The notes beneath the pieces are model-generated. The model worked only from the letters and a program-made list of their open reading frames with translations. It was not told the origin of the DNA and did not search any database. The position numbers and the translations under genes were made by a program. Positions 1-64,000 of a DNA stretch of 64,000 nucleotides are shown piece by piece. Source of the DNA: an uncultured virus (IMG/VR IMGVR_UViG_3300042475_003078). Its lineage: Duplodnaviria > Heunggongvirae > Uroviricota > Caudoviricetes. Numbering within the stretch: position 1 is the stretch's first letter; each line of letters starts with the position of its first letter. The DNA is taken from IMG/VR virus record IMGVR_UViG_3300042475_003078, one strand, 5' to 3'.

Positions 1-545
1 AGATCGGGGGGCAGAGAAAAACGGTGGCTTCCCTCTTGGGGGGCTACGGGGGGCTATGGGTTCAATGATAGGTTTACCGCTGTACGTTTGTCGGGGGGAA
101 TGCGGGGGGCTATGCCCCCCATAGCCCCCCGACCCCCCGAGATCATGCCGGGGGCAGTGGGGGGCTACGCTCACACTAGTGGGGGGTGCAGTCTACCGAT
201 AGCCCCCGATAGCCCCCGCGCGATGGGGGGCAGCGGGGGGCAGTGTCCGGAGTGTCGACCCCGATGGTTCGACCATGGCCCCCGATAGCCCCCCGATGGC
301 GCGGGATCGAGCCCGGGGGCGCCCGGGGGCTGCGCGATAGCCCCCGCCCAGGTGCGCAGGGATACGGTACGGGGTAGGGTATCGGGGGCCGGGGAGCGGA
401 TACCCTCCGGGGTATGACCCCCCCCCACCCCTAGCCCCGGCGGGGTCCGAGCGACGGCCCGGCAATGGTACGGACCCCCCAGACAAATTTTTTCACCCCA
501 CAAATTTTTTGAACGCCGCGTAAGTTGCCCCAGACAAATTTTTTC
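1..545. repeat. GC-rich non-coding region with about ten GGGGGCTA/TAGCCCCC motifs and a CAGACAAATTTTTT direct repeat
   Basis: GGGGGGCTA at 38, 48, 104 and ~160; TAGCCCC(C) at 122, ~200, ~209, ~286, ~338 and ~432; CAGACAAATTTTTT at 480 and 531. The ORFs here are low-complexity Pro/Gly artefacts. Confidence 0.7.
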
Positions 546-589
546 TTTTTGCGCTGCATTACACTCGCGCCATCGCTACGCTCCAAAAC

Positions 590-1045
590 ATGTTCCGCGA
601 CCTCCCCATTACTGCCAGAGAGCTAAAAGCCACGCCCGCGACGTTGGAGCGCATATACGACGGCGCAAAGCTGGGATTGCGTGGAGATTCGCTTGCGCTG
701 GCTGCGGGTTTGTTGCCGGTGGAGTTGGCCCGGCTGAAGCTCATGGACCCGATTGCGGAGATCGCGGAGATGAAAGGCCGCGCCGACAGCGAGATGACGA
801 TGTCGCGCACGCTGTACGAGGCGGCCGAGGGCGGTGATTCGAAGGCGGCGCTGGAGTTCCTGCGGCACCGCCACGATTGGGTAGCAAAGCAGCAGGTGCA
901 GGTAGACGTCGCGCAGTCGATCAGTATCACTGCGGCTCTGGAGATGGCCGAGAAGCGCGTGCGTGCTGCGGAAGCGATAGAGGATGCGGTGGAAATACGG
1001 CCCCGGCTGGCGCCGCAGGCTCTGGCGGAAATGGGCCCGGTGTAA
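590..1045 (+). CDS. Probable terminase small subunit (module A)
   Basis: 151-aa helical protein directly upstream of TerL; GD..AALEFL..RH.W segment resembles phage TerS C-termini. Confidence 0.6.
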   Translation: MFRDLPITARELKATPATLERIYDGAKLGLRGDSLALAAGLLPVELARLKLMDPIAEIAEMKGRADSEMTMSRTLYEAAEGGDSKAALEFLRHRHDWVAKQQVQVDVAQSISITAALEMAEKRVRAAEAIEDAVEIRPRLAPQALAEMGPV

Positions 1046-1057
1046 CCGAGGAATTGC

Positions 1058-2590
1058 GTGCAGACCACGAAATACACCCCGCAAGAAGAACAGGCGCTGA
1101 TGAGTCGCCTGTGGAGCGCAAAGCTCCGCGACGACCCCGAAGCGTTCGTGATGTTCGTGTTCCCTTGGGGCGAAAAGGGTACGCCGCTGGAAAAGCGCAG
1201 CGGCCCGCGAAAGTGGCAGCGGGAGATTCTGCGGAAGATACGGGCGCACATCGAAGAAAACGGCGACCGCGATATGTACGAGGTATTCCGCCTGGCGGTG
1301 GCCTCTGGCCGAGGAATCGGAAAGTCCGCGCTGGTGAGTTGGCTCGTGCTCTGGATGCTGAGTACGCGGATCGGCGCGAGCGTGATCGTCTCAGCGAACA
1401 GCGAAGCGCAGCTGCGCAGCGTGACCTGGGCCGAAATCACGAAGTGGCTGGCGATGCTGATGAACTCGCACTGGTTCGAGATCAGCGCAACGCGTATCGT
1501 GCCGGCAAAGTGGCTGACGGAACTGGTGGAACGCGACCTGAAAAAAGGTACGCGTTACTGGGGCGCGGAGGGCAAACTCTGGAGCGACGAGAATCCCGAC
1601 GCGTACGCTGGCGCGCACAACGACGACGGCATGATGGTCGTGTTCGACGAAGCCTCGGGTATCCCCGACAGTATCTGGAGCGTGGCTGCGGGGTTTTTTA
1701 CGGAAAACACGCCGCACAGATTTTGGTGCGCGTTTAGTAACCCGCGCCGGAACTCGGGGTATTTTTTCGAGTGTTTTAACGCCAAGCGGAACTTCTGGAA
1801 GACGCAGAACATCGACGCCAGAACGGTGGAGGACACTGATAAAGGCGTGTACCAGGCGATTATTGACGAGTACGGCGAGGATTCGCCGCAGGCAATGGTC
1901 GAGGTATACGGCGAGTTTCCCGGCGCGGATGAATACCAGTTCATCCCGCTGGGGCTGGTAGAAGAAGCCGGCAAGCGGCCCCCGATGCGCGACCCGGAGG
2001 CACCCGTGGTGCTGGGGGTGGACCCCGCGCGGTACGGGGCGGACGCAACGATTATCGTGGCGCGACGGGGGCGGGATTTGCTCGAAGTGCGACGGTTCAG
2101 GGGCGATGACACGATGACGGTGGTGGGGCACGTCATTGAGGCCATTGAGGATTTCCGGCCGGTGCTGACAGTGATTGACGAAGGCGGCCTAGGCGCGGGC
2201 GTGCTGGACAGACTGCTGGAGCAGCGGTATAAGGTGCGCGGGGTGAATTTCGGCTGGAAGGCCAAGGATCAAAAGGCGTACCAGAACAAGCGGGCCGAGA
2301 TGTGGGGCGCAATGAAACAGTGGCTGCGCACGGCGTCGATCAAGGACGACAGGAACCTGAAGAAAGACCTGTGCGGCCCGAGGACGCGACCGAATTCGTC
2401 GGGGGCGATTGCGCTGGAGACGAAGGAGCAGATGAAGGCCCGGGGCTTGGCTTCGCCTGATGCTGCTGACGCACTGGCGGTGACGTTTGCGTTTCCCGTG
2501 GCGCACAGGGAGTACAATCCGCGCAGCCAGCACCGAGTGGTTACGACGCACGGGGGAGCCATGCAGTCGGCCGGGTGGATGGCACACTGA
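1058..2590 (+). CDS. terL: Terminase large subunit (module A)
   Basis: Walker A SGRGIGKS, Walker B VVFDEA, motif III SNP, RNase H-like nuclease GVDPARYGAD, C-terminal SPDAADAL. Confidence 0.93.
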   Translation: MQTTKYTPQEEQALMSRLWSAKLRDDPEAFVMFVFPWGEKGTPLEKRSGPRKWQREILRKIRAHIEENGDRDMYEVFRLAVASGRGIGKSALVSWLVLWMLSTRIGASVIVSANSEAQLRSVTWAEITKWLAMLMNSHWFEISATRIVPAKWLTELVERDLKKGTRYWGAEGKLWSDENPDAYAGAHNDDGMMVVFDEASGIPDSIWSVAAGFFTENTPHRFWCAFSNPRRNSGYFFECFNAKRNFWKTQNIDARTVEDTDKGVYQAIIDEYGEDSPQAMVEVYGEFPGADEYQFIPLGLVEEAGKRPPMRDPEAPVVLGVDPARYGADATIIVARRGRDLLEVRRFRGDDTMTVVGHVIEAIEDFRPVLTVIDEGGLGAGVLDRLLEQRYKVRGVNFGWKAKDQKAYQNKRAEMWGAMKQWLRTASIKDDRNLKKDLCGPRTRPNSSGAIALETKEQMKARGLASPDAADALAVTFAFPVAHREYNPRSQHRVVTTHGGAMQSAGWMAH

Positions 2591-2599
2591 GGGTCTGTC

Positions 2600-2854
2600 A
2601 TGGCAAAGTCGGTGTCTCTGAGCGTTGGTCGAGGCGAAAAGCTGCCCACGAAGCAGGGCGCTGGCCTGACGGCTAAAGGCCGCGAGAAGTACAACCGCGA
2701 AACGGGGTCGAACCTGAAGGCGCCGGCGCCGAACCCGAAGACTGAGGCCGACAAGGGCCGAAAAGCGTCGTTTTGCTCGAGAATGGGAGCAGTGGCCGCG
2801 AAAGCCAAGGACGGCGAGCGGGCCAAGGCTGCTCTGAAACGCTGGAAGTGCTGA
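2600..2854 (+). CDS. Small basic phage protein
   Basis: 84 aa, Lys/Arg-rich, RKASFCSRM motif, packed between terL and portal. Confidence 0.7.
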   Translation: MAKSVSLSVGRGEKLPTKQGAGLTAKGREKYNRETGSNLKAPAPNPKTEADKGRKASFCSRMGAVAAKAKDGERAKAALKRWKC

Positions 2855-2856
2855 TC

Positions 2857-3015
2857 ATGCCGCAAAAACCCGGCCTCTACGCCAACATCCACGCCAAGCG
2901 CGAGCGCATTGCTGCCGGAAGCGGTGAAAAGATGCGCAAGCCAGGCGCTCCTGGCGCACCGACCGCCAAAGCGTTCAAAGAGTCGGCCAAAACGGCCAAA
3001 CCGAAGGGGAAATGA
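2857..3015 (+). CDS. Small basic phage protein (MPQKPGLYANIHAKR...)
   Basis: ATG 2 nt after the preceding stop; internal start of track ORF 2773..3015. Confidence 0.65.
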   Translation: MPQKPGLYANIHAKRERIAAGSGEKMRKPGAPGAPTAKAFKESAKTAKPKGK

Positions 3016-3016
3016 C

Positions 3017-3163
3017 ATGCCTCTGGTGAAATCCGCGTCCAAGGACGCGTTTCGCAAGAACGTGAAGACCGAAATGGCGCACGGCAAGCCGCAAAAACAG
3101 GCTGTGGCGGTGGCGTACAACACGCAGCGCATGGCCAAGGCGCCTGCGAAGGGCAAGAAGTAA
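3017..3163 (+). CDS. Small basic phage protein (MPLVKSASKDAF...KQAVAVAY)
   Basis: ATG 1 nt after the previous stop; ends 1 nt before the portal start. Confidence 0.65.
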   Translation: MPLVKSASKDAFRKNVKTEMAHGKPQKQAVAVAYNTQRMAKAPAKGKK

Positions 3164-3164
3164 C

Positions 3165-5318
3165 ATGGCACGCGACGACGGCATCAACGGGGCTCGGCGG
3201 GTAGCCGACGGCGGCTCGGACAAGTCTGAACTGCTGGCAGAAATGCGCACGCGGATGCAGTCCGCGCAGTCGGCGTTCTCGCTCACGCGGCAGGCCGAAT
3301 TGGACGACCTGCGGTTTATGGCCGGCAGCCCGGACAACAACTGGCAGTGGCCGCAGGACGTGCTTGCCACGCGCGGCAGCGTGCAGGGCCAGACGGTGAA
3401 CGCCAGGCCGTGCCTGACGATCAACAAACTGCCGCAACACGTCCGCAACGTCACCAACGAGCAGCGCCAGAACCGCCCCAGCGGCAAGGTCATCCCTGCC
3501 GACGATCAAGCCGACCCCGAGGTTGCCGAGATTTTCGACGGCATCGTGCGGCACATTGAGTACATGTCTGACGCTGACGTGGCGTACGACACGGCCTGCG
3601 ACAATCAGGTTACGTTCGGCGAGGGGTATATCCGCCTGCTGACGGAGTACTGCGACGAGGACACGTTCGATCAGGATATTCGCATCGGTCGCATCCGCAA
3701 CGCGTTCAGCGTGTACATGGACCCGATGATCCAAGACCCCTGCGGGTCGGATGCGCGGTACTGCTTTATCACGCAGGACATCACTGTCGACGAGTTCGAG
3801 CGGATGTTCCCCGATGCCACGCCGATCACGACGCTGCGCACGCAGGGCGTGGGCGATGCGTCGATGGGGTACTGGCTGAACGAAAACACGGTGCGGATCG
3901 CCGAGTATTTCCGCATCGAAGAAGAACGCGCCACGCTGAATCTCTATCCTGGCGGCTTGACGGCGTTCAAGGGGTCGTTTGAGGCCCGCCAGATGGAAGC
4001 GATGGGCATGGAACCCCTGCGCACGCGGGAGTCGTCCAAGCGCGTTGTGAAGTGGATGAAGACCAACGGTTTCGAGGTTTTGGAGGAGCAGGACTGGGTC
4101 GGGAAGTACATTCCCGTGGTGCGCGTGGTGGGCAACGAGTTTGAGGTGGACGGCGAGATCCACGTCTCGGGCCTGGTGCGCAACGCCAAAGACGCCCAGC
4201 GCATGTACAACTACTGGGTGTCTCAGGAAGCCGAGATGCTGGCGCTGGCCCCGAAGGCGCCGTTCATCGGGTACGGCGGCCAGTTTGAGGGCTACGAGAA
4301 CCAGTGGAAGACGGCCAACACGCAGAACTGGCCGTATCTGGAGGTAAACCCTGATGCCACAGACGGAGCCGGAAACTCTTTCCCGCTTCCTCAGCGAGCG
4401 CAGCCGCCGATGGCGCAGCAGGGGCTTATCGCCGCCAAGATGGGCGCCGCAGACGACATCAAGGCAACCACGGGCCAGTACGACCCGTCCCTCGGCGCGA
4501 CTTCCAACGAACGATCGGGCCGCGCTATTCTGGCTCGTCAGGCTCAAAGCGATACCGGAACCTACCACTATGTGGATAACTTGGCCCGGGCCATACGGCA
4601 TGTGACGCGCCAGATTATCGACATGATCCCGAAGATCTACGACACGCAGCGCATCGCGCGAATCATCGGCATGGACGGCCAGACAACGATGGCCAAGATC
4701 AACCCGATGCAGCCCGAGCCGGTGCGCGAGTTGAAGGACCAAAACGGCGTCACCATCGAGAAAATCTACAACCCCGGCGTCGGCCGATACGACGTTGTGG
4801 TCACCACAGGCCCGTCGTACCTGACCAAACGCCAGGAAGCGATGGATGCCATGTCGCAGATCCTGCAGGGCTCGCCGCAGCTGTGGGCCGTGGCCGGCGA
4901 CCTGTTTGTGAAGAACATGGACTGGCCGGGAGCGGAAGAACTGGCAGAACGCCTGCGCAAGACAATCGACCCGAAGTTGCTGCAGGATCAGGACGACCCG
5001 GCGTTGCAGGCTGCCAACCAGCAGATTCAGGTGCTGACGCAAGAGATGCAGGCCATGCAGCAGATGCTGCAGAACGTCCAGCAGTCGATGGAAGCGCAGA
5101 AAATGAAGGTCGACACGTTCAAGGCCGAGTCTGACGCCGAGATCAAGGCCTACGAGGCCGAGACGCGTCGCTTGCAGGCTGTGCAGACGGGCATGACGCC
5201 TGAGCAAGTGCAGGAGATCATCATGCAGACCATGCGTGACATCGCCACTGTGGGCGACATGTCCATTGCCATGCAGGGCCAAATGCCCACGGCCGCACCA
5301 CAGGGGATGCCAGTATGA
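3165..5318 (+). CDS. P22-like portal protein (module A)
   Basis: 717 aa; WQWP, RPCLTINKL, GLVRNAKDAQRMYN, SGRAILARQ and GRYDVVVTTGPSY.TKRQE motifs; Gln-rich coiled-coil C-terminus. Confidence 0.9.
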   Translation: MARDDGINGARRVADGGSDKSELLAEMRTRMQSAQSAFSLTRQAELDDLRFMAGSPDNNWQWPQDVLATRGSVQGQTVNARPCLTINKLPQHVRNVTNEQRQNRPSGKVIPADDQADPEVAEIFDGIVRHIEYMSDADVAYDTACDNQVTFGEGYIRLLTEYCDEDTFDQDIRIGRIRNAFSVYMDPMIQDPCGSDARYCFITQDITVDEFERMFPDATPITTLRTQGVGDASMGYWLNENTVRIAEYFRIEEERATLNLYPGGLTAFKGSFEARQMEAMGMEPLRTRESSKRVVKWMKTNGFEVLEEQDWVGKYIPVVRVVGNEFEVDGEIHVSGLVRNAKDAQRMYNYWVSQEAEMLALAPKAPFIGYGGQFEGYENQWKTANTQNWPYLEVNPDATDGAGNSFPLPQRAQPPMAQQGLIAAKMGAADDIKATTGQYDPSLGATSNERSGRAILARQAQSDTGTYHYVDNLARAIRHVTRQIIDMIPKIYDTQRIARIIGMDGQTTMAKINPMQPEPVRELKDQNGVTIEKIYNPGVGRYDVVVTTGPSYLTKRQEAMDAMSQILQGSPQLWAVAGDLFVKNMDWPGAEELAERLRKTIDPKLLQDQDDPALQAANQQIQVLTQEMQAMQQMLQNVQQSMEAQKMKVDTFKAESDAEIKAYEAETRRLQAVQTGMTPEQVQEIIMQTMRDIATVGDMSIAMQGQMPTAAPQGMPV

Positions 5319-5677
5319 GTTGCGAGAAGTTTATCGGCCAGCTGTTTCTGGCGCGGGATTGCGCTCATTCGACCCACCTCAACACACGCTCGTACGCCAA
5401 GCACAAGGCGCTGGCCAAGTTCTACCACCAGATCATTGACCTGGCAGACAGTTTTGCCGAGGCGTATCAGGGCAAGTACGGCCTGATTGGCCCGGTGGAA
5501 CTGCAGCAGGCCACCAAGACGAACAACGTGGTGGAGTTTCTTGAGGACATGGTGCAGACCATCATGGACACCCGTTACGATGTCGTCGAAAAAGAATGCA
5601 CGCCGCTGCAGAACATCATCGACGAGATTCTGGCGCTGTTTTACAGCACCCTGTACAAGCTGAAATTTTTGGCTTAA
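5315..5677 (+). CDS. Ferritin/Dps-like four-helix protein (DUF5856-like)
   Basis: H..H..T.SYA.HKAL..FY....D..D.FAE.YQG pattern, ending YKLKFLA. Confidence 0.65.
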   Translation: MSCEKFIGQLFLARDCAHSTHLNTRSYAKHKALAKFYHQIIDLADSFAEAYQGKYGLIGPVELQQATKTNNVVEFLEDMVQTIMDTRYDVVEKECTPLQNIIDEILALFYSTLYKLKFLA

Positions 5678-5686
5678 AGGAATATC

Positions 5687-6115
5687 ATGGCGTCGTACAA
5701 CAAGTTTAACGACTTTTCTGAGCAGCTTGTCGAAGGTGTCCATGATTTTGGCGCCAACACGTTTAAAGTTGCCTTGAGCAACTCTGCGCCAATAGCATCA
5801 AACACCGTGTTGGCCGACATTACACAAATTAGCGGCACCAACGGCTATACCACTGGCGGCACGGCAACGACAATTTCTTTGTCGGAAACAAGCGGCACCA
5901 CAACGGTAAACGGCACTGAGGTGGTGTTTACGGCTTCTGGCGGAAGCGTAGGTCCGTTTCGTTACGTTGTGCTTTACAACGATTCCGCCACCTCTCCGCT
6001 GGACGCGCTGGTGGCTTGGTGGGACTACGGCAGCAGCATCACGCTAGCTGACGGCGAGACGTTTACCGTCAAGTTTTCGAACACAACGCCTGGGGCAATC
6101 TTCACGCTGGCTTGA
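5687..6115 (+). CDS. Virion structural protein preceding the tail fibre
   Basis: HDF..NTFKVAL, GYTTGG and GAIFTLA; beta-rich; AAGGA RBS. Confidence 0.65.
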   Translation: MASYNKFNDFSEQLVEGVHDFGANTFKVALSNSAPIASNTVLADITQISGTNGYTTGGTATTISLSETSGTTTVNGTEVVFTASGGSVGPFRYVVLYNDSATSPLDALVAWWDYGSSITLADGETFTVKFSNTTPGAIFTLA

Positions 6116-6336
6116 TCATGATCAAGATTGATTTTGAGTTTGACACCCCTCACGGCAAGTTTGCCGATGCTCTTCATCTGCCTGATGATCACGGCTTCAG
6201 CGAAGCTGAAATCCAGGCGATGAAGGAGCAGCGTCGAGACAACTGGATTGCTGTGGTGACTGCGCCTCCTGTAGAGGTGGAGCCAGAGCCGGAGTACATT
6301 GAGATTGATGGCGTTCGTTACGTGAAGGCAGTGTAA
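6112..6336 (+). CDS. Small hypothetical protein (possible fibre-associated)
   Basis: 74 aa, coupled to neighbouring ORFs. Confidence 0.6.
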   Translation: MIMIKIDFEFDTPHGKFADALHLPDDHGFSEAEIQAMKEQRRDNWIAVVTAPPVEVEPEPEYIEIDGVRYVKAV

Positions 6337-6338
6337 GC

Positions 6339-9300
6339 ATGGCTGATCGCTATTGGGTTGGTGGTTCAGGAAGCTGGAACAGCACTACTAAGTGGTCTAC
6401 GACCTCTGGTGGTGCTTCTGGCGCTTCTGTTCCTACGTCTTCTGATAATGCTATCTTTGACGCCAACTCAGGCACTGCTCATTTCATCGTGACGGTGACA
6501 GACAATGCTACCTGTGCTGATCTCACCATCACACCAGAGCCTGTTGCTGGTGTTACTCAGTTTGCTGTAGGCGTTAACTTTGTCATTGCAGGCACACTGT
6601 CTACTAGTGGCACAGAAGGAAATAGACGCATTTGGTTCCGGTCATCGACCTACGGCTTGATGCGCGACATGCAGATTGCCACTATCGGCACAGTGACCGA
6701 TGTGGACTTCCGCGACATTCGCGTCACAGGCACCGGCGGGACGTTGACAGGAACACGCATTGGTGATTTGCGTGGAAATAACAACATCACCTTCGACACG
6801 CCCAAAACCGTCTACTGGGTCACCCTCGCAGGCGGAAGCTGGAGTGGCAACAACTGGGCTGCAAGCTCTGGCGGCGCAGCCAGCACAGACAACTTCCCGT
6901 TGGCGCAGGATACCGCTGTCATTGAGAACACGGGGTTGAATACGTCGGCTACGGTGACGCTTGATAGTGCGATTCCGTACATTGGAACGCTTGATATGTC
7001 ATCAAGAACTAATGCGATGACATTAAATTTTAGCGCAGTTGGTTATACTATTTACGGAAATTTAACTAACGGATCTGGCACAGCTTATAGTTCTACGTTC
7101 GGCTTAACTTATTCAGGAAGAAATACGCAGGTTATTACAAGCGCTGGTAAAACATTTACGAACGATCTCACTATTGATTCTTACGGTGGAACCGTTGAAC
7201 TTGCCGACGCGCTAAACATTGGTTCGCGAACCCTCACCGTCACCAACGGCACCTTCGACACCAAAAACTACAACGTCACCGCGTCAGTAATAACTACTAA
7301 CAATACCAATGTACGTGGCATCAAGCTAGGCAGCAGCACGTTGACGTTGAGTAATTCAACTACAGCAGTACAACTGGGAGCGATAAATCTTTCCTTTGAC
7401 GCAGGAACATCACAAATAAATTTGACAGGGAACGGCGGTATTAACGGGAGCGGCAATACTTTTTACAACGTCACCTTCACCAGCACAACCGCTGCTACTC
7501 GTAGCATCAATAATGCAAACACGTTCAACAACGTAACCGTTACTGCCCCCGCTACTGCCGGTATAACAACTCTTGCGTTTGACTCTAATCAAACCATCAC
7601 CGGCACCCTCACCGTCGCCGGTGCCACAGCCGTCCGTCGCATCTTCGTCCGCTCCGACACCATCGGCACCACCCGCACCCTCACCGTAGGCACGCTCAGT
7701 GCCGACAATTGCGACTTCCGAGACATCACCATTGCTGGCACCGCAGCAGGCTCTTCTCCGACCCGTGCAGGCGACTGTGGCGGCAACAGCGGCATCACCT
7801 TCCCTGCGGCAAAGACCGTCTATTGGAACCTTGCCGGTACGCAGAACTGGTCTGCAACGGCATGGGCGCCGGGCTCTGGAGGCAGTCCTGACATCAACAA
7901 CTTCCCGTTGGCGCAGGACACGGCTGTGTTTGATGAAGCTGCGGGCAGCGTGACAGGAACCATCACCATCAATGCTGCTTGGAACATCGGCACGTTTGAT
8001 GCGTCGTTGCGGACTAGTGCTATGACGCTCACCACCAGCACTAACACTCCGTTTGTTTATGGAGATTGGAAGTTTGGTACAGGAGTGACGTCGTCTAGTA
8101 CAGCAGGCACGATCACGTTCGCCAAACGCGGAACTCAAACCATTACCAGCAATGGCATTACGTTTGGTTGCCCTATCACGATAGATTCCGTTACGGGTGT
8201 TGTCCAGCTTGCTGATGCGCTGTCGCTTGACTCAACACGTACCCTGACCCTCACATCTGGCACGTTTGATGCGGTGTCGTATAACGTGACGACGGGATTG
8301 TTTAGCGCTGTTTTTGCAACATCAGGTTCCAGATTAAAAATGGGTTCTGGAACGTGGACGCTTTCTGGAACCGGGAGCGTCTGGACTGGTATTTCGTCTG
8401 ATGTTACCTTTTATAAAGGTACTGCAGACATCGTCCTGTCCAACACCAGCACCTCTGCCCGTACATTCACAGGCGGCGGCCTCTCCTACAACAAACTCAC
8501 CATCGGCGGCGCCACCGGCACATCCACCACTACCATCACCGGCAACAACCAATTCACCGAACTCGCCAGCACCAAAACCGTAGCGCACACCATTGCCCTT
8601 GGCAGCACAACGCAGACCTTCGGCAAATGGACGGTGACGGGCACAGCAGGCAACGTCGTCACGCTCACCGGCACAGGCACTGCCCACATCCTCGCTGGAG
8701 CCTGCACAGACAGCATCGACTACCTTGCTATGGGCAGCATCGGCTTCGCTGCCACAAGCCCTGGCGAGTTCTACGCAGGTGCCAACAGCACAGGCACAGC
8801 GGCAGCGCCTGTCTACCGCACAGCCAAACCAGCCGACAGCACACGCTATTGGGTTGGTGGCACAGGCAACTGGAGCGACACCGCTCGTTGGTCTACGTCG
8901 TCTGGTGGAGGCTCAGGCGCGTCTGTGCCGAGAAGCCATGATGATGTTGTCTTTGACAGCGCGTCCAACGCCACAGCCTATACGGCCACGGTCGATACCG
9001 TCACTGGCGGCATCAGGATGAAATCTTTGACTATTGCAGGCCCCGCAAGCGGCAACGTGACGCTGGCTGGCAGCACAGCTATTGTTGGTATTCACGGCAA
9101 CGTGACGCTGCCTGCGACAGGGCTGACAAGGACGTACACAGGCGCTATCACGCTGTCTGGAAGCACGTCAGGCAAGGTGCTGACGACGAATGGTGTTGCG
9201 TTGGCATCGTCTATTACGGTGAATGGGGTTGGGTGTGAGTGGACGTTGGGGAGTGCTTTAGATTTGAGCACAGTAGGGGGCTTTACGTTAGTTAATGGAG

Positions 9301-10838
9301 TTTTTGATTGTGTAACGTACAATTTGACATGCGGGGGAATTACCTGCAGTTCTTCTAATATAAGAACCTTTGACTTTGGGTCCGGGACTATAACGACTTC
9401 TGGTAGTAGTGGCGCATTTGCGTTTGGAACTACGGAAACTACATCTGCTGATCTTACGATTGTTGCCGGAACTGCGCAAATTAACTGCACTGGAAGCAAC
9501 CCAACCTTTTCAGGAAATGGCAAAACCTTCTATAACGTCGCATTTACTGACACATCCGCAGGCACCGTCACCATCAACGGAGCCAACAGTTTTAACAACC
9601 TATCCTTCACCGGCATCACTTCTGCTGGTCTGAAGAACATCAGCGTCACAGCCAACCAGACCATCACCGGCACCTTCACCTGCTCAGCAGGCACCAACGC
9701 CACGATGCGTCACTTCGTCCGCTCTGACGCAATCGGCACCACACGCACATTGACCTGCGCGGCTGTCAGCCTCACTGACGTTGACTTCCGTGACATCACC
9801 ATAGCCGGTGCAGCAGCGCCAGCAACAGGCACGCGCATCGGCGACTGCAAGGGCAACAGCGGCATTACGTTCACGGCTGCGGCGAACAAGTATTGGAACC
9901 TCGCTGCTGGCGGCAACTGGGGTGGTGCTATTGGTTGGGCTACAGGCAGCGGCGGCACGCCGAACATCAACAACTTTCCGTTGGCACAGGACACCTGCTT
10001 CTTTGAAGCTACGGGGCTGAACAGTGGCGCTACCATCACCATCAACCAAGCCTACAACATCGGCACCATCGACATGTCGGCTAGGACGACGAATACGATG
10101 ACGTTGGCTTGTACATTTTCTCCAACTTTTTATGGTAATTGGGTAAATGGCACAGGAACCACAATAAGTGGTTCAGGTGGGTTTACTTTTGCAGGTAGAG
10201 GTTCTCAAACTATTACCAGCGCAGGTAAATCATTTACGCAAACAATTAGTATAGATACACCTAGTGGATCTGTTACATTGCAAGATGCGTTTGTCATGTC
10301 TGTGGGGTCGTCTCAGGCTTTAGCAATAACAAGAGGAACTTTTGATGCTGTTTCTTATAATGTAACGGCAACAGGTGTTGGTGCATCTAATAGCAATATA
10401 CGAACTGTAGCTATAGGCTCTGGAACTTGGACCTTAAGTGGAGCATCGGAGCAGTGGAGCACAACCACCTCCACCAACCTCACCGTCACCGGCACCGGCA
10501 CCATCAGCCTCACCTCCGCATCAGCCAAGACCTTCGCAGGCGGCGGCATCTCCTACAGCAGCATCACCCTCAACCAAGGCGGCGCAGGCACGCTGACCAT
10601 CAGCGGCAACAACACCTTCGCCAACATCACCAACACCTACAGCGCCACTGGTGCCACCACCATCGCCTTTGGCACAACGACACAGCGTGTTGGCAGCTTC
10701 ACTGCCACTGGTGAAGCTGGAAGAGTGTTGACGCTGACAGGCTCTTCTGCATCTTCTCCATGCACACTAGTCCACACAGGCTCTGGTACAGCAGCCGATG
10801 TTGACTATCTCACCATCACAGGCGTTAGGGCATACTAA
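6339..10838 (+). CDS. Large Thr/Gly-rich tail fibre/adhesin-like protein with internal repeats
   Basis: 1499 aa; RYWVGG.G.W...WST.SGG..GASVP x2; YW.....W....WA..SGG....NFPLAQDT x3; beta-helix-like composition. Confidence 0.8.
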   Translation: MADRYWVGGSGSWNSTTKWSTTSGGASGASVPTSSDNAIFDANSGTAHFIVTVTDNATCADLTITPEPVAGVTQFAVGVNFVIAGTLSTSGTEGNRRIWFRSSTYGLMRDMQIATIGTVTDVDFRDIRVTGTGGTLTGTRIGDLRGNNNITFDTPKTVYWVTLAGGSWSGNNWAASSGGAASTDNFPLAQDTAVIENTGLNTSATVTLDSAIPYIGTLDMSSRTNAMTLNFSAVGYTIYGNLTNGSGTAYSSTFGLTYSGRNTQVITSAGKTFTNDLTIDSYGGTVELADALNIGSRTLTVTNGTFDTKNYNVTASVITTNNTNVRGIKLGSSTLTLSNSTTAVQLGAINLSFDAGTSQINLTGNGGINGSGNTFYNVTFTSTTAATRSINNANTFNNVTVTAPATAGITTLAFDSNQTITGTLTVAGATAVRRIFVRSDTIGTTRTLTVGTLSADNCDFRDITIAGTAAGSSPTRAGDCGGNSGITFPAAKTVYWNLAGTQNWSATAWAPGSGGSPDINNFPLAQDTAVFDEAAGSVTGTITINAAWNIGTFDASLRTSAMTLTTSTNTPFVYGDWKFGTGVTSSSTAGTITFAKRGTQTITSNGITFGCPITIDSVTGVVQLADALSLDSTRTLTLTSGTFDAVSYNVTTGLFSAVFATSGSRLKMGSGTWTLSGTGSVWTGISSDVTFYKGTADIVLSNTSTSARTFTGGGLSYNKLTIGGATGTSTTTITGNNQFTELASTKTVAHTIALGSTTQTFGKWTVTGTAGNVVTLTGTGTAHILAGACTDSIDYLAMGSIGFAATSPGEFYAGANSTGTAAAPVYRTAKPADSTRYWVGGTGNWSDTARWSTSSGGGSGASVPRSHDDVVFDSASNATAYTATVDTVTGGIRMKSLTIAGPASGNVTLAGSTAIVGIHGNVTLPATGLTRTYTGAITLSGSTSGKVLTTNGVALASSITVNGVGCEWTLGSALDLSTVGGFTLVNGVFDCVTYNLTCGGITCSSSNIRTFDFGSGTITTSGSSGAFAFGTTETTSADLTIVAGTAQINCTGSNPTFSGNGKTFYNVAFTDTSAGTVTINGANSFNNLSFTGITSAGLKNISVTANQTITGTFTCSAGTNATMRHFVRSDAIGTTRTLTCAAVSLTDVDFRDITIAGAAAPATGTRIGDCKGNSGITFTAAANKYWNLAAGGNWGGAIGWATGSGGTPNINNFPLAQDTCFFEATGLNSGATITINQAYNIGTIDMSARTTNTMTLACTFSPTFYGNWVNGTGTTISGSGGFTFAGRGSQTITSAGKSFTQTISIDTPSGSVTLQDAFVMSVGSSQALAITRGTFDAVSYNVTATGVGASNSNIRTVAIGSGTWTLSGASEQWSTTTSTNLTVTGTGTISLTSASAKTFAGGGISYSSITLNQGGAGTLTISGNNTFANITNTYSATGATTIAFGTTTQRVGSFTATGEAGRVLTLTGSSASSPCTLVHTGSGTAADVDYLTITGVRAY

Positions 10839-12334
10839 TGAGCAACTGGTACGCTGGTAATAATAGCACCAACAACGGCTCCTTTGGTTGGCTCTTTGAA
10901 GCCAGTGGCGGTAGTCCTATCAGCGTCAATGCCACTGGTGTCAGCGCTACAGGCTCTGTTGGTAACGTCAATGTCAATGTAGGCATTTCTGTAGACGTCA
11001 CAGGCGTCAGTGCCACAGGTGCTGTTGGTAGCGTCACTGTTGTCTTTGTAACGTCAGTGCCTGTGACAGGCGTCAGCGCTACAGCCTCTGTTGGTAGTGT
11101 TGATGTCAACACAGACGCTAACGTAGACGTCACAGGAGTCAGCGCTACAGCCTCTGTAGGCTCTGTTACTGTTGAAGCTGATGCTGTCGTAGATGTCACT
11201 GGTGTTAGCGCTACAGGAGCTATAGGCTCTGTTGCTGTCACAGGTGATGCCAACGTTGCTGCTGTTGGTGTCAGCGCCACAGGCACCATTGGCACTGTAG
11301 GCTTCATCACCAACAACACCTTTGGTGTCACAGGTGTCAGTGCTACCGTCTCTGTTGGCACTGTTACCATCACCTTTGACACCAAAGCCAACGTCACTGG
11401 TGTAAGCGCTACAGGTGCTACAGGCTCTGTTGCTGTTACTGGCACTGCTGTCGTAGACGTCACAGGTGTTAGCGCTACAACGACATTAGGCGATGAAGTT
11501 GTTGTTGCTAAGGCTGTTGTAGACGTCACAGGCGTTAGCGCTACAACAACGTTAGGCTCTGTTGCTGTCACCACCACAGCCAATGTCAGTGCTGTTGGTG
11601 TTAGCGCTATAGGCGCTGTAGGCTCTGTTGTTGTCACAGCAGATGCTGTTGTAGATGTCACCGGCGTTAGCGCTACAACAACATTAGGCAACGAAGTTGT
11701 CACTGCTGATGCCAATGCCTATCCCAATGGCAACATCCTTAACGGAAGCATTGGAGACGTAGACCACAGCACCAATGCCAACATCAGCGTCACTGGTGTT
11801 AGCGCTACCATCTCCTTAGGTACTGCTGTTGCGTCCATTGCCATCACAGCAACGACAACAGGTGTTAGCGCTACAACGTCCTTAGGTGATGAGACAGTAG
11901 ATACAACAGCCAATGTAAGTGCTGTTGGTGTAAGCGCTACAGGCGTTGTAGGCAATGTAGACTTCATCACCAACGCCAGCTTCGATGTTGTAGGCGTAAG
12001 CGCTACAGCATTCGTTCAGACAGTCATTGTCATTGCAAAAGCACAGGTGTTTGCTGCTGGTGTTGTAGGCACTACAGCGTTGGGTAATGAAGCAGTAGTC
12101 AACACCTCCTTTGACTATGAAGCTGTTAAAGAGCTGTATGAAAGACTACGCACTGTCTATGTAGGCTCTAAAGATGAAAGAAAGACCTACATTGATGGTC
12201 AAGCAAGAAAAGTGTATGTTGACGGTAGAGACACAAGAAGAGTGTCTGTTGATGCTCAACAACGCATTGTCTATGTCACTTCCGATAGAACAACATCTTC
12301 TAGTGAACGAAGAGCCTATGTAGGCTTGAGTTGA
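10838..12334 (+). CDS. Repeat-rich virion protein (V.VTGVSAT..[VL]G.V, ~20-aa unit)
   Basis: About 20 tandem units encoded by degenerate ggtgtcagcgctaca repeats; start overlaps the previous stop (TAATG). Confidence 0.75.
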   Translation: MSNWYAGNNSTNNGSFGWLFEASGGSPISVNATGVSATGSVGNVNVNVGISVDVTGVSATGAVGSVTVVFVTSVPVTGVSATASVGSVDVNTDANVDVTGVSATASVGSVTVEADAVVDVTGVSATGAIGSVAVTGDANVAAVGVSATGTIGTVGFITNNTFGVTGVSATVSVGTVTITFDTKANVTGVSATGATGSVAVTGTAVVDVTGVSATTTLGDEVVVAKAVVDVTGVSATTTLGSVAVTTTANVSAVGVSAIGAVGSVVVTADAVVDVTGVSATTTLGNEVVTADANAYPNGNILNGSIGDVDHSTNANISVTGVSATISLGTAVASIAITATTTGVSATTSLGDETVDTTANVSAVGVSATGVVGNVDFITNASFDVVGVSATAFVQTVIVIAKAQVFAAGVVGTTALGNEAVVNTSFDYEAVKELYERLRTVYVGSKDERKTYIDGQARKVYVDGRDTRRVSVDAQQRIVYVTSDRTTSSSERRAYVGLS

Positions 12335-12359
12335 CAAAAGTAGTGTTTACTTTTATAAC
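12331..12359 (+). promoter_or_regulatory. Sigma70-type promoter
   Basis: TTGACA-N17-TATAAC upstream of the AAGGA RBS and ATG 12379. Confidence 0.7.
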
Positions 12360-12378
12360 ACCAGGCTAAGGAAATCCT

Positions 12379-12699
12379 ATGTCGTATAAATGGCCCAACA
12401 AAGACCCTGATGAAATCTTGGACTACAGCGTAGACTGGTCTAGATGGCTTGGCACGGGTGTCACTATTTCTACTGTAGCCTGGTTCGTTGACAACGCCTC
12501 TGGTGTCAAGACAGCCTTCAATGCTACCAATGTTGTCAACGGTCTTCAGAACGTGTCACAGACAGCTACAACCACTGTTGCCACTATCAACCTTGGCTTA
12601 GGCACAGTGAACAAAGAATACAAAATCTATTGTCGTATCACCGACAGTAGTGGATCTATTGCTGAGCGTGTCATCAAGCTCAACATCAAGGAAAACTAA
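12379..12699 (+). CDS. Fibre/tail adaptor-like protein
   Basis: KDPDEILDYSVDW motif typical of small phage adaptor proteins. Confidence 0.65.
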   Translation: MSYKWPNKDPDEILDYSVDWSRWLGTGVTISTVAWFVDNASGVKTAFNATNVVNGLQNVSQTATTTVATINLGLGTVNKEYKIYCRITDSSGSIAERVIKLNIKEN

Positions 12700-13421
12700 T
12701 GGCATACAACTACCTTGAACTTGTCAACGCTGTCAACAGAAAGCTGAATGAGGTTGAACTCACTTCAGCGACCTTTGCTACGGCTAAGGGTTGGTATGCT
12801 CAATGCAAAGACGCCATCAATGCTTCTCTGCGTGACATCAACCAAAGCCATTTTGAATGGCCTTTCAATCATGTCAGCACAGAAGAGACGTTGACGGCTG
12901 GTACAAGCAGATATGCTTTTCCTATCGATGCTGGCTCTCTTGACTTTGATAGCTTCAGAGTCAAAGAAGACAGCACCTTTGGCAACAAGACAACGAAGCT
13001 GGAAGTGCTGACATATGATGACTATCTGAAGCACTATGTAGACCAAGAATATTCTTCTGACACCAGCATCAGAAATGTTCCCAGCAGAGTCTGCAACGCT
13101 CCTTCACAAGAATACATCGTCGTACCTCCGCCAAAGGAAGCGTACAAACTCGTCTACGAATACTATCGTATTCCTGTTGATCTGGAGAAGTTTGACGATG
13201 TTCCCTTTATTCCTGAGAGATATAAGCATGTCGTCTTAGACGGTGCTATGTATCATTCGTATATGTTCAGAGGGAATGAACAAGCTGCTACGTTGTCAAA
13301 GACTAAGTTTGATGAAGGCATCAAGAGAATGAGAACAGTGCTCATCAACAAGTATGAGTATCTGACATCGACCTATGTAGCAACAGGTCCGTTCTTCATT
13401 GCTGGTCCGAGGCTCGGCTGA
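12699..13421 (+). CDS. Tail tubular/adaptor protein (T7 gp11 / P22 gp4 position)
   Basis: YLELVN.V...LNE, EWPF and P.IPERY motifs; position before the nozzle gene. Confidence 0.7.
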   Translation: MAYNYLELVNAVNRKLNEVELTSATFATAKGWYAQCKDAINASLRDINQSHFEWPFNHVSTEETLTAGTSRYAFPIDAGSLDFDSFRVKEDSTFGNKTTKLEVLTYDDYLKHYVDQEYSSDTSIRNVPSRVCNAPSQEYIVVPPPKEAYKLVYEYYRIPVDLEKFDDVPFIPERYKHVVLDGAMYHSYMFRGNEQAATLSKTKFDEGIKRMRTVLINKYEYLTSTYVATGPFFIAGPRLG

Positions 13422-13422
13422 T

Positions 13423-15453
13423 ATGGACAGAATTGAGAGTTTTCCTGTAGCGTGCTCTGGTGGACTCATCACCAACCTATCTCCTATTGAGCAAGCAAAT
13501 CAGTTTCCTGGTAGTGCTAGAGAGCTTGTCAATTTTGAATGTTCTTTGAAGGGTGGATACAGGCGCATCAAAGGCTATAGAAAGCTCAACACTTCTCCTG
13601 TTCCTGTCTTTGCAACGATGTTGGTAAAGCAAGCACACAGCGCTGGTGCTACCTCCATTGTTATCTCTGATCCTTTCTTTCAGCTAGATCAAAACATCAC
13701 CTTTACCATTGCTGGACAGGCTACGGTGTATACGGTGTCTTCTCGTAGTTATTACGACGAAGGTAGATCAGCCACTGTCAATTTTAGTCCTGCTCTATCT
13801 GCCAACGTTGCTGACAAGGCTGTTGTTACCATCACAGGCTATACAGGCATTGGTGTTTCATATGCTCAAGCATCAGCGTTCTATCCTATGTTGTGTGTGC
13901 AGCCACCTAGAGCATACATTAGCACGTCTGGGTATCATTCCTTTTTGTCTAATGCATTAGATCCTGTTAGTGCTACTTCTTTTAGTGCTGTTCCCTACCA
14001 CAACGGAACAACATTGGTTGATGGAGCAGGACAGACAGGTACAACATTAGTTGTTGATGGTCTTGTTTTTAAGCCAGACGTTGGAGACACCTTTTACATC
14101 AGTGGCGTTACAGATGTTTATTCGGTGTTATCTGCTACCGACTTGGTAGGAACACAATCAACACTTACTTTAGCGCAGAGTCTTACATCCTCTCCTGCAA
14201 ATAATGCAGCTATCACTTGGTATCACTCGGGTCTTGTAAAAAACATTTCTGCTTCTGCGTTGAGGAGACAGCACGCTAGATTCATCAAAGACGGCATTGA
14301 AAACATTGTCTTTGTCACAGGAGACTATCCTGTTCTCATTGAGCCTTTGAAAGGTTATCGACTCCTTAACGAAAACAGCGAGGTTGATGGTGCTTCTTGT
14401 GTTGCTTATCACAAAGACCATTTATTCTTCGGTGTAGGTAACAAACTTATTCACACAGCTCCTTTTGACGTCTATTCCTATGATCCAGCATTAGGTAGTG
14501 CTGTCTATCTTTTTGATGGGATCATCACGGGTCTTCGTTCTTTTAGAGATCAACTCATCGTCTTCACTACAACAAAGATTTATAGATTTACAGGCAGCAC
14601 TGTTGAAGATTTTGCTAGAAGCCCTGTCACAGAAAGCATAGGTTGTACCAATCCTGAATCAATTCATGAAGTTGGTGGTGACCTTGCTTTTCAGACCAAC
14701 GACGGAATACGTTTGTTAGGTGCTACAGAACGCCTAGGAGATTTGAACATAGGCTCTATCACTGCCAGTATTCAAGACAAGATTGAGGCTGTCATTGCCC
14801 CTTCTGCCAGCACTTCTAATTCTGTGTTTCAAACAAGTGTTGTCATCAACGCAAAGAGTCAATATCGTATTTTTAGATATGACTATGCAGGCGCAGAAGC
14901 AGACTCCATAGGTCTTATTGGTACGTTGAAAGACCAAGGCAAATTTGAATGGGCAGAAACAAAAGCATTTAGTGTTTGGTTTGCTGATTACAACTACGGT
15001 TTTGTTGGTCTCAACTTCACCAATGAAGGCAGAGTGAATGAACTCACTGTGTTCTGCAATGGCTACGATCCTTATCTATATCAAATGGATAGCGGAAACA
15101 CCTTTGACGGCACTACCATAACAGCAACATATACAACACCATTCTTCTATTTCAACGACCCCAAGACTAGAAAGACTCTGCATTCCTTATCTGTGTCAAC
15201 AGAGAGAGATGTAAACATTGCTTTCACAGCCAATGTCCTTCTTGACTTCAATGAGTCTGATGTTATTCAACCTGCTTCCATTTCTATGGGTAACACATCA
15301 GGAATCTTTGGAGACAACATCGGATCAAACTTTGAGACGTTGCTCATTGGCAACGGTAAAAATGCGTCAATTCAGTTTGTCAGCAGCGCGGCTAACACCG
15401 ACTTTAGCTTCAAAGACATGACAATTGAATATAGCACCAATGATAGAAGGTAG
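13423..15453 (+). CDS. Tail nozzle/stabilisation protein (tubular B-like)
   Basis: GGL.TN, NFE..L.GGYRRI.GY and IGC....SI.EVGGD motifs; ATG 13423 lies 1 nt after the upstream stop. Confidence 0.7.
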   Translation: MDRIESFPVACSGGLITNLSPIEQANQFPGSARELVNFECSLKGGYRRIKGYRKLNTSPVPVFATMLVKQAHSAGATSIVISDPFFQLDQNITFTIAGQATVYTVSSRSYYDEGRSATVNFSPALSANVADKAVVTITGYTGIGVSYAQASAFYPMLCVQPPRAYISTSGYHSFLSNALDPVSATSFSAVPYHNGTTLVDGAGQTGTTLVVDGLVFKPDVGDTFYISGVTDVYSVLSATDLVGTQSTLTLAQSLTSSPANNAAITWYHSGLVKNISASALRRQHARFIKDGIENIVFVTGDYPVLIEPLKGYRLLNENSEVDGASCVAYHKDHLFFGVGNKLIHTAPFDVYSYDPALGSAVYLFDGIITGLRSFRDQLIVFTTTKIYRFTGSTVEDFARSPVTESIGCTNPESIHEVGGDLAFQTNDGIRLLGATERLGDLNIGSITASIQDKIEAVIAPSASTSNSVFQTSVVINAKSQYRIFRYDYAGAEADSIGLIGTLKDQGKFEWAETKAFSVWFADYNYGFVGLNFTNEGRVNELTVFCNGYDPYLYQMDSGNTFDGTTITATYTTPFFYFNDPKTRKTLHSLSVSTERDVNIAFTANVLLDFNESDVIQPASISMGNTSGIFGDNIGSNFETLLIGNGKNASIQFVSSAANTDFSFKDMTIEYSTNDRR

Positions 15454-15459
15454 TAGTCT

Positions 15460-15651
15460 ATGTCGTCTTCACAACAAGCAGCAGAGTCTGGTGCTGTCCT
15501 TATTGCTAAGGCTGCACCACCAGCAACGGTGTCATTAGCTACATTGGCTGGTTACCAGGTGTCAGAATTGTTGCTATGGGCAACCCTTATCTACACAGTG
15601 TTGATGATTGGACACAAACTCTACACCATCTATAAAGACCTAACATCGTGA
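15460..15651 (+). CDS. Small membrane protein, holin-like
   Basis: 63 aa with a hydrophobic segment, in the lysis cluster. Confidence 0.5.
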   Translation: MSSSQQAAESGAVLIAKAAPPATVSLATLAGYQVSELLLWATLIYTVLMIGHKLYTIYKDLTS

Positions 15652-16136
15652 TAGATCCTGTTAGCGCCTTTGCTGCTGCCACTGCTGCCTACAACGCCAT
15701 CAAAAGAGGCATTGAACTAGGACAAGAAATTGAAGGAATGGCTTCACAGCTTGGGCAATGGTTTGGTGCTTGTGCTGAGGTAAAGAAAGCTGAAGAAGAA
15801 GCCAACAATCCTTCTGTGTTTAAGAAGCTGCTTCATAAAGGCTCTGTTGAACAGGAAGCCTTGGAAGCATTGATGCGACGTAAGAAGATTGAAGAGCAAG
15901 AGAGCGAGCTTAGGACAATGATACTTTATAGGTACGGACAAGGTGCCTACAGAGAGATGATAGAGGAACGTAGGAAGATTGAAACAAGACGTAAACGTCA
16001 AGAACATCTTCAAGCAGAAAAACGCAAACAGATGGCTTTAAATACGTTTATGGTGTCTGTCATCATCTTTTGTTCCTACCTCATCTACGTCATCTCAGAC
16101 TTCATTCTCACTCATTTGAAAGGAAACGAATTATGA
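15648..16136 (+). CDS. Coiled-coil protein with C-terminal transmembrane helix
   Basis: MIDPVSA start, charged helix, hydrophobic tail. Confidence 0.6.
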   Translation: MIDPVSAFAAATAAYNAIKRGIELGQEIEGMASQLGQWFGACAEVKKAEEEANNPSVFKKLLHKGSVEQEALEALMRRKKIEEQESELRTMILYRYGQGAYREMIEERRKIETRRKRQEHLQAEKRKQMALNTFMVSVIIFCSYLIYVISDFILTHLKGNEL

Positions 16137-16639
16137 TGAGCCTGTTATCAACTGTGTTGTCTTTCTTAATGGGAGGCTTACCTAAGCTGCTTGACTTCTT
16201 TCAAGACAGAGAGGATAAGAAGCATGAGCTTGCTTTAGCTCGTATGCAGAACGACAAAGAGCTTCAATTGATGGAGAAAGGCTTTGCTGCTCAAGCCCGC
16301 GTCGAAGAAATCAGAACAGATCAAATGCAGGTTGATGCCAGCATTCGACAACAAGAAGCTACGGTAGATCATCAGAAGGCTTTGCTGGCCCACGACATTG
16401 CTATTGGCAAAGGAGCTAGTTTGTGGGTAACAAACTTAAGAGCCAGCATCAGACCTGTTGTCACCCTCATCTTTGTTCTTGAGCTTGTCATCATCAACTT
16501 TGCCATTATTTGGTGGGGCTGGTCTGAGGGCTTAGATTTCATCACTGTCGCTAGCCAAGCATTCACTGAAGATGAGATGATCATTCTGTCTTCCATCATT
16601 GCCTTCTGGTTTGGTACACAAGCCTTCTCTAAGAAATGA
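16133..16639 (+). CDS. Holin-like 3-TM protein
   Basis: W...LRASIRP.VT and FWFG motifs; immediately upstream of the lysozyme. Confidence 0.6.
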   Translation: MMSLLSTVLSFLMGGLPKLLDFFQDREDKKHELALARMQNDKELQLMEKGFAAQARVEEIRTDQMQVDASIRQQEATVDHQKALLAHDIAIGKGASLWVTNLRASIRPVVTLIFVLELVIINFAIIWWGWSEGLDFITVASQAFTEDEMIILSSIIAFWFGTQAFSKK

Positions 16640-17145
16640 AGACAAGCAAGAAAGGTCTTGATTTGATGCATCGCTTTGAAGGGTGCATGTCAAAGCCCTA
16701 TCTTTGTCCTGCTCACATCTGGACTATTGGGTATGGTCATGTTCTCTATCAAGAACAGATTAAGCTCCCTGTTATCAGAAATGACAACTACTCTGGCATA
16801 ATTCGCAAGGAATATCCTCTTAAAAAAAAGGATAACAGAGTGTGGAGCAAAGATGAAATTAACGAGCTTTTTGAGAAAGACATTGAATTATTTGAGCGAG
16901 GTGTACTTCGTCTTGCTCCTGTCCTTGCTGGTCGTCAAGGAGCATTCGACGCTTGTGTCTCTTTTGCCTTTAATGCTGGGCTAGGTAATTTTCAACGCTC
17001 TAGCATTCGTATGGCTATCAACAGACAGGATTGGGAGAAAGCAGCAGACAGCTTTATGGCTTGGACTAAAGGTGGCGGCAAAGTGTTGCCTGGCCTAGTC
17101 AGGCGCAGAGAAGCTGAGAAGGCTTTGTTCTTGAGCGACATTTAA
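16636..17145 (+). CDS. Endolysin, GH24 lysozyme
   Basis: FEG....PY.CPA..WTIGYGH, SFAFN.G.G and GL..RREAE motifs. Confidence 0.92.
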   Translation: MKTSKKGLDLMHRFEGCMSKPYLCPAHIWTIGYGHVLYQEQIKLPVIRNDNYSGIIRKEYPLKKKDNRVWSKDEINELFEKDIELFERGVLRLAPVLAGRQGAFDACVSFAFNAGLGNFQRSSIRMAINRQDWEKAADSFMAWTKGGGKVLPGLVRRREAEKALFLSDI

Positions 17146-17155
17146 TAGGAAGAAT

Positions 17156-19591
17156 ATGAAAACATCCTTTACCTCTAAGCAGCGTGAAATACTAGCTCGT
17201 AAGATGGGCTACGACGGCCCTATGCAGGGCTTTGATGACTTTCTTAATAGCTCACCAGCGTTGATGATGAAGTACAACGCTGTGACGGATAAGTATGCTC
17301 AGAGGATGGCTAAGGGAGGGTCTGTCACGGGTTATGCTGTGGGTGGTGTTGTTAGCTATGAAGAATGGCTGAAGACAGCGCCTAAGACTCAGAGAAGAGC
17401 TTTTGGTGGTACAAGGGCACTGACTGAACAAGAACTCCGTGATAACTACGAAAAATATCGTCAAAATCCTACAGGCGCCGGTGAGAGTTTTGCCACTGAC
17501 ATTACACCACCAGAGCCAACAGAACAGCAACAAACGACAGCACCTGCGCCAGCACCTGCGCCAGCACCTACCTCTACGACTAACATCACCCTTCCAGGCG
17601 TTAGCACTGGAACTACACCTGTCACTGTTTCTCCTAATGTGTCTCAGCAAATGTCTGAGATGGGTCCGTTTCCTCGAGGGACAGCGCCAGCACCTGCGCC
17701 AGCACCTGCGCCAGCACCTGCGCCAGCACCTGCGCCAGCACCTGCGCCAGCACCTGCGCCAGCACCTGCGCCAGCACCTGCGCCAGCACCTGCGCCAGCA
17801 CCGAGCGTCACAGGCGGTGGTGACGTCACCTTCAGCGAAGAACAAGGACGCACTGGTACACCTTCACCAGGTGCTGCTGCTGGCTTCACCCCTGCAACGA
17901 CATCAATTACACCGGGGCAAGACATCTCGGGTGTAGGGGGTGCTGGCACTGCTAAGACGGTGACAGATATTAAGACAGCAACGGCTGAAGAAGCAAAGAT
18001 GCCTGCTGCTATCACAGCAACGACAATGGAGGCGTCTAAGTCTGCTGAAGGTGTTAAAGGTGTATTAGAGGGAACCAAGCCACTTAGCTTTGAAGAGTGG
18101 AGTAAAGATAAGGTTTTTCCTGCTGTTATAAGAATAGGGCCCGATGGAGAACCTATTGATGCCGCACGAGAAGGATATGAAGAATATGTCAGAACCTTCA
18201 AACCTGAAGGCGGTGTTCAAGCTGTAAAAGGCACTGTCAGCAAAGAAGCTCAAGTTGATGCAGCACAAAAAGAACCTACAGAGACTGTTCTGTCCGACCT
18301 AGAAGCAGAACAGCTTGATAAAGCTAGAGAGGTTCAAGCACCTCCTGAACTCACTGTAGGTGCTGGTGAGCTTTTGGACAAATCTGCTGTCAATATGGCT
18401 AAGGTTGATGAAGCCATTGCCAAGACAAAGGAAGAAGCTGCACAAGGGGTTGTCTCTGAAGACATGACCGTACAGGGCCAGCTTACGAAGCTCACAGCAA
18501 ATTTTGATGCTAAGAATCCTCCTGGCTGGGCCGCTGGCGCTCTGCGTGTAGCTACAGCCACATTGGCACAGAGAGGCTTAAGCGCTTCTTCTATGGCAGG
18601 CGCTGCTATTGTCCAAGCAGCTATTGAGTCGGCCTTACCTATTGCAACTACCGATGCTAAAGCCTATCAAGCAATGGCTGAGCAAAATTTAAGCAACAGA
18701 CAAGCAATGGCTGTGCTGGCGGCACAACAAAGAGCCGCTTTCTTAGAACAAGAGTTCAACCAAGAGTTTGAAGTGAAGGTGAAGAATGCTGCTCGCATTG
18801 CTGACGTTGCCAATATCAACTTCACAGCTAAACAACAAATTGCGTTAGAGAACGCCAGGCTAGCTCAGTCTGTGGATTTGGCAAACTTAGAGAATAGACA
18901 AGCTGTTGTCATCGCTAAAGCGGCTCAGATGGCTACGTTAGAAACCACCAACCTAACCAACCTACAGCAAGCTGCTGTTACAAATGCTCAGTCTTTCTTG
19001 GCAATGGATATGGCAAACTACGACAGAGAGCAGAAGACAACACTGTTTAAGACAGAGCAACTTGTACAGTCATTGTTGTCTGACACAGCGGCTGAGAATG
19101 CTGCTAAACAGTTTAACGCAGCAAATAAGACTCAGGTAGATCAGTTCATGGCGACTCTTGCTTCTACAATATCTCAGTTTAATGTAGCTCAGCGTAATGC
19201 TCTAGCTCAGTTTAGTACAGATCAAGTGAACTCAGTCACAAAGTTCAACACTGAACAAGAAAACCTGAGGGATCAGTTTAACTCTACGCAGCGTCTCGTC
19301 ATCGATCAGAGCAATGCTCAATGGCGTAGAGAAGTAAGCACTGCTGACACTGCTGCTCTCAATGTTGCTCTGTATTTAGGTGCTCAGAATTTGCAACAGA
19401 TGACGTTGGCTGAGTACAATAATGAGACTCAACTCTATCGAGATCAGATTGAGAAGGTGTGGTCTAGCTTTGAGAAGAATGAAGATAGAAGAGCAGAAAT
19501 ATTAAAAGCAGAAATCAGCGGTGCCGCTGCTGAAGACGCCGCCGAGGCTGGACTATGGCAGAGTATTGTTGGTGGGCTGATGAAGCTCTGA
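17156..19591 (+). CDS. Internal virion/ejection-type protein with (AP)n linker
   Basis: 811 aa, Ala/Gln-rich with QFN repeats in the C-terminal half; position among internal virion genes. Confidence 0.7.
17684..17803 (+). repeat. 12-bp tandem repeat GCGCCAGCACCT x10, encoding (AP)20
   Basis: Read directly; a shorter copy lies at ~17539-17569. Confidence 0.95.
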
Positions 19592-19604
19592 TAAAGGAAC
19601 ATCA

Positions 19605-19820
19605 ATGAAAAACTACAAATCAGTCATTGCAAGAGTTGACTCAATCATCAGTAAAAGAAACAAGACACTTCCTGTGTCTACATCTGGTTTGCTTGCCCCT
19701 AAGATGAAGCAACCATCAAAAGGCGGTAATAGCATTGATGAGCAAATTGCTGATTACATTGAAATGATTCGGAAGCAACGTCAAGAACTCGTTGGTCAAC
19801 GTAAGGAAAAGAAGAAATGA
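19605..19820 (+). CDS. Hypothetical protein
   Basis: AAGGA RBS; coupled to the next ORF. Confidence 0.6.
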   Translation: MKNYKSVIARVDSIISKRNKTLPVSTSGLLAPKMKQPSKGGNSIDEQIADYIEMIRKQRQELVGQRKEKKK

Positions 19821-20269
19821 TTGGAGCACTATCACCTACCATCCCAGGTATGTCTTTGACAACAGAGCCTGGTAATAGACCTTGGGAACAGCCTCCACAA
19901 TATACAACGCTTGACCAAGTTGTTGCTTATTATGCAGAAAAACTAACGACAGAAGAAGCTGTTGATAGTCTGTTGTTAGCAATGGAGAACAACATTGCCT
20001 TGATGCGTCTAACACAAGGCATCATCAAAATGGGCATTATGAATGGTATCCACACTGTTGATTTAGGTTTTGTTGCTACTCCTATCATCATTGAGTTGAT
20101 GAAAACCATTGGCGACATGAATGATGTTGGCTACATAGTTGAAGACGAAGACTTTGAAAAAGCAACAGACATTGATGAGAATATGGCTAAAGAAGTGTTG
20201 AGAGGCGCTGTTGCTACAGTGAAAGAAGCTCCTGCTGTAAAGCAGGGCGGTTTAATGTCTAAGGAGTAA
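19817..20269 (+). CDS. Conserved podovirus virion-module protein
   Basis: IPGMSLT.EPG..PWEQPP motif. Confidence 0.7.
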   Translation: MIGALSPTIPGMSLTTEPGNRPWEQPPQYTTLDQVVAYYAEKLTTEEAVDSLLLAMENNIALMRLTQGIIKMGIMNGIHTVDLGFVATPIIIELMKTIGDMNDVGYIVEDEDFEKATDIDENMAKEVLRGAVATVKEAPAVKQGGLMSKE

Positions 20270-20271
20270 AT

Positions 20272-21693
20272 ATGGGACTGGCTTTACTAGGAGCGCTGGC
20301 TGGGTTTGCTCAAGGCTTAGGCTCTCGCGTTGAAAAAGAAAGAGAAGAAAATGAAGAGCTTCTTAAAACGCGTCTTCAGTTTGCTGCTGTCAACAAGAAG
20401 AAGAGAGAAGAAGAAGTAAAAGCTGTCAGAGAAGAACTGTCTGGTCGCTATTCTGAAGTGATGCCTTGGCTTGAACCCACTACTGATGAGGCCGTGAAGC
20501 TGGCTCTCATCTCAAACCCGGAAATTGCAAAGCAGTTTACAGAGCGCAGAAAAGCTGGAGATGTTATTGATGCTGCTACGTTTGTCAGAGAAAACGCAGC
20601 CGAAATTAGAAAGAAGGCTCCTAAGGGGTTTGAGACAGTAAGAAAGCTCATTGACTCTTTTGGCGCTGCTCCAACACCAATGACAGATGAACAGATGCAA
20701 CAGGCGTTTGGTCAAAAAGAAGGCTTCATGGGCTTCAATGTTGGAACTAAGCCAAGCAGAGCAGAAAAGATTGCTAGCGGCTTAGGCGCTGGTTCTGCCA
20801 GAGAACTGCTTGCTTATGAGAATATGCAGCCGTTACAGAGAGATCCTTTCTCTGGTATTGCTACCATCAATACAGAGCAATATGGTCCTATGGCTGATTC
20901 TGTTGAAAAGGCGTATGAGAAAGCGCAGATAAATCTTTTCAATGCCGAACGTAGATTTAAGGAAGACGACCCTCGTCTGATAAAACTTAGAGAAGAAACA
21001 GCCGCTCTAAAAAATCAGATTGAAGCTCCTGTTAAGTCTCTGGATGAAAGAGCCAATAAACTGGCATCTCAACTTCAGATGGCTGAGAGTGAAGGAGATG
21101 CTGATTCTGCCGCTGCTATCAAATCCCAACTCGATGTACTTTATACCGCTATCAAAAATCACAAGACAGCGATGGAAGGAAATAAACCTAAGAGCGTTGC
21201 CACCATCACCTCCAGTGTTGAGAAGGCTATTCAAACACGCCTAGAGGAAAAATATGGTGTTGAGTTGTTCTCTGAGCCTAAGACAATTTCTTTAGGAGAC
21301 GGTGAGTTCTACGTGGCTAGAGGACTGAAGAGCAGCGTCACTCCTGAGGTTGAACAACAAATCTTGAGAGACAAACGCAGCTTCGCACAAGCAGCACTAA
21401 GAGCTTATGGTCTCCTCGATGATAAGGGACAACCTCTTTACGATTCTGTGCGCGATGTGATGTACAACTATGGTTTGCGTGGTTCATTACCTCAAAGACA
21501 ACAAGTTGGTGGCGCAGCGTCTCCGACAGCAACACCACCCGCTGCTACTACTGCTCCTGTTAGACCAGCTTCAACACAGCCCTCTCCCACAACAAGTGGT
21601 CCAGTCACTGTAGAGTTACCTAATGGAAGCAAGGCAACCTTCCCTAATCAGAAGGCAGCAGACGATTTTAAGAAAGCAGCAGGTATCCGCTAA
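20272..21693 (+). CDS. Probable internal virion protein
   Basis: 473 aa, helical, GALAGFAQG N-terminus; AAGGAG RBS. Confidence 0.65.
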   Translation: MGLALLGALAGFAQGLGSRVEKEREENEELLKTRLQFAAVNKKKREEEVKAVREELSGRYSEVMPWLEPTTDEAVKLALISNPEIAKQFTERRKAGDVIDAATFVRENAAEIRKKAPKGFETVRKLIDSFGAAPTPMTDEQMQQAFGQKEGFMGFNVGTKPSRAEKIASGLGAGSARELLAYENMQPLQRDPFSGIATINTEQYGPMADSVEKAYEKAQINLFNAERRFKEDDPRLIKLREETAALKNQIEAPVKSLDERANKLASQLQMAESEGDADSAAAIKSQLDVLYTAIKNHKTAMEGNKPKSVATITSSVEKAIQTRLEEKYGVELFSEPKTISLGDGEFYVARGLKSSVTPEVEQQILRDKRSFAQAALRAYGLLDDKGQPLYDSVRDVMYNYGLRGSLPQRQQVGGAASPTATPPAATTAPVRPASTQPSPTTSGPVTVELPNGSKATFPNQKAADDFKKAAGIR

Positions 21694-24600
21694 TGGCAAC
21701 AGACTACGAAGAACTTGCTAAGAAGTTTGGCGGTCAGGTACAGACTGACTACGAAGGGCTTGCTAAGAAGTTTGGAGGCTCTGTCTCTACAGAAGAGCCT
21801 CCACAACCCGCCAGAACAGCCCCTGTTCGCGCTGCACAGGCTCAGCCTACCCGTCCTACACCAACGCCTGTTACAGCCCCTGTAGCGCCTCCTACGCCTT
21901 CTGGACGGATGCCTACAGCCGCCTTCACTGAGGTAGGTGATGTTGACACCACAGGCCGCTTTGGTTCCACGATGGAGATGGAAGGCTTTGGTCCCATGCT
22001 AGAGATGGGAACACCTGTCACTGTTTCTGACATTGCCTCACAGAAGGACAAGCTCAACATCATTCAGCGCTATATGAAGGAGCGCTTCCCCAACAAGCCC
22101 ATGCCTAAAGAGCCTGTGAAGCTGGTGGAAGAGTTTCAGCGTTCTCAGGCTAAGAATGACATGGAGCTAGGCTATGAACTGACATGGGCATTGAATGCGA
22201 AGCCTGAGCAGAAGGAAGTGGCGAGGCAGGCTTATGGTGTTGCTAAAGAACTAGGCACTACCTTTACTCAAGAGTTGAGGGCGGTTTTGACTAGCCCTTC
22301 GACATATGCTGGTGGTGTTGCTGGCTGGTTGACTAAACAAGCTCTGTTGAAACCTGCTGTTGTTAGCGCTACCAAGAAAGCCTTGGCTGTTACTGGTGTC
22401 ACAGCCGCTGTTGAAGGCGGTGCTGCTGGTACTCAAGATGTCATAAGACAACGTACAGAAAAAGAACTTGGTCTTAGAGAAGAAATGAGTTATGCACAGA
22501 CAGCTTTGTCTGTCGGTGTTGCTACTGCTTTAGGCGCTGTCGGTGGTAAAGGTGTTGCAGACATCAAGGTTGAACAAGCTCCTGCCCGCATTGCTTCCTT
22601 GGTTCAACGTAAGAAGGGAGCGCCTGCCCTTACTGATAAGCAAACAGCAGACTTCTTGAAGCAATTTGCTGCAAAGGAGAAGTCTGTTGGTGAGAACAGA
22701 AAAGCGTTGTTTGCCGATAGTTTTGCTAGGCGTGAAGCCAGAAAAGAAACACTGGACAAGATGGATGCTCCTGGTGCTGTCACTGAAGCTGTGTTGAATG
22801 AAAACACTGTTGCTGACATCTTCAAAGTGGCTAAGCAGATTTACATCGATAACCCATTGCTTCGCCCTGATTTGAATGAAGTGAGAATTACACAGGCTGT
22901 TGCTAACACGCTTAAAGAAGCCGATGTTGACACCATTCAACAGGCAGCAGCACGCGCTGGTGTCAACAACAAAGAGTTCTTAGAGACGTTTAGAGTGACG
23001 CTGTCTCAGGCCGGTGCAACGTTGAAGGAAGCATCTTCGTTGGCACAGTTTCTGAACAAAGCAACTAAGGGTGATCCTAAGCTAGAAGAAGCTCTGAAGA
23101 ATATGTCAAGGGCTTCCTATGGCACTGAGTATTGGTCAGGTAAAGCAATAGACTTTGGTACTGGGGTTGTTGGGACATCCGTTGCTGCTTCAACTGCCAG
23201 CTTGTCCACTGCCGTGCTAAACGCCATTGGCCTTGCTGGTTCTGTTCCTTTGAAGGTAGCTGCCGACACTGTTGATGCTGTGTATTCAACAGCAGGAAGA
23301 ATGTTATATGACCTAAGAGGTGGTGTTCTAACTAAAGACAGAGCCAAAGAAGACGTCTCTGAAGCCTTTGCTGACAGCTTCTTTGTTCTTAAAACAATGG
23401 CTGATGCTGGCTACACATCCGAAGTTACAGACTTGATGTTGAAGAATCAGCCTCGTCTTAACAATTTGCTTAGCTCTGTCGGTGCTGAAACAGATAGCAG
23501 AGGGTTGCCAGCATCCGTTGCAAAGGTAATGAACACCATCAACATTGCCAACAGAGCCGTTGACAGTGTTGTTCGTCGTCCTATCTTCTTACAAGCTGTC
23601 AAAGACAGAATGGATGCTGTTGGCTTGGACTACGAAGACTTCATTGCAAATAATAAGGCTATTCCTGTTGCCCTGCTTAAAGAAGCTGCCGATGATGCTC
23701 TGAAGCTAACCTTCTCATATGAGTTTAAGGAGACAGGGGAGAGGAGCTTTGAAGGGGCTGCTGAGAACTTAGCAGCATTTACGCTTCAGCTTTTCAACAG
23801 GAATGGTTTAGCTGGTATCCCTGGTAAGCTAATTCATCCATTCATGCGCTTCAGCTTGAACTCTATTCGATATACCTATCGCATGACACCGGCTTCTGCT
23901 TTAGGCGGTGTTCAAGAACTCAGACAATCTAGGAAGTTTCTGAATGAAAGTGAGAAACTTAGAGCAGCCGGTAACGACAAAGAAGCCGATGAGTTTGGAG
24001 CAAAAGCTGCTGGTTTGGCTTATGACGCAAAGAAGAAAATATTAGACGCTACTGTTGGAACTTCTGTTATCTACGGAGCAATGGCGTTTCGAGAAGAAAA
24101 CTCTGACCTTGAAGCACATCAGTATAGAGATGATGATGGCAATATTAAAGACGGCAGTGGGTTATTCCCGTTTGTCAACATCTCTTACATGGCAGAGGCT
24201 GCTTTATTAATGAGAGACATGTCTCAGACTCTTTGGTACACGCTGAAGATGTCTAAAGAAGAAAGACAACAAGAGGCTACCAAGTTTAAACAACAAGCTG
24301 AAAGTCTTGCCTTAAACGAAAAAGGACGTCAAGAACTTTTACTAAAGGCTGAGCAGCTTGAACTCAACAGAGTCAGGAAGTTCGACGGGCAGAAATTTAT
24401 GGAGATAATGACAGGCATGGGCAGGTCTTCGCTCTCACAGAATACTGTGTTTGAGAGGGTATCCCGTCTGTTTGAAGAAGGTATCACTACAGATGTTGAA
24501 AGAAAAGCAGGCACAGAAGTTGGAGACTTCTTAGGACGTTTTGACAACTTCTTCAATCCCGCCTATGACGCTGTTAACTTCTTGTTGGAAGACTACAGTG

Positions 24601-25247
24601 TCGTTGACACCAGAGCGCCTGTAGAAGGCTTAGGCACCTTTACCGGCGCTGTTGCAGCCCCTGTCTTAGGACCTATACCAGGCGCCAGAGGGTTCTTAGA
24701 AGAGCGTCCTTCGCTGTTCCAGACAACACCACAACAGGTTCCTACGGTGTTGAGACAACTTCAAGGTGTTCGCCCCACGCCACCAACAAGTGTGGCAGAG
24801 AACGAACTAGCGCGTCTGCGTATTTCTTCCTTTAGCTTGTACAAGTCTACAGGTGACCGTACCTTAGACAATCTCACCATCAGAGAAGCTGCACCTCTTG
24901 TTGAGGCTGCTGTGGATGATCTTGTCAACAAAGACAAGGCTTATCCTTTTTTGTCTATCAATGAACAACGTAGGACTATGAAGTCAAGAATTAGTCAAGC
25001 CATCAGCATGGCTAAGACTAACGTACAAGATACCTATCTCGAAACAAACCCTGAGAAGAGTGTCAACAGGATGTTTGAGGGTCTTGGCAAAGAGAAGAGA
25101 GACGCTGCTGTTGATAGATTTATCAAGACAGAGAAGAGAAGACCAGAGTCACTGCGTGACAAACTTCGCATCATTCACGGTGAATTTGACATTGCTGAAG
25201 CTATTGGTAAAGACTTCAACAAAGGTGGATTTGTTCTAAGAAGATAG
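21693..25247 (+). CDS. Large internal virion protein
   Basis: 1184 aa, last gene of the rightward arm; duplicated TDYE.LAKKFGG N-terminus. Confidence 0.7.
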   Translation: MATDYEELAKKFGGQVQTDYEGLAKKFGGSVSTEEPPQPARTAPVRAAQAQPTRPTPTPVTAPVAPPTPSGRMPTAAFTEVGDVDTTGRFGSTMEMEGFGPMLEMGTPVTVSDIASQKDKLNIIQRYMKERFPNKPMPKEPVKLVEEFQRSQAKNDMELGYELTWALNAKPEQKEVARQAYGVAKELGTTFTQELRAVLTSPSTYAGGVAGWLTKQALLKPAVVSATKKALAVTGVTAAVEGGAAGTQDVIRQRTEKELGLREEMSYAQTALSVGVATALGAVGGKGVADIKVEQAPARIASLVQRKKGAPALTDKQTADFLKQFAAKEKSVGENRKALFADSFARREARKETLDKMDAPGAVTEAVLNENTVADIFKVAKQIYIDNPLLRPDLNEVRITQAVANTLKEADVDTIQQAAARAGVNNKEFLETFRVTLSQAGATLKEASSLAQFLNKATKGDPKLEEALKNMSRASYGTEYWSGKAIDFGTGVVGTSVAASTASLSTAVLNAIGLAGSVPLKVAADTVDAVYSTAGRMLYDLRGGVLTKDRAKEDVSEAFADSFFVLKTMADAGYTSEVTDLMLKNQPRLNNLLSSVGAETDSRGLPASVAKVMNTINIANRAVDSVVRRPIFLQAVKDRMDAVGLDYEDFIANNKAIPVALLKEAADDALKLTFSYEFKETGERSFEGAAENLAAFTLQLFNRNGLAGIPGKLIHPFMRFSLNSIRYTYRMTPASALGGVQELRQSRKFLNESEKLRAAGNDKEADEFGAKAAGLAYDAKKKILDATVGTSVIYGAMAFREENSDLEAHQYRDDDGNIKDGSGLFPFVNISYMAEAALLMRDMSQTLWYTLKMSKEERQQEATKFKQQAESLALNEKGRQELLLKAEQLELNRVRKFDGQKFMEIMTGMGRSSLSQNTVFERVSRLFEEGITTDVERKAGTEVGDFLGRFDNFFNPAYDAVNFLLEDYSVVDTRAPVEGLGTFTGAVAAPVLGPIPGARGFLEERPSLFQTTPQQVPTVLRQLQGVRPTPPTSVAENELARLRISSFSLYKSTGDRTLDNLTIREAAPLVEAAVDDLVNKDKAYPFLSINEQRRTMKSRISQAISMAKTNVQDTYLETNPEKSVNRMFEGLGKEKRDAAVDRFIKTEKRRPESLRDKLRIIHGEFDIAEAIGKDFNKGGFVLRR

Positions 25248-25266
25248 AGCAATATTCGCTGTACAG

Positions 25267-25296
25267 CAAAAAGGCCCAATTAAGGGCCTTTGTTTT
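25267..25296. terminator. Bidirectional rho-independent terminator
   Basis: CAAAAAGGCCC-AATTAA-GGGCCTTTGTTTT between the convergent arms. Confidence 0.85.
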
Positions 25297-25373
25297 TGGT
25301 GCGGAGAAGGGGATTCGAACCCCTAAAACTCAGGGTTTAAGCCTGATACGTATGCCAATTCCGTCACCCCCGC
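25297..25373 (-). tRNA. tRNA-Leu(TAA), short variable loop
   Basis: GCGGGGG/TCTCCGC acceptor stem, TCAGG-CTTAAAC-CCTGA anticodon arm, TTCGAAT T-loop, encoded CCA. Confidence 0.9.
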
Positions 25374-25379
25374 TGTTGT

Positions 25380-25462
25380 TGGTGCTGGAGATGAGACTCG
25401 AACTCATGAAGGTTTCCCGACGGCTTACAAAACCGTTGCAATTGCCGCTATGCGACTCCAGC
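25380..25462 (-). tRNA. tRNA-Thr(TGT), long variable arm
   Basis: GCTGGAG/CTCCAGC acceptor stem, ACGGT-TTTGTAA-GCCGT anticodon arm, 12-nt variable region, TTCGAGT T-loop, CCA. Confidence 0.82.
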
Positions 25463-25464
25463 TT

Positions 25465-25541
25465 TGGCGCATCCAGTAGGAATCGAACCTACAACCTACG
25501 CCTTAGAAGGGCGTTGCTCTGTCCAGTTGAGCTATGGACGC
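25465..25541 (-). tRNA. tRNA-Arg(TCT)
   Basis: GCGTCCA/TGGATGC acceptor stem, GCTC/GAGC D-stem, ACGCC-CTTCTAA-GGCGT anticodon arm, CCA. Confidence 0.93.
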
Positions 25542-25548
25542 TTCTTTG

Positions 25549-25878
25549 TCAATGCCTCTTATACTCGTCCGTCACATTGACAGAGTCTTCAACACCGCAA
25601 TAGTGACACCAATCTAGCCACACAGGATAGGGTGCCATTATCGTCTCTCTAGGCTCTCCACAGAGAGTGTAATGACGTCCACTTCGTGTTACAGCCTCCA
25701 GCTTCTCCATGTCAAAGCTCTTGATTGCTGTAGACACCCTGGTTGCCCACATGTCTGTGAAGTCAAAGCCAACAATGTGTCGCTCTAGTTCTCCTTTATA
25801 TTCAATCTCATAGATTGACCAGTCTTGGACACTTACAGACTTGCAATGTTCAATGGACGTTACGGGAGTTAGAAACAT
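25549..25878 (-). CDS. Hypothetical protein
   Basis: Likely start MFLTPV within track ORF 25549..25923; TRSGR.Y.L.G.P motif. Confidence 0.55.
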   Translation of the reverse strand: MFLTPVTSIEHCKSVSVQDWSIYEIEYKGELERHIVGFDFTDMWATRVSTAIKSFDMEKLEAVTRSGRHYTLCGEPRETIMAPYPVWLDWCHYCGVEDSVNVTDEYKRH

Positions 25879-26041
25879 TTTTGATCCTCTGAAGGTTGTC
25901 GAAATAGGCCCTGTCAAAACCACGTTGCCATTCTTTTCCGCGTGTTGACGTCAAAGAATATTTACACTCAAGCCATCCTCTGCTGAAGGCGTAATAGCCC
26001 TCCTTGAATGCATAGGATGGCTCTACTTTTCTCATCTCCAT
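25850..26041 (-). CDS. Small protein with an Rmf-like motif
   Basis: AF.EGY.A...G...C.Y......EW.RGF..A resembles the ribosome modulation factor pattern. Confidence 0.5.
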   Translation of the reverse strand: MEMRKVEPSYAFKEGYYAFSRGWLECKYSLTSTRGKEWQRGFDRAYFDNLQRIKNVSNSRNVH

Positions 26042-26101
26042 TGCTGTCCTCGCTCTGGTGTTGTTAAGGAGCCTCAATGTTGCCACACCGAAGCTCTGCT
26101 G

Positions 26102-26326
26102 TCAACTCTTGTTCTTGATGTAGGTGGCGTCTTCTTCAATTGGATACATGTCACCGATGAAGATGGTGAAGAAAGGAATCTTGATGATGACGCCTGTGTA
26201 GCACAAGATTTGATCGTGCTTGGTGATGTTGCCATCATCATCGTAGTAGTCAGTACGGTAGCAATTTTCGTTGTTGTATTCGATGTCAAAGCCAATGCCT
26301 TGACGCAAAGTAATCATGATGCTCAT
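26102..26326 (-). CDS. Hypothetical protein
   Basis: Start overlaps the phoH stop. Confidence 0.55.
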   Translation of the reverse strand: MSIMITLRQGIGFDIEYNNENCYRTDYYDDDGNITKHDQILCYTGVIIKIPFFTIFIGDMYPIEEDATYIKNKS

Positions 26327-27075
26327 TGTTGTTCTCCATCTTCATATTGCATCTTAGCCACGATGTAGTCTTTCACCAAGCTACTGCGGCAGATGTCATC
26401 TACAGTGAACTCAAATTTACTGAATTGCTTCATAGCACCAGCAATGTTCAAGAACTTGTTCAAGCCAGACTTATCGTCTTTCTTCTTCAAATCAGTCTGA
26501 CGTACATCACCACAGAAGATGATTTTACTGGTGTGTCCAACGCGGGTGATGACGGTGTCGAGTTCTTCAAAGTTGCAGTTTTGGAACTCATCAACGAGGA
26601 TGATGCTGTTGCTAAAGGTGGTGCCTCTGATGAACGATGTAGACAAGAACTCCACATGTCCTTGCTCACAGAGCCTGTCCCAAGCGTCCTTGCGTGCAAA
26701 CAAGTCTGTTGTGATTTGACGATAGGGCTGGATGTACACCTCCATCTTCTCATCAACACCACCAGGCAAATATCCCATCTCTCTGCTTTGTACAGCAGAC
26801 CTGATGATGACCACCTTACCAAACGGTGTAGACCTATCTAGGACGTCTTCTAAGGCTTTGTACAGGGCGATGTAGGACTTGCCTGTACCTGCGACACCGT
26901 GAAGACACATGAAGTAGTGACCTCTGGCATAGGCTTCAAAGAAATCACGTTGTGTATCACTCTTAGGCTGAATCGTTGACATGTCGTCTAGCTTCACCTT
27001 AAGAGAGTTTGTTCGCTGCGCTGGAGGCGCTTCACCAGAGCCTTCAAACAAAGCTGCCCTCTTCTTCGTTACCAT
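26323..27075 (-). CDS. phoH: PhoH-like ATPase
   Basis: GVAGTGKS, GYLPG, FIRGTTF, DEFQN, TRVG and GDVRQTD motifs; start MVTKK with AGGAG RBS. Confidence 0.92.
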   Translation of the reverse strand: MVTKKRAALFEGSGEAPPAQRTNSLKVKLDDMSTIQPKSDTQRDFFEAYARGHYFMCLHGVAGTGKSYIALYKALEDVLDRSTPFGKVVIIRSAVQSREMGYLPGGVDEKMEVYIQPYRQITTDLFARKDAWDRLCEQGHVEFLSTSFIRGTTFSNSIILVDEFQNCNFEELDTVITRVGHTSKIIFCGDVRQTDLKKKDDKSGLNKFLNIAGAMKQFSKFEFTVDDICRSSLVKDYIVAKMQYEDGEQQ

Positions 27076-27095
27076 AAATCTCCTTCCTACAAATG

Positions 27096-27119
27096 AAAAG
27101 AGGGCCATTATAGCCCTCT
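27096..27119 (-). terminator. Terminator-like hairpin after nrdJ
   Basis: AGAGGGC-N7-GCCCTCT-TTT on the minus strand. Confidence 0.6.
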
Positions 27120-27131
27120 GTTTGTTACTGA

Positions 27132-29027
27132 TTAGCGAATTTCACAGCTACCTGCGGTACAGGACAACATCTGAATTCCCTCAACGTTGTCCGTCATCTC
27201 TAGGAAACCATCCCAATCGATGTCGGTTGGCATTAGCTTCAGCATCTCTTCGTATTGATCTCCATTGATTTCCTCATATGGAGCCTGGCGATAAGTGCCT
27301 CCGTCATATGGAAGGAAGCTAACGCCAGTGATTTCATCGAAGTGTTGCCACACCCAAGCACCAACAGCAGGCCATTCCTCTTCCTTCACAGAGATGGTCA
27401 CAGAAGGCTTGTGCTCACACCAGTGACGTTGGAACATCAACCACAGCTTCAGATGCTTCAAAGCATCGATGTGATCGCGCAGAACAGCATCACCATCTGA
27501 CTTCATCGGGAAGGAGAAGACAGTGGTGCTTTCTGGCTTCATCACACAAGGCTCAGCGGGGAAGCCTGCTTGCTTCATGAAATCCGTCAGAGGATCTTTG
27601 TTGTCACTGCGGACACGACGGATGTAATAGGCAGAGTGTTGTGGATGAATACCACTGGCAGTGCCTGTCAGTTGTGATGCTGTTCCCTCAGGCTTGACAC
27701 AGGTGATAGCAGCCGAGACGTTGATGCCAATGTCAGCAGCAAACTTGGCGTTGGTTTCAACGGAGATGGCCCTCAGAGTCTCAAGAATAGCAGGTAACTC
27801 AGGATTGTCTGGGTTGTTCAGCAGAGCGTTGTCAAGAATGCCCGTCATAGACACACCCAACAGACGCTCTTGTTCTGTGTTGGTCTGCCAAATCTTTCGC
27901 AGATATGGGAAGTTGGTCATCGTCGATTGAAAGGTGCCCAAGATCGTTGCCATAGCAACCTTATCAACCAATCGCTCCACAGTATCACTGCTACGAACAG
28001 CAATGGTAGATAGATTGCAAAATTGATAAGGACGAAGAATAATCTCGCTGCAAGGGTTCGTACCCCACTCATGTCCTAGTTCTCTCCTTCCATTCTTAGC
28101 TGCTTGGAGATCGCTTGCATAGCGGCTGAAGATGCCTCGCTCACCACTGTGGCTGTCATAGATGGAGCACCACTCACGCATGAACTTACCGACATCAGGC
28201 TTGCTGTCATACACAGCGCTGTTGTTTGCAAGAGCACGCTGACCGTTGCCGTCCCACCAACTTCCTGCCTTAGCGTGCGCCATGCGATCATCGCTGAGAT
28301 CAGACAATGAAATCATTGCACTACGACGAACACCACCAACCACAACAACTTCACCAATCTTGCACAGGATGTCATGTGCCTCAAGACTGGTCAGCTTACG
28401 ACCTACAGCGCCTTTGAACTTGGCAACAACATACTTGAACAGGTCTTCCAGCGGACCAGGCCCACTGGCACGCCCACCAAAGGTCTTCAATCGTGTGCCT
28501 GAGGGACGCACAGCAGAGACGTCCCATTTTGGGATTTCGCCTGCATAAAGAAGGGCGATGATTTGACGCAAAGACTTTGCCCAACCTTCCTTGGAGTCCT
28601 TGACAACAACCACAGTGTTAGAGTCAAAGAGACGATCAGGTACTTCAGGGAGCTTGTTGACATACTTTTGTTCCACGCTAAAGCCTACACCAGTGCCACA
28701 CAGCAGGATGTACATAGCCTCATCGAACGCCTTAGTGTCGTCAATGGGCATATAGGAGCAGTTGTAACCAGCAACGTTCTGACGCTCCAGAGCCCCACCA
28801 GCGGTCATGATGGCACGCATAGACGGCAACACCTCACGGTTTACCATCTCTGTTTCCAGCTTCTGCCGCAGATCAGCAGGGATGTCGTAGTTGTGGTTCT
28901 TCTTCAGATGAGTCTGCATGAAATCGAAATAGCGCTTGACGCTTTCATGCCAATGCTCACGACGTCCCTTGTCATCAAGGAAACGTGCATAGCGGCTCTT
29001 TGCAATGTAGGTTTGATACGGTGTCAT
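27132..29027 (-). CDS. nrdJ: Class II (B12-dependent, RTPR-type) ribonucleotide reductase
   Basis: YNCS, GTGVGFSVE, VVVGGVRRSA, TNPCSEI, TCVKPEGT and C-terminal C....CE motifs; no nrdB in the window. Confidence 0.93.
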   Translation of the reverse strand: MTPYQTYIAKSRYARFLDDKGRREHWHESVKRYFDFMQTHLKKNHNYDIPADLRQKLETEMVNREVLPSMRAIMTAGGALERQNVAGYNCSYMPIDDTKAFDEAMYILLCGTGVGFSVEQKYVNKLPEVPDRLFDSNTVVVVKDSKEGWAKSLRQIIALLYAGEIPKWDVSAVRPSGTRLKTFGGRASGPGPLEDLFKYVVAKFKGAVGRKLTSLEAHDILCKIGEVVVVGGVRRSAMISLSDLSDDRMAHAKAGSWWDGNGQRALANNSAVYDSKPDVGKFMREWCSIYDSHSGERGIFSRYASDLQAAKNGRRELGHEWGTNPCSEIILRPYQFCNLSTIAVRSSDTVERLVDKVAMATILGTFQSTMTNFPYLRKIWQTNTEQERLLGVSMTGILDNALLNNPDNPELPAILETLRAISVETNAKFAADIGINVSAAITCVKPEGTASQLTGTASGIHPQHSAYYIRRVRSDNKDPLTDFMKQAGFPAEPCVMKPESTTVFSFPMKSDGDAVLRDHIDALKHLKLWLMFQRHWCEHKPSVTISVKEEEWPAVGAWVWQHFDEITGVSFLPYDGGTYRQAPYEEINGDQYEEMLKLMPTDIDWDGFLEMTDNVEGIQMLSCTAGSCEIR

Positions 29028-29047
29028 TTATTCTTCCTCACAGATAC

Positions 29048-29071
29048 AAAAGGCAGCATCTCTGCTGCCTT
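29048..29071 (-). terminator. Terminator-like hairpin after mazG
   Basis: AAGGCAGCA/TGCTGCCTT stem followed by T-run on the minus strand. Confidence 0.55.
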
Positions 29072-29100
29072 AACAAAACGGGGTCGGTGGTTATATCACA

Positions 29101-29421
29101 TTAGCGTTCGTCTCCACTACCTCCTATGACGTTACGTTGTTGACGAGAGTATAGCTTGTTGATGTTGTACATAGCCACTTCAGACAACGGGATGTCATAC
29201 ATCTTAGCAATGCTTGAGACAAACCACAAGACATCACCAAGCTCTTTCTTCAGCATCTCTGTGTAGTTGTCTGAATAACCGTCTCTAATGGCTTTAGCAC
29301 GAAGGCTACAAACTTCTCCAACTTCACCAGCTAAGCCATTGAATAGATATTCATTGTTCTTAGCTGAGTCAAGCGCAAACTTCCAAGACTGCTGTTGGTA
29401 GGTGTCAAAGTCATTCATCAT
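29101..29421 (-). CDS. mazG: MazG-like NTP pyrophosphohydrolase
   Basis: GLAGEVGEV, KELGDVLW and N..KL..R..R..I.GSGD.R motifs. Confidence 0.85.
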   Translation of the reverse strand: MMNDFDTYQQQSWKFALDSAKNNEYLFNGLAGEVGEVCSLRAKAIRDGYSDNYTEMLKKELGDVLWFVSSIAKMYDIPLSEVAMYNINKLYSRQQRNVIGGSGDER

Positions 29422-29587
29422 CTGTGTACCAATACCTGCAATAGAAGTGTTCACCAAATTCATCGATGAGTGAAGATGGATAACCATTCTCAATCAACCA
29501 TGCTTGATGGTCTGTCACACCGTCAGGGATGGTCTTAGGAAACCCATATCTCCACCCCGACGGTGGATCAATCATAAGCTGTTTCAT
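29411..29587 (-). CDS. 58-aa hypothetical protein (IDPPSGWRYGFPK), not in the ORF track
   Basis: Translated by hand; overlaps its neighbours' start/stop codons. Confidence 0.6.
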   Translation of the reverse strand: MKQLMIDPPSGWRYGFPKTIPDGVTDHQAWLIENGYPSSLIDEFGEHFYCRYWYTDDE

Positions 29588-30462
29588 GCTGTGTTGGTTC
29601 CGTAGTAGCTGCCGTCAGGTAAACTGTTGTGACAAGTGCTTGAAGGCTTCTGCGGCACATAAGGGGACTTGTCCGTTACCAATGGCTTTAAGTCGGTCCA
29701 CCCGAGCGGCCACCCCATCAACCACTCTACCCACGTTGGGTTCAGTTTGCCACCAACCACAGTCGCTAAACCATCCCCGCTGGTCGCGCTGGCTCCCTTG
29801 CGGTTGTAGTTCCCGCAGACTGTTGGAGTGGGCCACATCTCTGGCACCTTCCCTTGCGCCTTGCGAACATCCCTTCCGGCAATGGCTGACGCTTCCTCCA
29901 GCGACAACTCCCCGGCCAGCCACTTCTTCCGCATGATCCGCTGCGTTCCTTCGCATGGCATCGCTGACGCTGTCGGTGTGGGCCACAATCCACATTCTTT
30001 CTCTTTTGTGCGGAGCACCGACATCGGCTGCTCCCAATACAGCCCATCTTGCATCATACCCGAGCGAGGTAAGGTCTTTGAGGACTCTGACAAGTCCTCT
30101 AGTACGTAGGGCTGGGCTGTTTTCAACGAAGACATATTTTGGTTGTACTTCTCCGATGATTCGTGCCATGTGATACCACATTCCACTTCTTGCTCCGTTG
30201 ATTCCAGCACCTTTTCCTGCTGTTGATATGTCCTGGCACGGAAAGCCTCCAGATACGACGTCAACAATTCCTCTCCACGGTTTTCCGTCAAAGGTTTGAA
30301 CATCATCCCAAATCGGGAAAGTCGGGAGAACGCCGTCATTCTGTCTGGCGGCAAGTACGCTTGCTGGATAGGGTTCCCATTCAACGGCGCAGACGGTTCT
30401 CCATCCGAGCAAATGTCCCCCAAGAATTCCTCCACCAGCGCCTGCGAAAAGAGCCAACTCAT
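29584..30462 (-). CDS. Overlapping-frame methyltransferase partner (beta-like; WPTP repeats and motif IX-like segment)
   Basis: 292-aa open frame with LWPTP/MWPTP and KLNPTWVEWLMGWPLGWT; ATG directly after the thyX stop. Confidence 0.7.
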   Translation of the reverse strand: MSWLFSQALVEEFLGDICSDGEPSAPLNGNPIQQAYLPPDRMTAFSRLSRFGMMFKPLTENRGEELLTSYLEAFRARTYQQQEKVLESTEQEVECGITWHESSEKYNQNMSSLKTAQPYVLEDLSESSKTLPRSGMMQDGLYWEQPMSVLRTKEKECGLWPTPTASAMPCEGTQRIMRKKWLAGELSLEEASAIAGRDVRKAQGKVPEMWPTPTVCGNYNRKGASATSGDGLATVVGGKLNPTWVEWLMGWPLGWTDLKPLVTDKSPYVPQKPSSTCHNSLPDGSYYGTNTA

Positions 30463-30466
30463 TCAC
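29615..30466 (-). CDS. DNA cytosine-C5 methyltransferase (alpha-like)
   Basis: Motif I LFAGAGG, IV GFPCQ, VI ENS, VIII H.RER and X LKAIGNG. Confidence 0.9.
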   Translation of the reverse strand: MNELALFAGAGGGILGGHLLGWRTVCAVEWEPYPASVLAARQNDGVLPTFPIWDDVQTFDGKPWRGIVDVVSGGFPCQDISTAGKGAGINGARSGMWYHMARIIGEVQPKYVFVENSPALRTRGLVRVLKDLTSLGYDARWAVLGAADVGAPHKRERMWIVAHTDSVSDAMRRNAADHAEEVAGRGVVAGGSVSHCRKGCSQGAREGARDVAHSNSLRELQPQGSQRDQRGWFSDCGWWQTEPNVGRVVDGVAARVDRLKAIGNGQVPLCAAEAFKHLSQQFT

Positions 30467-31089
30467 ACCTTCTCCTTTAATGAAGGTAAAAGATTGTAGA
30501 CAATTTCTTTACACTGCTCTGCTACATCTCTGTGCTCCTTTTGTGTAGCAACATCACATCGAACATCAATGTAATGCAACCAGCTTCGCACTGTACCATT
30601 GACATACATCCTCGACATCGTCAGCCCTTCAGGCAACACCTTCCGAGCCACTTCCTTTGCTACACCATTTGCCAGCGCTTGCTCATAAGCCTGTCTAGCC
30701 TTGATCCACACCGACACTTGCTGCTCTGTCCACCAACGTGTTAACTCTCGGTCTTCAGTGGGGATGGAGTTTTGTCTGTTCTTGTTGTCTTGTAGCCTGG
30801 CTTCACCGACGCTGTAGTCAGTGACTTCAGCATAGCGCTGGCTAAACTCTTGGAAGCTGAAGCTGCGATGTCGAAGAATCTGACGGGCAATGTCTCTTGT
30901 TGTTTCCAGTTCTATACAGATGTTGCCCATTTCAAACACAGACCAATGTCCATGCTTCATGCAATAGCGCAACAACTTACCTGCTGTTGCGTCGTTGCTT
31001 TGATTGCTAGGGTTGCTCACCCGAGCGCAATAGGCAACGACGCTCTCCAGATTAGGCGTTGCCCAGATCAGCTTCGCTCTTGCCGTCAT
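30463..31089 (-). CDS. thyX: Flavin-dependent thymidylate synthase
   Basis: HWSVFE, RQILRHRSFSFQEFSQRY and E.AR.VLP motifs. Confidence 0.95.
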   Translation of the reverse strand: MTARAKLIWATPNLESVVAYCARVSNPSNQSNDATAGKLLRYCMKHGHWSVFEMGNICIELETTRDIARQILRHRSFSFQEFSQRYAEVTDYSVGEARLQDNKNRQNSIPTEDRELTRWWTEQQVSVWIKARQAYEQALANGVAKEVARKVLPEGLTMSRMYVNGTVRSWLHYIDVRCDVATQKEHRDVAEQCKEIVYNLLPSLKEKV

Positions 31090-31255
31090 CGTCCACTTCC
31101 TTAATAGAAATTGGAGACTCGTCCAGCCTATCCACAAACTCTGTCAGAGCTTTTGTGATGGTGGTACGAAGAATGAGTTGCACTTCTTCATATGTCAACT
31201 CATAAGAAACCAAAGCACTACCATCTTCCTGTTCAATTACTTCATGAATCTGCAT
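31052..31255 (-). CDS. Hypothetical protein
   Basis: AAGGAG RBS; packed in the operon. Confidence 0.6.
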   Translation of the reverse strand: MQIHEVIEQEDGSALVSYELTYEEVQLILRTTITKALTEFVDRLDESPISIKEVDDDGKSEADLGNA

Positions 31256-31266
31256 CTCTGTTCTCC

Positions 31267-31521
31267 TTAGACGCGAATATATTGATCTTCAGGATCAATA
31301 CCGTTCTTGATGTCTTGTGCTTCATCGCTGGTGAAGTAGTAGTCAAACAATACTTCCATTCCCTTCATCGTCCTCAACGTCACAAGCTGATCTTCAGGAT
31401 GACGATGTTCAAAATCATCCCCTTCAGCTTCCTTCTTCAAGTCAAAGTAGTCCTGCTTTAGGATGCACTTGAAGAAGCCATAGGCTGTGTCGTAGTCCAG
31501 CTTTAGTGTGATGTCATTCAT
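31267..31521 (-). CDS. Hypothetical protein
   Basis: ATGA coupling with the upstream ORF. Confidence 0.6.
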   Translation of the reverse strand: MNDITLKLDYDTAYGFFKCILKQDYFDLKKEAEGDDFEHRHPEDQLVTLRTMKGMEVLFDYYFTSDEAQDIKNGIDPEDQYIRV

Positions 31522-31892
31522 TTCTTTCTTTCCTTTCGTTCAAGAAGTGTCTTCTTTGTGTGGCATTCTTTACAAAGTACCTGCAATTTGTCCATTTCGA
31601 CGTACAACCTTTCGATGAATACGTCCCAACTGACGAAGCCCTGCTTAGGGTCAACAACAGGATCGATGTGGTCTACAGCAATGTTCTTTGATGTAAAGAC
31701 ACCGCTGCATTGAGCACATCGATAGTGCAGGGCTAGTTTACCAGTGTCTTTGTTGATCTGTCTACCTACTTCAGCATCCTTCAGCACACGCCATTTGACA
31801 GGCCACCTATGAGACGCTGATCTTAGAGCACTGACAACAAAGCTACGGAACCTAGCCTCTGTCCATTGTCCGCTGTTGCGTAGCTTCACCAT
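31518..31892 (-). CDS. HNH-type endonuclease
   Basis: CAQC...VDHIDP...LQVLCKECH..KT. Confidence 0.8.
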   Translation of the reverse strand: MVKLRNSGQWTEARFRSFVVSALRSASHRWPVKWRVLKDAEVGRQINKDTGKLALHYRCAQCSGVFTSKNIAVDHIDPVVDPKQGFVSWDVFIERLYVEMDKLQVLCKECHTKKTLLERKERKK

Positions 31893-32182
31893 CCAAATGG
31901 TTCTGTGCTGCGGATGGGTAGGTCAAACAACTCAAGCTGCTTAGGCTGCTCAGGCTGCTTAGGAATAGTGACAAGCCCTTCCTTCTCCCTCCGCTCAATC
32001 TCCCTGTTGATGTACCAGGCAGCTTTCCGTAGGTCTTCAATGTCGTTGCCTTTGTGATCAGCACGCCATAGATATTTGACAGCGTTGCCAACACAGAAGC
32101 TCATGTGCTCTGTCACTTCTATGCACTCAATGCCGCTGGGATGGGCGGTGTAGTGCTGTGGATGATTGATATTGTCCTTCAT
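31886..32182 (-). CDS. DUF3310 / T7 gp1.7-like protein
   Basis: NHP.HY, IECI, GNAVKYLWR and EDL.KA.WY motifs. Confidence 0.85.
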   Translation of the reverse strand: MKDNINHPQHYTAHPSGIECIEVTEHMSFCVGNAVKYLWRADHKGNDIEDLRKAAWYINREIERREKEGLVTIPKQPEQPKQLELFDLPIRSTEPFGW

Positions 32183-32877
32183 TGTTGTTCCTTTGTCGGT
32201 GGTGTCCACATTTGTCCTTTGTAGCGTCTAAGCCACAGCAGCCTACCATTCTCAACAACTCTGTCTACGTTTCCTTCATAGGCTTCAACACAGACATTGA
32301 ACATATCTACTTCTGTGCTGATTTCCTCCAACATCCTAGCAGCCTTCACAGGACCAACGCCTCTGATGCCGATGATGTTGTCAGCAGAATCTCCCATCAA
32401 TATTTGTTGATAGAAGAATTTGATGGCTTCATCGGGAGTGATGAAGAGATGTTCTCGTTTGACGTAGTTGTAGAAGTGAGTAGGTATTTGCTTGAAGTCT
32501 TTATCAACGCTGATGATGCAGCACTGATGTTGTAGCTTGGTTGATTCGATGGCGATGAGGTCATCTGCTTCTTCGTTGACAGCAACAACAGCCTTCCATT
32601 GCTTCTTCAAATAAGCCTTCACCTTCTTCAGATGCTTTGGCTTCGGCTGTGTTCTGTTGCCTTTGTATGGTGCAGTGGTGGCTATGGCTTTTCTGAAGTT
32701 GGTGTCTCCAGATAGATACAGCTTCCATTGGTCATACCATCTATCAACGTAGTCGCACGATAACAACGCCCCTGTTACGATGCTGTCTACAGTGTGATAG
32801 GCAACTTTGACGTCTTCTTCTTCACACGCCGCTGCTGCCCTATACGCCATAGTGTCAGCGTCCAGGAGCGCTATCAC
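32179..32877 (-). CDS. 5'-3' exonuclease (T7 gp6-like)
   Basis: DAD..AY, YKGNR, EADD, DKD..QIP and GD.ADNI.G..GVG motifs. Confidence 0.9.
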   Translation of the reverse strand: MIALLDADTMAYRAAAACEEEDVKVAYHTVDSIVTGALLSCDYVDRWYDQWKLYLSGDTNFRKAIATTAPYKGNRTQPKPKHLKKVKAYLKKQWKAVVAVNEEADDLIAIESTKLQHQCCIISVDKDFKQIPTHFYNYVKREHLFITPDEAIKFFYQQILMGDSADNIIGIRGVGPVKAARMLEEISTEVDMFNVCVEAYEGNVDRVVENGRLLWLRRYKGQMWTPPTKEQQ

Positions 32878-33037
32878 TCTTTCACCTCTCGCACCAACTT
32901 AGCGTCATCAATGATGTGTCCTTGTTGCTCTTGCATCTGTTGAACGATGTAGCCAGCAAGATGATGCTTGCCAATCATTCTCAGAGCTTGAATAAGGACA
33001 GACACATCCTCTTCAGACGGCAGTTTGATGCGAAACA

Positions 33038-33433
33038 TCAGAGGGCTTCGTCGTCGTCAATCTTGCCGCCACCACCGCCACCAAACTCAACAAGCTCGGT
33101 GATGACAATCTTTTGCAGAGAAGGTGACACACCCTTCTTATTCTTGTACTTCCATTCGTAGCTACCAATGATGCACTTGGCTTTGCTACCATTGCCAATC
33201 TTCTCTTCAATCTCATCACCGTCAGTGTCCAAGACCTTGATGGGACGGGCAGACTTGCAAGTGATGTACTTGCCCATCCCTTCCTTTTCCTTCACCTCAA
33301 TCTGCATTGCTTCCAGCGCTTCAACAGCAGCGTCTGACAATTGAGTCAGATCCATCTGCCACTTTCCCGACATCTCATTCGGTTCTTTGTTGAAGCACCA
33401 CATCACAACAGCTTTGAGCTTTACTGAATCCAT
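33038..33433 (-). CDS. Single-stranded DNA-binding protein (gp2.5-like)
   Basis: IGNGSK motif, acidic tail DDDEAL, located between PolA and the exonuclease. Confidence 0.7.
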   Translation of the reverse strand: MDSVKLKAVVMWCFNKEPNEMSGKWQMDLTQLSDAAVEALEAMQIEVKEKEGMGKYITCKSARPIKVLDTDGDEIEEKIGNGSKAKCIIGSYEWKYKNKKGVSPSLQKIVITELVEFGGGGGGKIDDDEAL

Positions 33434-33570
33434 TTTCACTTCCTCGAGTTGTGCCACAGAATTGAACACGCTGTGGCTTCGTGTTGCTGGTTACGATAGT
33501 CCAGCGTTGCTGCCGCCCGGATGTCCGAGCCTTCTGTGCTGTATCTACAACACAGGCAACCGATCAAGCA

Positions 33571-35388
33571 TCAATGACATTCTCGCCAGTTTGCACCAAC
33601 TTTACCTTCGGCGTCAACGGGGCAGCGAAATTGTAGCACCTCACCAGCAATGTTGGCAGCTTTTTCAATGAGCCTAGCAGCCTGCTCTGCCTGTGCGGGC
33701 AACACAGAATATTGCACTTCGTCATGCACCCACGCCATCAGCTTAGCGTCTACGTTGTGCTCACGGAGCAGCCTATCAGCCTCTACAAGCCATTGCTTGG
33801 CGATGATGGCACCTGCCCCTTGGAGCAACGTATTCAACGCAGCATGGTCGCTTCTGATGCGAATGCGACGGCCATCCAAGCCTGGCACATGACCCTTCTT
33901 CACAAACTTAGACAGCTTCTGCTTCAGAGGAGCAAGGCCGGGTGTGTTGTTGATGAAGTTGTCAATGAGCTTCTTGCCTTTGGTGCTGCTCACACCAACA
34001 ATAGAGCCTGCCTTCTCAGCACCAGCACCATACAGCACCCCATAAGTCAACGTCTTTGTTAGATTGCGGATGCGCTTGTGCTCTGCGTTGTCTTCCTTCA
34101 CCGTCCCCTTAGGCACCAACCCAAAGCTCTGTGCATTCATCCAATGCACATCACCCTTCAACAACTCATTTGTCCAACCATCATCATTCAGATAGTGAGC
34201 AAGACAGCGTAGCTCAATGCCACTCAAGTCAACACCGACTTGGCTACGTCCTTTACCTGCATACCACACTTCTCTGCACTCTGGTCCATACGGTGAAGAC
34301 ACGTTAGGAATCTGTGCCATGTTGGGGCTGCTGTGTGTAGCTCTGCCTGTGACAGCACCACAGGTGATGATGGAGCCATGAACCTTGCCGTCGTCCTGCA
34401 CAGCATCGAGCCAGCTACTGATCATGGACACCCTCTTCTGAACCATCAAATATTCATTGAGCAGCTTAGCCTCTGGCTTGTCAATGCCTGCTAGGACATC
34501 TTCATTAATTATCCAAGAGCCCTTCTCTGTCTTCTCTGTTAGCTCAACACCAAAGGATTGAAGACGCTCTGCAATTTGTTGTCTGCTGCCAGGATTGAAA
34601 GGATGTACCTTCACCTTCAGAGGGCCTGGTAGAGCTTCCTTGATGAGCTTGTTAGGCTTGTCTACACCAGCTTCCTTCAGCATCTCCAGCAGCGCTGTCT
34701 TCGTTGGTGCCTTATGCTCACGCCATTTCTCATCAACTACTTCCCAATACTCTGGTGTCTTAGTTTCCTCATACGTCGGTGGACATACATCTTGTAGGCG
34801 ATTCTCAATGTCAGCCATCCTACCTGACAACGAAGCCATAAGAGTCTGAGCTTTAGGGACATCCAGCGAATATCCATTGTCTTCCATCCTTTTGCAGATG
34901 TGAGCAACTTGGTGTTCTAGTTCAATGCTCTTGTCGCTGAAGCCCATAGACTTCATCTCTTCCTTCAGATGGTTGTATAGCTGCTCGAGGACGTTGACGT
35001 CTTGAACGCAATAGTCTTCCATCTCCTGTGACCAACCACCATCAAAGTCAGTGAAATCGCCTTTGGTGTTTCCAAAACGGATGCCCCAACTCTTCAGCGA
35101 ATGCTTACCAGCCTTTGGATCTTCCTCAGGCGGTAGTAGCTCTGGGTTGTACAGCCTAGACATCACCAACGTATCAACCTGCTGATGTTGAGGCACTGAC
35201 ACCTTCCACACCCTCTCCAGCACAGGGAAGTCAAACCCAATGCCGTTATGGGCACACACTTCTTCACCATCGAGATAGTTCTGTAGTCCTGTCCTTTCCT
35301 TCCAAACTTTGGTGACACCTTCTTTCTTTGTCACACAAAGCCAGATGGTGTCATGCTTCAGATTTGTCTCGATGTCGAGAAAGATCAT
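33571..35388 (-). CDS. polA: Family A DNA polymerase
   Basis: Exo I DIET, HNGIGFD, motif A DLSGIELR, motif B KTLTYGVLYG, motif C VHDE. Confidence 0.96.
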   Translation of the reverse strand: MIFLDIETNLKHDTIWLCVTKKEGVTKVWKERTGLQNYLDGEEVCAHNGIGFDFPVLERVWKVSVPQHQQVDTLVMSRLYNPELLPPEEDPKAGKHSLKSWGIRFGNTKGDFTDFDGGWSQEMEDYCVQDVNVLEQLYNHLKEEMKSMGFSDKSIELEHQVAHICKRMEDNGYSLDVPKAQTLMASLSGRMADIENRLQDVCPPTYEETKTPEYWEVVDEKWREHKAPTKTALLEMLKEAGVDKPNKLIKEALPGPLKVKVHPFNPGSRQQIAERLQSFGVELTEKTEKGSWIINEDVLAGIDKPEAKLLNEYLMVQKRVSMISSWLDAVQDDGKVHGSIITCGAVTGRATHSSPNMAQIPNVSSPYGPECREVWYAGKGRSQVGVDLSGIELRCLAHYLNDDGWTNELLKGDVHWMNAQSFGLVPKGTVKEDNAEHKRIRNLTKTLTYGVLYGAGAEKAGSIVGVSSTKGKKLIDNFINNTPGLAPLKQKLSKFVKKGHVPGLDGRRIRIRSDHAALNTLLQGAGAIIAKQWLVEADRLLREHNVDAKLMAWVHDEVQYSVLPAQAEQAARLIEKAANIAGEVLQFRCPVDAEGKVGANWRECH

Positions 35389-35558
35389 GTGTGTGGCTTT
35401 CGCTTCTCTGTGTCGTTGGTGAAGATGCCGCCGTGTCCGTAGAAGTGTTCGTTCAAACGCAGCGCTGCATGGGCGAAGTAGTTGTGGTTGTGTTTTGACG
35501 TTTCATGCATGCTGCGTAGGAACGCTAACACTTCTTCTAAGGTTTGTTGTGGTGTCAT

Positions 35559-36369
35559 TTACATCACCTCATATTTAATTTCATAGCCTTTTTCTTCCAT
35601 CCAGATCATCCATTGCCTGAACTTTGTCACATGTTCCTTTCCTTGATTAACTATTTCAACCCCAATGGGTTCACGCTCCTGCATGAAGTCATCATCAGCG
35701 TATATAGGCCACTGCTCATCGACACTGCACTCACGCAGCACCCAATCAATGTAGACCTGTGCTGGGTCGTTGCTCTTAACAATCTCGTATGTCACCTCAG
35801 TTGGTGTTTGCAAGGCGTCAAAGACAGTCACCTGAGTCTCTGTCTGTTTCTTTCCTTTCTTGTCCTTGAAAGAAACTACACGGGTGGCGTAGATGTAGAT
35901 GTTCATGCTCATTTTGTTTCTTCCATTCCAAAATGTTGTTTCATTTCCTGAGCCGCTGTGTGTCCATGCCATCGGCAGTGGTGGCACGCAATGGCAGCAC
36001 ATAGGTTGACAATGGCCTCAGCAAACTTCTTTTCCCACTCTAGATCGTCTGCCGCATAGACAGGAAAATGATATCCCATCTCACTGTCAGTCTCTTTCGC
36101 TAAAGTTTCAATGATGTCGTTGTTCACTTCACTTCATCCATTTCAAAATGTTTCTTGATGTTGTACGACGCTGTGTAATGCGCTGCCCAATCGCTTATGC
36201 GTACACATTCATTCACAACAAGTTCTCCATACTTCTGTCTGAAGATGTCCTCCCAAGGATGGGAGGTCTTTGGCATACCTAGAAGCTCAGCATAAGCCAG
36301 TGTCTCAGCTTCTTTGGCAAGGGTGTAGAAGATGTCATTCATAGCGCTGTTTCCTTTCATAGTCTGCAT
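35559..36369 (-). other. Three small hypothetical CDSs (35559-35912, 35909-36127, 36124-36342)
   Basis: Tightly coupled minus-strand ORFs; the latter two share an MND.....LAKE...F...IV..C...HF.M.E.K pattern. Confidence 0.55.
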
Positions 36370-36456
36370 GGCTTATATTGGCGCATATTGGCTCATATCG
36401 GCTCATATCTGCCAAATTTCATTGGCTCAGTTTGGCTCAGGTGTAGAAGACGTCGC

Positions 36457-38064
36457 TCATAGCACTGTTTCCTCAACATCAGCTTCAATGTACTCCAGCA
36501 TCCTACCAGTGTCCTTGGTGTAGAGCAAGGAACACGCTGGACCAGTGAGTCCACTGTATCGATTCTTGAGCACGCGAATGCGTGTGGTGTTTCTTTCATT
36601 CTCTTCATCGGCCTGGCCGTTACGCTCAGCACCAATTACTATATCGCTTAGTTGGGCAATGCTGCCGCTACCTCGCAATTGCGCTAGAGATGTTGCAGCA
36701 CCTTCTTCGTGTCCTTTACCATCAGGACGCTTCAGATGTGACACAGCAAACAAGGCAATGTTGGTTTCCTGTACCATCATACGCAACTTGGTCATGATTT
36801 CGTCAATGGCTTTACGTTCATCACCAGACTCCTGCGCCGAGACGATGATCGAGATGTGATCTACAAAGACATACTTACACCCCATCACCTTTGCCAGATA
36901 ACGAACTCTGTTGATGATGTTATCAACACTGGTGCTGCCAAAGTGATCAAACAGAAACACCCTGCCGGTGCCTAAGGTACGTTCATAGGCGTCCTTGCGT
37001 TCTTCTTCGTTGCTCTCTGTATCAGGCAAATGCAGAGGCTTGTTAGCTGCCAGCGACATCAACGACAACCCTGTCTTTCTGATGCTTTCTTCAAGAAACA
37101 ACAGCCCTACGCTGTCGTCTGTATTCCCCAACAAATGCCAAACAATTTCACGCAGTAGCTGACTCTTCCCCAACCCGCTGCCAGCAGTGATGGTAACAAG
37201 TTCACCATGTCGAATGCCATAGGTGAGTTTATTCAGCCCATCCCATGGATACATACATTGTGCTGGTGCTGGTGGTGTAGATACCAAATCCCACAACGTG
37301 TTGCCAGCAACAATGCCATCGGGGATGTAGGCTTCAGCAGCCCACCAGCGTTGAACGAATAGAGCTTCTTTGTTTGCAGCGGTGTAGTCGCAGGCGTCTT
37401 TCATATCAACGTCATGCTTAAACACCTTAGCCTTGTTGCCGAAAAGCTCTGCTACTTCCTTCGCTGCTTTCTTGCCTGGCTCATCGTTGTCAAAGCAGAT
37501 GACGATGGACTCGAAACTGTTGAGCCATTCATACGAGGCTTTGCAATCCTTCAACGCACCAGCAGCACCACTGCGGATGCTGACGACAGCCCATTTACTT
37601 CCTGTGGCTTGGAATGCCGCTAGAGCATCAAACTCACCTTCAGTGATGGTGACATACTTACCACCATTGCTGTAGAGATGTTGCCCAAACAACGTAGCCT
37701 GTGCAGGCTCTCCAATGCTGTGAAACTTCTTCTCAGCAACAGCCCTGACCTTGGCTGCTACGAGAGTGCCGTCCTTGTCATGATAGGGAAAATAGAAATT
37801 GGTCTTGTCTTTGACAACACCATAGCGCTCCAACGTTGATCGAGTGAGACGCCTGTCTGTGACAGAGCAGGCTTCGTTGTCCTCAAATATGGGTGCAAGA
37901 TTCACATTCATCCTTTTCTTCGTTGTGGAAGGAATGACGGCAGAGCCATCACTTTCTGTAAACGTATTACATGCAAAGCAAAAGCTGCTGCCGTCTTCAT
38001 TGATGCTACGTGCATCGCTGCTGCCACAATCTGGGCAGCTAACGTGTAGCCTGACGAATGTCAT
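36457..38064 (-). CDS. Primase-helicase (T7 gp4-like)
   Basis: CPDC/CFAC zinc finger, TOPRIM EGEFD and FDND, Walker A GSGLGKS, VDH and LRGSGSIAQLSD motifs. Confidence 0.96.
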   Translation of the reverse strand: MTFVRLHVSCPDCGSSDARSINEDGSSFCFACNTFTESDGSAVIPSTTKKRMNVNLAPIFEDNEACSVTDRRLTRSTLERYGVVKDKTNFYFPYHDKDGTLVAAKVRAVAEKKFHSIGEPAQATLFGQHLYSNGGKYVTITEGEFDALAAFQATGSKWAVVSIRSGAAGALKDCKASYEWLNSFESIVICFDNDEPGKKAAKEVAELFGNKAKVFKHDVDMKDACDYTAANKEALFVQRWWAAEAYIPDGIVAGNTLWDLVSTPPAPAQCMYPWDGLNKLTYGIRHGELVTITAGSGLGKSQLLREIVWHLLGNTDDSVGLLFLEESIRKTGLSLMSLAANKPLHLPDTESNEEERKDAYERTLGTGRVFLFDHFGSTSVDNIINRVRYLAKVMGCKYVFVDHISIIVSAQESGDERKAIDEIMTKLRMMVQETNIALFAVSHLKRPDGKGHEEGAATSLAQLRGSGSIAQLSDIVIGAERNGQADEENERNTTRIRVLKNRYSGLTGPACSLLYTKDTGRMLEYIEADVEETVL

Positions 38065-38872
38065 TGTTGTTGTTTCTTATCTAGTGATCTTTGTAAAGCC
38101 TTTATGGCTGTCCTCAATTCTTTGATGTGTCTGATGGTGTCTTCCTTGAACAGACGATAGTCATCAACAGATACGCCACCAGATGGTGACGTTACCTGCT
38201 GAACCCTCTCAGCAGCTATCTCTGCTGCTGTCTTAACTTCCACCATAGAAACCACCCATATACATCACTGAATACCACGCAGCCATCAAAGCCACCAGAA
38301 GAATGACGAAGGTGTAGTCATCGTCATCGTTCTTCATAGCAGTGCCTCTCCGACATACCGCTGTGAAGCAACATACTCACTACACTGCTTCACAGGGTTG
38401 TGCCACATCTTCCCTTCACTGTCTTGATAGTACAGGAAAGGCCAATGCTCAAGCCTCTTCACGGGGATAGAGGAATGACTGAATGAGTTCAAGCTCTGCT
38501 GTTGCTTCTGGCCCAAGATCAGCATGTTTGAATCTTCCTCTGATGTGTTCACGGATGTCTTCACAGGTGGAATAGTATTTGAACCAATCTAACATGTGAG
38601 AAGCCTCGTAGGCATCCTCACAGCATATCGTCACACTCTTGACGGTCATTCTTGTGTGCCTCCTTCTGAATTCCTTCGTATACATTCATCAACTCAGAGC
38701 AACGCAGATTGATGAGACTGATGATGGCAAGTAGATAGTTGTCAATGTCATCCTCACTCGGTGTTTCTTCTCTGTCAAGAAGAGCCTTACGAATAAGTTG
38801 AACGTCCTGGTCCAAAGACCACATATGCATGATGGGGTCTTCAAGCCGCTGCAATTGCAGAAAATTTGTCAT
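38061..38872 (-). other. Cluster of small hypothetical CDSs between primase and integrase
   Basis: Overlapping short minus-strand ORFs (38061-38255, 38449-38649, 38618-38872). Confidence 0.45.
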
Positions 38873-40007
38873 TCATCGTTTCCTTTAGCAGGTTGGGATT
38901 GATAAGAGTTGACGGGAACTCTCGGATCTGTTGAGCCTTGGTCGAGCCCTTCAGCGTATGGACAAAGTACGGAGACACACTAGCAGCGTTCTGGTGCCCT
39001 GACATCATCATCACTGTCAACAGGTCACCACCATTCTCAATGACTTCAGTGATGGCTGTGCGTCGAAGATCACGAAGCTGTAGCTCCTGAGGGATGCCAG
39101 CAACCTCACATATTTCTCTGTAGTGATACATGATGGTGACGATAGTGTACGGCACCCAATCGCGTTTGTCAGCAGAACGATGTCGAGGAGCAACATAGGT
39201 GCGGCAGGGATGTTCTTTGTACTGCTGCTGAAGGATGTTAGCAAGACCATCAGAAATTGGCAAGCGTACAGTGACGCCTTTCTTGCTCTGCTGTATCGTC
39301 ACTGTTTTATTCTTCAGGTCAACAGAGGACCACTTGAGATTGAGGATGTCGCTGACACGCTGTCCCCACTCATAGAGACAATAAAAGATGATGCCAGCAC
39401 TTCTCCATTCCCATTTGCTGAATGCAGCATTCAACACCGACAACACCTGTGAGCGCTGCCACATCATCTTCCTGGCAGCAACAGATATTTTCTTGATGTG
39501 GCTGAAGGGATTCAATGTGGTGAAGCCATGACGAATGCCCCAGTTCCATACAGATCGATGTACAGAAATTATCTGGTTGGTCTGTAGCGGTCTAGAGCCC
39601 GACTTCAACTCCTGTTCGTACATACGCTGTACCAATGGTGCTGTGATGAAGTCTATCTTGGCGTTAAAAAATTCAACACCGCCAATTCGCTTGTGCTGCC
39701 ACAGGTGAAGAACAATGTTGTATTGTTTCTTGACACCGGGCGTCAAAGCACAGTAGTCTGTGCTGTTGAGATAGCTGTTGATGAGATGCGTCACTCTGCC
39801 TTCTTTGTAGGTACGTCGAGTTTCTTCTCTCACCTTTATCCACTCGACATACTTGTCGTTGTAGAAAGCAGCGTGCTTGACTATTGCATCATAGTCTTTG
39901 CTCCTCTTGCGCTTTACAGCACCAGCAACAACGGCTTTGTGCGGGGGGTCATAATAAAAGTCGTTGCCAACTTTCTTAACGTGACGCGGAAGGACAAGGT
40001 CTGTCAT
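38841..40007 (-). CDS. int: Tyrosine recombinase/integrase
   Basis: Catalytic set: R in GQRVSD, K in QSKKG, RDLRRT (HxxR variant), SGH, and Y in SPY; NPF motif. Confidence 0.88.
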   Translation of the reverse strand: MTDLVLPRHVKKVGNDFYYDPPHKAVVAGAVKRKRSKDYDAIVKHAAFYNDKYVEWIKVREETRRTYKEGRVTHLINSYLNSTDYCALTPGVKKQYNIVLHLWQHKRIGGVEFFNAKIDFITAPLVQRMYEQELKSGSRPLQTNQIISVHRSVWNWGIRHGFTTLNPFSHIKKISVAARKMMWQRSQVLSVLNAAFSKWEWRSAGIIFYCLYEWGQRVSDILNLKWSSVDLKNKTVTIQQSKKGVTVRLPISDGLANILQQQYKEHPCRTYVAPRHRSADKRDWVPYTIVTIMYHYREICEVAGIPQELQLRDLRRTAITEVIENGGDLLTVMMMSGHQNAASVSPYFVHTLKGSTKAQQIREFPSTLINPNLLKETMNDKFSAIAAA

Positions 40008-42678
40008 GATATTTGAAGCCAGTTGTCAATGTCTTTGTCGTTGTAGAGCACTTCGCCGTGCTGTGTTGCTTCATCAGCACAGGGTTTGCAATAGACGACG
40101 TAGCTGATGTAGGGGCCATTCCTTGGGCAATATTGCTTTAGGACAATGGTGGCTGTGTCGGCATAGCTGTCTACGTTGTGACCGCATGTACACACTATCA
40201 CATTCGCCTCGCTTCTCTGATGAGTGCTACTGCTGTGTAGATGTTATCGCTGTGAATGACACCATCCATATACCCGTCAGAGCCGGCATAGCCTGCTTCA
40301 AAGATGATGTTATCTAACACAGCAATGAGTTTGTCTTGCATGTCGGCGTAGTCGCTGATTCGATTCTGTAGGGTTACCCAATCGAGTATAGATTGACTCA
40401 TAGCTTCGCTTTCATTGGAAACAAAGGTTCACGTCTCTTGATGGTTAGCCAGAACAAGGTGATTTTCTTCATATTCCTACCAATAGAAGCGCTGCAACAG
40501 TGCCTAATACTACACCAATGGTGCAGCAGACGGCGACAACAAAGAATGGCTCACGCTTGTAAACAAGCTCGATGCAATAGGGATGACGGGCTGGCCAGGC
40601 TTCCACGGTAGAGCGTGGAAAACGGCGTGTGGTGGTGTTCATGTCTTGCCCCTCTCCTGAATCATGGCCGCGTATTGCTCTTGAGTCACAAGTATGGAAG
40701 GCGGCGACTCAATTCTTTTGAGGTAGACCAGACGATCTACATAAGGCTTAATAGCCTTTTCGTACTCCAAGCCAATACGGTCAATCTGTTGGTACAGGTA
40801 GTCCTGTTCAGTCATGTCTTGCTCCTCGCCCTGATCTGCTCCGCGCACCGCTGCGCGATACCCTCGATGCTGGCGTAGGTCTCGAAGAGGTCGGCCGCCA
40901 TGCCGGCGCGTTCTGCTGCGGCGACGAGGGCGGCGAAGCGTTCGTCCCGTATTTCTTGCCACTCAAAGCTATCGCCTGTCTGGTTGCTGGCATAACGGTT
41001 GGCCTCCCGCGCCATGCGGATGATGTCTTCTCGTGTCATTTCTGTTCCTCTGCTTTGGCGATGGCGGCCATTGCTGCCGCGTACCGCTTGGGGTGGTGTT
41101 TCTTGATGTAGGCGGAATTTGTGAAGCTGATCATCGCCTCCAGCAGTTCCAGATTCACCGCGCTCAGGCGACGCAGTTCGGCTCTTGAATCCTCAACAAA
41201 CCAGCGGGCAACTTGGATGACGTCGTCTTCGGCATCAGTCTGTTCAAGTGCCCGTGTCATCGCATCAGCCAGCCGCAAGGCTTCGGGCCGATTTGCTTTC
41301 GCATCTTTGCGCAACCGCTCCATCCACCAACCGTGGTCTTCCAGCGGCGATATTTCTTCAGCCATTATTCTTCTCCTTCCAGCCCACTTCCATATTTAGC
41401 CAACCGATGCCGATCCAAAACCCGTTCAGATCGTCTCGACCAAACGCGAGTGCGGGCCACACAAGCCAATGCGGATAGTTTCGCTCAAAGTACATCATGT
41501 GTTTTTCTCCTTCAGTGCTTGCTCGACGGCGCGGGCAAATTCAAGCATTTCAGCATCGCTGCGCGGCTCGTTGTACAGCGGATAGATTTCTTCATTCGTC
41601 AACCGTTGCCACTCGCGGCGGGGTGGGGCGGTGTAGAGGGGGGTCCACCCATTGCGGTCACGCCAGCCCATCTCATCGCTGCGATAGAACTCGACGTAAG
41701 GCCCGCAGTCTGTCCCCCATCCTTCGCGCATCCACGCCACCGGCTCCTGCTCCTCCTGCGCCAGCGCGGCGCGGAGGGCGGTGATGGCTGCGGCAATCTT
41801 CGCCACATCGGCATCCATCTCAGCGTGCCGCTCGGGCCGGTATCCCTCCATCGCAGCGTGATACTGCGCCGCCTCGGCCTGCGCCGAGTCGTAGCCGATT
41901 TCGAGCGCCTCCAGTATCTGCGACCGATTCCGACAGCAGTCGATCACCTCACACACGCCGTCCTCGGCGATGTCGCAGGGGGTTTGAGTTTGCTGCGCCA
42001 GCGCGGCGCGGAGGGCGGTGATGGCGTCCATAACCTGCAATCGCTGTTTTTCAGCGGAACCAACGTCGTAATGCGTTGCCTCCAACGCCTCCAGCGCCTG
42101 CTGGGCGGCTTCTCTCAACATACTCATGAAAACTCCCTCGATGAAAACGGAAACCCTTCAGCATCGTCCCAATCATATTCAGAATCAAACCATCCCTTTT
42201 TCCTTCCTTCCTCATTGTGATGGTACTTGACATAGGGTGATGATGGTGATTTGTGTTTCTCAATGAGGTCAACAAAGGATGCATAGTCTACCTTCTCACC
42301 GTATTCATCCACGATGAGTTTGTCCTTGAGGTAGGACTTCCATGCCGACCAGGACGTCAACGACATCCATCGATATCCTTGAAAAGAGAAACACCATCCT
42401 CCACTGTTCTTGCCAATGTGTAGGTCTTCTTTGTATTGTTTGCAATGGTCACAATAATTTTCTGCGGTGTAGTAGTTGGTGCTCATTATTCACAACCCCT
42501 TCACAACAACGTCAATGTCATCTCTGTTGGTGCTGCAAAACAGCGTCAACACAAACTCATTGCCGTCATCTGATAACACTTTGACATCAACAAGTTGAAT
42601 GTCAGCGGATTCAAGGCGTCGCTTCTCAACACTGACGTGAGCAACACCATGAATATTCATATTATTGAAATGCATCAC
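40004..42678 (-). other. Cluster of small early hypothetical CDSs
   Basis: Coupled ORFs 40004-40201, 40198-40401, 40639-40815, 40812-41039, 41036-41365, 41495-42127, 42124-42486 and 42490-42678. Confidence 0.6.
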
Positions 42679-43523
42679 AACACTCCTGCAAGATCGAAGA
42701 TGGATTGATTGACAGCGACATGTTCGCTGATGGAAGCAATTGGTCGCGCCTTGCGTTCCCTGAGTCCATTCTTGTCCGTGATGGACTTGATGAAGACATT
42801 ACCACGCAAGACATTCTCCTGCACTCTGTTGAACACTGTCCACGCATCCGTGAGTGTGTCACTGCTGCGTTGTGCCGTCAGGGCCTGCGTCACAGTGGTG
42901 CTGTCGGCATAGCTGCCTGTCGGTGTCTCTTCAGGCACGTAGGCACCGTTGAGATAGTCCCAACGCAGCATAACAGCACGCTTTGCAAACTTCCTAGCCT
43001 GCTCTTCATCGACTTTACGTTGACGCATGGCTTCGATGGTGTTCATCATATCGGGAACACCCTCAATGATGCTACGCAGCATGGTTTCAAAATCTTCCAT
43101 AGCCTTGTGCGTATGACGAACACTGACGGTGTTGCCATTGCCGTTGACGAGGCCATTGGAGCATACGAATCGATATGCACCAGCCATCAGCTTGACGCCA
43201 CTGGTGCCGTCATGGCTGTTGTAAACGAGTAGCTCACTGCGAACATCCCCAGTGGTGTTGACGTCAGAAGCACGGGCAAACGCCAGCAGGTGTGCCGTGT
43301 GCTCTGGCTTGCCCTTACGGGCACGCTTCTGAGCCGCCTGCACAGGCATGTATCCATAGTCGGCCAGGACAGGCAACAGATCTGATGTCTTGAGAGAATG
43401 ATAGCGGCTGGTGAGACGTGCTGCTTTGTCTTCAGCGAACACAGCAGGAGCACGCTGCATGATGTCTTCAGCAGACAGGACGGTGTTGTTACGGGCGCGG
43501 GAATAGATGAGGGATTGACGCAT
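42675..43523 (-). CDS. DUF932/DUF945-family protein
   Basis: NSHDG.S, G.YRFVCSNG and W..FNR.QEN motifs. Confidence 0.85.
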   Translation of the reverse strand: MRQSLIYSRARNNTVLSAEDIMQRAPAVFAEDKAARLTSRYHSLKTSDLLPVLADYGYMPVQAAQKRARKGKPEHTAHLLAFARASDVNTTGDVRSELLVYNSHDGTSGVKLMAGAYRFVCSNGLVNGNGNTVSVRHTHKAMEDFETMLRSIIEGVPDMMNTIEAMRQRKVDEEQARKFAKRAVMLRWDYLNGAYVPEETPTGSYADSTTVTQALTAQRSSDTLTDAWTVFNRVQENVLRGNVFIKSITDKNGLRERKARPIASISEHVAVNQSIFDLAGVL

Positions 43524-44136
43524 GATGGTGCTTCGCTTTCTTTCTTTCAGTGGGTTATTTGTAAATGATGTTGACCATGTTGTCTCTGTTGAGACGGACA
43601 GATGAGACGTTGTTATCTCCGAGGATGTTGGACAAGATGATAAAGGATGTTGCAGACTCAGCGTCAGGAAACAGCCTCATCTCTTGTCTTCCATCGAAGT
43701 AGGTCCAGAAGAGTTTCAGCATACCTTGTTCCGATTTGTCGACAATTATTCTTCATTACCTTCATCAAAGAACAACTCATCCCATTCTTCTGGAGTGATG
43801 CCGGAGATAATGAATTCTCTTTCATCGTTGGTGAGTTGAGGAAATATTTCCTGCACCAGCCCTTTACCATCGAAATAGGCATCGAGTTGCTCTTGCGTGA
43901 CGTCCATGTCCCAATGACGGGTGATGTTGGAATAGCTGCTGCGACGGGTAACCAACATGACAATGTCTCCTATCAGAAGAACAACACGATGCCGATGACA
44001 ACACCGGCAAGGAAAGACACCGCCAGACGACGACGCTCTGTCGCCACCGGCACCACTGCACGGGAATGGAAGCTTCCACCGATGGCCAATGAGGGGATGG
44101 ACCAGAATGTGATGCCGCCGTTGACGTTGATCTTGA

Positions 44137-44484
44137 TCATAGTGTGAGTTCCTCCGGGATGTCCACCTCTTCACCGAGGCGGGAAGCAACGAAGCAGCGC
44201 ATGGCCGCGATCAATGGCGTGGGTCCACTTATAGGTCGATGCGAATCGGGCTCTGGTCCCGCCCACCAGTCCCCTATATACGAGCGGTGCAGACGAATAC
44301 CCTCCCGCTCGATGATCGGCCCGCCCTGGGCCCAGTTGGCTGAAGGGCTCCATGCTATGTCCTGACCATCCGCATCCGCATAACGAACCGGCAAATCATT
44401 TTCCAGATATTCATCCCAGCCTGCACACTTCGCCACCGCCCAATCAAGGGCGGGGCCGGTGAGTTCTTGAGTCTTGATCTTCAT
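44137..44484 (-). CDS. DUF2591 (NinX-like) phage protein
   Basis: L.G.ALDWAVA, PS.NW.QGGPII and GPTPLIAAMRC motifs. Confidence 0.75.
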   Translation of the reverse strand: MKIKTQELTGPALDWAVAKCAGWDEYLENDLPVRYADADGQDIAWSPSANWAQGGPIIEREGIRLHRSYIGDWWAGPEPDSHRPISGPTPLIAAMRCFVASRLGEEVDIPEELTL

Positions 44485-44572
44485 TTCCGTGGCTACGTGT
44501 CGATGTTGAGATTATTAGCGTCTGTGTTTTATTGGTCTAGTTGATTTTCACTATCGCGTCCTGGCCACCGTT

Positions 44573-44647
44573 AGATGATGCCTATCAGCATCAGATGATG
44601 CCTATCAGCATCAGATGATGCCTATCAGCATCAGATGATGCCTATCA
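44573..44647. repeat. 20-bp tandem repeat AGATGATGCCTATCAGCATC x3.75
   Basis: Read directly; each unit contains a TGATGC/GCATCA inverted repeat. Confidence 0.92.
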
Positions 44648-44704
44648 CCATGAGGATGATGATGGCGACGGCGAAGATGGCGATGCCTAAATCATCGGGG
44701 TGCA

Positions 44705-45256
44705 TCATTGTTGCCCCCACTGTTGGGACATAGCAGCAGCGATGCCAGCATAGGTGGCACTACGGATCTTCCAGCGATCAGGCGACGGGGGCAGTTTCCA
44801 GATACGCTGTTCACGACCACTGACAACATCCGTCGGGGTCAACAGAGGCAGACCCTTCAACCATAAGCATGTTGCCTTTGTCTCACCATGCCCAAACATC
44901 CACGGTTGAATCACTTGGTCGGGTTTGCGGATACGGGATGAAATGATGGAAACAGGGTTTTCAATGCAGATACGGGGTATCGGAGCACCCATTAGAAGAC
45001 GAACAAAGTCTAGTGCTTCCTGCTGCTGCTGCACCTTATCTTTGAACCATCTTGCACCACTGACGGCAAGATGGGTACATGGAGGATGAGCAATCATCAT
45101 GTCCCAGCCGTCACCAATGATGTCTGTCACATCCCCTTGATAATGGGGACCGGGGACTTCTGTCGGCAGTAGGTCACAAGACACTGCGTCATGCCCTGCA
45201 TTGATGAATGCGTCACGAACAGTGCCACTATATTCACAGGCTATGAGGATACGCAT
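44705..45256 (-). CDS. Small C5-methyltransferase-like protein
   Basis: L.ACE.SG, SCD, HPPC, IENP and K.TCLW motifs; 183 aa. Confidence 0.75.
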   Translation of the reverse strand: MRILIACEYSGTVRDAFINAGHDAVSCDLLPTEVPGPHYQGDVTDIIGDGWDMMIAHPPCTHLAVSGARWFKDKVQQQQEALDFVRLLMGAPIPRICIENPVSIISSRIRKPDQVIQPWMFGHGETKATCLWLKGLPLLTPTDVVSGREQRIWKLPPSPDRWKIRSATYAGIAAAMSQQWGQQ

Positions 45257-45267
45257 GATGGTGTTTC

Positions 45268-45795
45268 CTACACAGACATGGTGACAAAAACAAAGACACC
45301 CATTTTCTCTACACCGATAATGGTGTAACCATTGGATTCTGCAATGGTTTCATAGTCTTCGTCGGTGACCCAACGATCGATGATGGTGTCACCGTCATAC
45401 AGGGAAATGTCGTTTAGCATGATAGCTCCGGGTTCGTGACAACGAAAGTTTATTAAATGGCACCATTTGATGCCATTGGTATAAACCCTCACCTATCATT
45501 GCACGACGATGAGGGATCCGGCAGCATTGGCACGCTGTGCGCCGGTCCAGCCAGTGTGTATGCTGGTGATGCGGCCGTCTGGGGCAACCGTCAGTTCTAC
45601 ATACTGTATCTGGCAGCGCCAGCGGTAGCTGTTGGGGACAAAGCCCGCGCCTGAGTAGACACGCACACGGCGTTTGGCAGTGCTAGCAGCCCGTAGGGCG
45701 ATGCGAACGCGCGTCCAATCACACGCCCTGGCGGTACGGGTTGCGGGCTGAAGCGACGCGCGGATGGTGCGCAGTTGGTCTCTCAAGTGCAGCAT
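45268..45795 (-). other. Two small early hypothetical CDSs (45268-45492, 45496-45795)
   Basis: Packed minus-strand ORFs; AAGGA RBS before 45795. Confidence 0.55.
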
Positions 45796-45878
45796 GGTGT
45801 TTCCTTTCTTAGGGTCTGTCACAAACAATGGTGTTTAGTGTAGGGGCAGCATTGACGCTGCCCCATAGGTGTTTACCC

Positions 45879-46706
45879 TTAGTGGATAGCGATAGCGATG
45901 ACCCTGCCCTTCAGAGAATCAAGCATACCGCATGCATGCCCTTTCCCTGTGCAAGATCCACACTTGCCCGGGCAAGGGAAGATACGCTCATTTGACTTGA
46001 TGCGCAGGGCATCATTGACGGCCTTAGTGCCGTGCATATTCGACTTCACCTTAAACCCGACAGACACTGCACGAAACTCACCACGGGTAACCGGCAGGGT
46101 CTTTATCATATTGACAGTGTCGACAGAATGATTGTGTCCTGAAGACACGTTAAGGGCATAGTTGATTGGATAGTCGCCAGTGTAGGCGAGCAATTCTGCA
46201 AACGATTTGCTATATCCATATGCTTTGATGCCGGGACGCGAGAGTAACAGAGAAAACCAAAAGGATACATCGGACACGGAGGAAAAATCCCCGTCAACGT
46301 ATAGACGGAAATCTACACCATCAGGCATAGCATTGAATGCTGCCTTGATGGTATTGGGATAGAACCGCATCAAGAATGCGTTTTGCACTTGACGGGCAAA
46401 TGCATCGGGATACCGCCATGCCCGAAAGGAATAGCAGAATTTGAGACACTCGCCAGCGCCCGGACATGTGACACCGGGAAGGGAAGAAAATGCATAGAAC
46501 GGCAGTTTACTATTGCCATCGGATTTAATGACGGTAAGTTCTGGCTTGCCGGTGGTGAAGACACGGGAAAGGCGGGCAAACGAACGTTGCCATCCGATCG
46601 ATTGGAAACGTTCATCGGCACTCAGGGTTTCAAGGGTAGCAATGATGGCATCGATGCTGCCATTCTGCACTATGGAAGCAAAGGCGCGGAGAGCATGGGT
46701 TTTCAT
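45879..46706 (-). CDS. GP88-like Fe-S/radical-SAM-like protein
   Basis: GN.KL...FS...G.TCPGAGECLKFCY, FR...GDF, Y.YSK and C-terminal CPGKC..C.....C motifs. Confidence 0.7.
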   Translation of the reverse strand: MKTHALRAFASIVQNGSIDAIIATLETLSADERFQSIGWQRSFARLSRVFTTGKPELTVIKSDGNSKLPFYAFSSLPGVTCPGAGECLKFCYSFRAWRYPDAFARQVQNAFLMRFYPNTIKAAFNAMPDGVDFRLYVDGDFSSVSDVSFWFSLLLSRPGIKAYGYSKSFAELLAYTGDYPINYALNVSSGHNHSVDTVNMIKTLPVTRGEFRAVSVGFKVKSNMHGTKAVNDALRIKSNERIFPCPGKCGSCTGKGHACGMLDSLKGRVIAIAIH

Positions 46707-46783
46707 GGTGAGACTTCCTTTGTTTGCGGGTTTATGAAGATTTATTCTAAGGGACAGATTGTTCTGCCCTATAGGATAAACCC

Positions 46784-46996
46784 TTATGCTTGATCGATAG
46801 CAAGCAACAGCTTGCTCACGATGGTCTTGTAATTACCTTCGTATGCATACTGTGCGTCCCTGAAGAATGTGCGCTTTCTATCATCATTGATACGCAGGGA
46901 AAATTCCACGAAGTCAATGAAGACACTGGCACGCACATATGGGCGCACCTTTGCCTTTACGGGCGGGTTTACGCGGGTGACGGTGACGGCTGACAT
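46784..46996 (-). CDS. First leftward early gene, hypothetical
   Basis: Start MSAVTV within track ORF 46784..47059. Confidence 0.5.
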   Translation of the reverse strand: MSAVTVTRVNPPVKAKVRPYVRASVFIDFVEFSLRINDDRKRTFFRDAQYAYEGNYKTIVSKLLLAIDQA

Positions 46997-47074
46997 GGTG
47001 AGTAGTCCGGTGGGTTTGTGTTTCGACGGGATTGATTTCAGCATGAAAACGCAGGGCATGCCGATATCTTATCA

Positions 47075-47111
47075 ATTGAAATTTTCTATCGGGCTGATAG
47101 TTTTTTTCTAT
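47075..47111. promoter_or_regulatory. OxyR-type box
   Basis: ATTG-N7-CTAT-N7-ATAG-N7-CTAT; 15/16 match to ATAG-N7-CTAT-N7-ATAG-N7-CTAT. Confidence 0.7.
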
Positions 47112-47209
47112 CTGGCCAGGGCGTGTGCGTATGCGTGCTGGCGCGTGCTGGCGTGTGCGTGCGCGTACATGCGCATGCTGGCGCATGCTTGTTGTAATGA
47201 GCACGCCTA

Positions 47210-47226
47210 AGCAAACGTCATGCCAA
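47210..47226 (-). promoter_or_regulatory. Sigma54 -24/-12 element
   Basis: TTGGCATGACGTTTGCT (GG-N10-GC). Confidence 0.55.
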
Positions 47227-47381
47227 GCTTCTAAGGGTTTACCCGCGAAAACGCGCCAGTGGCGATAACTAAATTTTCGAAGGGTAAGGCATGGCTTGGG
47301 GGTGAAAACGTCCTGCAGGCGTTTTTGACGCGTTTTGGAGGCATCGGGTAATCCCTAATGGTTTTGTTGTGCAGTGCAGCA

Positions 47382-47397
47382 TGGCATGGTGTTTGCT
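47382..47397 (+). promoter_or_regulatory. Sigma54 -24/-12 element
   Basis: TGGCATGGTGTTTGCT (GG-N10-GC). Confidence 0.55.
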
Positions 47398-47532
47398 TCG
47401 TGCGCGTGCTGGCGCATGTGCGCATGCTGGCGCGTATGTGCGCGTGCTGGCGTGCTGGCGTGGCTAATGAGAATGTGTTCGCATTAGCGTATGACATCGT
47501 TAGTGTGCTGATATGTTTGTGGACATATATGG

Positions 47533-47548
47533 ATACCCTATGGGGTAT
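47533..47548. promoter_or_regulatory. CsoR/RcnR-family-like operator
   Basis: ATACCC-TATG-GGGTAT palindrome with C/G tracts. Confidence 0.5.
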
Positions 47549-47553
47549 GTACA

Positions 47554-47568
47554 TGAGAATCATTCTTA
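47554..47568. promoter_or_regulatory. Fur-box-like site (weaker copy at 47466-47485)
   Basis: TGAGAAT-C-ATTCTTA versus the 7-1-7 consensus TGATAAT-N-ATTATCA. Confidence 0.55.
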
Positions 47569-47577
47569 TCTGTATAG

Positions 47578-47641
47578 TTATCCACAGGTTATCCACAGCT
47601 TCGTACACAGCCTCATTAACCTGTGGATAACCTGTGGATAA
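47578..47641. promoter_or_regulatory. Four perfect DnaA boxes (two direct, two inverted)
   Basis: TTATCCACA at 47578 and 47589; TGTGGATAA at 47622 and 47633. Confidence 0.85.
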
Positions 47642-47706
47642 CTCACTAACTGGTCTGAAAAACATACCAAAAACCGCCTATCTCGGAATGTTCAAGTTGA
47701 TCAGGC

Positions 47707-47719
47707 TAAGTTGTTGATT
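47707..47719. promoter_or_regulatory. IHF consensus site
   Basis: TAAGTTGTTGATT is the reverse complement of WATCAANNNNTTR. Confidence 0.65.
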
Positions 47720-48015
47720 TCATTGGTATTTGATGTTGCCAATTGCTGATTCTGATCCTGTATCTGCCATCTTGCCGAGGGCAAAACCGATCGATGCCAG
47801 CCGTCGAAGGTGGGGGAGGCGTGGGCCAGGCGGGGGTAGGGCGTACGTTATATACAACATCGCCCACAGATTAGGAAAAATAACGTTGCCTTCACCACCC
47901 CTTACACGCCAACACCGACACGTAGCTATATCCCACCTATACAGCCTTCAACACCAACACCGACACGTAGCTACACAGCCTTCACCACCATCATTAACAA
48001 AAACATCACCTCTGC

Positions 48016-48045
48016 TTGACATCACCATCTTTTCTATGTTACAAC
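48016..48045 (+). promoter_or_regulatory. Sigma70-type promoter candidate for the rightward arm
   Basis: TTGACA-N18-TACAAC with extended -10 TG. Confidence 0.45.
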
Positions 48046-48672
48046 CTACCCTATGCCACAGGGACGTCTACACCTGGCTGTGGCTGTGTTATTAAAGATG
48101 CCTACCAGGGGTGAGCGACAAAGGCATCAACGAGGGGCTGAGGTTTAGAACGTGTCGTGGGAGGCTGTGGTGAGCTTCAATAGTCTGAACCGTACACCAA
48201 CAATAGCTGGTCTATGCTAATGAGCATAGTAGGCGAAGCTGTGTCTAAACAGTATTTCATAATGTAAAATTGACTGTTAAGACACCGTCTATATAGATAG
48301 TAAGCATAACATCAAATCCCTAATATTTATTTCATTGATGTCTTCTCCTTACAGCACTATATAGAAGCAACATTAGCGCTAATAGAATAACAATAAACAT
48401 TCATTGTTTTTCTTAAGAAACAACATTAACGCTAACAAAATATTCATTGTTATTTCTTAAGAACAACACTAGCGCTAATAGAATAACAATTGTTGTTTCT
48501 TCAGAACAACATCAGCGCTAACAGAGACAACAGCATCTATATAGTCTATATAGTAACAACACCGACACGTAGCTATATAGTCTATATAACCCCTAATGAA
48601 CAGCGATAGCTTATGTTGCCCAGCGAAGCTGTGTTGTCCCTTCAGGGCTCTTAAGAGCCTTCAACAAAAACA

Positions 48673-48921
48673 ATGACACCATCAACATTTCTTAAGAGCA
48701 GATATAAAACAAGAACAGAGCTTGGAAACAGAGTTCATCAATTCCCTTATTCTGTTTTTAGTGTTGTGATGGATGAGTTGTTTAAGAAGGAAGAAAGAGT
48801 TGGTAGTGTTGGTTTTCATTCCGATGTTTATTACATCAGGGCTCTGATAGAGAAGAGAGAAGGTGTTGTGTTGCCTTTATGGGTGGTGCAGAAGGCAATG
48901 AAGCAAGAAGGGATGTGTTGA
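48673..48921 (+). CDS. Hypothetical protein
   Basis: First ORF of the rightward arm. Confidence 0.55.
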   Translation: MTPSTFLKSRYKTRTELGNRVHQFPYSVFSVVMDELFKKEERVGSVGFHSDVYYIRALIEKREGVVLPLWVVQKAMKQEGMC

Positions 48922-48922
48922 T

Positions 48923-49444
48923 ATGCCCACAAAAGAACGCTGGGCTAAAATGTCCGAAGAAGAGAAACAAAAATATACAGAGCGACATCGAGAATGGGTG
49001 TCTAAAAATAAAGAACGTAGTAGAGAGATTTGCAGAAAAAGCTATTTAAAAAAAGTAGGAGGTGTTCTTTTTAGGCTTTCAACGTTAGAAGATGAAAAAG
49101 TTAAGAAAGAACACAGAAAGAAAAGAAAAACAGAAACAACTATTCTGTGGCAAAAAGCCAACCCAGATAAGGTAAAGCTTTATAGAACAAAAGAGAAAGA
49201 AGAAGGAAAACAAGCAGCTAAGGCGGCTAAAAGGAGAGCTGCTAAATTAAATGCAACGCCTGCTTGGGCAGATTTAGAAGCTATAAAAATAGTGTACGAA
49301 GAAGCTAAGATGGCAGGCATGCACGTAGATCACATAGTTCCTTTGCAGGGCTTGAATGTTTGTGGTTTACATATTGAAGCAAATTTACAGCTTTTAGATC
49401 CAATAGAAAATATCAAAAAGGGGAATAAGTTTGCCTTACAGTAA
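48923..49444 (+). CDS. Free-standing HNH endonuclease
   Basis: KRRA.KL..TP.W, HVDHIVPL.G..VCGLH...NLQ and N..K.NK motifs; AT-rich. Confidence 0.88.
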   Translation: MPTKERWAKMSEEEKQKYTERHREWVSKNKERSREICRKSYLKKVGGVLFRLSTLEDEKVKKEHRKKRKTETTILWQKANPDKVKLYRTKEKEEGKQAAKAAKRRAAKLNATPAWADLEAIKIVYEEAKMAGMHVDHIVPLQGLNVCGLHIEANLQLLDPIENIKKGNKFALQ

Positions 49445-49706
49445 AACAGTTAATGGTGTTTCTACCCGTGACTATAGACGCCAATATGACAAATATGACG
49501 GCAAGCCTTCTGTTGTTGCTGACAGAGCCCAACGTAACGCTGCTAGAGCTAAGCTGAAGGCTTCTGGTGTTGATGTTGCTGGTAAGGATGTTGCTCACAA
49601 GGTGGCGTTGTCTAAGGGCGGTAGTAATGAAATGAAGAACTTGTCTGTTCAGTCTAAGGCTAAGAACAGGAGTTTTAAGAGAGATAAGAATGGGACTATG
49701 AAATGA
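49431..49706 (+). CDS. Small basic HNH-like protein
   Basis: GKDVAH..ALSKGGSN...NL.V.....NRS. Confidence 0.6.
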   Translation: MPYSKTVNGVSTRDYRRQYDKYDGKPSVVADRAQRNAARAKLKASGVDVAGKDVAHKVALSKGGSNEMKNLSVQSKAKNRSFKRDKNGTMK

Positions 49707-52208
49707 AAGACAGCAGGCTTGTCAGGGCTGGTGTTAGCGGCTATAACAAGCCTAAGCGTACCCCAGACCATCCTAAGAAGAGTCACGTTGTTGTTGCTAA
49801 AGAGGGTGACACAGTGAAGACCATTAGGTTTGGACAGCAGGGTGTTTCTGGTAGCCCAGCTAAGCAGGGCGAGTCTGATGCCTATAGAAAGCGTCGAGAG
49901 AGCTTCAAATCCAGACACGCTAGTAACATAGCCAAAGGAAAGCTGTCTGCTGCTTATTGGGCTGATAAGGTGAAGTGGTAATGGCACGCACTAACGAAGC
50001 TCTATGGGAGAAGGCTAAGGCAGAAGCCAAAGCCAAGATGGGTGGTAAACACTCGGCAAGAATGATGCAGCTTGCTGGTCGCATTTACAAAGACAAAGGC
50101 GGCAGCTACAAAGGACCAAAGACAGAGGCTCAAAAGGCTATGTCGAAATGGACGAAGGAAGAATGGACAACATCTTCTGGGAAGCCTTCTGAAGGGAAGC
50201 GTCGTTATTTGCCTAAGGCTGCCTGGTCTTCGTTGTCTGCTTCAGAGAAGGCAGCAACTAACAGAGCTAAAGCTGCGGGAGCTAAGCAAGGGAAACAATT
50301 TGTTGCTCAGCCTAAGAAGGTGGCTGAGAAGACGGCTAAATATAGGAGTTGATATGAAGTGTGGTACAAAGAAGATGGCATACGGCGGTATGGCAACGCC
50401 TATGCAGCCTAAGAAGCCTATGGCTATGATGGCCAAGGGTGGTGTTACACCCGCCGCCCCTCGGGTGGCGAATTGCGGTGCTTCAATGAAGCCTCAACAA
50501 CAAAGGAAGAAGTGAAATGGCTACGTTCAAGGAAGCGTTTAGAGAAGCCAGAAACGCTGGCAAGAAGACGTTTACATGGCAAGGTAATAAATACACCACT
50601 GAGTTGAAGGAAGAGGCTGCTACAAGGGCTCCTAAAGCCTCTGCTGGCCCTCGTCGTACAGCAAAGGAAGACACAGGTTCTGATGCAATGCTTCAACGTA
50701 TGAAGTCTCGTTCAGAGCGTGGTATGAGAGTACGTAGTAATGAAGAGATGCGTGATAGATATCGAGACGAAGCTATTGGCTACGGCACCGCCGCTGCTGG
50801 ATTAGCTACAGGCCCTCTTCGTGCTTTGTCGGGAGCAGCAGCTAAGAAGTCATCTGATAGAATGACAGATGAGCTTAAGAAGCGCATGTCGCGTGAAGAA
50901 CCTAAAGGCGATGTTGGTGTTGAAATTAAACCTGCTGTGTTTAGACGTCTTAGAGAAGAAGCCAAAGACCCTCTTGAAGGTCGTCGTGTTGGCGATGTGT
51001 CTAAGGAGTTGAAGGAGCAGGCTAAGAGAGAAGCTGAGAGAGCCGCTACAAAGCGTGCAACACAGTTTAGAAGCCGCACTGCCGATAGAATGGATGGCTT
51101 TGCCAAAGGTGGTTTGGCTAAGAAGAAAAGGAAGAAATAATGCCTGCAAAGAAGTTTATGCCTTGTGAAGATTGTCCCAACCCTGCTGCTTGCAAGAAAG
51201 CAGGGAAGTGCATGATGACGTCTAGCAAGGCTAAGAAGCCTCAACGAGGCGGTAAGCAATCCTTAGCCATTATGGTGGCTGTTGGTGTGCCTAAGAAGGG
51301 AAAGAAGTAATGGCTACGAAGAATCCTGTCAAAAAGGCTAAGGAAAAGTTGAAGGAGTCTGCGGCGGGTTCTGGTAAGCGTTTCGGTGAAGAGAAGCCTG
51401 TTCAACGTAACGTTAGAAGCAAAGGCCCTAAGCCCAATCGCTCTCCTGATGAAAGCAATGCCAACAGATGGGCTGCTGATGTTAAAGAAGACGTTGTCAA
51501 GTCGCAGAAGACAGACATTGAGAGACTTCGTAAAGGCATCAGCGGTAAGGCCAAGGAAGGTCTTACACAGGCCCAGGCAGACTTTGGTAGAAAGCAGACA
51601 AAGGCATCGGCTGTTAGAGGTGCTCTTCGTACTGCCAGTAGATTAGGCTATCTTGGTGGCGCTGCTGGTGCAGGCTATCTTGCTGGAGACACTGCTAAGC
51701 AGCTTTATGACAACGCTAAAGAAGGCAGGCAGCGTCGTCGTATGCAAGAGGAATATGAAAAAGATTTGGACAAGCAACGTGACATCATGGACAGAGAAGA
51801 TGTCATTGGCCTGCGTAAAGGCGGCATGGTAAAGAAGGGAAAGAAGTAATGGAAACAGCATCGAAGAAGAAGCCGGTGAAGCAGCCGTCAAAGACAAAGC
51901 CTACAAAGGCTGAGAAGCCTGTCTACACCTTTGACGACACGAAGAACAACACCTCCAGCAAAGCTGCTAAGGAAGCCATTAGAGAGCTTCGTGATGCAGA
52001 GATGCGTCGTAAGATGGGTGAGCGCTATGACGAAATCGTAGGCAAGCCTGAGATGGCTAAGGGTGGTGCTGTTCAGAAGAAGATGTCTAAGGTGATGGGT
52101 GAGTACAAAGCAGGAACGCTTCGTAGTGGCGGTACAGGCAAGGCTGTGAAGAACCCCAAGCAAGCCGTTGCCATTGGGTTGTCTGAAGCTCGTCGTCTGA
52201 AGAAATAA
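49703..52208 (+). other. Run of seven small, highly basic CDSs (49703-49981, 49981-50352, 50354-50515, 50517-51140, 51140-51310, 51310-51849, 51849-52208)
   Basis: Stop/start coupled (TAATG etc.) and Lys-rich; 51140-51310 (CEDC...C....C) is absent from the track. Confidence 0.7.
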
Positions 52209-53443
52209 TGAGCGTCACGAGCTACCCAGCGCTAGTACGCTTAGACGACTATGGCAACATTGTTCGTATCGGCGGTACTAGCGCTGATGCTTTTGGTCGC
52301 GCTCGGGTTAGTGCTCCGTTCACGCTTTTCGACAGCCAAAACAGATATGCAAAGAGTGATGACTTTGATGAGTCTGTATCTGGTAGCGCTACTGTCACTT
52401 ATTCTGCTAATGAATCTACTGTTCTCCTTAATGTCACCAGTGCCAGTGGAGATGAAGTAGTTAGAGAAACAAAGAGGGTGTTTTCATATCAGCCTGGTAA
52501 GTCTTTGCTAGTGATGAACACCTTTGTCATGCCTACAGCAGAAGCTAACATGCGTTGTCGTGTTGGCTATTTCAGCACACAGAACGGTGTCTATTTTGAA
52601 CGCAGCGGCATTACATTAAACATTGTTAGACGCACCTACACCAGTGGTAGTGTTGTCAATAACGCTGTAGCACAGGCAAGTTGGAACGGCGACAAGCTCG
52701 ATGGCACAGGTCCATCAGGGCTCACCATTGACGTTACAAAGTCGCAGATATTCTGGCAAGATTTTGAGTGGCTCGGTGTTGGTAGCGTACGCACTGGCTT
52801 TGTTATCAACGGCTTGTTCATTGTCTGCCACACGTTCAACAACGCTAACAATCTTGCACTTGTCTACATGACAACGGCTGTGTTGCCTATTCGATATGAA
52901 ATCACTAACACAGGCGCTTTAGCTGGCAGCAGGACAATGAAGCAGATTTGCTCCACCGTCATCAGTGAAGGTGGATATGAGCGTAAGACAATTTTACAGA
53001 CAGCTAGGATGTCTTCGACGGGTACAGTGAGTACAACATTGGTGCCTTTGGTGTCGTTGCGTCTTGACCCCAGCAGGCTTGATGCTGTTGTCCTTCCAGA
53101 CGGCTACAGAGTGTTGCCTATTGCGTCATCGTCTACAACGTTTGAAATACAGCTTGTGAAGAACGCTACGCTAACAGGAGCAAGCTGGGCTCAGACGACG
53201 TCTGACAACGTTGAATTTGATGTGTCTGCTACGGCCATTAGTGGTGGCACTGTTGTTGACAGCCTCTACACACAAGAGTCTAACCAAGTGTCTGCTGCTG
53301 TTAGTAACAACCAAGACTACAATTTTGATATGCAGTTTGGTAGGACGTTGGCGGGTGTCAGCGACATCTACACCATTGCTGCACGCACTCTTAGCGGCAA
53401 TCAATCAGCAATAGCAACATTCTCATTCTGGGACTTGACATGA
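52208..53443 (+). CDS. Beta-rich probable virion protein
   Basis: DAFGR.RVS.P.TLFD, YQPGKS and WLGVG.VR motifs. Confidence 0.65.
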   Translation: MSVTSYPALVRLDDYGNIVRIGGTSADAFGRARVSAPFTLFDSQNRYAKSDDFDESVSGSATVTYSANESTVLLNVTSASGDEVVRETKRVFSYQPGKSLLVMNTFVMPTAEANMRCRVGYFSTQNGVYFERSGITLNIVRRTYTSGSVVNNAVAQASWNGDKLDGTGPSGLTIDVTKSQIFWQDFEWLGVGSVRTGFVINGLFIVCHTFNNANNLALVYMTTAVLPIRYEITNTGALAGSRTMKQICSTVISEGGYERKTILQTARMSSTGTVSTTLVPLVSLRLDPSRLDAVVLPDGYRVLPIASSSTTFEIQLVKNATLTGASWAQTTSDNVEFDVSATAISGGTVVDSLYTQESNQVSAAVSNNQDYNFDMQFGRTLAGVSDIYTIAARTLSGNQSAIATFSFWDLT

Positions 53444-53986
53444 CCAACGGAAACAAGAATAGAAGTGTAGGCAAGGTGTTGACAGGCAGTGTTGCTGATG
53501 TCTATGTCGTCCCTGCTGCCTTCAAAGCTGATGTTGAAAGCATTGTCATTGTCAACACCAGCAACAGTGTTGTCAAATTTGATTTGAATTGGTATCAGGC
53601 AACAACGACAACATCATATGCCATTGCTAACGATGTTGAGTTGAAGCCAAACAGCCTTTTGCAGCTAACCAATTCGTTGTACTTGGACAAGAACGACAAG
53701 ATCACTGGATTAGCTTCCATTGCTGACATAGTAACAGTGAGTGTTAGAGTACGCGAATACTTCGCAGAAAGGTTGTAGAATGTTTACATCATTGCTTCTT
53801 GTTTGTGTTTTAGGTACAGATAAGTGTGAGTTGATGAAACGAACCGATAACAAAACCTACCAAACAATGGAGCAATGTTTGGAAGCAACGGCTGTTGATG
53901 CTAAACAAGTGTATGAGTATTTAGCTGTTAAAGGCATATACACTCAAGTTGGTTTCAAATGTGAAGAGGACAAAAACAGTATATGA
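53440..53986 (+). other. Two small CDSs (53440-53778, 53780-53986)
   Basis: Coupled ORFs. Confidence 0.6.
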
Positions 53987-54348
53987 GCAAAAGAGAGCTA
54001 ACAGAACAGCAACGCAAGTTCATTGAGGTGTTGTTCACCGAAGCTGGTGGCAACCCTGCAAAGGCTAAAATCTTGGCTGGTTACAGCGAGAACTATCCAA
54101 CTAAGGCATTGATGTCTGGATTGAAAGAGGAAGTCATTGAAGCAACGCAAATGTACATTGCTATGCACGCACCGAAGGCGGCTATGGCTGTCATTGGCGG
54201 CATTGATGATCCTACACAGCTAGGCATGAGAGAGAAGCTCAAAGCTGCTCAGGACATGCTTGACAGGGCTGGTGTTGTGAAGACAGAGAAGGTGGAAGTG
54301 ACAGCGCCCTCTGGTGTGATGGTGTTGCCTCCGAAGGACAATGGATAA
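53983..54348 (+). CDS. Probable terminase small subunit (module B)
   Basis: LTEQQ.KF...........A...AGYS HTH-like start, LDRAG, C-terminal LPPK; upstream of TerL. Confidence 0.65.
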   Translation: MSKRELTEQQRKFIEVLFTEAGGNPAKAKILAGYSENYPTKALMSGLKEEVIEATQMYIAMHAPKAAMAVIGGIDDPTQLGMREKLKAAQDMLDRAGVVKTEKVEVTAPSGVMVLPPKDNG

Positions 54349-54357
54349 GCATTTGCT

Positions 54358-54906
54358 GTGGCATCAAATGATAGAGATTTAGGCGCTTGGATTCTTCCAC
54401 AACCGATACGATATGAACGTTATGTGGCTATTCCCAGAATTGTTCAAAGCAACGTTGTTCCTTTTGGTTATAGAATCGATGATGAAGACCCCTCACTTCT
54501 ACAGCCAATCACTAAAGAGTTGGATGCGCTTGAGCTTGCAAAGGAGTATGTAAAACGATATTCTTACAGAAATGTAGCAGCGTGGCTGTCTAAAGAAACC
54601 GGAAGGAGCATATCTGCTAATGGACTTAGACACAGAATCAACACAGAAATTGACGCAAGAAAGCGCTATAAGTTTTATAGAGCCCTTGCAAGAAAGTACA
54701 AAGAAGCCCTCAAGAAGGCCAAAGAGTACGAAGAAAGACTCGGGAAGACAGAAAAGACAGAGTTCTTCGAAACCGGAATCTACACCGAAATTAGTAGAGA
54801 CTGGGATGCAGAACTACAAAGTGAGCATACCGGAGGAGATGCAAAACGAAAACATCGTTTTTCAGCCAAATCCAGGACCACAAACGGCATTTTTAGCAGC
54901 ACCTGA
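54358..54906 (+). CDS. Hypothetical DNA-binding-like protein
   Basis: PFGY and SYR.VA.WL...TGR.IS..GL motifs; overlaps TerL exon 1. Confidence 0.6.
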   Translation: MASNDRDLGAWILPQPIRYERYVAIPRIVQSNVVPFGYRIDDEDPSLLQPITKELDALELAKEYVKRYSYRNVAAWLSKETGRSISANGLRHRINTEIDARKRYKFYRALARKYKEALKKAKEYEERLGKTEKTEFFETGIYTEISRDWDAELQSEHTGGDAKRKHRFSAKSRTTNGIFSST

Positions 54907-57091
54907 AAGGGAAGTTCTCTTCGGAGGAGCTGCCGGTGGTAGAGGTCAAGGCCTTTCTCTTGCCACCTTTCATTGGTAACAATGTCAAAATAAACTTCGT
55001 GAATTGCTGGAACGTTTTGTAACGTGACCGTGCTACAGCATAACCGGCGACGGTAGGTGCGAATGCTAGAAAAACGATCACCAGAAACTATCAGCAGCCA
55101 AGCAAGTCATTGACTTGAAGGTTCAGAGACTATCCCGTAAGGGAGTACACCGAAAGGTGGAAGCGCGAAGCCCCTGTAAAGGGTGAAGATATAGTCCGAG
55201 GCGCACTAACCAGCTATAAGCTGAAGGAGCATACATGACACAGTATTGCCTATATAAAGCCACATCTCCGTCTGGAAAAGTCTATGTTGGTATCACCAAC
55301 AATTTCAAACGAAGAATGAAAGAACACCGAACCAGCAAGTATCCATTTGGTGCTGCTCTTAGAAAATACGGAATAGATTCTTTTGTTTTTGAGTTTGAGT
55401 TGTTTGAGTGTGTGGAAGATGCTTTAGCAAGAGAGCAAGAATTAGCTAACTTAGACACCTTGGACAAAGAAAAGATGTACAACATCAGCGTCGGTGGGGT
55501 ATTTGCGAATGTCCTAAAAGATCAAAATCCGATGAAAAACAAAGATGTTGTTGACAAACATCCTAATGTATGGAGAAAAGGCAGTAAAAACAATCCTATA
55601 TTGAACCCTGAGATTAAAGAAAAAATGATTAAGTCTCAGAAGTGTAAAAAGGTATCAATAGATGGTGTTATTTACTACGGCGTTAGGGAAGCAGCAAGGC
55701 AGTTGAGCATATCTAGGCAGTTGGTTGTCTATAGACTCAAAGCCAAGAGCTTCGATACGTGGTTTTATGTGAAAGAACAATAGTGCGCCTCGGGAAAAAG
55801 TTACGCAATCTTAGCTGACCCATTACGTTACATCTCTCATCCGCAGTTTTCAGGGCTTCTGTTGCGTCATACAACAGAAGAACTAAGAGAACTCATCTGG
55901 AAAAGCCAAGAACTCTACCCAAAAATCATTCCAGGTATTGTTTGGAGTGAGAGAAAGATGCAATGGGTGTCGCCAAGTGGTGGCAGATTGTGGATGTCAT
56001 ACCTCGATAGAGACGAAGACGTTCTTAGATATCAGGGTTTGAGCTTCGTTTGGGTTGGTTTTGACGAACTCAGCCAATGGTCTACGCCTTTTGCGTGGAA
56101 CTATATGCGTTCTCGCCTCAGAACAGCAGCGTCTGACCTGCCTGTTTACATGAGAGCAACGACTAACCCAGGCAATGCTGGTCATGGGTGGGTTAAGAAG
56201 ATGTTCATTGACCCTGCACCACCTGGTCAAGCCTTCTGGGCAACAGACATTGACACTGGTGAAGTGTTACGTTACCCCAAAGGACACAGCAAAGAAGGTC
56301 TGCCGTTGTTTAAGCGGCGTTTCATCCCTTCAAGACTCTCTGACAACCCCTATCTTGCTGCCTCAGGCGACTACGAAACCATGTTGTTGTCGCTTCCGGA
56401 GCAACAACGTCGTCAACTTCTTGATGGTGACTGGGATGTTGCTGAAGGTGCCGCGTTTCCTGAGTTTAAGAGAAGCGTTCATGTCGTTGATTCCTATGAC
56501 ATTCCTCATGATTGGCCTAGATTTAGAGCCTGTGACTACGGATATGGAAGCTGGTCTGCTGTTTTGTGGTTTGCTGTAGCCCCAGATGAGTCATTAGTGG
56601 TATATAGAGAGCTATATGTCACTAAAGTGCTTGCAGAAGACTTGGCAGAGATGGTGTTGAACGCTGAAGACGGTGAAAAGATACGTTATGGTGTTCTAGA
56701 CAGCTCTACATGGCATAAAAGAGGCGACACAGGCCCTTCCATTGCTGAAAGAATGATAATGAAGGGGTGTCGTTGGCGTCCTTCTGACAGAAGTGCTGGT
56801 AGTAGAGTGTCTGGTAAGAACGAAATACATAGACGTCTTCAGATAGATTCCTTCACAGAGCGTCCGCGTATTGTCTTTTTCAGCAACTGTGTTAAAACTA
56901 TTGCTGAACTACCAACAATACCTCTAGATAAGAAGAATCCAGAGGACATTGACACCAACATCAACTTTGATCACGGATATGACGCATTGAGATATGGTGT
57001 AATGTCAAGACCGAGGAGTAAAAACATCTTTGACACTAATACATCGGGGCAGAGCGGCTTCGCTCCAGCATCGAAAGTTTTTGGATACTAG
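54806..57091 (+). CDS. terL: Terminase large subunit (module B), spliced: exon 1 54806-54940 + exon 2 55793-57091 (~477 aa)
   Basis: Joining restores FGGAAGG|GKSYAIL (Walker A); Walker B GFDEL, TNPG, DYGY and DHGYDALRY. Start codon uncertain. Confidence 0.92.
54941..55792 (+). mobile_element. Group I intron (IA2-like) in terL
   Basis: Exon ends in U and pairs with IGS GCCACC (54962-54967); P 55002-55012, Q ~55090-55099, R GTTCAGAGACTA 55121-55132, S AAGATATAGTCC 55186-55197; terminal G at 55792. Confidence 0.93.
55235..55783 (+). CDS. Intron-encoded GIY-YIG homing endonuclease
   Basis: CLY.......VYVGIT.....R...H with conserved E and YN; C-terminal NUMOD1-like HTH; AAGGAG RBS. Confidence 0.88.
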   Translation: MTQYCLYKATSPSGKVYVGITNNFKRRMKEHRTSKYPFGAALRKYGIDSFVFEFELFECVEDALAREQELANLDTLDKEKMYNISVGGVFANVLKDQNPMKNKDVVDKHPNVWRKGSKNNPILNPEIKEKMIKSQKCKKVSIDGVIYYGVREAARQLSISRQLVVYRLKAKSFDTWFYVKEQ

Positions 57092-57097
57092 GACACT

Positions 57098-59218
57098 ATG
57101 GCAAAAAACATCGACACACCCTTCACTGACGACAAAGCCATTGGCTTGCCTGACAGCACTGATGCTGTTCAGGACACATTCAAGCCTACAACGCTGGCCC
57201 GTCACATTGAAGAGCGCTTTCAGCGTTCTAAGACGGCTCGTCGCTTTGATGAAGAGCGTTGGTTGCGTGCCTATACCAACTACAGAGGCATCTATGGTCC
57301 TGACACCAAGTTCACTGAAGCAGAGAAGAGCCGTGTCTTCCTCAAGATTACGAAGGTAAAGACTCTGGCAGCATACGGACAAATCACCGAGGTGCTGCTG
57401 GCTAACAACAGCTTCCCATTGTCTGTAGAGCCTACAACGCTGCCAGAAGGCGTTGCAGAGCACGTTCACATTGACACCAACCCCCAGGCTGCACAAGGCC
57501 AACAAAGCGCTCCTGAGCCCGATTTAGGGGCTCTGTTTGGCTATAAGGGAGACGGCAAAGAGCTTCCTCCTGGTGCAACCCCACAGAGCCTTATGGAGCG
57601 TCTTGGTCCTCTGAAGCAATCGCTTGAGGGCTTGGATGTCAAGGAAGGGGCAGGACAGACACCAACCTCCATCACCTTCAGCCCTGCAATGGTAGCGGCT
57701 AAGAAGATGGAGAAGAAGATTAAGGACCAGCTTGAGGAGAGCGGTGCCAGCAAGCATCTGCGTGCTACAGCGTTTGAAATGGCGCTGTTTGGTACAGGTG
57801 TTATGAAAGGCCCCTTTGCTGTAGACAAAGAATATCCCAAGTGGAACACTGATGGTGGCTATGAACCCATCATCAAAACCATGCCGCAGACGTCTCATGT
57901 CAGCATATTCAATAGCTATCCTGATCCAGATGCTACCAACATGGACGAATGCGGCTACTTTATCGAGCGTCACAAGCTGAGTAAGTCTCAGTTGTTAGCT
58001 CTAAAGAAGCGTCCAATGTTCCGTAACAAAGTCATTGACAACCTCATTAACGAAGGGCCTAATTACATCAAAGAATGGTGGGAAGACGATCTCAATGACT
58101 ATTCTCCCGTTGCTGAAGTGGAACGATGGGAAGTGTTGGAGTTTTGGGGCTCTGTTGATGTTGAGATGTTGGAAGAGAACGACATTGATGTTCCCAAGGA
58201 ATTGAAGGACGCTGTCGAAGTTCAAGCCAACATCTGGTATAGCCAAGGCAAGGTGATCAGGCTTGTCATCAATCCGTTCAAGCCTGCCCGCATTCCCTAC
58301 TATGCTGTGCCATATGAACTCAATCCATACTCGTTCTTTGGCGTTGGTGTTGCTGAGAACATGGACGATAGTCAGACGCTGATGAATGGCTTCATGAGGT
58401 TGGCTGTGGACAATGCTGTGCTGTCTGGCAATCTGGTGCTGGAGGTGGACGAGACCAACCTTGTGCCCGGCCAAGACCTCACTGTATATCCAGGTAAGGT
58501 GTTCCGTCGTCAAGGCGGTGCTCCAGGTCAAGCCATCTTCGGAACACAGTTTCCTAACGTAGCTGCTCAAAACCTGCAACTGTTTGATAAGGCTCGTGTT
58601 TTAGCTGATGAGTCAACAGGATTGCCTTCGTTTGCACACGGACAAACTGGTGTCTCTGGTGTTGGTAGAACAGCCTCTGGCATCTCTATGTTGATGTCTG
58701 CTGCAAGTGGCAGCATCAAGACAGTGATTAAGAACGTTGATGACTATCTGCTGCGTCCGTTGGGTGAGTCCTTCTTCGCCTTCAACATGCAGTTTGACCC
58801 TACGCCGGATATTGTTGGTGATCTTGAGGTGAAGGCACGGGGAACGGAATCGCTTCTAGCTAATGAGGTCAGAAGTCAACGTCTGCTTCAGTTCTTGCAA
58901 GTGGTGCAGAACCCCATCCTTGCTCCCTTTGCCAAGTTCCCCTACATCGTCAGAGAAATTGCTAAAGCTATGGATTTGGACCCTGACTTGGTGTCTAACA
59001 ACATGGACGAGGCGGCTAAGCAAGCCTTTATTCTTCAGAAGATGAACCCGCCTGCACCGTCGGCTCAACAGGCTCCAGCAGCGGGTGGTGGCGCTCCTCC
59101 GCCGTCTGACATGACAGGTGGGGGTGGTGGCAACATTGGTGTTGGTGCTGCTGCTACACCGGGTGAACAAGGCTTTAGCGCTGCTCCTGCGTCTCCCACA
59201 ATGGGAGCACCTCAGTGA
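57098..59218 (+). CDS. Portal protein (module B)
   Basis: 706 aa after TerL; FGTGVMKGP, FFGVG..E and RTASG.SML motifs. Confidence 0.85.
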   Translation: MAKNIDTPFTDDKAIGLPDSTDAVQDTFKPTTLARHIEERFQRSKTARRFDEERWLRAYTNYRGIYGPDTKFTEAEKSRVFLKITKVKTLAAYGQITEVLLANNSFPLSVEPTTLPEGVAEHVHIDTNPQAAQGQQSAPEPDLGALFGYKGDGKELPPGATPQSLMERLGPLKQSLEGLDVKEGAGQTPTSITFSPAMVAAKKMEKKIKDQLEESGASKHLRATAFEMALFGTGVMKGPFAVDKEYPKWNTDGGYEPIIKTMPQTSHVSIFNSYPDPDATNMDECGYFIERHKLSKSQLLALKKRPMFRNKVIDNLINEGPNYIKEWWEDDLNDYSPVAEVERWEVLEFWGSVDVEMLEENDIDVPKELKDAVEVQANIWYSQGKVIRLVINPFKPARIPYYAVPYELNPYSFFGVGVAENMDDSQTLMNGFMRLAVDNAVLSGNLVLEVDETNLVPGQDLTVYPGKVFRRQGGAPGQAIFGTQFPNVAAQNLQLFDKARVLADESTGLPSFAHGQTGVSGVGRTASGISMLMSAASGSIKTVIKNVDDYLLRPLGESFFAFNMQFDPTPDIVGDLEVKARGTESLLANEVRSQRLLQFLQVVQNPILAPFAKFPYIVREIAKAMDLDPDLVSNNMDEAAKQAFILQKMNPPAPSAQQAPAAGGGAPPPSDMTGGGGGNIGVGAAATPGEQGFSAAPASPTMGAPQ

Positions 59219-59442
59219 CAACACCAGAAAAGCCGTGGCTTAAGAAGCTAACACGTATGACTGATACGCAGATGTGGGAAGCGTTTGACGACATGTTGAA
59301 CTATTCCATTAGTCTGCAACATAAGAAGATGGAACAAAGTCATGAGCCTGTTGACATCTACAGAGCACAAGGCTTTATTCAAGCTCTCAAGCAGCTTAAG
59401 TATTTGAAGGAAGAGATACAACATGCTCAAACGCAGAAATAG
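59215..59442 (+). CDS. Small conserved post-portal protein
   Basis: YRAQG....L..L motif. Confidence 0.7.
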   Translation: MTTPEKPWLKKLTRMTDTQMWEAFDDMLNYSISLQHKKMEQSHEPVDIYRAQGFIQALKQLKYLKEEIQHAQTQK

Positions 59443-60646
59443 CATCCCAGGCTTCCAAGAAGGAGGCATGAACGTCGATCCTGTCAGCGGCAACGAAGTG
59501 CCTGTCGGCTCTCTTCCTGAGGAAGTCAGGGATGACGTAGACGCTAAGCTGTCGCCAGGCGAGTTTGTTATTCCCGCTGATGTCGTTCGCTTCATCGGAC
59601 TAGAGCGTTTAATGAAGATGCGTGATGAAGCCAAGAAAGGCATTCAACGCATGACTGACATTGGTCAGATGGGTAATGCTGATGAAGTTGGTGAAGAGTC
59701 CAACAGCACCTATGAAGACGATGGCTTTGAGAGTGAGATTGATGACATCCTCGGTGAAGTGGAAAACGAGAACAACGGCGGTGATGTCGATGATCAGATG
59801 AAGATGGCCTTTGGCGGCTATGTCGGCAGCGGCACAGACTTGTCCAAGGCTCCTAAGAATCCTGCCTTTGATGTTCGCTATTACAAGAACAAAGAAGGTG
59901 CCACGATGTTCATTACGCACATCAATGGTAAGCCTATGACGCCTATTCCTGAAGGCTTCACTGCTGTGTCGTCTGAAGAGGCTATGAAGGTTGGTTCTGC
60001 TGCTGATGAGGAGAAGAAGAAGGCAGCAACAGGAAGTGCTGCAGATCAAGGCGGCTATGACGCTTCTCAGCTTGATCCTGCTGTGGCTAAGTTCTTAGAG
60101 AATGAAACACCAGCAGAGCGTGATGCGCGTATGGGAAGAGTTAGTAAAAACATTGAGCGAATCACAGGAGCGCTTCCTTTCGTTGGCGCTGCTAAGAAGG
60201 CTTTTGAATTCTTTAAGGGACCACAACGTACTGATGAAGAAGCTGCAAGAATCCCAGAAGAAACAAGAACACCAGGGCTTCCTTTCAACGAACAACAATC
60301 TATTGTTAGCACTGTATATAGTGCTGTACAAAATGCAGGTGTTGTTAACGATGAGATTGCAAGAAAAGCAGCTTCTAGGGTTCTTTCAGACGTTAATTCT
60401 GGTGTTGATATTAACACAGCAACAAATAAAGCTGTCGTTGAAGCACAGGCAAGACAAGACATGATTGATAGAGAAGGTGGGGGTACTGAAAGCATTGTTG
60501 GTACTCCGGAATCAACACCAGACCCTTTCTCTGCTTCTTTTGATGGTCGAGCTGGTCCTTTTGGAGCAGCCAAAGGCGGCTTAGTAGCAAAGCGCCAATA
60601 CCCTACCAAGAAAAAGAAAGGCAAAGGCATCGCTGCTTCTAAATAA
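59423..60646 (+). CDS. Head-module protein
   Basis: DPVSGNEVP.GS..EEVRDD..A.LS.GEFV.PADVVR domain with acidic linker. Confidence 0.7.
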   Translation: MLKRRNSIPGFQEGGMNVDPVSGNEVPVGSLPEEVRDDVDAKLSPGEFVIPADVVRFIGLERLMKMRDEAKKGIQRMTDIGQMGNADEVGEESNSTYEDDGFESEIDDILGEVENENNGGDVDDQMKMAFGGYVGSGTDLSKAPKNPAFDVRYYKNKEGATMFITHINGKPMTPIPEGFTAVSSEEAMKVGSAADEEKKKAATGSAADQGGYDASQLDPAVAKFLENETPAERDARMGRVSKNIERITGALPFVGAAKKAFEFFKGPQRTDEEAARIPEETRTPGLPFNEQQSIVSTVYSAVQNAGVVNDEIARKAASRVLSDVNSGVDINTATNKAVVEAQARQDMIDREGGGTESIVGTPESTPDPFSASFDGRAGPFGAAKGGLVAKRQYPTKKKKGKGIAASK

Positions 60647-60767
60647 CCTACAATGGACAGGCTAGCTCTGGAGCGTCCTAACTAGCCATTAACAAAAAGA
60701 CGCATTGTTGGCTACCTATTTCCCCAGCCTATGCTGGCTACAGATAGCCCCAAGTTAAGGAAAGTAT

Positions 60768-61643
60768 ATGTCTACAGAAGTTGTTATCCCTCAGACGGTT
60801 AAAGTGGCCCCATTTTCTATGCGGCGTAATACACACGAAGACCGCATCAAGAAAGATGAAGAAGAGCTTGAAGCGCTTCAGAAGCAATATGCAACAGAAG
60901 AAACAACCAAGGTTGTTGCTGCTACAGATGAAGACGGAGAAGAGCCTACATCGGCTGAAGAAAAGACATTCAAGAAGCGCTATGGCGATCTGAGGCGTCA
61001 TTCACAGAAACAACAGACAGAGCTTCAGACTCAGATTGATGAGCTTAGAAAGCAACTGGAAGCAACAACAAAGAAGGAAATCAAGCTGCCTAAGAGCGAA
61101 GCAGAACTCAGTGCTTGGGCAGAGCAATATCCTGATGTCTACAAAATTGTAGAAACCATTGCCATCAAGAAGGCTAAGGAAACATCAAGCTCGTTAGAAG
61201 AACGGATGCGTAAAGTTGATGAGATGGAACATCAAGCTCAGCGACAAAAGGCTGAAGCAGAACTAGTACGTCTGCATCCAGACTTCGACACCATCCGCGA
61301 AGACGATGAATTCCATAATTGGGTAGAAGAACAACCAAAGTGGGTGCAGCAGGCTCTGTATGAGAACGACAACGATGCCAAGGCTGCGGCACGCGCTATC
61401 GATCTGTACAAGGCTGATAAGGGCATTGCCAAGGCTAAGAAGGCCGATAGTAGAGGCGCAGCTATGGCTGTCAACACACGCGCTGGTAAAACTGCACCAA
61501 CTACGGAAGCGTCTGATGGAGTGATTTACGAAAGTCAAATCCAGAAGATGAATGACAAAGAGTTTGAAGCCAACATGGAAAAGATTGAAATGGCACGCAG
61601 AGCAGGCAAGATTGTCTATGACATGAGTGGCGGCGCTCGGTGA
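60768..61643 (+). CDS. Capsid scaffolding protein
   Basis: Acidic coiled coil, KKRYGDLRRH and HPDF motifs; directly before the capsid gene. Confidence 0.8.
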   Translation: MSTEVVIPQTVKVAPFSMRRNTHEDRIKKDEEELEALQKQYATEETTKVVAATDEDGEEPTSAEEKTFKKRYGDLRRHSQKQQTELQTQIDELRKQLEATTKKEIKLPKSEAELSAWAEQYPDVYKIVETIAIKKAKETSSSLEERMRKVDEMEHQAQRQKAEAELVRLHPDFDTIREDDEFHNWVEEQPKWVQQALYENDNDAKAAARAIDLYKADKGIAKAKKADSRGAAMAVNTRAGKTAPTTEASDGVIYESQIQKMNDKEFEANMEKIEMARRAGKIVYDMSGGAR

Positions 61644-61873
61644 TGTTGACATTGGAGTGAAATTGTGATTTAACGTGGTAGCAGCATCTTCCCGTGTAAC
61701 AACACCAACGAAGATGCTCTACATCTTGTGTCGTATTGAACGATGTTCGTCGTACACTCTAGGAGCTTAGCCGTTACTGAGCATGTTGCTATAGAGACAT
61801 GTTTATGACCACCTAATGCAAATAGACCCGAAAGAATAAGGAGATACGTTAGCCATTATTAAGGAGAAATCAA

Positions 61874-63781
61874 ATGGCGTTTGCATCAGCTTCGGGCTAT
61901 ACAAGCCTCCAAAATGGTAATTGGTCGCCAATTATCTACAGTAAAAAAGTACAACTCGCGTTTAGGAAATCTTCGGTCGCCCAAGCGATCACCAACTCCG
62001 AATATTTCGGAGAAATCTCCAGCATGGGCGATGCAGTCCGCATCGTTAAGGAGCCTGAGGTCAGCGTGCAGGCTTATGCTCGCGGTACTCAGATCACGGC
62101 TCAAGACCTTGATGACAGCGATTTCACGCTGGTTGTCGATAAGGCCAACTACTTCGCGTTTAACACTAACAGACGCATTTGAGAGTAATCTCATCTAAAT
62201 AACTGGGTGAATTGCTGGAAAACCTAAATAAAGTGTTGACAACTACTTCGATCATGATATACCATCGACATAACCGATGGGGGTCATATGAAGAAGTGTT
62301 CCAAGTGTAAAGAAGAAAAAGAACTAAGCGAGTTTCCAAAAACCAAGACAAACAAAGACGGCTACTCTTATCTATGCTTCCCTTGTAACAGGGAAACTTC
62401 TAGAAGATACAGACAAGAAAACTCTGAAACCTACTACAGGAATCAGAAACAAAAGAGACAAGAAGAGCCGACGTTTGTAGCACAACTCTTGTACGCAACT
62501 AAAACAAGAGCACAGAAGAAGAAGTTAGATCACACACTGACTTTTGACTTCTTGCTAAAGTTGCTAAAAGAATCAGAATACAAGTGTGCTGTAACAGGTC
62601 TTGAAATGAATCTCAAAACAGATTCTAGGAAAAAAGCTAATTTGTTTAAGTGCTCCTTAGATAGAATTGACTCTACTAAGGGATACACTGAAGACAACGT
62701 TCAATTTGTCTGCTGGGCTGTGAACCAGATGAAAGCAGACAAAACAGAAGATGAATTAAAGTTTTGGACAGAAACACTTTACAAGGCAATCAGCAGCCAA
62801 GCATAGACCGAAAGGTCTTTGAAGGTTCAACGACTAGGATATACCGCCCTACGGGGAGATGAAATCCATACGCTCAAGTGAGCGGAAGCGCCCAGCCCCT
62901 GATAAGTCAGGGTGATGATATAGTCTACTCTGCATTGAAAAATGCAGCAGCTTGAATAAAGCGGGTAAGGATTAACGACCCTTGCTGAATATAAAGGTAA
63001 AGTTGACGACATCGAAGCAACTCAGTCGCACATCAATTGGATGTCTTTGGCATCTGATCGTGCTGCCTATCGCTTGAAGGACCAGTTCGACCAAGACGTT
63101 CTCGGCTACCTCGCTGGTTATCAACAGTCTGTGTTGCATGGCAGCGCCGACACCGCCCGCACTACCTTCCCTGGTACGAAGGCTGTTTCGACTGCTGGTA
63201 ACGACGAACTGCTGACGTCGATGAAGCTCATCAAGGGCTCGTTTGGCAACATCACCACTGTTAGTGCTGGTGACCACTCTGTTCCCATTGCAGCGCGTCT
63301 GCCTGGTGCTACGGCTCTGTCTACGTCGGTGGTGTCGCCGTTGATGATCATTGCTCGTATGTCGCGTCTGTTGGATCAGCAAAACGTTGACACCACTGGT
63401 CGTTGGCTTGTGGTTGATCCGGTGTTCGTTGAAGTGCTGAAGGACGAAGACAGCCGTCTTCTGAATGCAGACTTCGGTGGCTCTGGTCTGCAAAACGGTC
63501 TTCTGTTGAACAACCTGCACGGCTTCAAGGTCTATGTCAGCAACAACCTGCCGAAGGTTGGTACTGGCCCGGGCACGACAGGCACGGCTAACCAGAACAC
63601 CGATTTCGGTGTCATCGTTGCCGGTCACGACAACGCTGTTGCTTCTGCTGAGCAGATCAACAAGACTGAGACCTATCGCGATCCGGACTCGTTTGCTGAC
63701 ATTGTGCGTGGTATGCACCTCTATGGCCGAAAAATTCTCAGAAGTGAGGCCATTACCACCTGCAAGTACAACGTGGCCTAA
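61874..63781 (+). CDS. Major capsid protein, spliced: exon 1 61874-62160 + exon 2 62998-63781 (356 aa)
   Basis: Joining gives DKANYFAF|KVDDIE; P.IYSK, GD.V.I, RWLVVDP, SNNLP and D.VRG...YG motifs; AAGGAG RBS. Confidence 0.9.
62161..62997 (+). mobile_element. Group I intron (IA2-like) in the major capsid gene
   Basis: Exon end GCGUU pairs with IGS GACGC (62172-62176); P 62210-62220, Q 62788-62798, R GTTCAACGACTA 62825-62836, S TGATATAGTCT 62916-62926; P3 CTGGGT/GCCCAG; terminal G at 62997. Confidence 0.92.
62288..62806 (+). CDS. Intron-encoded zinc-finger/HNH-like endonuclease
   Basis: CSKC...CFPC, CAVTG and SLDRIDSTKGY..DNVQFVC..VN.MK motifs. Confidence 0.8.
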   Translation: MKKCSKCKEEKELSEFPKTKTNKDGYSYLCFPCNRETSRRYRQENSETYYRNQKQKRQEEPTFVAQLLYATKTRAQKKKLDHTLTFDFLLKLLKESEYKCAVTGLEMNLKTDSRKKANLFKCSLDRIDSTKGYTEDNVQFVCWAVNQMKADKTEDELKFWTETLYKAISSQA

Positions 63782-63891
63782 TCTTGGTTTAATGTCTAAG
63801 ACGCCCGACACCTCTGCACTTTTGTGTACGTGTCGGCTTTCTGAACTAAGAAGACTAATAACCATCTCAAACAATTTGAAAGGAAACCATA

Positions 63892-64000
63892 ATGGCTACT
63901 ATTGATCTCTCTAACGGCTTAGGCGGCGCTCCTCGTCCGGTGCGTTCGCTTACGAACATTCCGTATTTCGTTGAGCAAGAAATTGACTGGGCTGTTGCAG
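63892..64000 (+). CDS. Partial post-capsid structural gene (MATIDLS...)
   Basis: AAGGA RBS; frame open to the window end. Confidence 0.6.
   Translation, partial: MATIDLSNGLGGAPRPVRSLTNIPYFVEQEIDWAVA

Follow-up and report, generated by a model that had tools for sequence, protein, structure and literature searches.

Why should a phage carry consensus sites for so many different host regulators in one short intergenic stretch, at positions 47060 to 47730 of the window (the whole 64,000-nt piece of DNA that we analyzed)? The first-pass annotation had offered three answers: a sponge that titrates host factors, a sensor of host state for lysis versus lysogeny, or a protein-loading zone at the first-injected DNA end. 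All of the sequences that it listed are present at their positions. The sensor fits best of the three, since in relatives the sites recur in order and at set spacing beside the early promoter, and some relatives also carry NtrC-type sites with the sigma54 motif. At the level of sequence, the sites are present far above chance, and their order and spacing recur in relatives; binding by host proteins, the sign of the effects, and the link to lysis or lysogeny are what we infer. With middling confidence, we read the region as a host-state-gated early promoter, possibly also an origin, at the divergence of the early and structural arms of the genome.

The window comes from a lake-water podophage of the HMO-2011 type (about 65 kb), whose portal protein shares 66% identity with the HMO-2011 portal. 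Pfam and PHROG searches of its 80 ORFs matched a T7-type primase-helicase, PolA, an SU10-type portal and adaptor, and an integrase, the last making the phage possibly temperate. In the same searches, none of the 80 ORFs matched an RNA polymerase, a sigma factor, or Sigma54_activat (thus no phage-encoded activator was found), and neither a recognizable initiator gene nor a Rep-type gene was detected. The early/replication arm runs leftward (25549-47059, minus strand), the structural arm begins at 48673 on the plus strand, and a 1.6-kb gap (47060-48672) separates them; the stretch from 47060 to 47730 is the left part of this gap. The leftward arm opens with a 91-amino-acid entry in the ORF list (46784 to 47059, minus strand) that has no Pfam or PHROG match and belongs to no family. 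As none of the five ORFs overlapping the gap had a PHROG match, and part of the stretch is exchanged in the closely related loci L001 and L002, the stretch is probably noncoding.

Compared at the nucleotide level, the gap had no match among cultured phages, and the GP88-like protein was likewise unmatched there. The nearest virus record (G001) is without the region, and HMO-2011's own divergence gap has neither a DnaA cluster nor a sigma54 motif. Phage DSL-LC04 was rejected as a counterpart, having a virion protein in common but not the layout, and a second flank protein used as a probe recovered a single distant locus. Of 401 genomes from the order to which G002 belongs, one contains a relative of the GP88-like gene; the 6.3-kb contig that bears it was binned into a Polynucleobacter genome, a weak hint at the host. 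The sigma54 DNA-binding domain is encoded by four of five candidate betaproteobacterial host genomes.

Two sigma54-type -24/-12 promoters (TGGCAT-N5-TTGCT), located by motif scan, shuffles, and alignment, point away from each other: P_L (47210 to 47225, minus strand) toward the early arm and P_R (47382 to 47397, plus strand) toward the structural arm. Their -24 GG and -12 GC elements stand in the TGGCAC-N5-TTGCW register (two exact matches). The pattern TGGCAN-N5-TTGCW matches twice in 64 kb, both times in this region and divergently, and two or more sigma54 motifs were reached in 0 of 300 dinucleotide shuffles of 47060-47730. The motif is kept in 12 of 40 relatives despite diverged flanks, and a purine directly follows TGGCAY in 14 of 14 nonredundant instances, as read by eye. 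A search of the minus strand from 46500 to 47300 turned up no sigma70-like site, and P_L appears to be the only recognizable promoter ahead of the early genes; together with the lack of a phage RNA polymerase, this counts in favor of early control. Contigs from RNA libraries cover 48109-52000 only, with none in 44000-47470, and have no bearing on transcription or silence of the sigma54 promoters.

The two promoters have a common upstream region (47226 to 47381) that contains AAAACG/CGTTTT dyads and TAAGGGTTTACCC (inverted repeats I13 and I17). In the alignment with L003, it is the best conserved block, and we regard it as a candidate enhancer. Within it, TAAGGGTTTA at 47232 is kept in L001 and L003 and has two substitutions in L002, and its 9-mers occur in 12 to 14 of the 40 family gaps. 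Searching the window for an enhancer revealed neither a recognizable site nor an NtrC-type palindrome (at two or fewer mismatches). The TGC-N3-GCA sequence at 47367, previously likened to a PhaR site, is a conserved flank of the -24 element. DnaA as the sigma54 activator was considered and set aside because NtrC-type sites co-occur with DnaA arrays.

Relatives were represented by 40 nonredundant loci, taken as the 1,300 nt upstream of a GP88-like gene (49.6 kb in total). Perfect DnaA boxes numbered 36 versus 0.45 in 60 dinucleotide shuffles of these gaps, sigma54 motifs 14 versus 0.58, and IHF consensus sites 29 versus 3.85; in these gaps, the Fur 15-mer (two or fewer mismatches) occurred 18 times versus 0.20 expected, and the NtrC-type palindrome (one mismatch or fewer) 6 times versus 0.25. 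Sixteen control consensus motifs reached about 6-fold at most and mostly 0.3- to 2-fold. Enrichment in relatives amounts to 7- to 90-fold for the five site types; in the window alone, the IHF consensus is unremarkable (3 sites versus 2.4 expected). Counted per locus (n = 41, including the window), a sigma54 motif is found in 13, a DnaA cluster in 13, a Fur box in 17, and an IHF site in 23, and a DnaA cluster shares a locus with a sigma54 motif in 9 of 41 (Fisher P = 0.0009, relatedness ignored); these counts ignore shared descent, and some constant spacings represent homologous spacer sequence. The sites recur in the order IHF, Fur and/or DnaA, sigma54, and early gene, with the sigma54 motif aimed at the early gene in 10 of the 13 loci that bear it. 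In four loci, the DnaA-type box closest to the -24 element ends 28 to 32 nt before it; this box is perfect in L010 and L035 but not in L021 and L026. Each single site type is missing from about two thirds of the relatives, and therefore none is essential to the family.

One of the two Fur-like boxes proposed earlier stood up to comparison. The box at 47552 to 47570 (core, 47554-47568) agrees at 14 of 15 positions with the family and bacterial 15-mer TGAGAATNATTCTCA, a 7-1-7 inverted repeat. The other, noted at 47466, is a degenerate Fur-like palindrome (47463 to 47488) that, compared with the box of L021, has a good left half-site and a spoiled 3-nt center. The E. coli-type Fur 19-mer had zero matches in the window at three or fewer mismatches. 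The family's own exact 19-mer palindrome is present in at least 120 stretches of bacterial DNA. Among 80 bacterial loci with this 19-mer, 43 have an adjacent, outward-oriented ORF for iron or metal uptake (TonB-receptor plug, FeoA/B, FTR1, HemP, Fur, ZnuA, ferritin, or similar), or 47 if four ambiguous solute-binding proteins are added. This gene context identifies the 19-bp palindrome as a genuine bacterial Fur box. In the window, the box lies approximately 155 nt downstream of the P_R -12 element and approximately 330 nt upstream of P_L, outside the Fur operator position, which overlaps a promoter or lies just downstream of it. That position is occupied in L021, where the Fur box lies approximately 20 nt past the -12 element; in L006, a weaker Fur-like site, differing from the 13-mer core at two positions, begins 7 nt past this element.

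The Fur box and the DnaA boxes are carried together on a swappable 211-bp cassette (47461 to 47671), delimited by blastn break points. The window has four perfect DnaA boxes within 64 bp and just one further perfect box in 64 kb. They form a tandem pair at 47578 and 47589 with an 11-bp period (47578 to 47597, plus strand) and an inverted tandem pair at 47622 and 47633 (47622 to 47641, minus strand); four boxes were reached in 0 of 300 dinucleotide shuffles of 47060-47730. At the place of the cassette, L001 and L002 have (TGTCATCCGA)x3-4 and a TTGTATA..TATACAA palindrome instead. Across the loci of the relatives (460 kb), 40 of 45 perfect DnaA boxes fall in the gap. Relatives have arrays of four to nine boxes spaced 11 or 19 to 22 bp apart. 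The IHF consensus site found by the scan (47707 to 47719, minus strand) lies in a block that is conserved in relatives. In run X7, breaks between DNA contigs fall at 47349, 47479, and 47617, and the high depth at 47471-47737 stems from DnaA boxes of other organisms.

The GCGTGCTGGC spacers, described earlier as low-complexity sequence, are real arrays with a 10-bp period, and their copy number differs between near-identical phages. The left array (47120 to 47193, plus strand) consists of GCGTGCTGGC-type repeats with three copies of GCTGGCG and is mostly alternating purine-pyrimidine. The right array (47400 to 47462) has four copies on the same strand and is expanded in both L001 and L002.

The host-factor labels of the first-pass annotation were thus borne out for sigma54, DnaA, Fur, and IHF, all enriched in relatives, but not for OxyR or CsoR. 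The stretch from 47075 to 47111 (repeat family D15) fits the OxyR/LysR-like tetrad pattern at 15 of 16 tetrad positions, and the pattern at one mismatch has 1 match versus 0.01 expected. The same stretch is equally readable as two direct repeats TTTTCTATC(G/T)GGC, 22 nt apart. Of the two nearest diverged relatives, L002 has indels that interrupt the pattern and L003 does not conserve it; an OxyR input is unsupported. For the palindrome ATACCC-N4-GGGTAT (47533 to 47548), L003 keeps the arms with a spacer of 3 nt versus 4 nt, and the CsoR/RcnR-like label is unsupported. Without these two inputs, the array senses fewer signals than originally listed. The remaining palindrome, TGGTCTG-N5-CATACCA (47651 to 47669), is imperfect, with six of seven arm positions complementary in the sequence.

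If the region controls early transcription, host sigma54-RNA polymerase would sit on both divergent -24/-12 promoters as closed complexes. A host enhancer-binding ATPase, which in the window may bind the conserved inter-promoter region, would be needed to open them, and IHF would bend the DNA. The cassette, which lies upstream of P_L and would be crossed by transcription from P_R, would bring in iron status through its Fur box and replication or growth status through its four DnaA boxes. Early and rightward transcription would then be started or held back by the nutrient and growth state of the host, and the DnaA/IHF module may additionally help open the DNA for replication. Against early control, the Fur, DnaA, and IHF sites of the window lie 330 to 500 bp upstream of P_L and 155 to 320 bp downstream of P_R, which are not classical operator positions. 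Furthermore, four to nine perfect DnaA boxes exceed the usual input of a promoter and look more like origin or titration arrays, and the Fur and IHF sites of one relative (G407) lie inside a terminal repeat, which hints at a role at the DNA end instead.

Nitrogen-regulated sigma54 promoters of the glnAp2 type in proteobacteria combine NtrC sites, IHF, and a -24/-12 element. The window resembles them in its correctly spaced -24/-12 element with a purine after TGGCAY and in the presence of IHF sites, and five relatives (L006, L008, L009, L010, and L019) have tandem NtrC-type palindromes near the motif. Unlike glnAp2-type promoters, those of the window form a divergent pair in a phage early region without an NtrC-type site, and DnaA-box arrays sit upstream where the enhancer normally would. 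Host regulators also act on other phage genes: cyanophages have NtcA and PhoB sites, and stx1 is under Fur control. In lambdoid coliphages, a Fur box lies upstream of the phage-borne sitABCD operon, according to an excerpt of PMC6969025. All of these cases have in common with the window a host-regulator consensus site in phage DNA that is tied to nutrient status. They differ in that cargo or auxiliary genes are controlled there and the early-control region of a whole genome here, where sites for several regulators come together and can be swapped as a cassette.

A possible, though on balance doubtful, alternative is that the DnaA array and the IHF site make up a DnaA-dependent origin and/or that the divergent promoters prime bidirectional replication by the T7-type replisome, the remaining sites being incidental or regulating initiation. 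This is compatible with control of early genes by host state. Arrays of consensus DnaA boxes serve the origins P1 oriR and RK2 oriV, DnaA boxes are combined with an IHF site in the E. coli datA locus, and T7 has a promoter pair as its primary origin. Like oriR, oriV, and datA, the window has consensus DnaA boxes clustered as tandem and inverted pairs near an IHF site. Its two opposed tandem pairs with an 11-bp period, the IHF site 66 bp from the boxes, and the arrays of four to nine boxes in relatives all favor an origin. So does the equipment of the phage, a primase-helicase and PolA without a recognizable initiator. The array is also placed at the divergence point of the arms, near the minimum of the cumulative GC skew, although the skew is confounded by gene orientation. 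However, the DnaA cluster is missing from 28 of 41 loci. L001 and L002 have no DnaA boxes at all and flanks 86 to 99.6% identical to the window (L001, 99.6%); DnaA is therefore not required for replication in this phage family. Nor was a clear AT-rich unwinding element seen beside the boxes. Such near-identical phages without boxes set the window apart from oriR, oriV, and datA, as does the fact that no Rep initiator gene or recognized iterons adjoin its boxes.

It is improbable that the array lies beside a physical end of the genome and works as a landing pad, on which host proteins, once loaded, anchor the incoming DNA, stall it, or protect it. On this reading, the GCTGGCG arrays serve as Chi-like signals that would switch off RecBCD arriving from that end, with the sigma54 promoters directed inward. 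In its full form, with first-entering DNA carrying IHF, Fur, and DnaA sites, Chi-like GCTGGCG(C/T), and sigma54 promoters within approximately 700 bp of the terminus, the proposal is a long shot. The loading zone suggested earlier has one weak lead: relative G407, a 57,812-bp sequence rated complete by CheckV, carries the same 233 nt at both ends, and this repeat spans its Fur box and IHF site and does not take in its DnaA boxes. The inner boundary of this repeat maps just after 47827, in a block conserved across eight sequences including the window, and this block (47780 to 47880) is a weak candidate for a packaging or terminus site. Seven contigs also stop 587 to 1,437 nt upstream of the early gene. 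Part of the array unit is GCTGGCGC, which an excerpt of bioRxiv 10.1101/266460 gives as the Chi sequence of Pseudomonas syringae RecBCD. Chi-like octamers in the window comprise four exact GCTGGCGC and three GCTGGCGT variants, all on the plus strand. All GCTGGCG copies of the gap lie on one strand (window, 7; L001, 14; L002, 8) though the promoters are inverted, an orientation that fits an enzyme that enters at 47828 and travels leftward.

Against a genome end, terminal repeats are seen in one contig only. The assembly of G408 closed with an overlap of approximately 147 nt at an arbitrary place, and therefore a terminal overlap can be an assembly artifact; hypervariable repeats by themselves would break assemblies here. 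The GCTGGCG arrays of the gap are confined to the window, L001, and L002, and a second such array in the window, at 17.5 to 17.8 kb, is merely an Ala-Pro coding repeat. In candidate hosts, GCTGGCGC is 3 to 5 times commoner than its reversed control, and codon usage could explain this. A scan with the conserved terminus block gave matches that were mostly unrelated and GC rich, and one look-alike contig for the terminus proved to be a fragment only. The putative injection-stop region of T5 has eight DnaA boxes in inverted pairs in a noncoding terminal region, according to an excerpt of bioRxiv 10.1101/866236. To the extent of that excerpt, the window is like it in being long and noncoding, with many repeats and palindromes and with DnaA pairs in inverted repeats, possibly near an end. 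T5 differs in its eight boxes, defined terminal repeat, and two-step injection, compared with four boxes and an unproven terminus here, and the phage types are unrelated. If the array were a landing pad, ATP-dependent sigma54 activation would decide the drawing-in and expression of the remaining genome, and a cassette swap between near-identical phages would change the host state that permits infection.

That an amplifying genome acts as a sponge or decoy, titrating DnaA, Fur, and sigma54 holoenzyme off their host targets, is very unlikely, and this proposal of the first-pass annotation drew no specific support. Multicopy Fur boxes do derepress Fur-controlled reporters in the Fur titration assay, and in E. 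coli, datA has DnaA boxes together with an IHF site. The perfect or near-perfect consensus of the sites, implying high affinity, and DnaA arrays of up to seven to nine boxes fit such a role. Each genome, however, has just one or two Fur boxes and one or two sigma54 sites, no copies are scattered elsewhere (perfect DnaA boxes being concentrated in the gap, as given above), and a sponge would not need sites that recur in a set order and at set distances from the early promoter. That the sites are chance matches in a spacer rich in AT and in repeats, and that host factors play no part, is hardly credible: the OxyR, PhaR, CsoR, and TGGTCTG-palindrome labels lack support and the IHF consensus alone is not rare, but DnaA, sigma54, Fur, NtrC-type, and IHF sites are enriched 7- to 90-fold over shuffles versus 0.3- to 6-fold for the 16 controls, and for the four main site types, chance is already contradicted.

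Phages of the HMO-2011 type rank among the most common ones infecting aquatic bacteria. If the early genes of the freshwater branch seen here were indeed sigma54 dependent and tuned by Fur, DnaA, IHF, and, in relatives, NtrC-type activators, infection or lysogeny would be conditional on the iron, nitrogen, and growth status of the host. This would be relevant to the influence of nutrient limitation on viral mortality in lakes. The two alleles of the cassette in near-identical phages represent a natural experiment, and the set of sites is small enough for reporter and footprint tests in laboratory proteobacteria. A limited literature search found no description of sigma54-type early promoters or Fur/DnaA arrays in this phage group. 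In a term search, the words promoter, intergenic, origin of replication, and terminal repeat were absent from the main comparative paper on HMO-2011-type phages (PMC9038755).

Two further features lie in the right part of the gap. An Rfam scan by E value of 46500-49000 gave hairpin-type microRNA false matches only. A sigma70-like promoter (TTGACA, 18 nt, TACAAC) is followed by a conserved structured RNA candidate (48016 to 48250, plus strand). Farther right, at 48395 to 48523, are three 43-bp tandem repeats, each with a palindrome centered on TTCTTAAGAA.

The feature at 47060-47730 is best read as an early-control region with exchangeable input modules, one that makes use of the host's global regulators. 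It occupies the left side of the 1.6-kb non-coding gap (47060-48672) from which the two arms of the phage genome diverge. In the ORF list of the window, leftward genes run from 47059 to 25549 and encode a T7-type primase-helicase, family A DNA polymerase, 5'-3' exonuclease, integrase, ribonucleotide reductase, ThyX, PhoH, and MazG; rightward genes start at 48673 and encode terminase, an SU10-type portal and adaptor, and virion proteins. The point of convergence of the two arms carries three tRNA genes. Domain and profile searches of the 80 window ORFs gave no hit to an RNA polymerase, a sigma factor, or a domain of sigma54 activators. The portal protein shares 66% identity with its counterpart in Puniceispirillum phage HMO-2011 and 54 to 70% with those of Roseobacter CRP phages, and the window DNA was found again in many lake-water metagenomes. 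Record G408 (60,015 bp), nearly identical to the window, is a closed assembly with a different cut point.

The first-pass annotation had described a dense array of host-regulator sites as a candidate decoy or sensor platform, and every sequence it listed was found at 47060-47730. The four perfect DnaA boxes are arranged as two tandem pairs in opposite orientation, with a period of 11 bp; just one further perfect box occurs in the 64 kb. The sigma54 pattern TGGCAN-N5-TTGCW has two matches in the whole window, both inside the feature, facing outward with starts 172 nt apart and forming part of a 21-nt inverted repeat. These DnaA and sigma54 counts lay above all 300 dinucleotide shuffles of 47060-47730 (reached in 0 of 300). 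The OxyR-type pattern matched once in the window (0.01 expected), and the IHF consensus by itself was not rare (3 matches versus 2.4 expected). The sigma54, DnaA, Fur, and IHF assignments were largely right, but two labels were not supported: the OxyR-type pattern is broken by 6-nt and 3-nt insertions in L002, a near-identical locus, and is not kept in the more diverged locus L003, where the arms of the supposed CsoR palindrome are kept around a different spacer. The low-complexity GCGTGCTGGC spacers consist of arrayed repeats with a period of 10 bp.

Searching with the GP88-like early gene (45879-46706) yielded 49 viral loci, 40 of which were kept as non-redundant; L002, L005, L007, L029, L038, L039, and L042 were excluded for duplicating a kept locus closely or exactly, L043 and L047 for having no upstream DNA, and L050 as belonging to a second query. 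In the 1,300 nt upstream of this gene in the 40 relatives (49.6 kb; 40% G+C), 36 perfect DnaA boxes were observed, against a mean of 0.45 in composition-matched shuffles. The corresponding values were 14 and 0.58 for the sigma54 motif, 29 and 3.85 for the IHF consensus, 18 and 0.20 for the Fur 15-mer (≤2 mismatches), and 6 and 0.25 for the NtrC-type palindrome (≤1 mismatch). For 16 control consensus motifs in the same regions, the observed/shuffle ratios were mostly 0.3 to 2; the highest (~6, CRP pattern) probably reflects overlap with DnaA boxes. Across 460 kb of relatives' loci, 40 of 45 perfect DnaA boxes were inside the gap.

In relatives, the sigma54, DnaA, Fur, and IHF sites recur, most commonly in the order IHF site, Fur and/or DnaA boxes, sigma54 promoter, and early genes. 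Among 41 loci (window included), the sigma54 motif was present in 13, the DnaA cluster in 13, the Fur box in 17, and the IHF site in 23. The DnaA cluster and sigma54 motif occurred together in 9 loci (Fisher P = 0.0009, kinship ignored), and 10 of the 13 motif-bearing loci had the sigma54 motif aimed at the early gene. The base after TGGCAY was a purine in 14 of 14 non-redundant instances, in agreement with the sigma54 consensus. The nearest DnaA-type box ends 28 to 32 nt before the -24 element in L010, L035, L021, and L026 (perfect only in the first two), cases that are not fully independent because the spacer is partly homologous. A Fur box lies ~20 nt after the -12 element in L021; L006 has a weaker site, Fur-like with 2 mismatches to the 13-mer core, that begins 7 nt past this element. 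L006 and L008 carry tandem NtrC-type palindromes 25 to 65 nt upstream of the sigma54-type promoter and a second sigma54-like motif ~100 nt downstream.

In the window, the predicted sigma54-type promoter P_L (47210-47225, minus strand) is the sole recognizable promoter before the early arm; a sigma70 scan of the minus strand over 46500-47300 found none. P_R (47382-47397, plus strand) is an inverted copy of P_L. The 156 bp between them, containing AAAACG/CGTTTT dyads and TAAGGGTTTACCC, is the block most conserved relative to L003 (71% identical overall). The Fur box, DnaA boxes, and IHF site lie 330 to 500 bp upstream of P_L and in the transcription path of P_R. This broadly agrees with the family pattern, all three site types being upstream of P_L with IHF most distant; the Fur box, nearer P_L than the DnaA boxes, departs from the family order.

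The Fur-like and DnaA sites lie on an exchangeable segment. The near-identical locus L001 shares 99.6% identity with the window over 45794-47460 and 88% over 47672-48927, and the intervening 47461-47671 is exchanged for other sequence in L001 and L002. This segment holds both Fur-like boxes, an ATACCC-N4-GGGTAT palindrome, the four DnaA boxes, and the TGGTCTG palindrome. Its replacement (L001, 5069-5244; L002, 5383-5530) has more 10-bp repeats, direct repeats (TGTCATCCGA)x3-4 with a 10-bp period, and a TTGTATA..TATACAA palindrome. Such TGTCAT direct repeats resemble the sites of PhoB-type response regulators. L003 retains the window's frame, with two perfect Fur boxes and without a DnaA box. 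The L001/L002 cassette also has a third sigma54-like motif (one mismatch).

The relatives' Fur-like matches are a single 19-bp palindrome, AATGAGAATCATTCTCATT, which has exact matches in at least 120 bacterial genome stretches; among the matches listed, bearers included many Burkholderiales, Nitrosomonas, Methylophilaceae, and SAR86. We examined 80 such loci through 135 outward-pointing ORFs starting ≤350 nt from the motif. An iron/metal uptake domain occurred in at least one outward ORF at 43 of the 80: TonB-receptor plug (14), FeoA/B (8), FTR1 (5), HemP (5), ZnuA (5), Fur (3), and Fe2+ transport protein, ferritin, and siderophore-type oxygenase (1 each). Four more loci had solute-binding proteins of ambiguous specificity. 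Judged by these neighbors, the predicted Fur box of the relatives is genuine. In the window, the copy at 47554-47568 agrees with the palindrome at 14 of 15 core positions, and the copy at 47463-47488 has a spoiled center. The Fur-box variant, lake origin, and one binned contig weakly suggest a host among Burkholderiales, e.g., Polynucleobacter; sigma54 is encoded in 4 of 5 candidate host genomes. The contig (C69 of bin G002; 6,351 bp) is a related-phage fragment binned with a Polynucleobacter genome, and it bears the same IHF block, AATCAACAACTTA.

The early-control region may double as a replication start zone. A weak lead would place it near a physical genome end. The contig of L020 (G407; 57,812 bp) has identical 233-nt ends spanning its Fur box and IHF site, with the repeat's inner boundary, which maps after 47827 in the window, falling in a conserved block of the window, L001, L003, L008, L020, L026, L032, and L048. 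The lead is weak because this terminal repeat is known from one contig only and, as G408 demonstrates, overlapping ends can arise in assembly. The 10-bp array unit includes GCTGGCGC, reported as the Chi sequence of Pseudomonas syringae RecBCD (bioRxiv 10.1101/266460), and the copies are all on the same strand (window, 7; L001, 14; L002, 8). However, the arrays were found only in these three, the octamer's over-representation in candidate hosts does not settle the matter, and a second GCTGGCG array of the window is a repeat that encodes Ala-Pro. The T5 non-coding terminal region is reported to have eight DnaA boxes in inverted pairs, with DnaA proposed to stop injection (10.1101/866236). Among the functional readings, pure titration of host factors, as a decoy would imply, has the least support.

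Other elements occupy the right part of the gap. At 48016-48250 (plus strand), a sigma70-like promoter (TTGACA, 18 nt, TACAAC) precedes a candidate structured RNA of ~200 nt that is conserved. The candidate also occurs in L001, L002, L003, L006, L008, and L016; RNAalifold gave 42 pairs, 14 with compensatory changes, and Rfam gave no match for it. RNA-library contigs from two studies span 48109-48379, a weak indication that the region is transcribed. Three 43-bp tandem repeats at 48395-48523 each contain a TGTT..TTCTTAAGAA..AACA palindrome, near repeated CTATATAG motifs and three CAACACCGACACGTAGCTA copies (47909, 47954, and 48556); together they look like candidate sites for a phage protein.

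Elsewhere in the window, the structural arm has a hypervariable insertion at 1-6120 (62% G+C; large ORFs without known family), missing from G408, which has ~885 nt instead. At 54358-57091, a GIY-YIG homing endonuclease ORF (55235-55783; I-TevI-type DNA-binding domain) precedes the terminase large-subunit ORF, whose 409 aa match only the later part of PHROG terminase profiles; from these two observations, the terminase gene seems split or invaded. At 17540-17800, a 12-nt tandem repeat within an 811-aa ORF encodes a long (Ala-Pro)n linker and yields 12 GCTGGCG words on the minus strand.

What the first reader, a model, noticed from the sequence alone, without database searches (positions are those of the whole stretch)
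62161..62997. Group I intron in the major capsid gene with an endonuclease ORF overlapping the ribozyme core
Seen: removing 837 nt gives ...YFAF|KVDDIE.... The 172-aa ORF lies between the P and Q elements, and its last codons (AISSQA*) are the Q element itself. Established: most characterised phage group I introns sit in DNA-metabolism genes. Inference: synthesis of the most abundant virion protein depends on splicing, and translating the ORF would compete with core folding.
Basis: partly seen in the sequence, partly recalled or inferred. Interest (0 to 1): 0.75.

Follow-up and report, generated by a model that had tools for sequence, protein, structure and literature searches.

The report
Mobile intron splitting a phage capsid gene
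The major capsid gene of this freshwater phage is interrupted by a self-splicing, mobile group I intron that carries its own DNA-cutting enzyme gene, a well-documented new example of a known kind of selfish element.

Summary
Window 62161-62997 (837 nt) is a group IA intron in the P22-coat-like major capsid gene of an HMO-2011-type podophage. Removing it gives a 356-aa protein that aligns end to end with uninterrupted capsid genes; 79 of 81 assessable relatives have no insert at this codon. Two relatives carry a 294-nt ORF-less intron at the same site (Rfam 92.7 and 89.7 bits). One is 99-100% identical to the window's intron outside a 555-nt cassette. That cassette sits in the P5a loop and encodes a 172-aa PacI-like HNH endonuclease. 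Its last 32 nt are P5a', P5', P4' (the "Q" element), P6 and the start of P6a. The C-terminus KAISSQA is kept in 19 of 21 aligned homologues. Four diverged intron copies give 23 compensatory pairs among 77, including one in P1. Intron copies 98% identical sit in capsid genes whose exons are only 78-93% identical, flanked by perfect-identity tracts, which is the signature of homing. One metatranscriptome contig joins 62160 to 62998 exactly. Capsid-gene introns and ORF-core overlap ("core creep") are already published, so this is a new member of a known kind. A second intron, with a GIY-YIG gene, splits terL.

The parts
61874..62160 (+). Major capsid protein exon 1 (95 codons plus 2 nt of the Phe-96 codon)
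   Evidence: phrog_267 major head protein, 1e-13, profile positions 38-115. Aligns with residues 1-96 of intron-less capsid proteins.
62161..62997 (+). Group IA intron, 837 nt, preceded by U62160 and ending in G62997
   Evidence: RF00028 at 49.1 bits. The same intron without the ORF scores 92.7 bits in L005. Covariation. An RNA contig joins 62160 to 62998.
62156..62176 (+). P1: exon GCGUU plus U (62156-62161) paired with the internal guide AGACGC (62171-62176). U62160.G62172 is the splice-site wobble.
   Evidence: L091 has exon GCC with guide GGC, a compensatory change.
62180..62182 (+). UGA stop in the exon-1 frame, 7 codons into the intron, inside the P2 5' strand
   Evidence: L088 and L091 also stop after 5 and 2 codons.
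62180..62193 (+). P2 hairpin UGAGA-GUAA-UCUCA
   Evidence: 2 of 5 pairs compensatory; GNRA loops in all copies.
62203..62225 (+). 5' strands of P3 (62203-62209), P4 ('P' element, 62213-62218) and P5 (62223-62225)
   Evidence: They pair with 62889-62895, 62790-62795 and 62784-62786.
62228..62782 (+). 555-nt endonuclease cassette in the P5a loop, replaced by 12 nt in the ORF-less allele
   Evidence: Window 62101-62227 and 62783-63058 are 99-100% identical to L005. DNA run X12 holds the 555-nt-skipping form with the same 12 letters.
62229..62235 (+). P5a 5' strand UAAAGUG, pairs with 62775-62781 and closes the ORF loop
   Evidence: 7 bp, 2 compensatory pairs among the 3 ORF-bearing copies.
62236..62265 (+). 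Sigma-70-like promoter candidate: TTGACA, 18-nt spacer, TACCAT
   Evidence: 10 of 12 matches, but the region has no more such sites than shuffles give. TTGAC is kept in L088 and L091. Inference only.
62240..62250 (+). 11-mer CAACTACTTCG, a copy of exon-1 positions -15 to -5 (62146-62156)
   Evidence: Shuffle P 0.0065. The 10-mer occurs 3 times in the window against 0.10 expected. Meaning unknown.
62279..62290 (+). Shine-Dalgarno-like GGGGG (62279-62283) and the AUG of the endonuclease ORF, partly paired in a predicted local hairpin
   Evidence: Fold -20.2 kcal/mol, z -1.97, 6 of 200 shuffles as good. Paired ribosome-binding regions are also predicted in L088 and L091. Weak.
62288..62806 (+). 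172-aa HNH (beta-beta-alpha-metal, PacI-like) homing endonuclease ORF
   Evidence: phrog_1035 1.3e-37 and phrog_3118 1.7e-15. AF2 model pLDDT 88.6. Foldseek top hit PacI 3ldy_A, E 1.5e-5. 61 proteins at E<=0.001, including the window's own.
62775..62806 (+). 32-nt overlap of the ORF 3' end with P5a', P5', J5/4, P4' ('Q'), P6 and the first 2 nt of P6a
   Evidence: No nucleotide change in AAGGCAATCAGCAGCCAAGC among copies that differ at 117-119 codons elsewhere.
62796..62826 (+). P6 (62796-62798 / 62824-62826) and P6a (62805-62809 / 62814-62818) with a GAAA loop
   Evidence: 4 of 5 P6a pairs compensatory.
62832..62925 (+). P7 (62832-62836 / 62921-62925; the 'R' and 'S' elements), P7.1 (62837-62840 / 62864-62867), P7.2 (62871-62875 / 62880-62884), P3' (62889-62895), P8 (62897-62900 / 62909-62912)
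   Evidence: P7.1 has 4 of 4 and P7.2 has 1 of 5 compensatory pairs. P7.1 and P7.2 between P7 and P3' point to subgroup IA.
62930..62985 (+). P9 (62930-62936 / 62941-62947, GAAA loop) and two peripheral hairpins (62950-62962, 62965-62985)
   Evidence: P9 has 3 of 7 compensatory pairs. The peripheral hairpins are present in each copy but misaligned in my alignment.
62998..63781 (+). Major capsid protein exon 2 (last nt of Phe-96, 260 codons, stop)
   Evidence: phrog_267 4.6e-41, profile positions 117-324. 51-79% identical to capsid proteins of the 18 best-matching phage records (H31-H48), all named HMO-2011-type or rhizobial phages apart from one unclassified Caudoviricetes sp. genome, MW202701.

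Best explanation
This is a mobile group IA intron in the major capsid gene of an HMO-2011-type phage. The gene is transcribed as one pre-mRNA. A ribosome translating exon 1 stops at a UGA 7 codons into the intron. The intron folds: exon GCGUU pairs with guide GACGC in P1, and the core runs P3-P9 with P7.1/P7.2. It splices by the usual guanosine-initiated route and joins U62160 to U62998, giving mRNA for a 356-aa P22-like coat protein. A 555-nt cassette in the P5a loop encodes a PacI-like HNH endonuclease with its own ribosome-binding site and perhaps its own promoter. In mixed infections this enzyme is inferred to cut or nick intron-less capsid alleles near the insertion site. Repair then copies in the intron and adjoining exon tracts (homing). 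The last 10 codons of the ORF double as P5a', P5', P4' and P6, so a ribosome finishing the ORF must unwind the P4-P6 domain. One RNA molecule therefore cannot be fully translated and catalytically folded at the same time. Shown here: the anatomy, conservation, covariation, the population signature of transfer, and an exactly joined RNA contig. Inferred: catalysis, endonuclease activity and target, promoter use, and the translation-versus-folding conflict.
For: (1) The spliced product aligns end to end with intron-less capsid proteins, and the exons hit adjoining profile positions.
(2) Of 80 viral-contig loci, 78 are assessable. 76 are uninterrupted at this codon, and 2 (L005, L061) carry a 294-nt ORF-less intron there. 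3 of 3 isolates are uninterrupted.
(3) Rfam RF00028 scores: L005 92.7, L061 89.7, L091 (with ORF) 51.4, window 49.1, L086 49.3, L088 44.6 bits; the gathering score is 50.
(4) In my hand-drawn structure, 23 of 77 pairs carry compensatory changes and 348 of 366 cells are standard pairs, across 5 copies.
(5) The intron is 98.3% identical (14 of 837 differ) in L086 and L087. Their exon 1 is 78.0% and 89.2% identical, and their exon 2 is 90.1% and 93.1% identical. Perfect-identity tracts of 47 and 65 nt lie upstream, and of 19 and 214 nt downstream.
(6) The endonuclease is under purifying selection: 11 synonymous against 1 non-synonymous codon difference versus L086. 45 of the 61 proteins found (the window's own included) are exactly 172 aa. 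KAISSQA is kept in 19 of 21 aligned homologues.
(7) The predicted fold matches PacI and other HNH nucleases.
(8) RNA run X15 holds a contig (211 nt, depth 7.6) that joins 62160 to 62998, with 0 and 1 differences on its two sides. The same run holds an intron-containing contig. None of 79 intron-less alleles shares these flanks, even over +-8 nt.
Against: The window's own intron falls 0.9 bits short of Rfam's gathering score. The structure was drawn from the window's sequence and tested on only 4 effectively independent copies, with no shuffle control. 17 of the 18 non-standard cells lie in the two peripheral hairpins, which my alignment misplaces. The joined RNA contig has only 27 (+3 ambiguous) letters on its short side, below the tool's bridging criterion of 31. 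RNA libraries can also hold DNA, and only one DNA run, from another study, was laid. A precise intron-loss allele is therefore not excluded. The endonuclease has no Pfam or NCBIfam hit, and its sequence match to PacI is weak (E 0.3). Its catalytic residues and target site are untested. The promoter-like site is not above chance, and the hairpin over the ribosome-binding site is only marginally better than shuffles.
Confidence: 0.88

Rival explanations
1. The intron splices, but the endonuclease no longer drives homing. It would be decaying, or kept for another role such as interference with co-infecting relatives, as reported for the PhiPA3 intron endonuclease.
For: ORF-less copies of the same intron persist at the same site (L005, L061; further ORF-less loop variants in runs X12 and X15). 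That fits the known cycle of endonuclease gain and loss. No intron-less allele among 79 has the exact flanks of the intron-bearing allele, so perfect targets may be rare. The competitive role of an intron endonuclease is published (PMC11620839, abstract only).
Against: The ORF is intact and of constant length in most homologues. Differences from L086 are 11 synonymous to 1 non-synonymous. Nearly identical introns sit in diverged capsid genes with co-conversion-like tracts, which points to recent transfer. Homing endonucleases usually tolerate target variation (Hausner 2014 passage).
Confidence: 0.08
2. The insert is not removed at the RNA level, or only inefficiently. The joined RNA contig would come from an intron-less DNA allele, and the capsid would be made from two polypeptides or from another gene.
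For: There is no direct splicing assay. The joined contig is short on one side, and RNA libraries may contain DNA.
Against: The core is complete and covarying, with U.G in P1 and a terminal G, and the ORF-less twin has a strong Rfam score. The window holds no second capsid copy. Exon 2 has no start codon before residue 15 and no visible ribosome-binding site there. The split falls inside the invariant ANYFAFK motif. The phage lineage recurs in at least 20 sequencing runs, so it is viable.
Confidence: 0.02
3. The element is an assembly or annotation artefact: a chimeric join inside the capsid gene.
For: The first 12 kb of the window appear to belong to a different phage, so the record is not wholly trustworthy.
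Against: The same 1908-nt gene-plus-intron arrangement is found identically in L084 and L085, and with variation in L086-L091, from other samples. It also occurs in contigs of several public runs.
Confidence: 0.01

Closest known systems
Phage T4 td intron with I-TevI
   Same: A group IA phage intron with an endonuclease ORF in a peripheral loop. The ORF's 3' end supplies core helices: 20 nt of P6a/P6.0/P7 in td. It has an in-frame stop just after the 5' splice site, a ribosome-binding-site hairpin and its own promoters (Edgell et al. 2011, PMC3073962, passages).
   Different: The enzyme here is HNH (PacI-like), not GIY-YIG. The ORF sits in the P5a loop, not P6. The overlap is 32 nt, covering P5a'/P5'/P4'/P6. 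The host gene encodes the capsid protein, not thymidylate synthase. Nothing has been tested experimentally here.
Mycobacteriophage LittleE capsid-gene intron (Pope et al. 2013, PMC3706429); the Tuc2009 capsid intron is cited there
   Same: An intron with an endonuclease gene inside a major capsid subunit gene. Splicing was shown by RT-PCR and N-terminal protein sequencing. The authors make the same point, that the most abundant virion protein depends on splicing (passages).
   Different: LittleE is a temperate siphovirus. Its intron type was called 'most likely group I'. Its ORF is LAGLIDADG-like and lies on the opposite strand. There is no sequence relationship to this intron.
HNH-bearing group I introns in DNA polymerase, terminase and helicase genes of other phages (for example Escherichia phages PhAPEC5/7, Shigella phage Moonfish, Salmonella phage PVPSE1, Vibrio phage qdvp001)
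   Same: The 3' half of this intron (window about 62784-63003) is 69-78% identical in DNA to inserts in those genes (rows H13-H30; 237 records matched some part of the 2-kb query). The ribozyme therefore belongs to a widespread phage intron lineage.
   Different: The host genes and insertion sites differ. I did not check the position of their ORFs within the intron. The HNH protein here has no close relative in isolates: the matches covering most of its length are at most about 35% identical, and shorter partial matches reach 47%.
Collaborative homing: an ORF-less intron plus a free-standing endonuclease (cyanophage S-PM2 psbA / F-CphI)
   Same: Relatives of this HNH occur as free-standing genes immediately upstream of uninterrupted capsid genes (L001, L012, L093, L094, L098). 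ORF-less introns occupy the capsid site in others. These are the ingredients of the published pathway to composite mobile introns (Hausner 2014, PMC3984707, passage).
   Different: No locus was seen with both a free-standing HNH and an ORF-less intron. The targets of the free-standing enzymes are unknown, and identity to the intron-borne HNH is only 32-36% overall.

Membership tests
Group I intron (Rfam RF00028) | Covariance-model score at or above the curated gathering score (50 bits) | tested here: inconclusive
   Window 49.1 bits, missed at gathering threshold. The same intron without the 555-nt cassette scores 92.7 (L005) and 89.7 (L061). ORF-bearing L091 scores 51.4.
Group I intron (Rfam RF00028) | The 5' exon ends in U, paired with G of the internal guide in P1; the intron ends in G | tested here: met
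   U62160.G62172 and G62997. A P1 compensatory change is seen in L091. Terminal GG|UAA is kept in all 5 copies.
Group I intron (Rfam RF00028) | Conserved core P3-P8 with P/Q/R/S elements, supported by covariation | tested here: met
   Rfam alignment of R, S, P8 and P9. 23 of 77 pairs compensatory and 95.1% standard pairs. The structure is hand-drawn, rests on 5 sequences, and had no shuffle control.
Group I intron (Rfam RF00028) | Guanosine-dependent self-splicing | not testable with these tools
   Needs in vitro transcription and a GTP assay.
Group I intron (Rfam RF00028) | Ligated exons present in RNA | tested here: inconclusive
   One metatranscriptome contig joins 62160 to 62998 exactly. 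Its short side is 27+3 nt, and DNA carry-over or an intron-loss allele is not excluded.
Subgroup IA | Extra helices P7.1/P7.2 between P7 and P3' | tested here: met
   Two hairpins at 62837-62867 and 62871-62884 with compensatory changes. The subgroup criterion is recalled from the literature and named in the Hausner 2014 passage. Finer subgrouping was not attempted.
HNH (beta-beta-alpha-metal) homing endonuclease | HNH-type fold or profile match | tested here: met
   phrog_1035 1.3e-37 and phrog_3118 'HNH endonuclease' 1.7e-15. Foldseek: PacI E 1.5e-5, prob 1.00, then Gme HNH and Cas9 HNH domains. No Pfam or NCBIfam hit.
HNH (beta-beta-alpha-metal) homing endonuclease | Catalytic motif residues | tested here: inconclusive
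   D125, N137 and N146 are invariant, and R126 and D128 nearly invariant, in the SLDRID...N...N block. This block aligns with PacI's DRSD...N...N. There is no canonical first His, and residue roles were not verified.
HNH (beta-beta-alpha-metal) homing endonuclease | Cleaves the intron-less allele and drives unidirectional gene conversion | not testable with these tools
   Only the population signature is available: a near-identical intron in diverged exons with flanking identity tracts.
P22-coat-like major capsid protein (phrog_267) | Full-length profile and homologue match after removal of the insert | tested here: met
   The HMO-2011 homologue is annotated Pfam PF11651 P22 coat in its record. 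The separate exons gave no Pfam hit.

The most novel reading that the evidence does not exclude
This lineage may preserve the birth of a composite mobile intron in one gene. The states seen are: intron-less capsid alleles; the same capsid allele with an ORF-less intron (L005) or with the HNH-bearing intron (L087); and free-standing HNH relatives parked just upstream of the capsid gene in other relatives. The ORF borrows its last 8 codons from pre-existing core sequence. An 11-nt copy of the 5'-exon target sits inside the cassette's putative promoter; it could be an operator for autorepression or a scar of the invasion. If so, the system would allow direct tests of endonuclease-gene invasion, 'core creep' and translation-versus-splicing trade-offs in the most highly expressed late gene of an abundant aquatic phage group.
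Probability: 0.3. Interest if true: 0.55.

Novelty: new member of a known kind. Interest (0 to 1): 0.35.

Why it matters
It adds a well-resolved case of a mobile group I intron in a virion structural gene of HMO-2011-type phages, an abundant aquatic group. My literature search found no report of introns in this group. One search returned 7 papers holding both 'HMO-2011' and 'intron'. I read the intron passages of only one, and they concern other phages. In practice, gene callers split this capsid gene into two ORFs plus an 'HNH endonuclease', and the window's terL likewise. Capsid- or terL-based surveys, phylogenies and primers for this group will therefore mis-handle such genomes. The population data also make this a useful natural system for studying how endonuclease genes invade introns and then share sequence with the ribozyme core. 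Those data comprise ORF-less and ORF-bearing copies in the same capsid background, co-conversion tracts, and a C-terminus frozen by RNA structure.

Tried and rejected
- Rfam at gathering threshold found only 3 tRNAs; the intron appeared only at the E-value threshold.
- The window's own assembly is not held. The nearest record, G001, is a 28-kb fragment without this region.
- The search of earlier findings returned nothing.
- The MAFFT alignment A2 of whole introns misplaced the 5' parts of the ORF-less copies, so I did not use it for pair counts. I used a composite alignment made in a script instead.
- P7.1a (CCC/GGG) was dropped from the final count because the alignment was offset there.
- Pfam and NCBIfam gave no family for the HNH ORF, and a PDB sequence search gave only PacI at E 0.3.
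- The weak Rfam hits (freshwater-2, mir-976, ZNRD1-AS1; E 6.7-7.9) are chance.
- The promoter scan found no excess over shuffles and no terminator.
- Run X17's joint (skips 844 nt, 7 other letters between, 31 differences in 182 nt) comes from a diverged relative and says nothing about this intron.
- I considered and rejected an intein (stops in all frames, RNA core present) and a group II intron (no match, wrong boundaries).
- The Bastillevirinae intron paper holds none of the terms 'capsid', 'structural protein' or 'late genes'.
Full report
**Observation**

The region holds an ORF of 102 aa (61874-62182) that starts a capsid-like protein and stops 7 codons after ...YFAF. It also holds a 172-aa ORF (62288-62806) and a long open frame from 62999 to 63781. 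The two outer pieces hit the same PHROG, phrog_267 'major head protein', at adjoining profile positions: 38-115 (E 1e-13) and 117-324 (E 4.6e-41). Joining 62160 to 62998 gives a 356-aa protein. It aligns without a gap at the junction with the uninterrupted capsid proteins of MW202701 (356 aa), Roseobacter phage CRP-1 (356 aa) and Puniceispirillum phage HMO-2011 (353 aa). The junction motif ANYFAFK(V/I)DDIE is conserved in all of them. The phage is therefore an HMO-2011-type podophage, and the runs that hold it are mostly lake-water metagenomes.

**Is it a group I intron?**

- At Rfam's gathering threshold nothing but three tRNAs was reported.
- With the E-value threshold, RF00028 matches 62637-62947 at 49.1 bits (gathering score 50, E 4.9e-11). 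The R, S, P8 and P9 elements align well, but the 5' half is forced into the ORF.
- The shortfall is explained by a relative. Contig L005 (60,015 bp; capsid exons 93-97% identical in protein) has a 294-nt insert at exactly the same codon, and it scores 92.7 bits.
- Outside window 62228-62782 the two introns are 99-100% identical. In L005 those 555 nt are replaced by 12 nt.
- L061 has a 77%-identical ORF-less intron at the same site, scoring 89.7 bits.

**Structure**

I drew the structure on the window and tested it on L005, L061, L088 and L091. The ORF-bearing copies were cut at the P5a loop inside a script.

- Of 77 pairs in 15 helices, 23 show compensatory double changes. A further 5 show one-sided changes only, and 44 never vary.
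- 348 of 366 cells are standard pairs.
- 17 of the 18 exceptions lie in the two peripheral 3' hairpins. My alignment is offset there, although each copy has its own hairpins.
- In L091 the exon reads GCC and the guide GGC, against GCG and CGC elsewhere. This fixes P1 and the 5' splice site after U62160, with a U.G wobble.
- All copies end in G.
- P7.1 and P7.2 lie between P7 and P3', which indicates subgroup IA.

The caveats are that only four copies are effectively independent, that the structure was derived from one of them, and that I ran no shuffle control.

**The ORF and its overlap with the core**

The ORF belongs to phrog_1035 (1.3e-37), with weaker hits to HNH families. It has no Pfam or NCBIfam match. 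An AlphaFold model built from 22 sequences (pLDDT 88.6) is closest to the HNH restriction enzyme PacI (E 1.5e-5). Other HNH nucleases follow.

The cassette sits in the loop of a 7-bp helix, P5a (62229-62235 / 62775-62781), which covaries among the three ORF-bearing copies.

In L005 the same core letters exist without any ORF. The ORF therefore ends in pre-existing ribozyme sequence, as the 'core creep' model proposes (Edgell et al. 2011, PMC3073962, passages read).

The double constraint is visible in the homologues:
- The search returned 61 proteins, the window's own among them. I aligned 21 of the other 60, chosen to span 48-78% identity.
- 19 of the 21 end in KAISSQA, although mean column identity is 53%.
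- The 20 nt AAGGCAATCAGCAGCCAAGC are unchanged in copies that differ at 117-119 codons elsewhere.
- A few homologues read on into ...EGSTTI, which is the R element translated.

**Mobility**

A search with the HNH alignment returned 80 viral-contig loci. Eight of them (L084-L091) have the ORF inside an intron at this same capsid codon. L084 and L085 are identical to the window over 1908 nt and may not be independent.

| Locus | Intron | Exon 1 | Exon 2 | Perfect identity upstream | Perfect identity downstream |
|---|---|---|---|---|---|
| L086 | 98.3% (14 of 837 differ) | 78.0% | 90.1% | 47 nt | 19 nt |
| L087 | 98.3% (14 of 837 differ) | 89.2% | 93.1% | 65 nt | 214 nt |

This is the pattern expected from homing with co-conversion of flanking markers (Hausner et al. 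2014, passage).

L005 and L087 share the same exon differences from the window. The same capsid background therefore exists with the ORF-less and with the ORF-bearing intron. The ORF is under purifying selection, with 11 synonymous against 1 non-synonymous codon difference versus L086.

None of 79 intron-less alleles matches the intron-bearing flanks over even +-8 nt. Only 14% have the G at position -3 that pairs in P1.

**RNA evidence**

I laid three metatranscriptome runs and one DNA run on the region. All are kept as contigs only.

- RNA run X15 holds a 211-nt contig (depth 7.6) that joins 62160 to 62998, skipping exactly 837 nt. It has 0 differences in 27 nt on one side and 1 in 184 nt on the other.
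- The same run also holds an intron-containing contig, 62134-62894 (depth 10.9).
- The 27+3 shared letters probably equal the overlap between branching contigs of a de Bruijn assembly with 31-letter words. That is my inference; the output does not state it.
- The DNA run X12 shows no 837-nt skip. It does hold the 555-nt skip with the L005 loop letters.

This fits splicing, and the joined contig has flanks that no intron-less allele in my sample has. It falls short of proof: the short side is under the tool's 31-letter criterion, DNA may be present in RNA libraries, and no DNA run of the same sample was available.

**Expression of the endonuclease (inferred)**

The exon-1 frame stops at UGA 62180-62182. 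L088 and L091 also stop within 5 and 2 codons. This is the usual arrangement that keeps ribosomes out of the core (passage).

Upstream of the ORF lie a GGGGG Shine-Dalgarno-like run and a predicted hairpin that pairs part of it and the AUG. The fold is -20.2 kcal/mol with z -1.97, and 6 of 200 shuffles fold as well. L088 and L091 also fold over their ribosome-binding regions, with different structures.

A TTGACA-18-TACCAT site follows P5a directly. It scores 10 of 12, but the region has no more such sites than shuffles give. TTGAC is kept in all three ORF-bearing copies.

How the phage manages it is not shown. For T4 td, published work ties delayed I-TevI translation to efficient splicing; I saw only the title of that paper in a reference list, plus a review passage.

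**Comparison and novelty**

- Introns in phage capsid genes are in print. Mycobacteriophage LittleE was shown by RT-PCR and protein sequencing, and that paper cites a capsid-gene intron in Tuc2009 (PMC3706429, abstract and passages).
- Introns in terminase genes are common.
- ORF-core overlap is a standard feature (PMC3984707, Fig. 2 legend; PMC3073962, Table 1).
- The 3' half of this ribozyme is 69-78% identical to introns in DNA polymerase, helicase and terminase genes of many isolates (rows H13-H30).
- I found no report of introns in HMO-2011-type phages. One search returned 7 papers, and I read the intron passages of only one.

The verdict is a new member of a known kind. Its added value is the natural series of states in one gene.

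**Leads**

Relatives of the HNH (32-36% identity) stand as free genes immediately upstream of uninterrupted capsid genes in L001, L012, L093, L094 and L098. This recalls the collaborative-homing route to composite introns.

An 11-mer of exon 1 (positions -15 to -5) recurs in the spacer of the cassette's promoter-like site (P 0.0065 by shuffling). L091 has an 8-mer at the matching place, and L088 has none. It might be an operator or an invasion scar. This is unexplained.

Noticed in passing
window 54941-55792: A second group I intron (RF00028 48.8 bits at 54937-55201) splits the large terminase gene inside the Walker A codons (...GGAAGG | GKSYAILADP...). It carries a 182-aa GIY-YIG ORF at 55235-55783 (TIGR01453 'group I intron endonuclease', 4e-17, above cutoff). 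I placed the boundaries by alignment with the uninterrupted TerL of MW202701.
   Followed up: partly
window 1-12300: G+C is 53-63% here against 43-52% in the rest. This part carries a different large terminase (1058-2587, phrog_2) and portal (3165-5315, phrog_156), so the window holds two sets of packaging genes. It probably joins two phage genomes or contigs, or is a chimeric assembly.
   Followed up: partly
window 62240-62250 and 62146-62156: The 11-mer CAACTACTTCG of the 5' exon is repeated inside the endonuclease cassette, between the -35-like and -10-like hexamers (shuffle P 0.0065). TAAAGtgTTGAC just before it resembles the start of exon 2. It could be an operator or a recombination scar.
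   Followed up: partly
L061 1686-2563 and 2696-2948; L074 840-1014; L091 3257-3482: Other relatives carry further introns in or next to the capsid gene. L061 has a second intron with a LAGLIDADG-like ORF after capsid residue about 62 (40.6 bits). L074 has a hit upstream of exon-1 residues 45-95 (36.9 bits). L091 has a 55.1-bit intron at the 3' end of, or just after, the capsid gene.
   Followed up: partly
L001 2206-2775; L012 about 2124-2585; L093/L094 2501-2959; L098 457-927: Free-standing relatives of the HNH (32-36% identity overall) lie immediately upstream of uninterrupted capsid genes, on the same strand.
   Followed up: partly
L103 2340-2997; L154 2825-3012: Distant HNH relatives (28-32% identity) also sit in or beside group I intron hits (37 and 36 bits). 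I did not identify the host genes.
   Followed up: no
window 61644-61873: An untranslated gap of 230 nt lies between the scaffold-like gene and the capsid start. Gaps of similar length occur in CRP-1 (263 nt) and HMO-2011 (240 nt). It was not analysed.
   Followed up: no
window 25300-25541 (- strand): A cluster of three tRNA genes (Rfam 53-70 bits).
   Followed up: no
window 11060-11975 and 17535-17802: Internal repeats: diverged repeats of about 66-130 nt inside the 10838-12334 ORF region, and a short-period tandem array (12-nt steps) at 17.5-17.8 kb, both seen in the self-BLAST.
   Followed up: no
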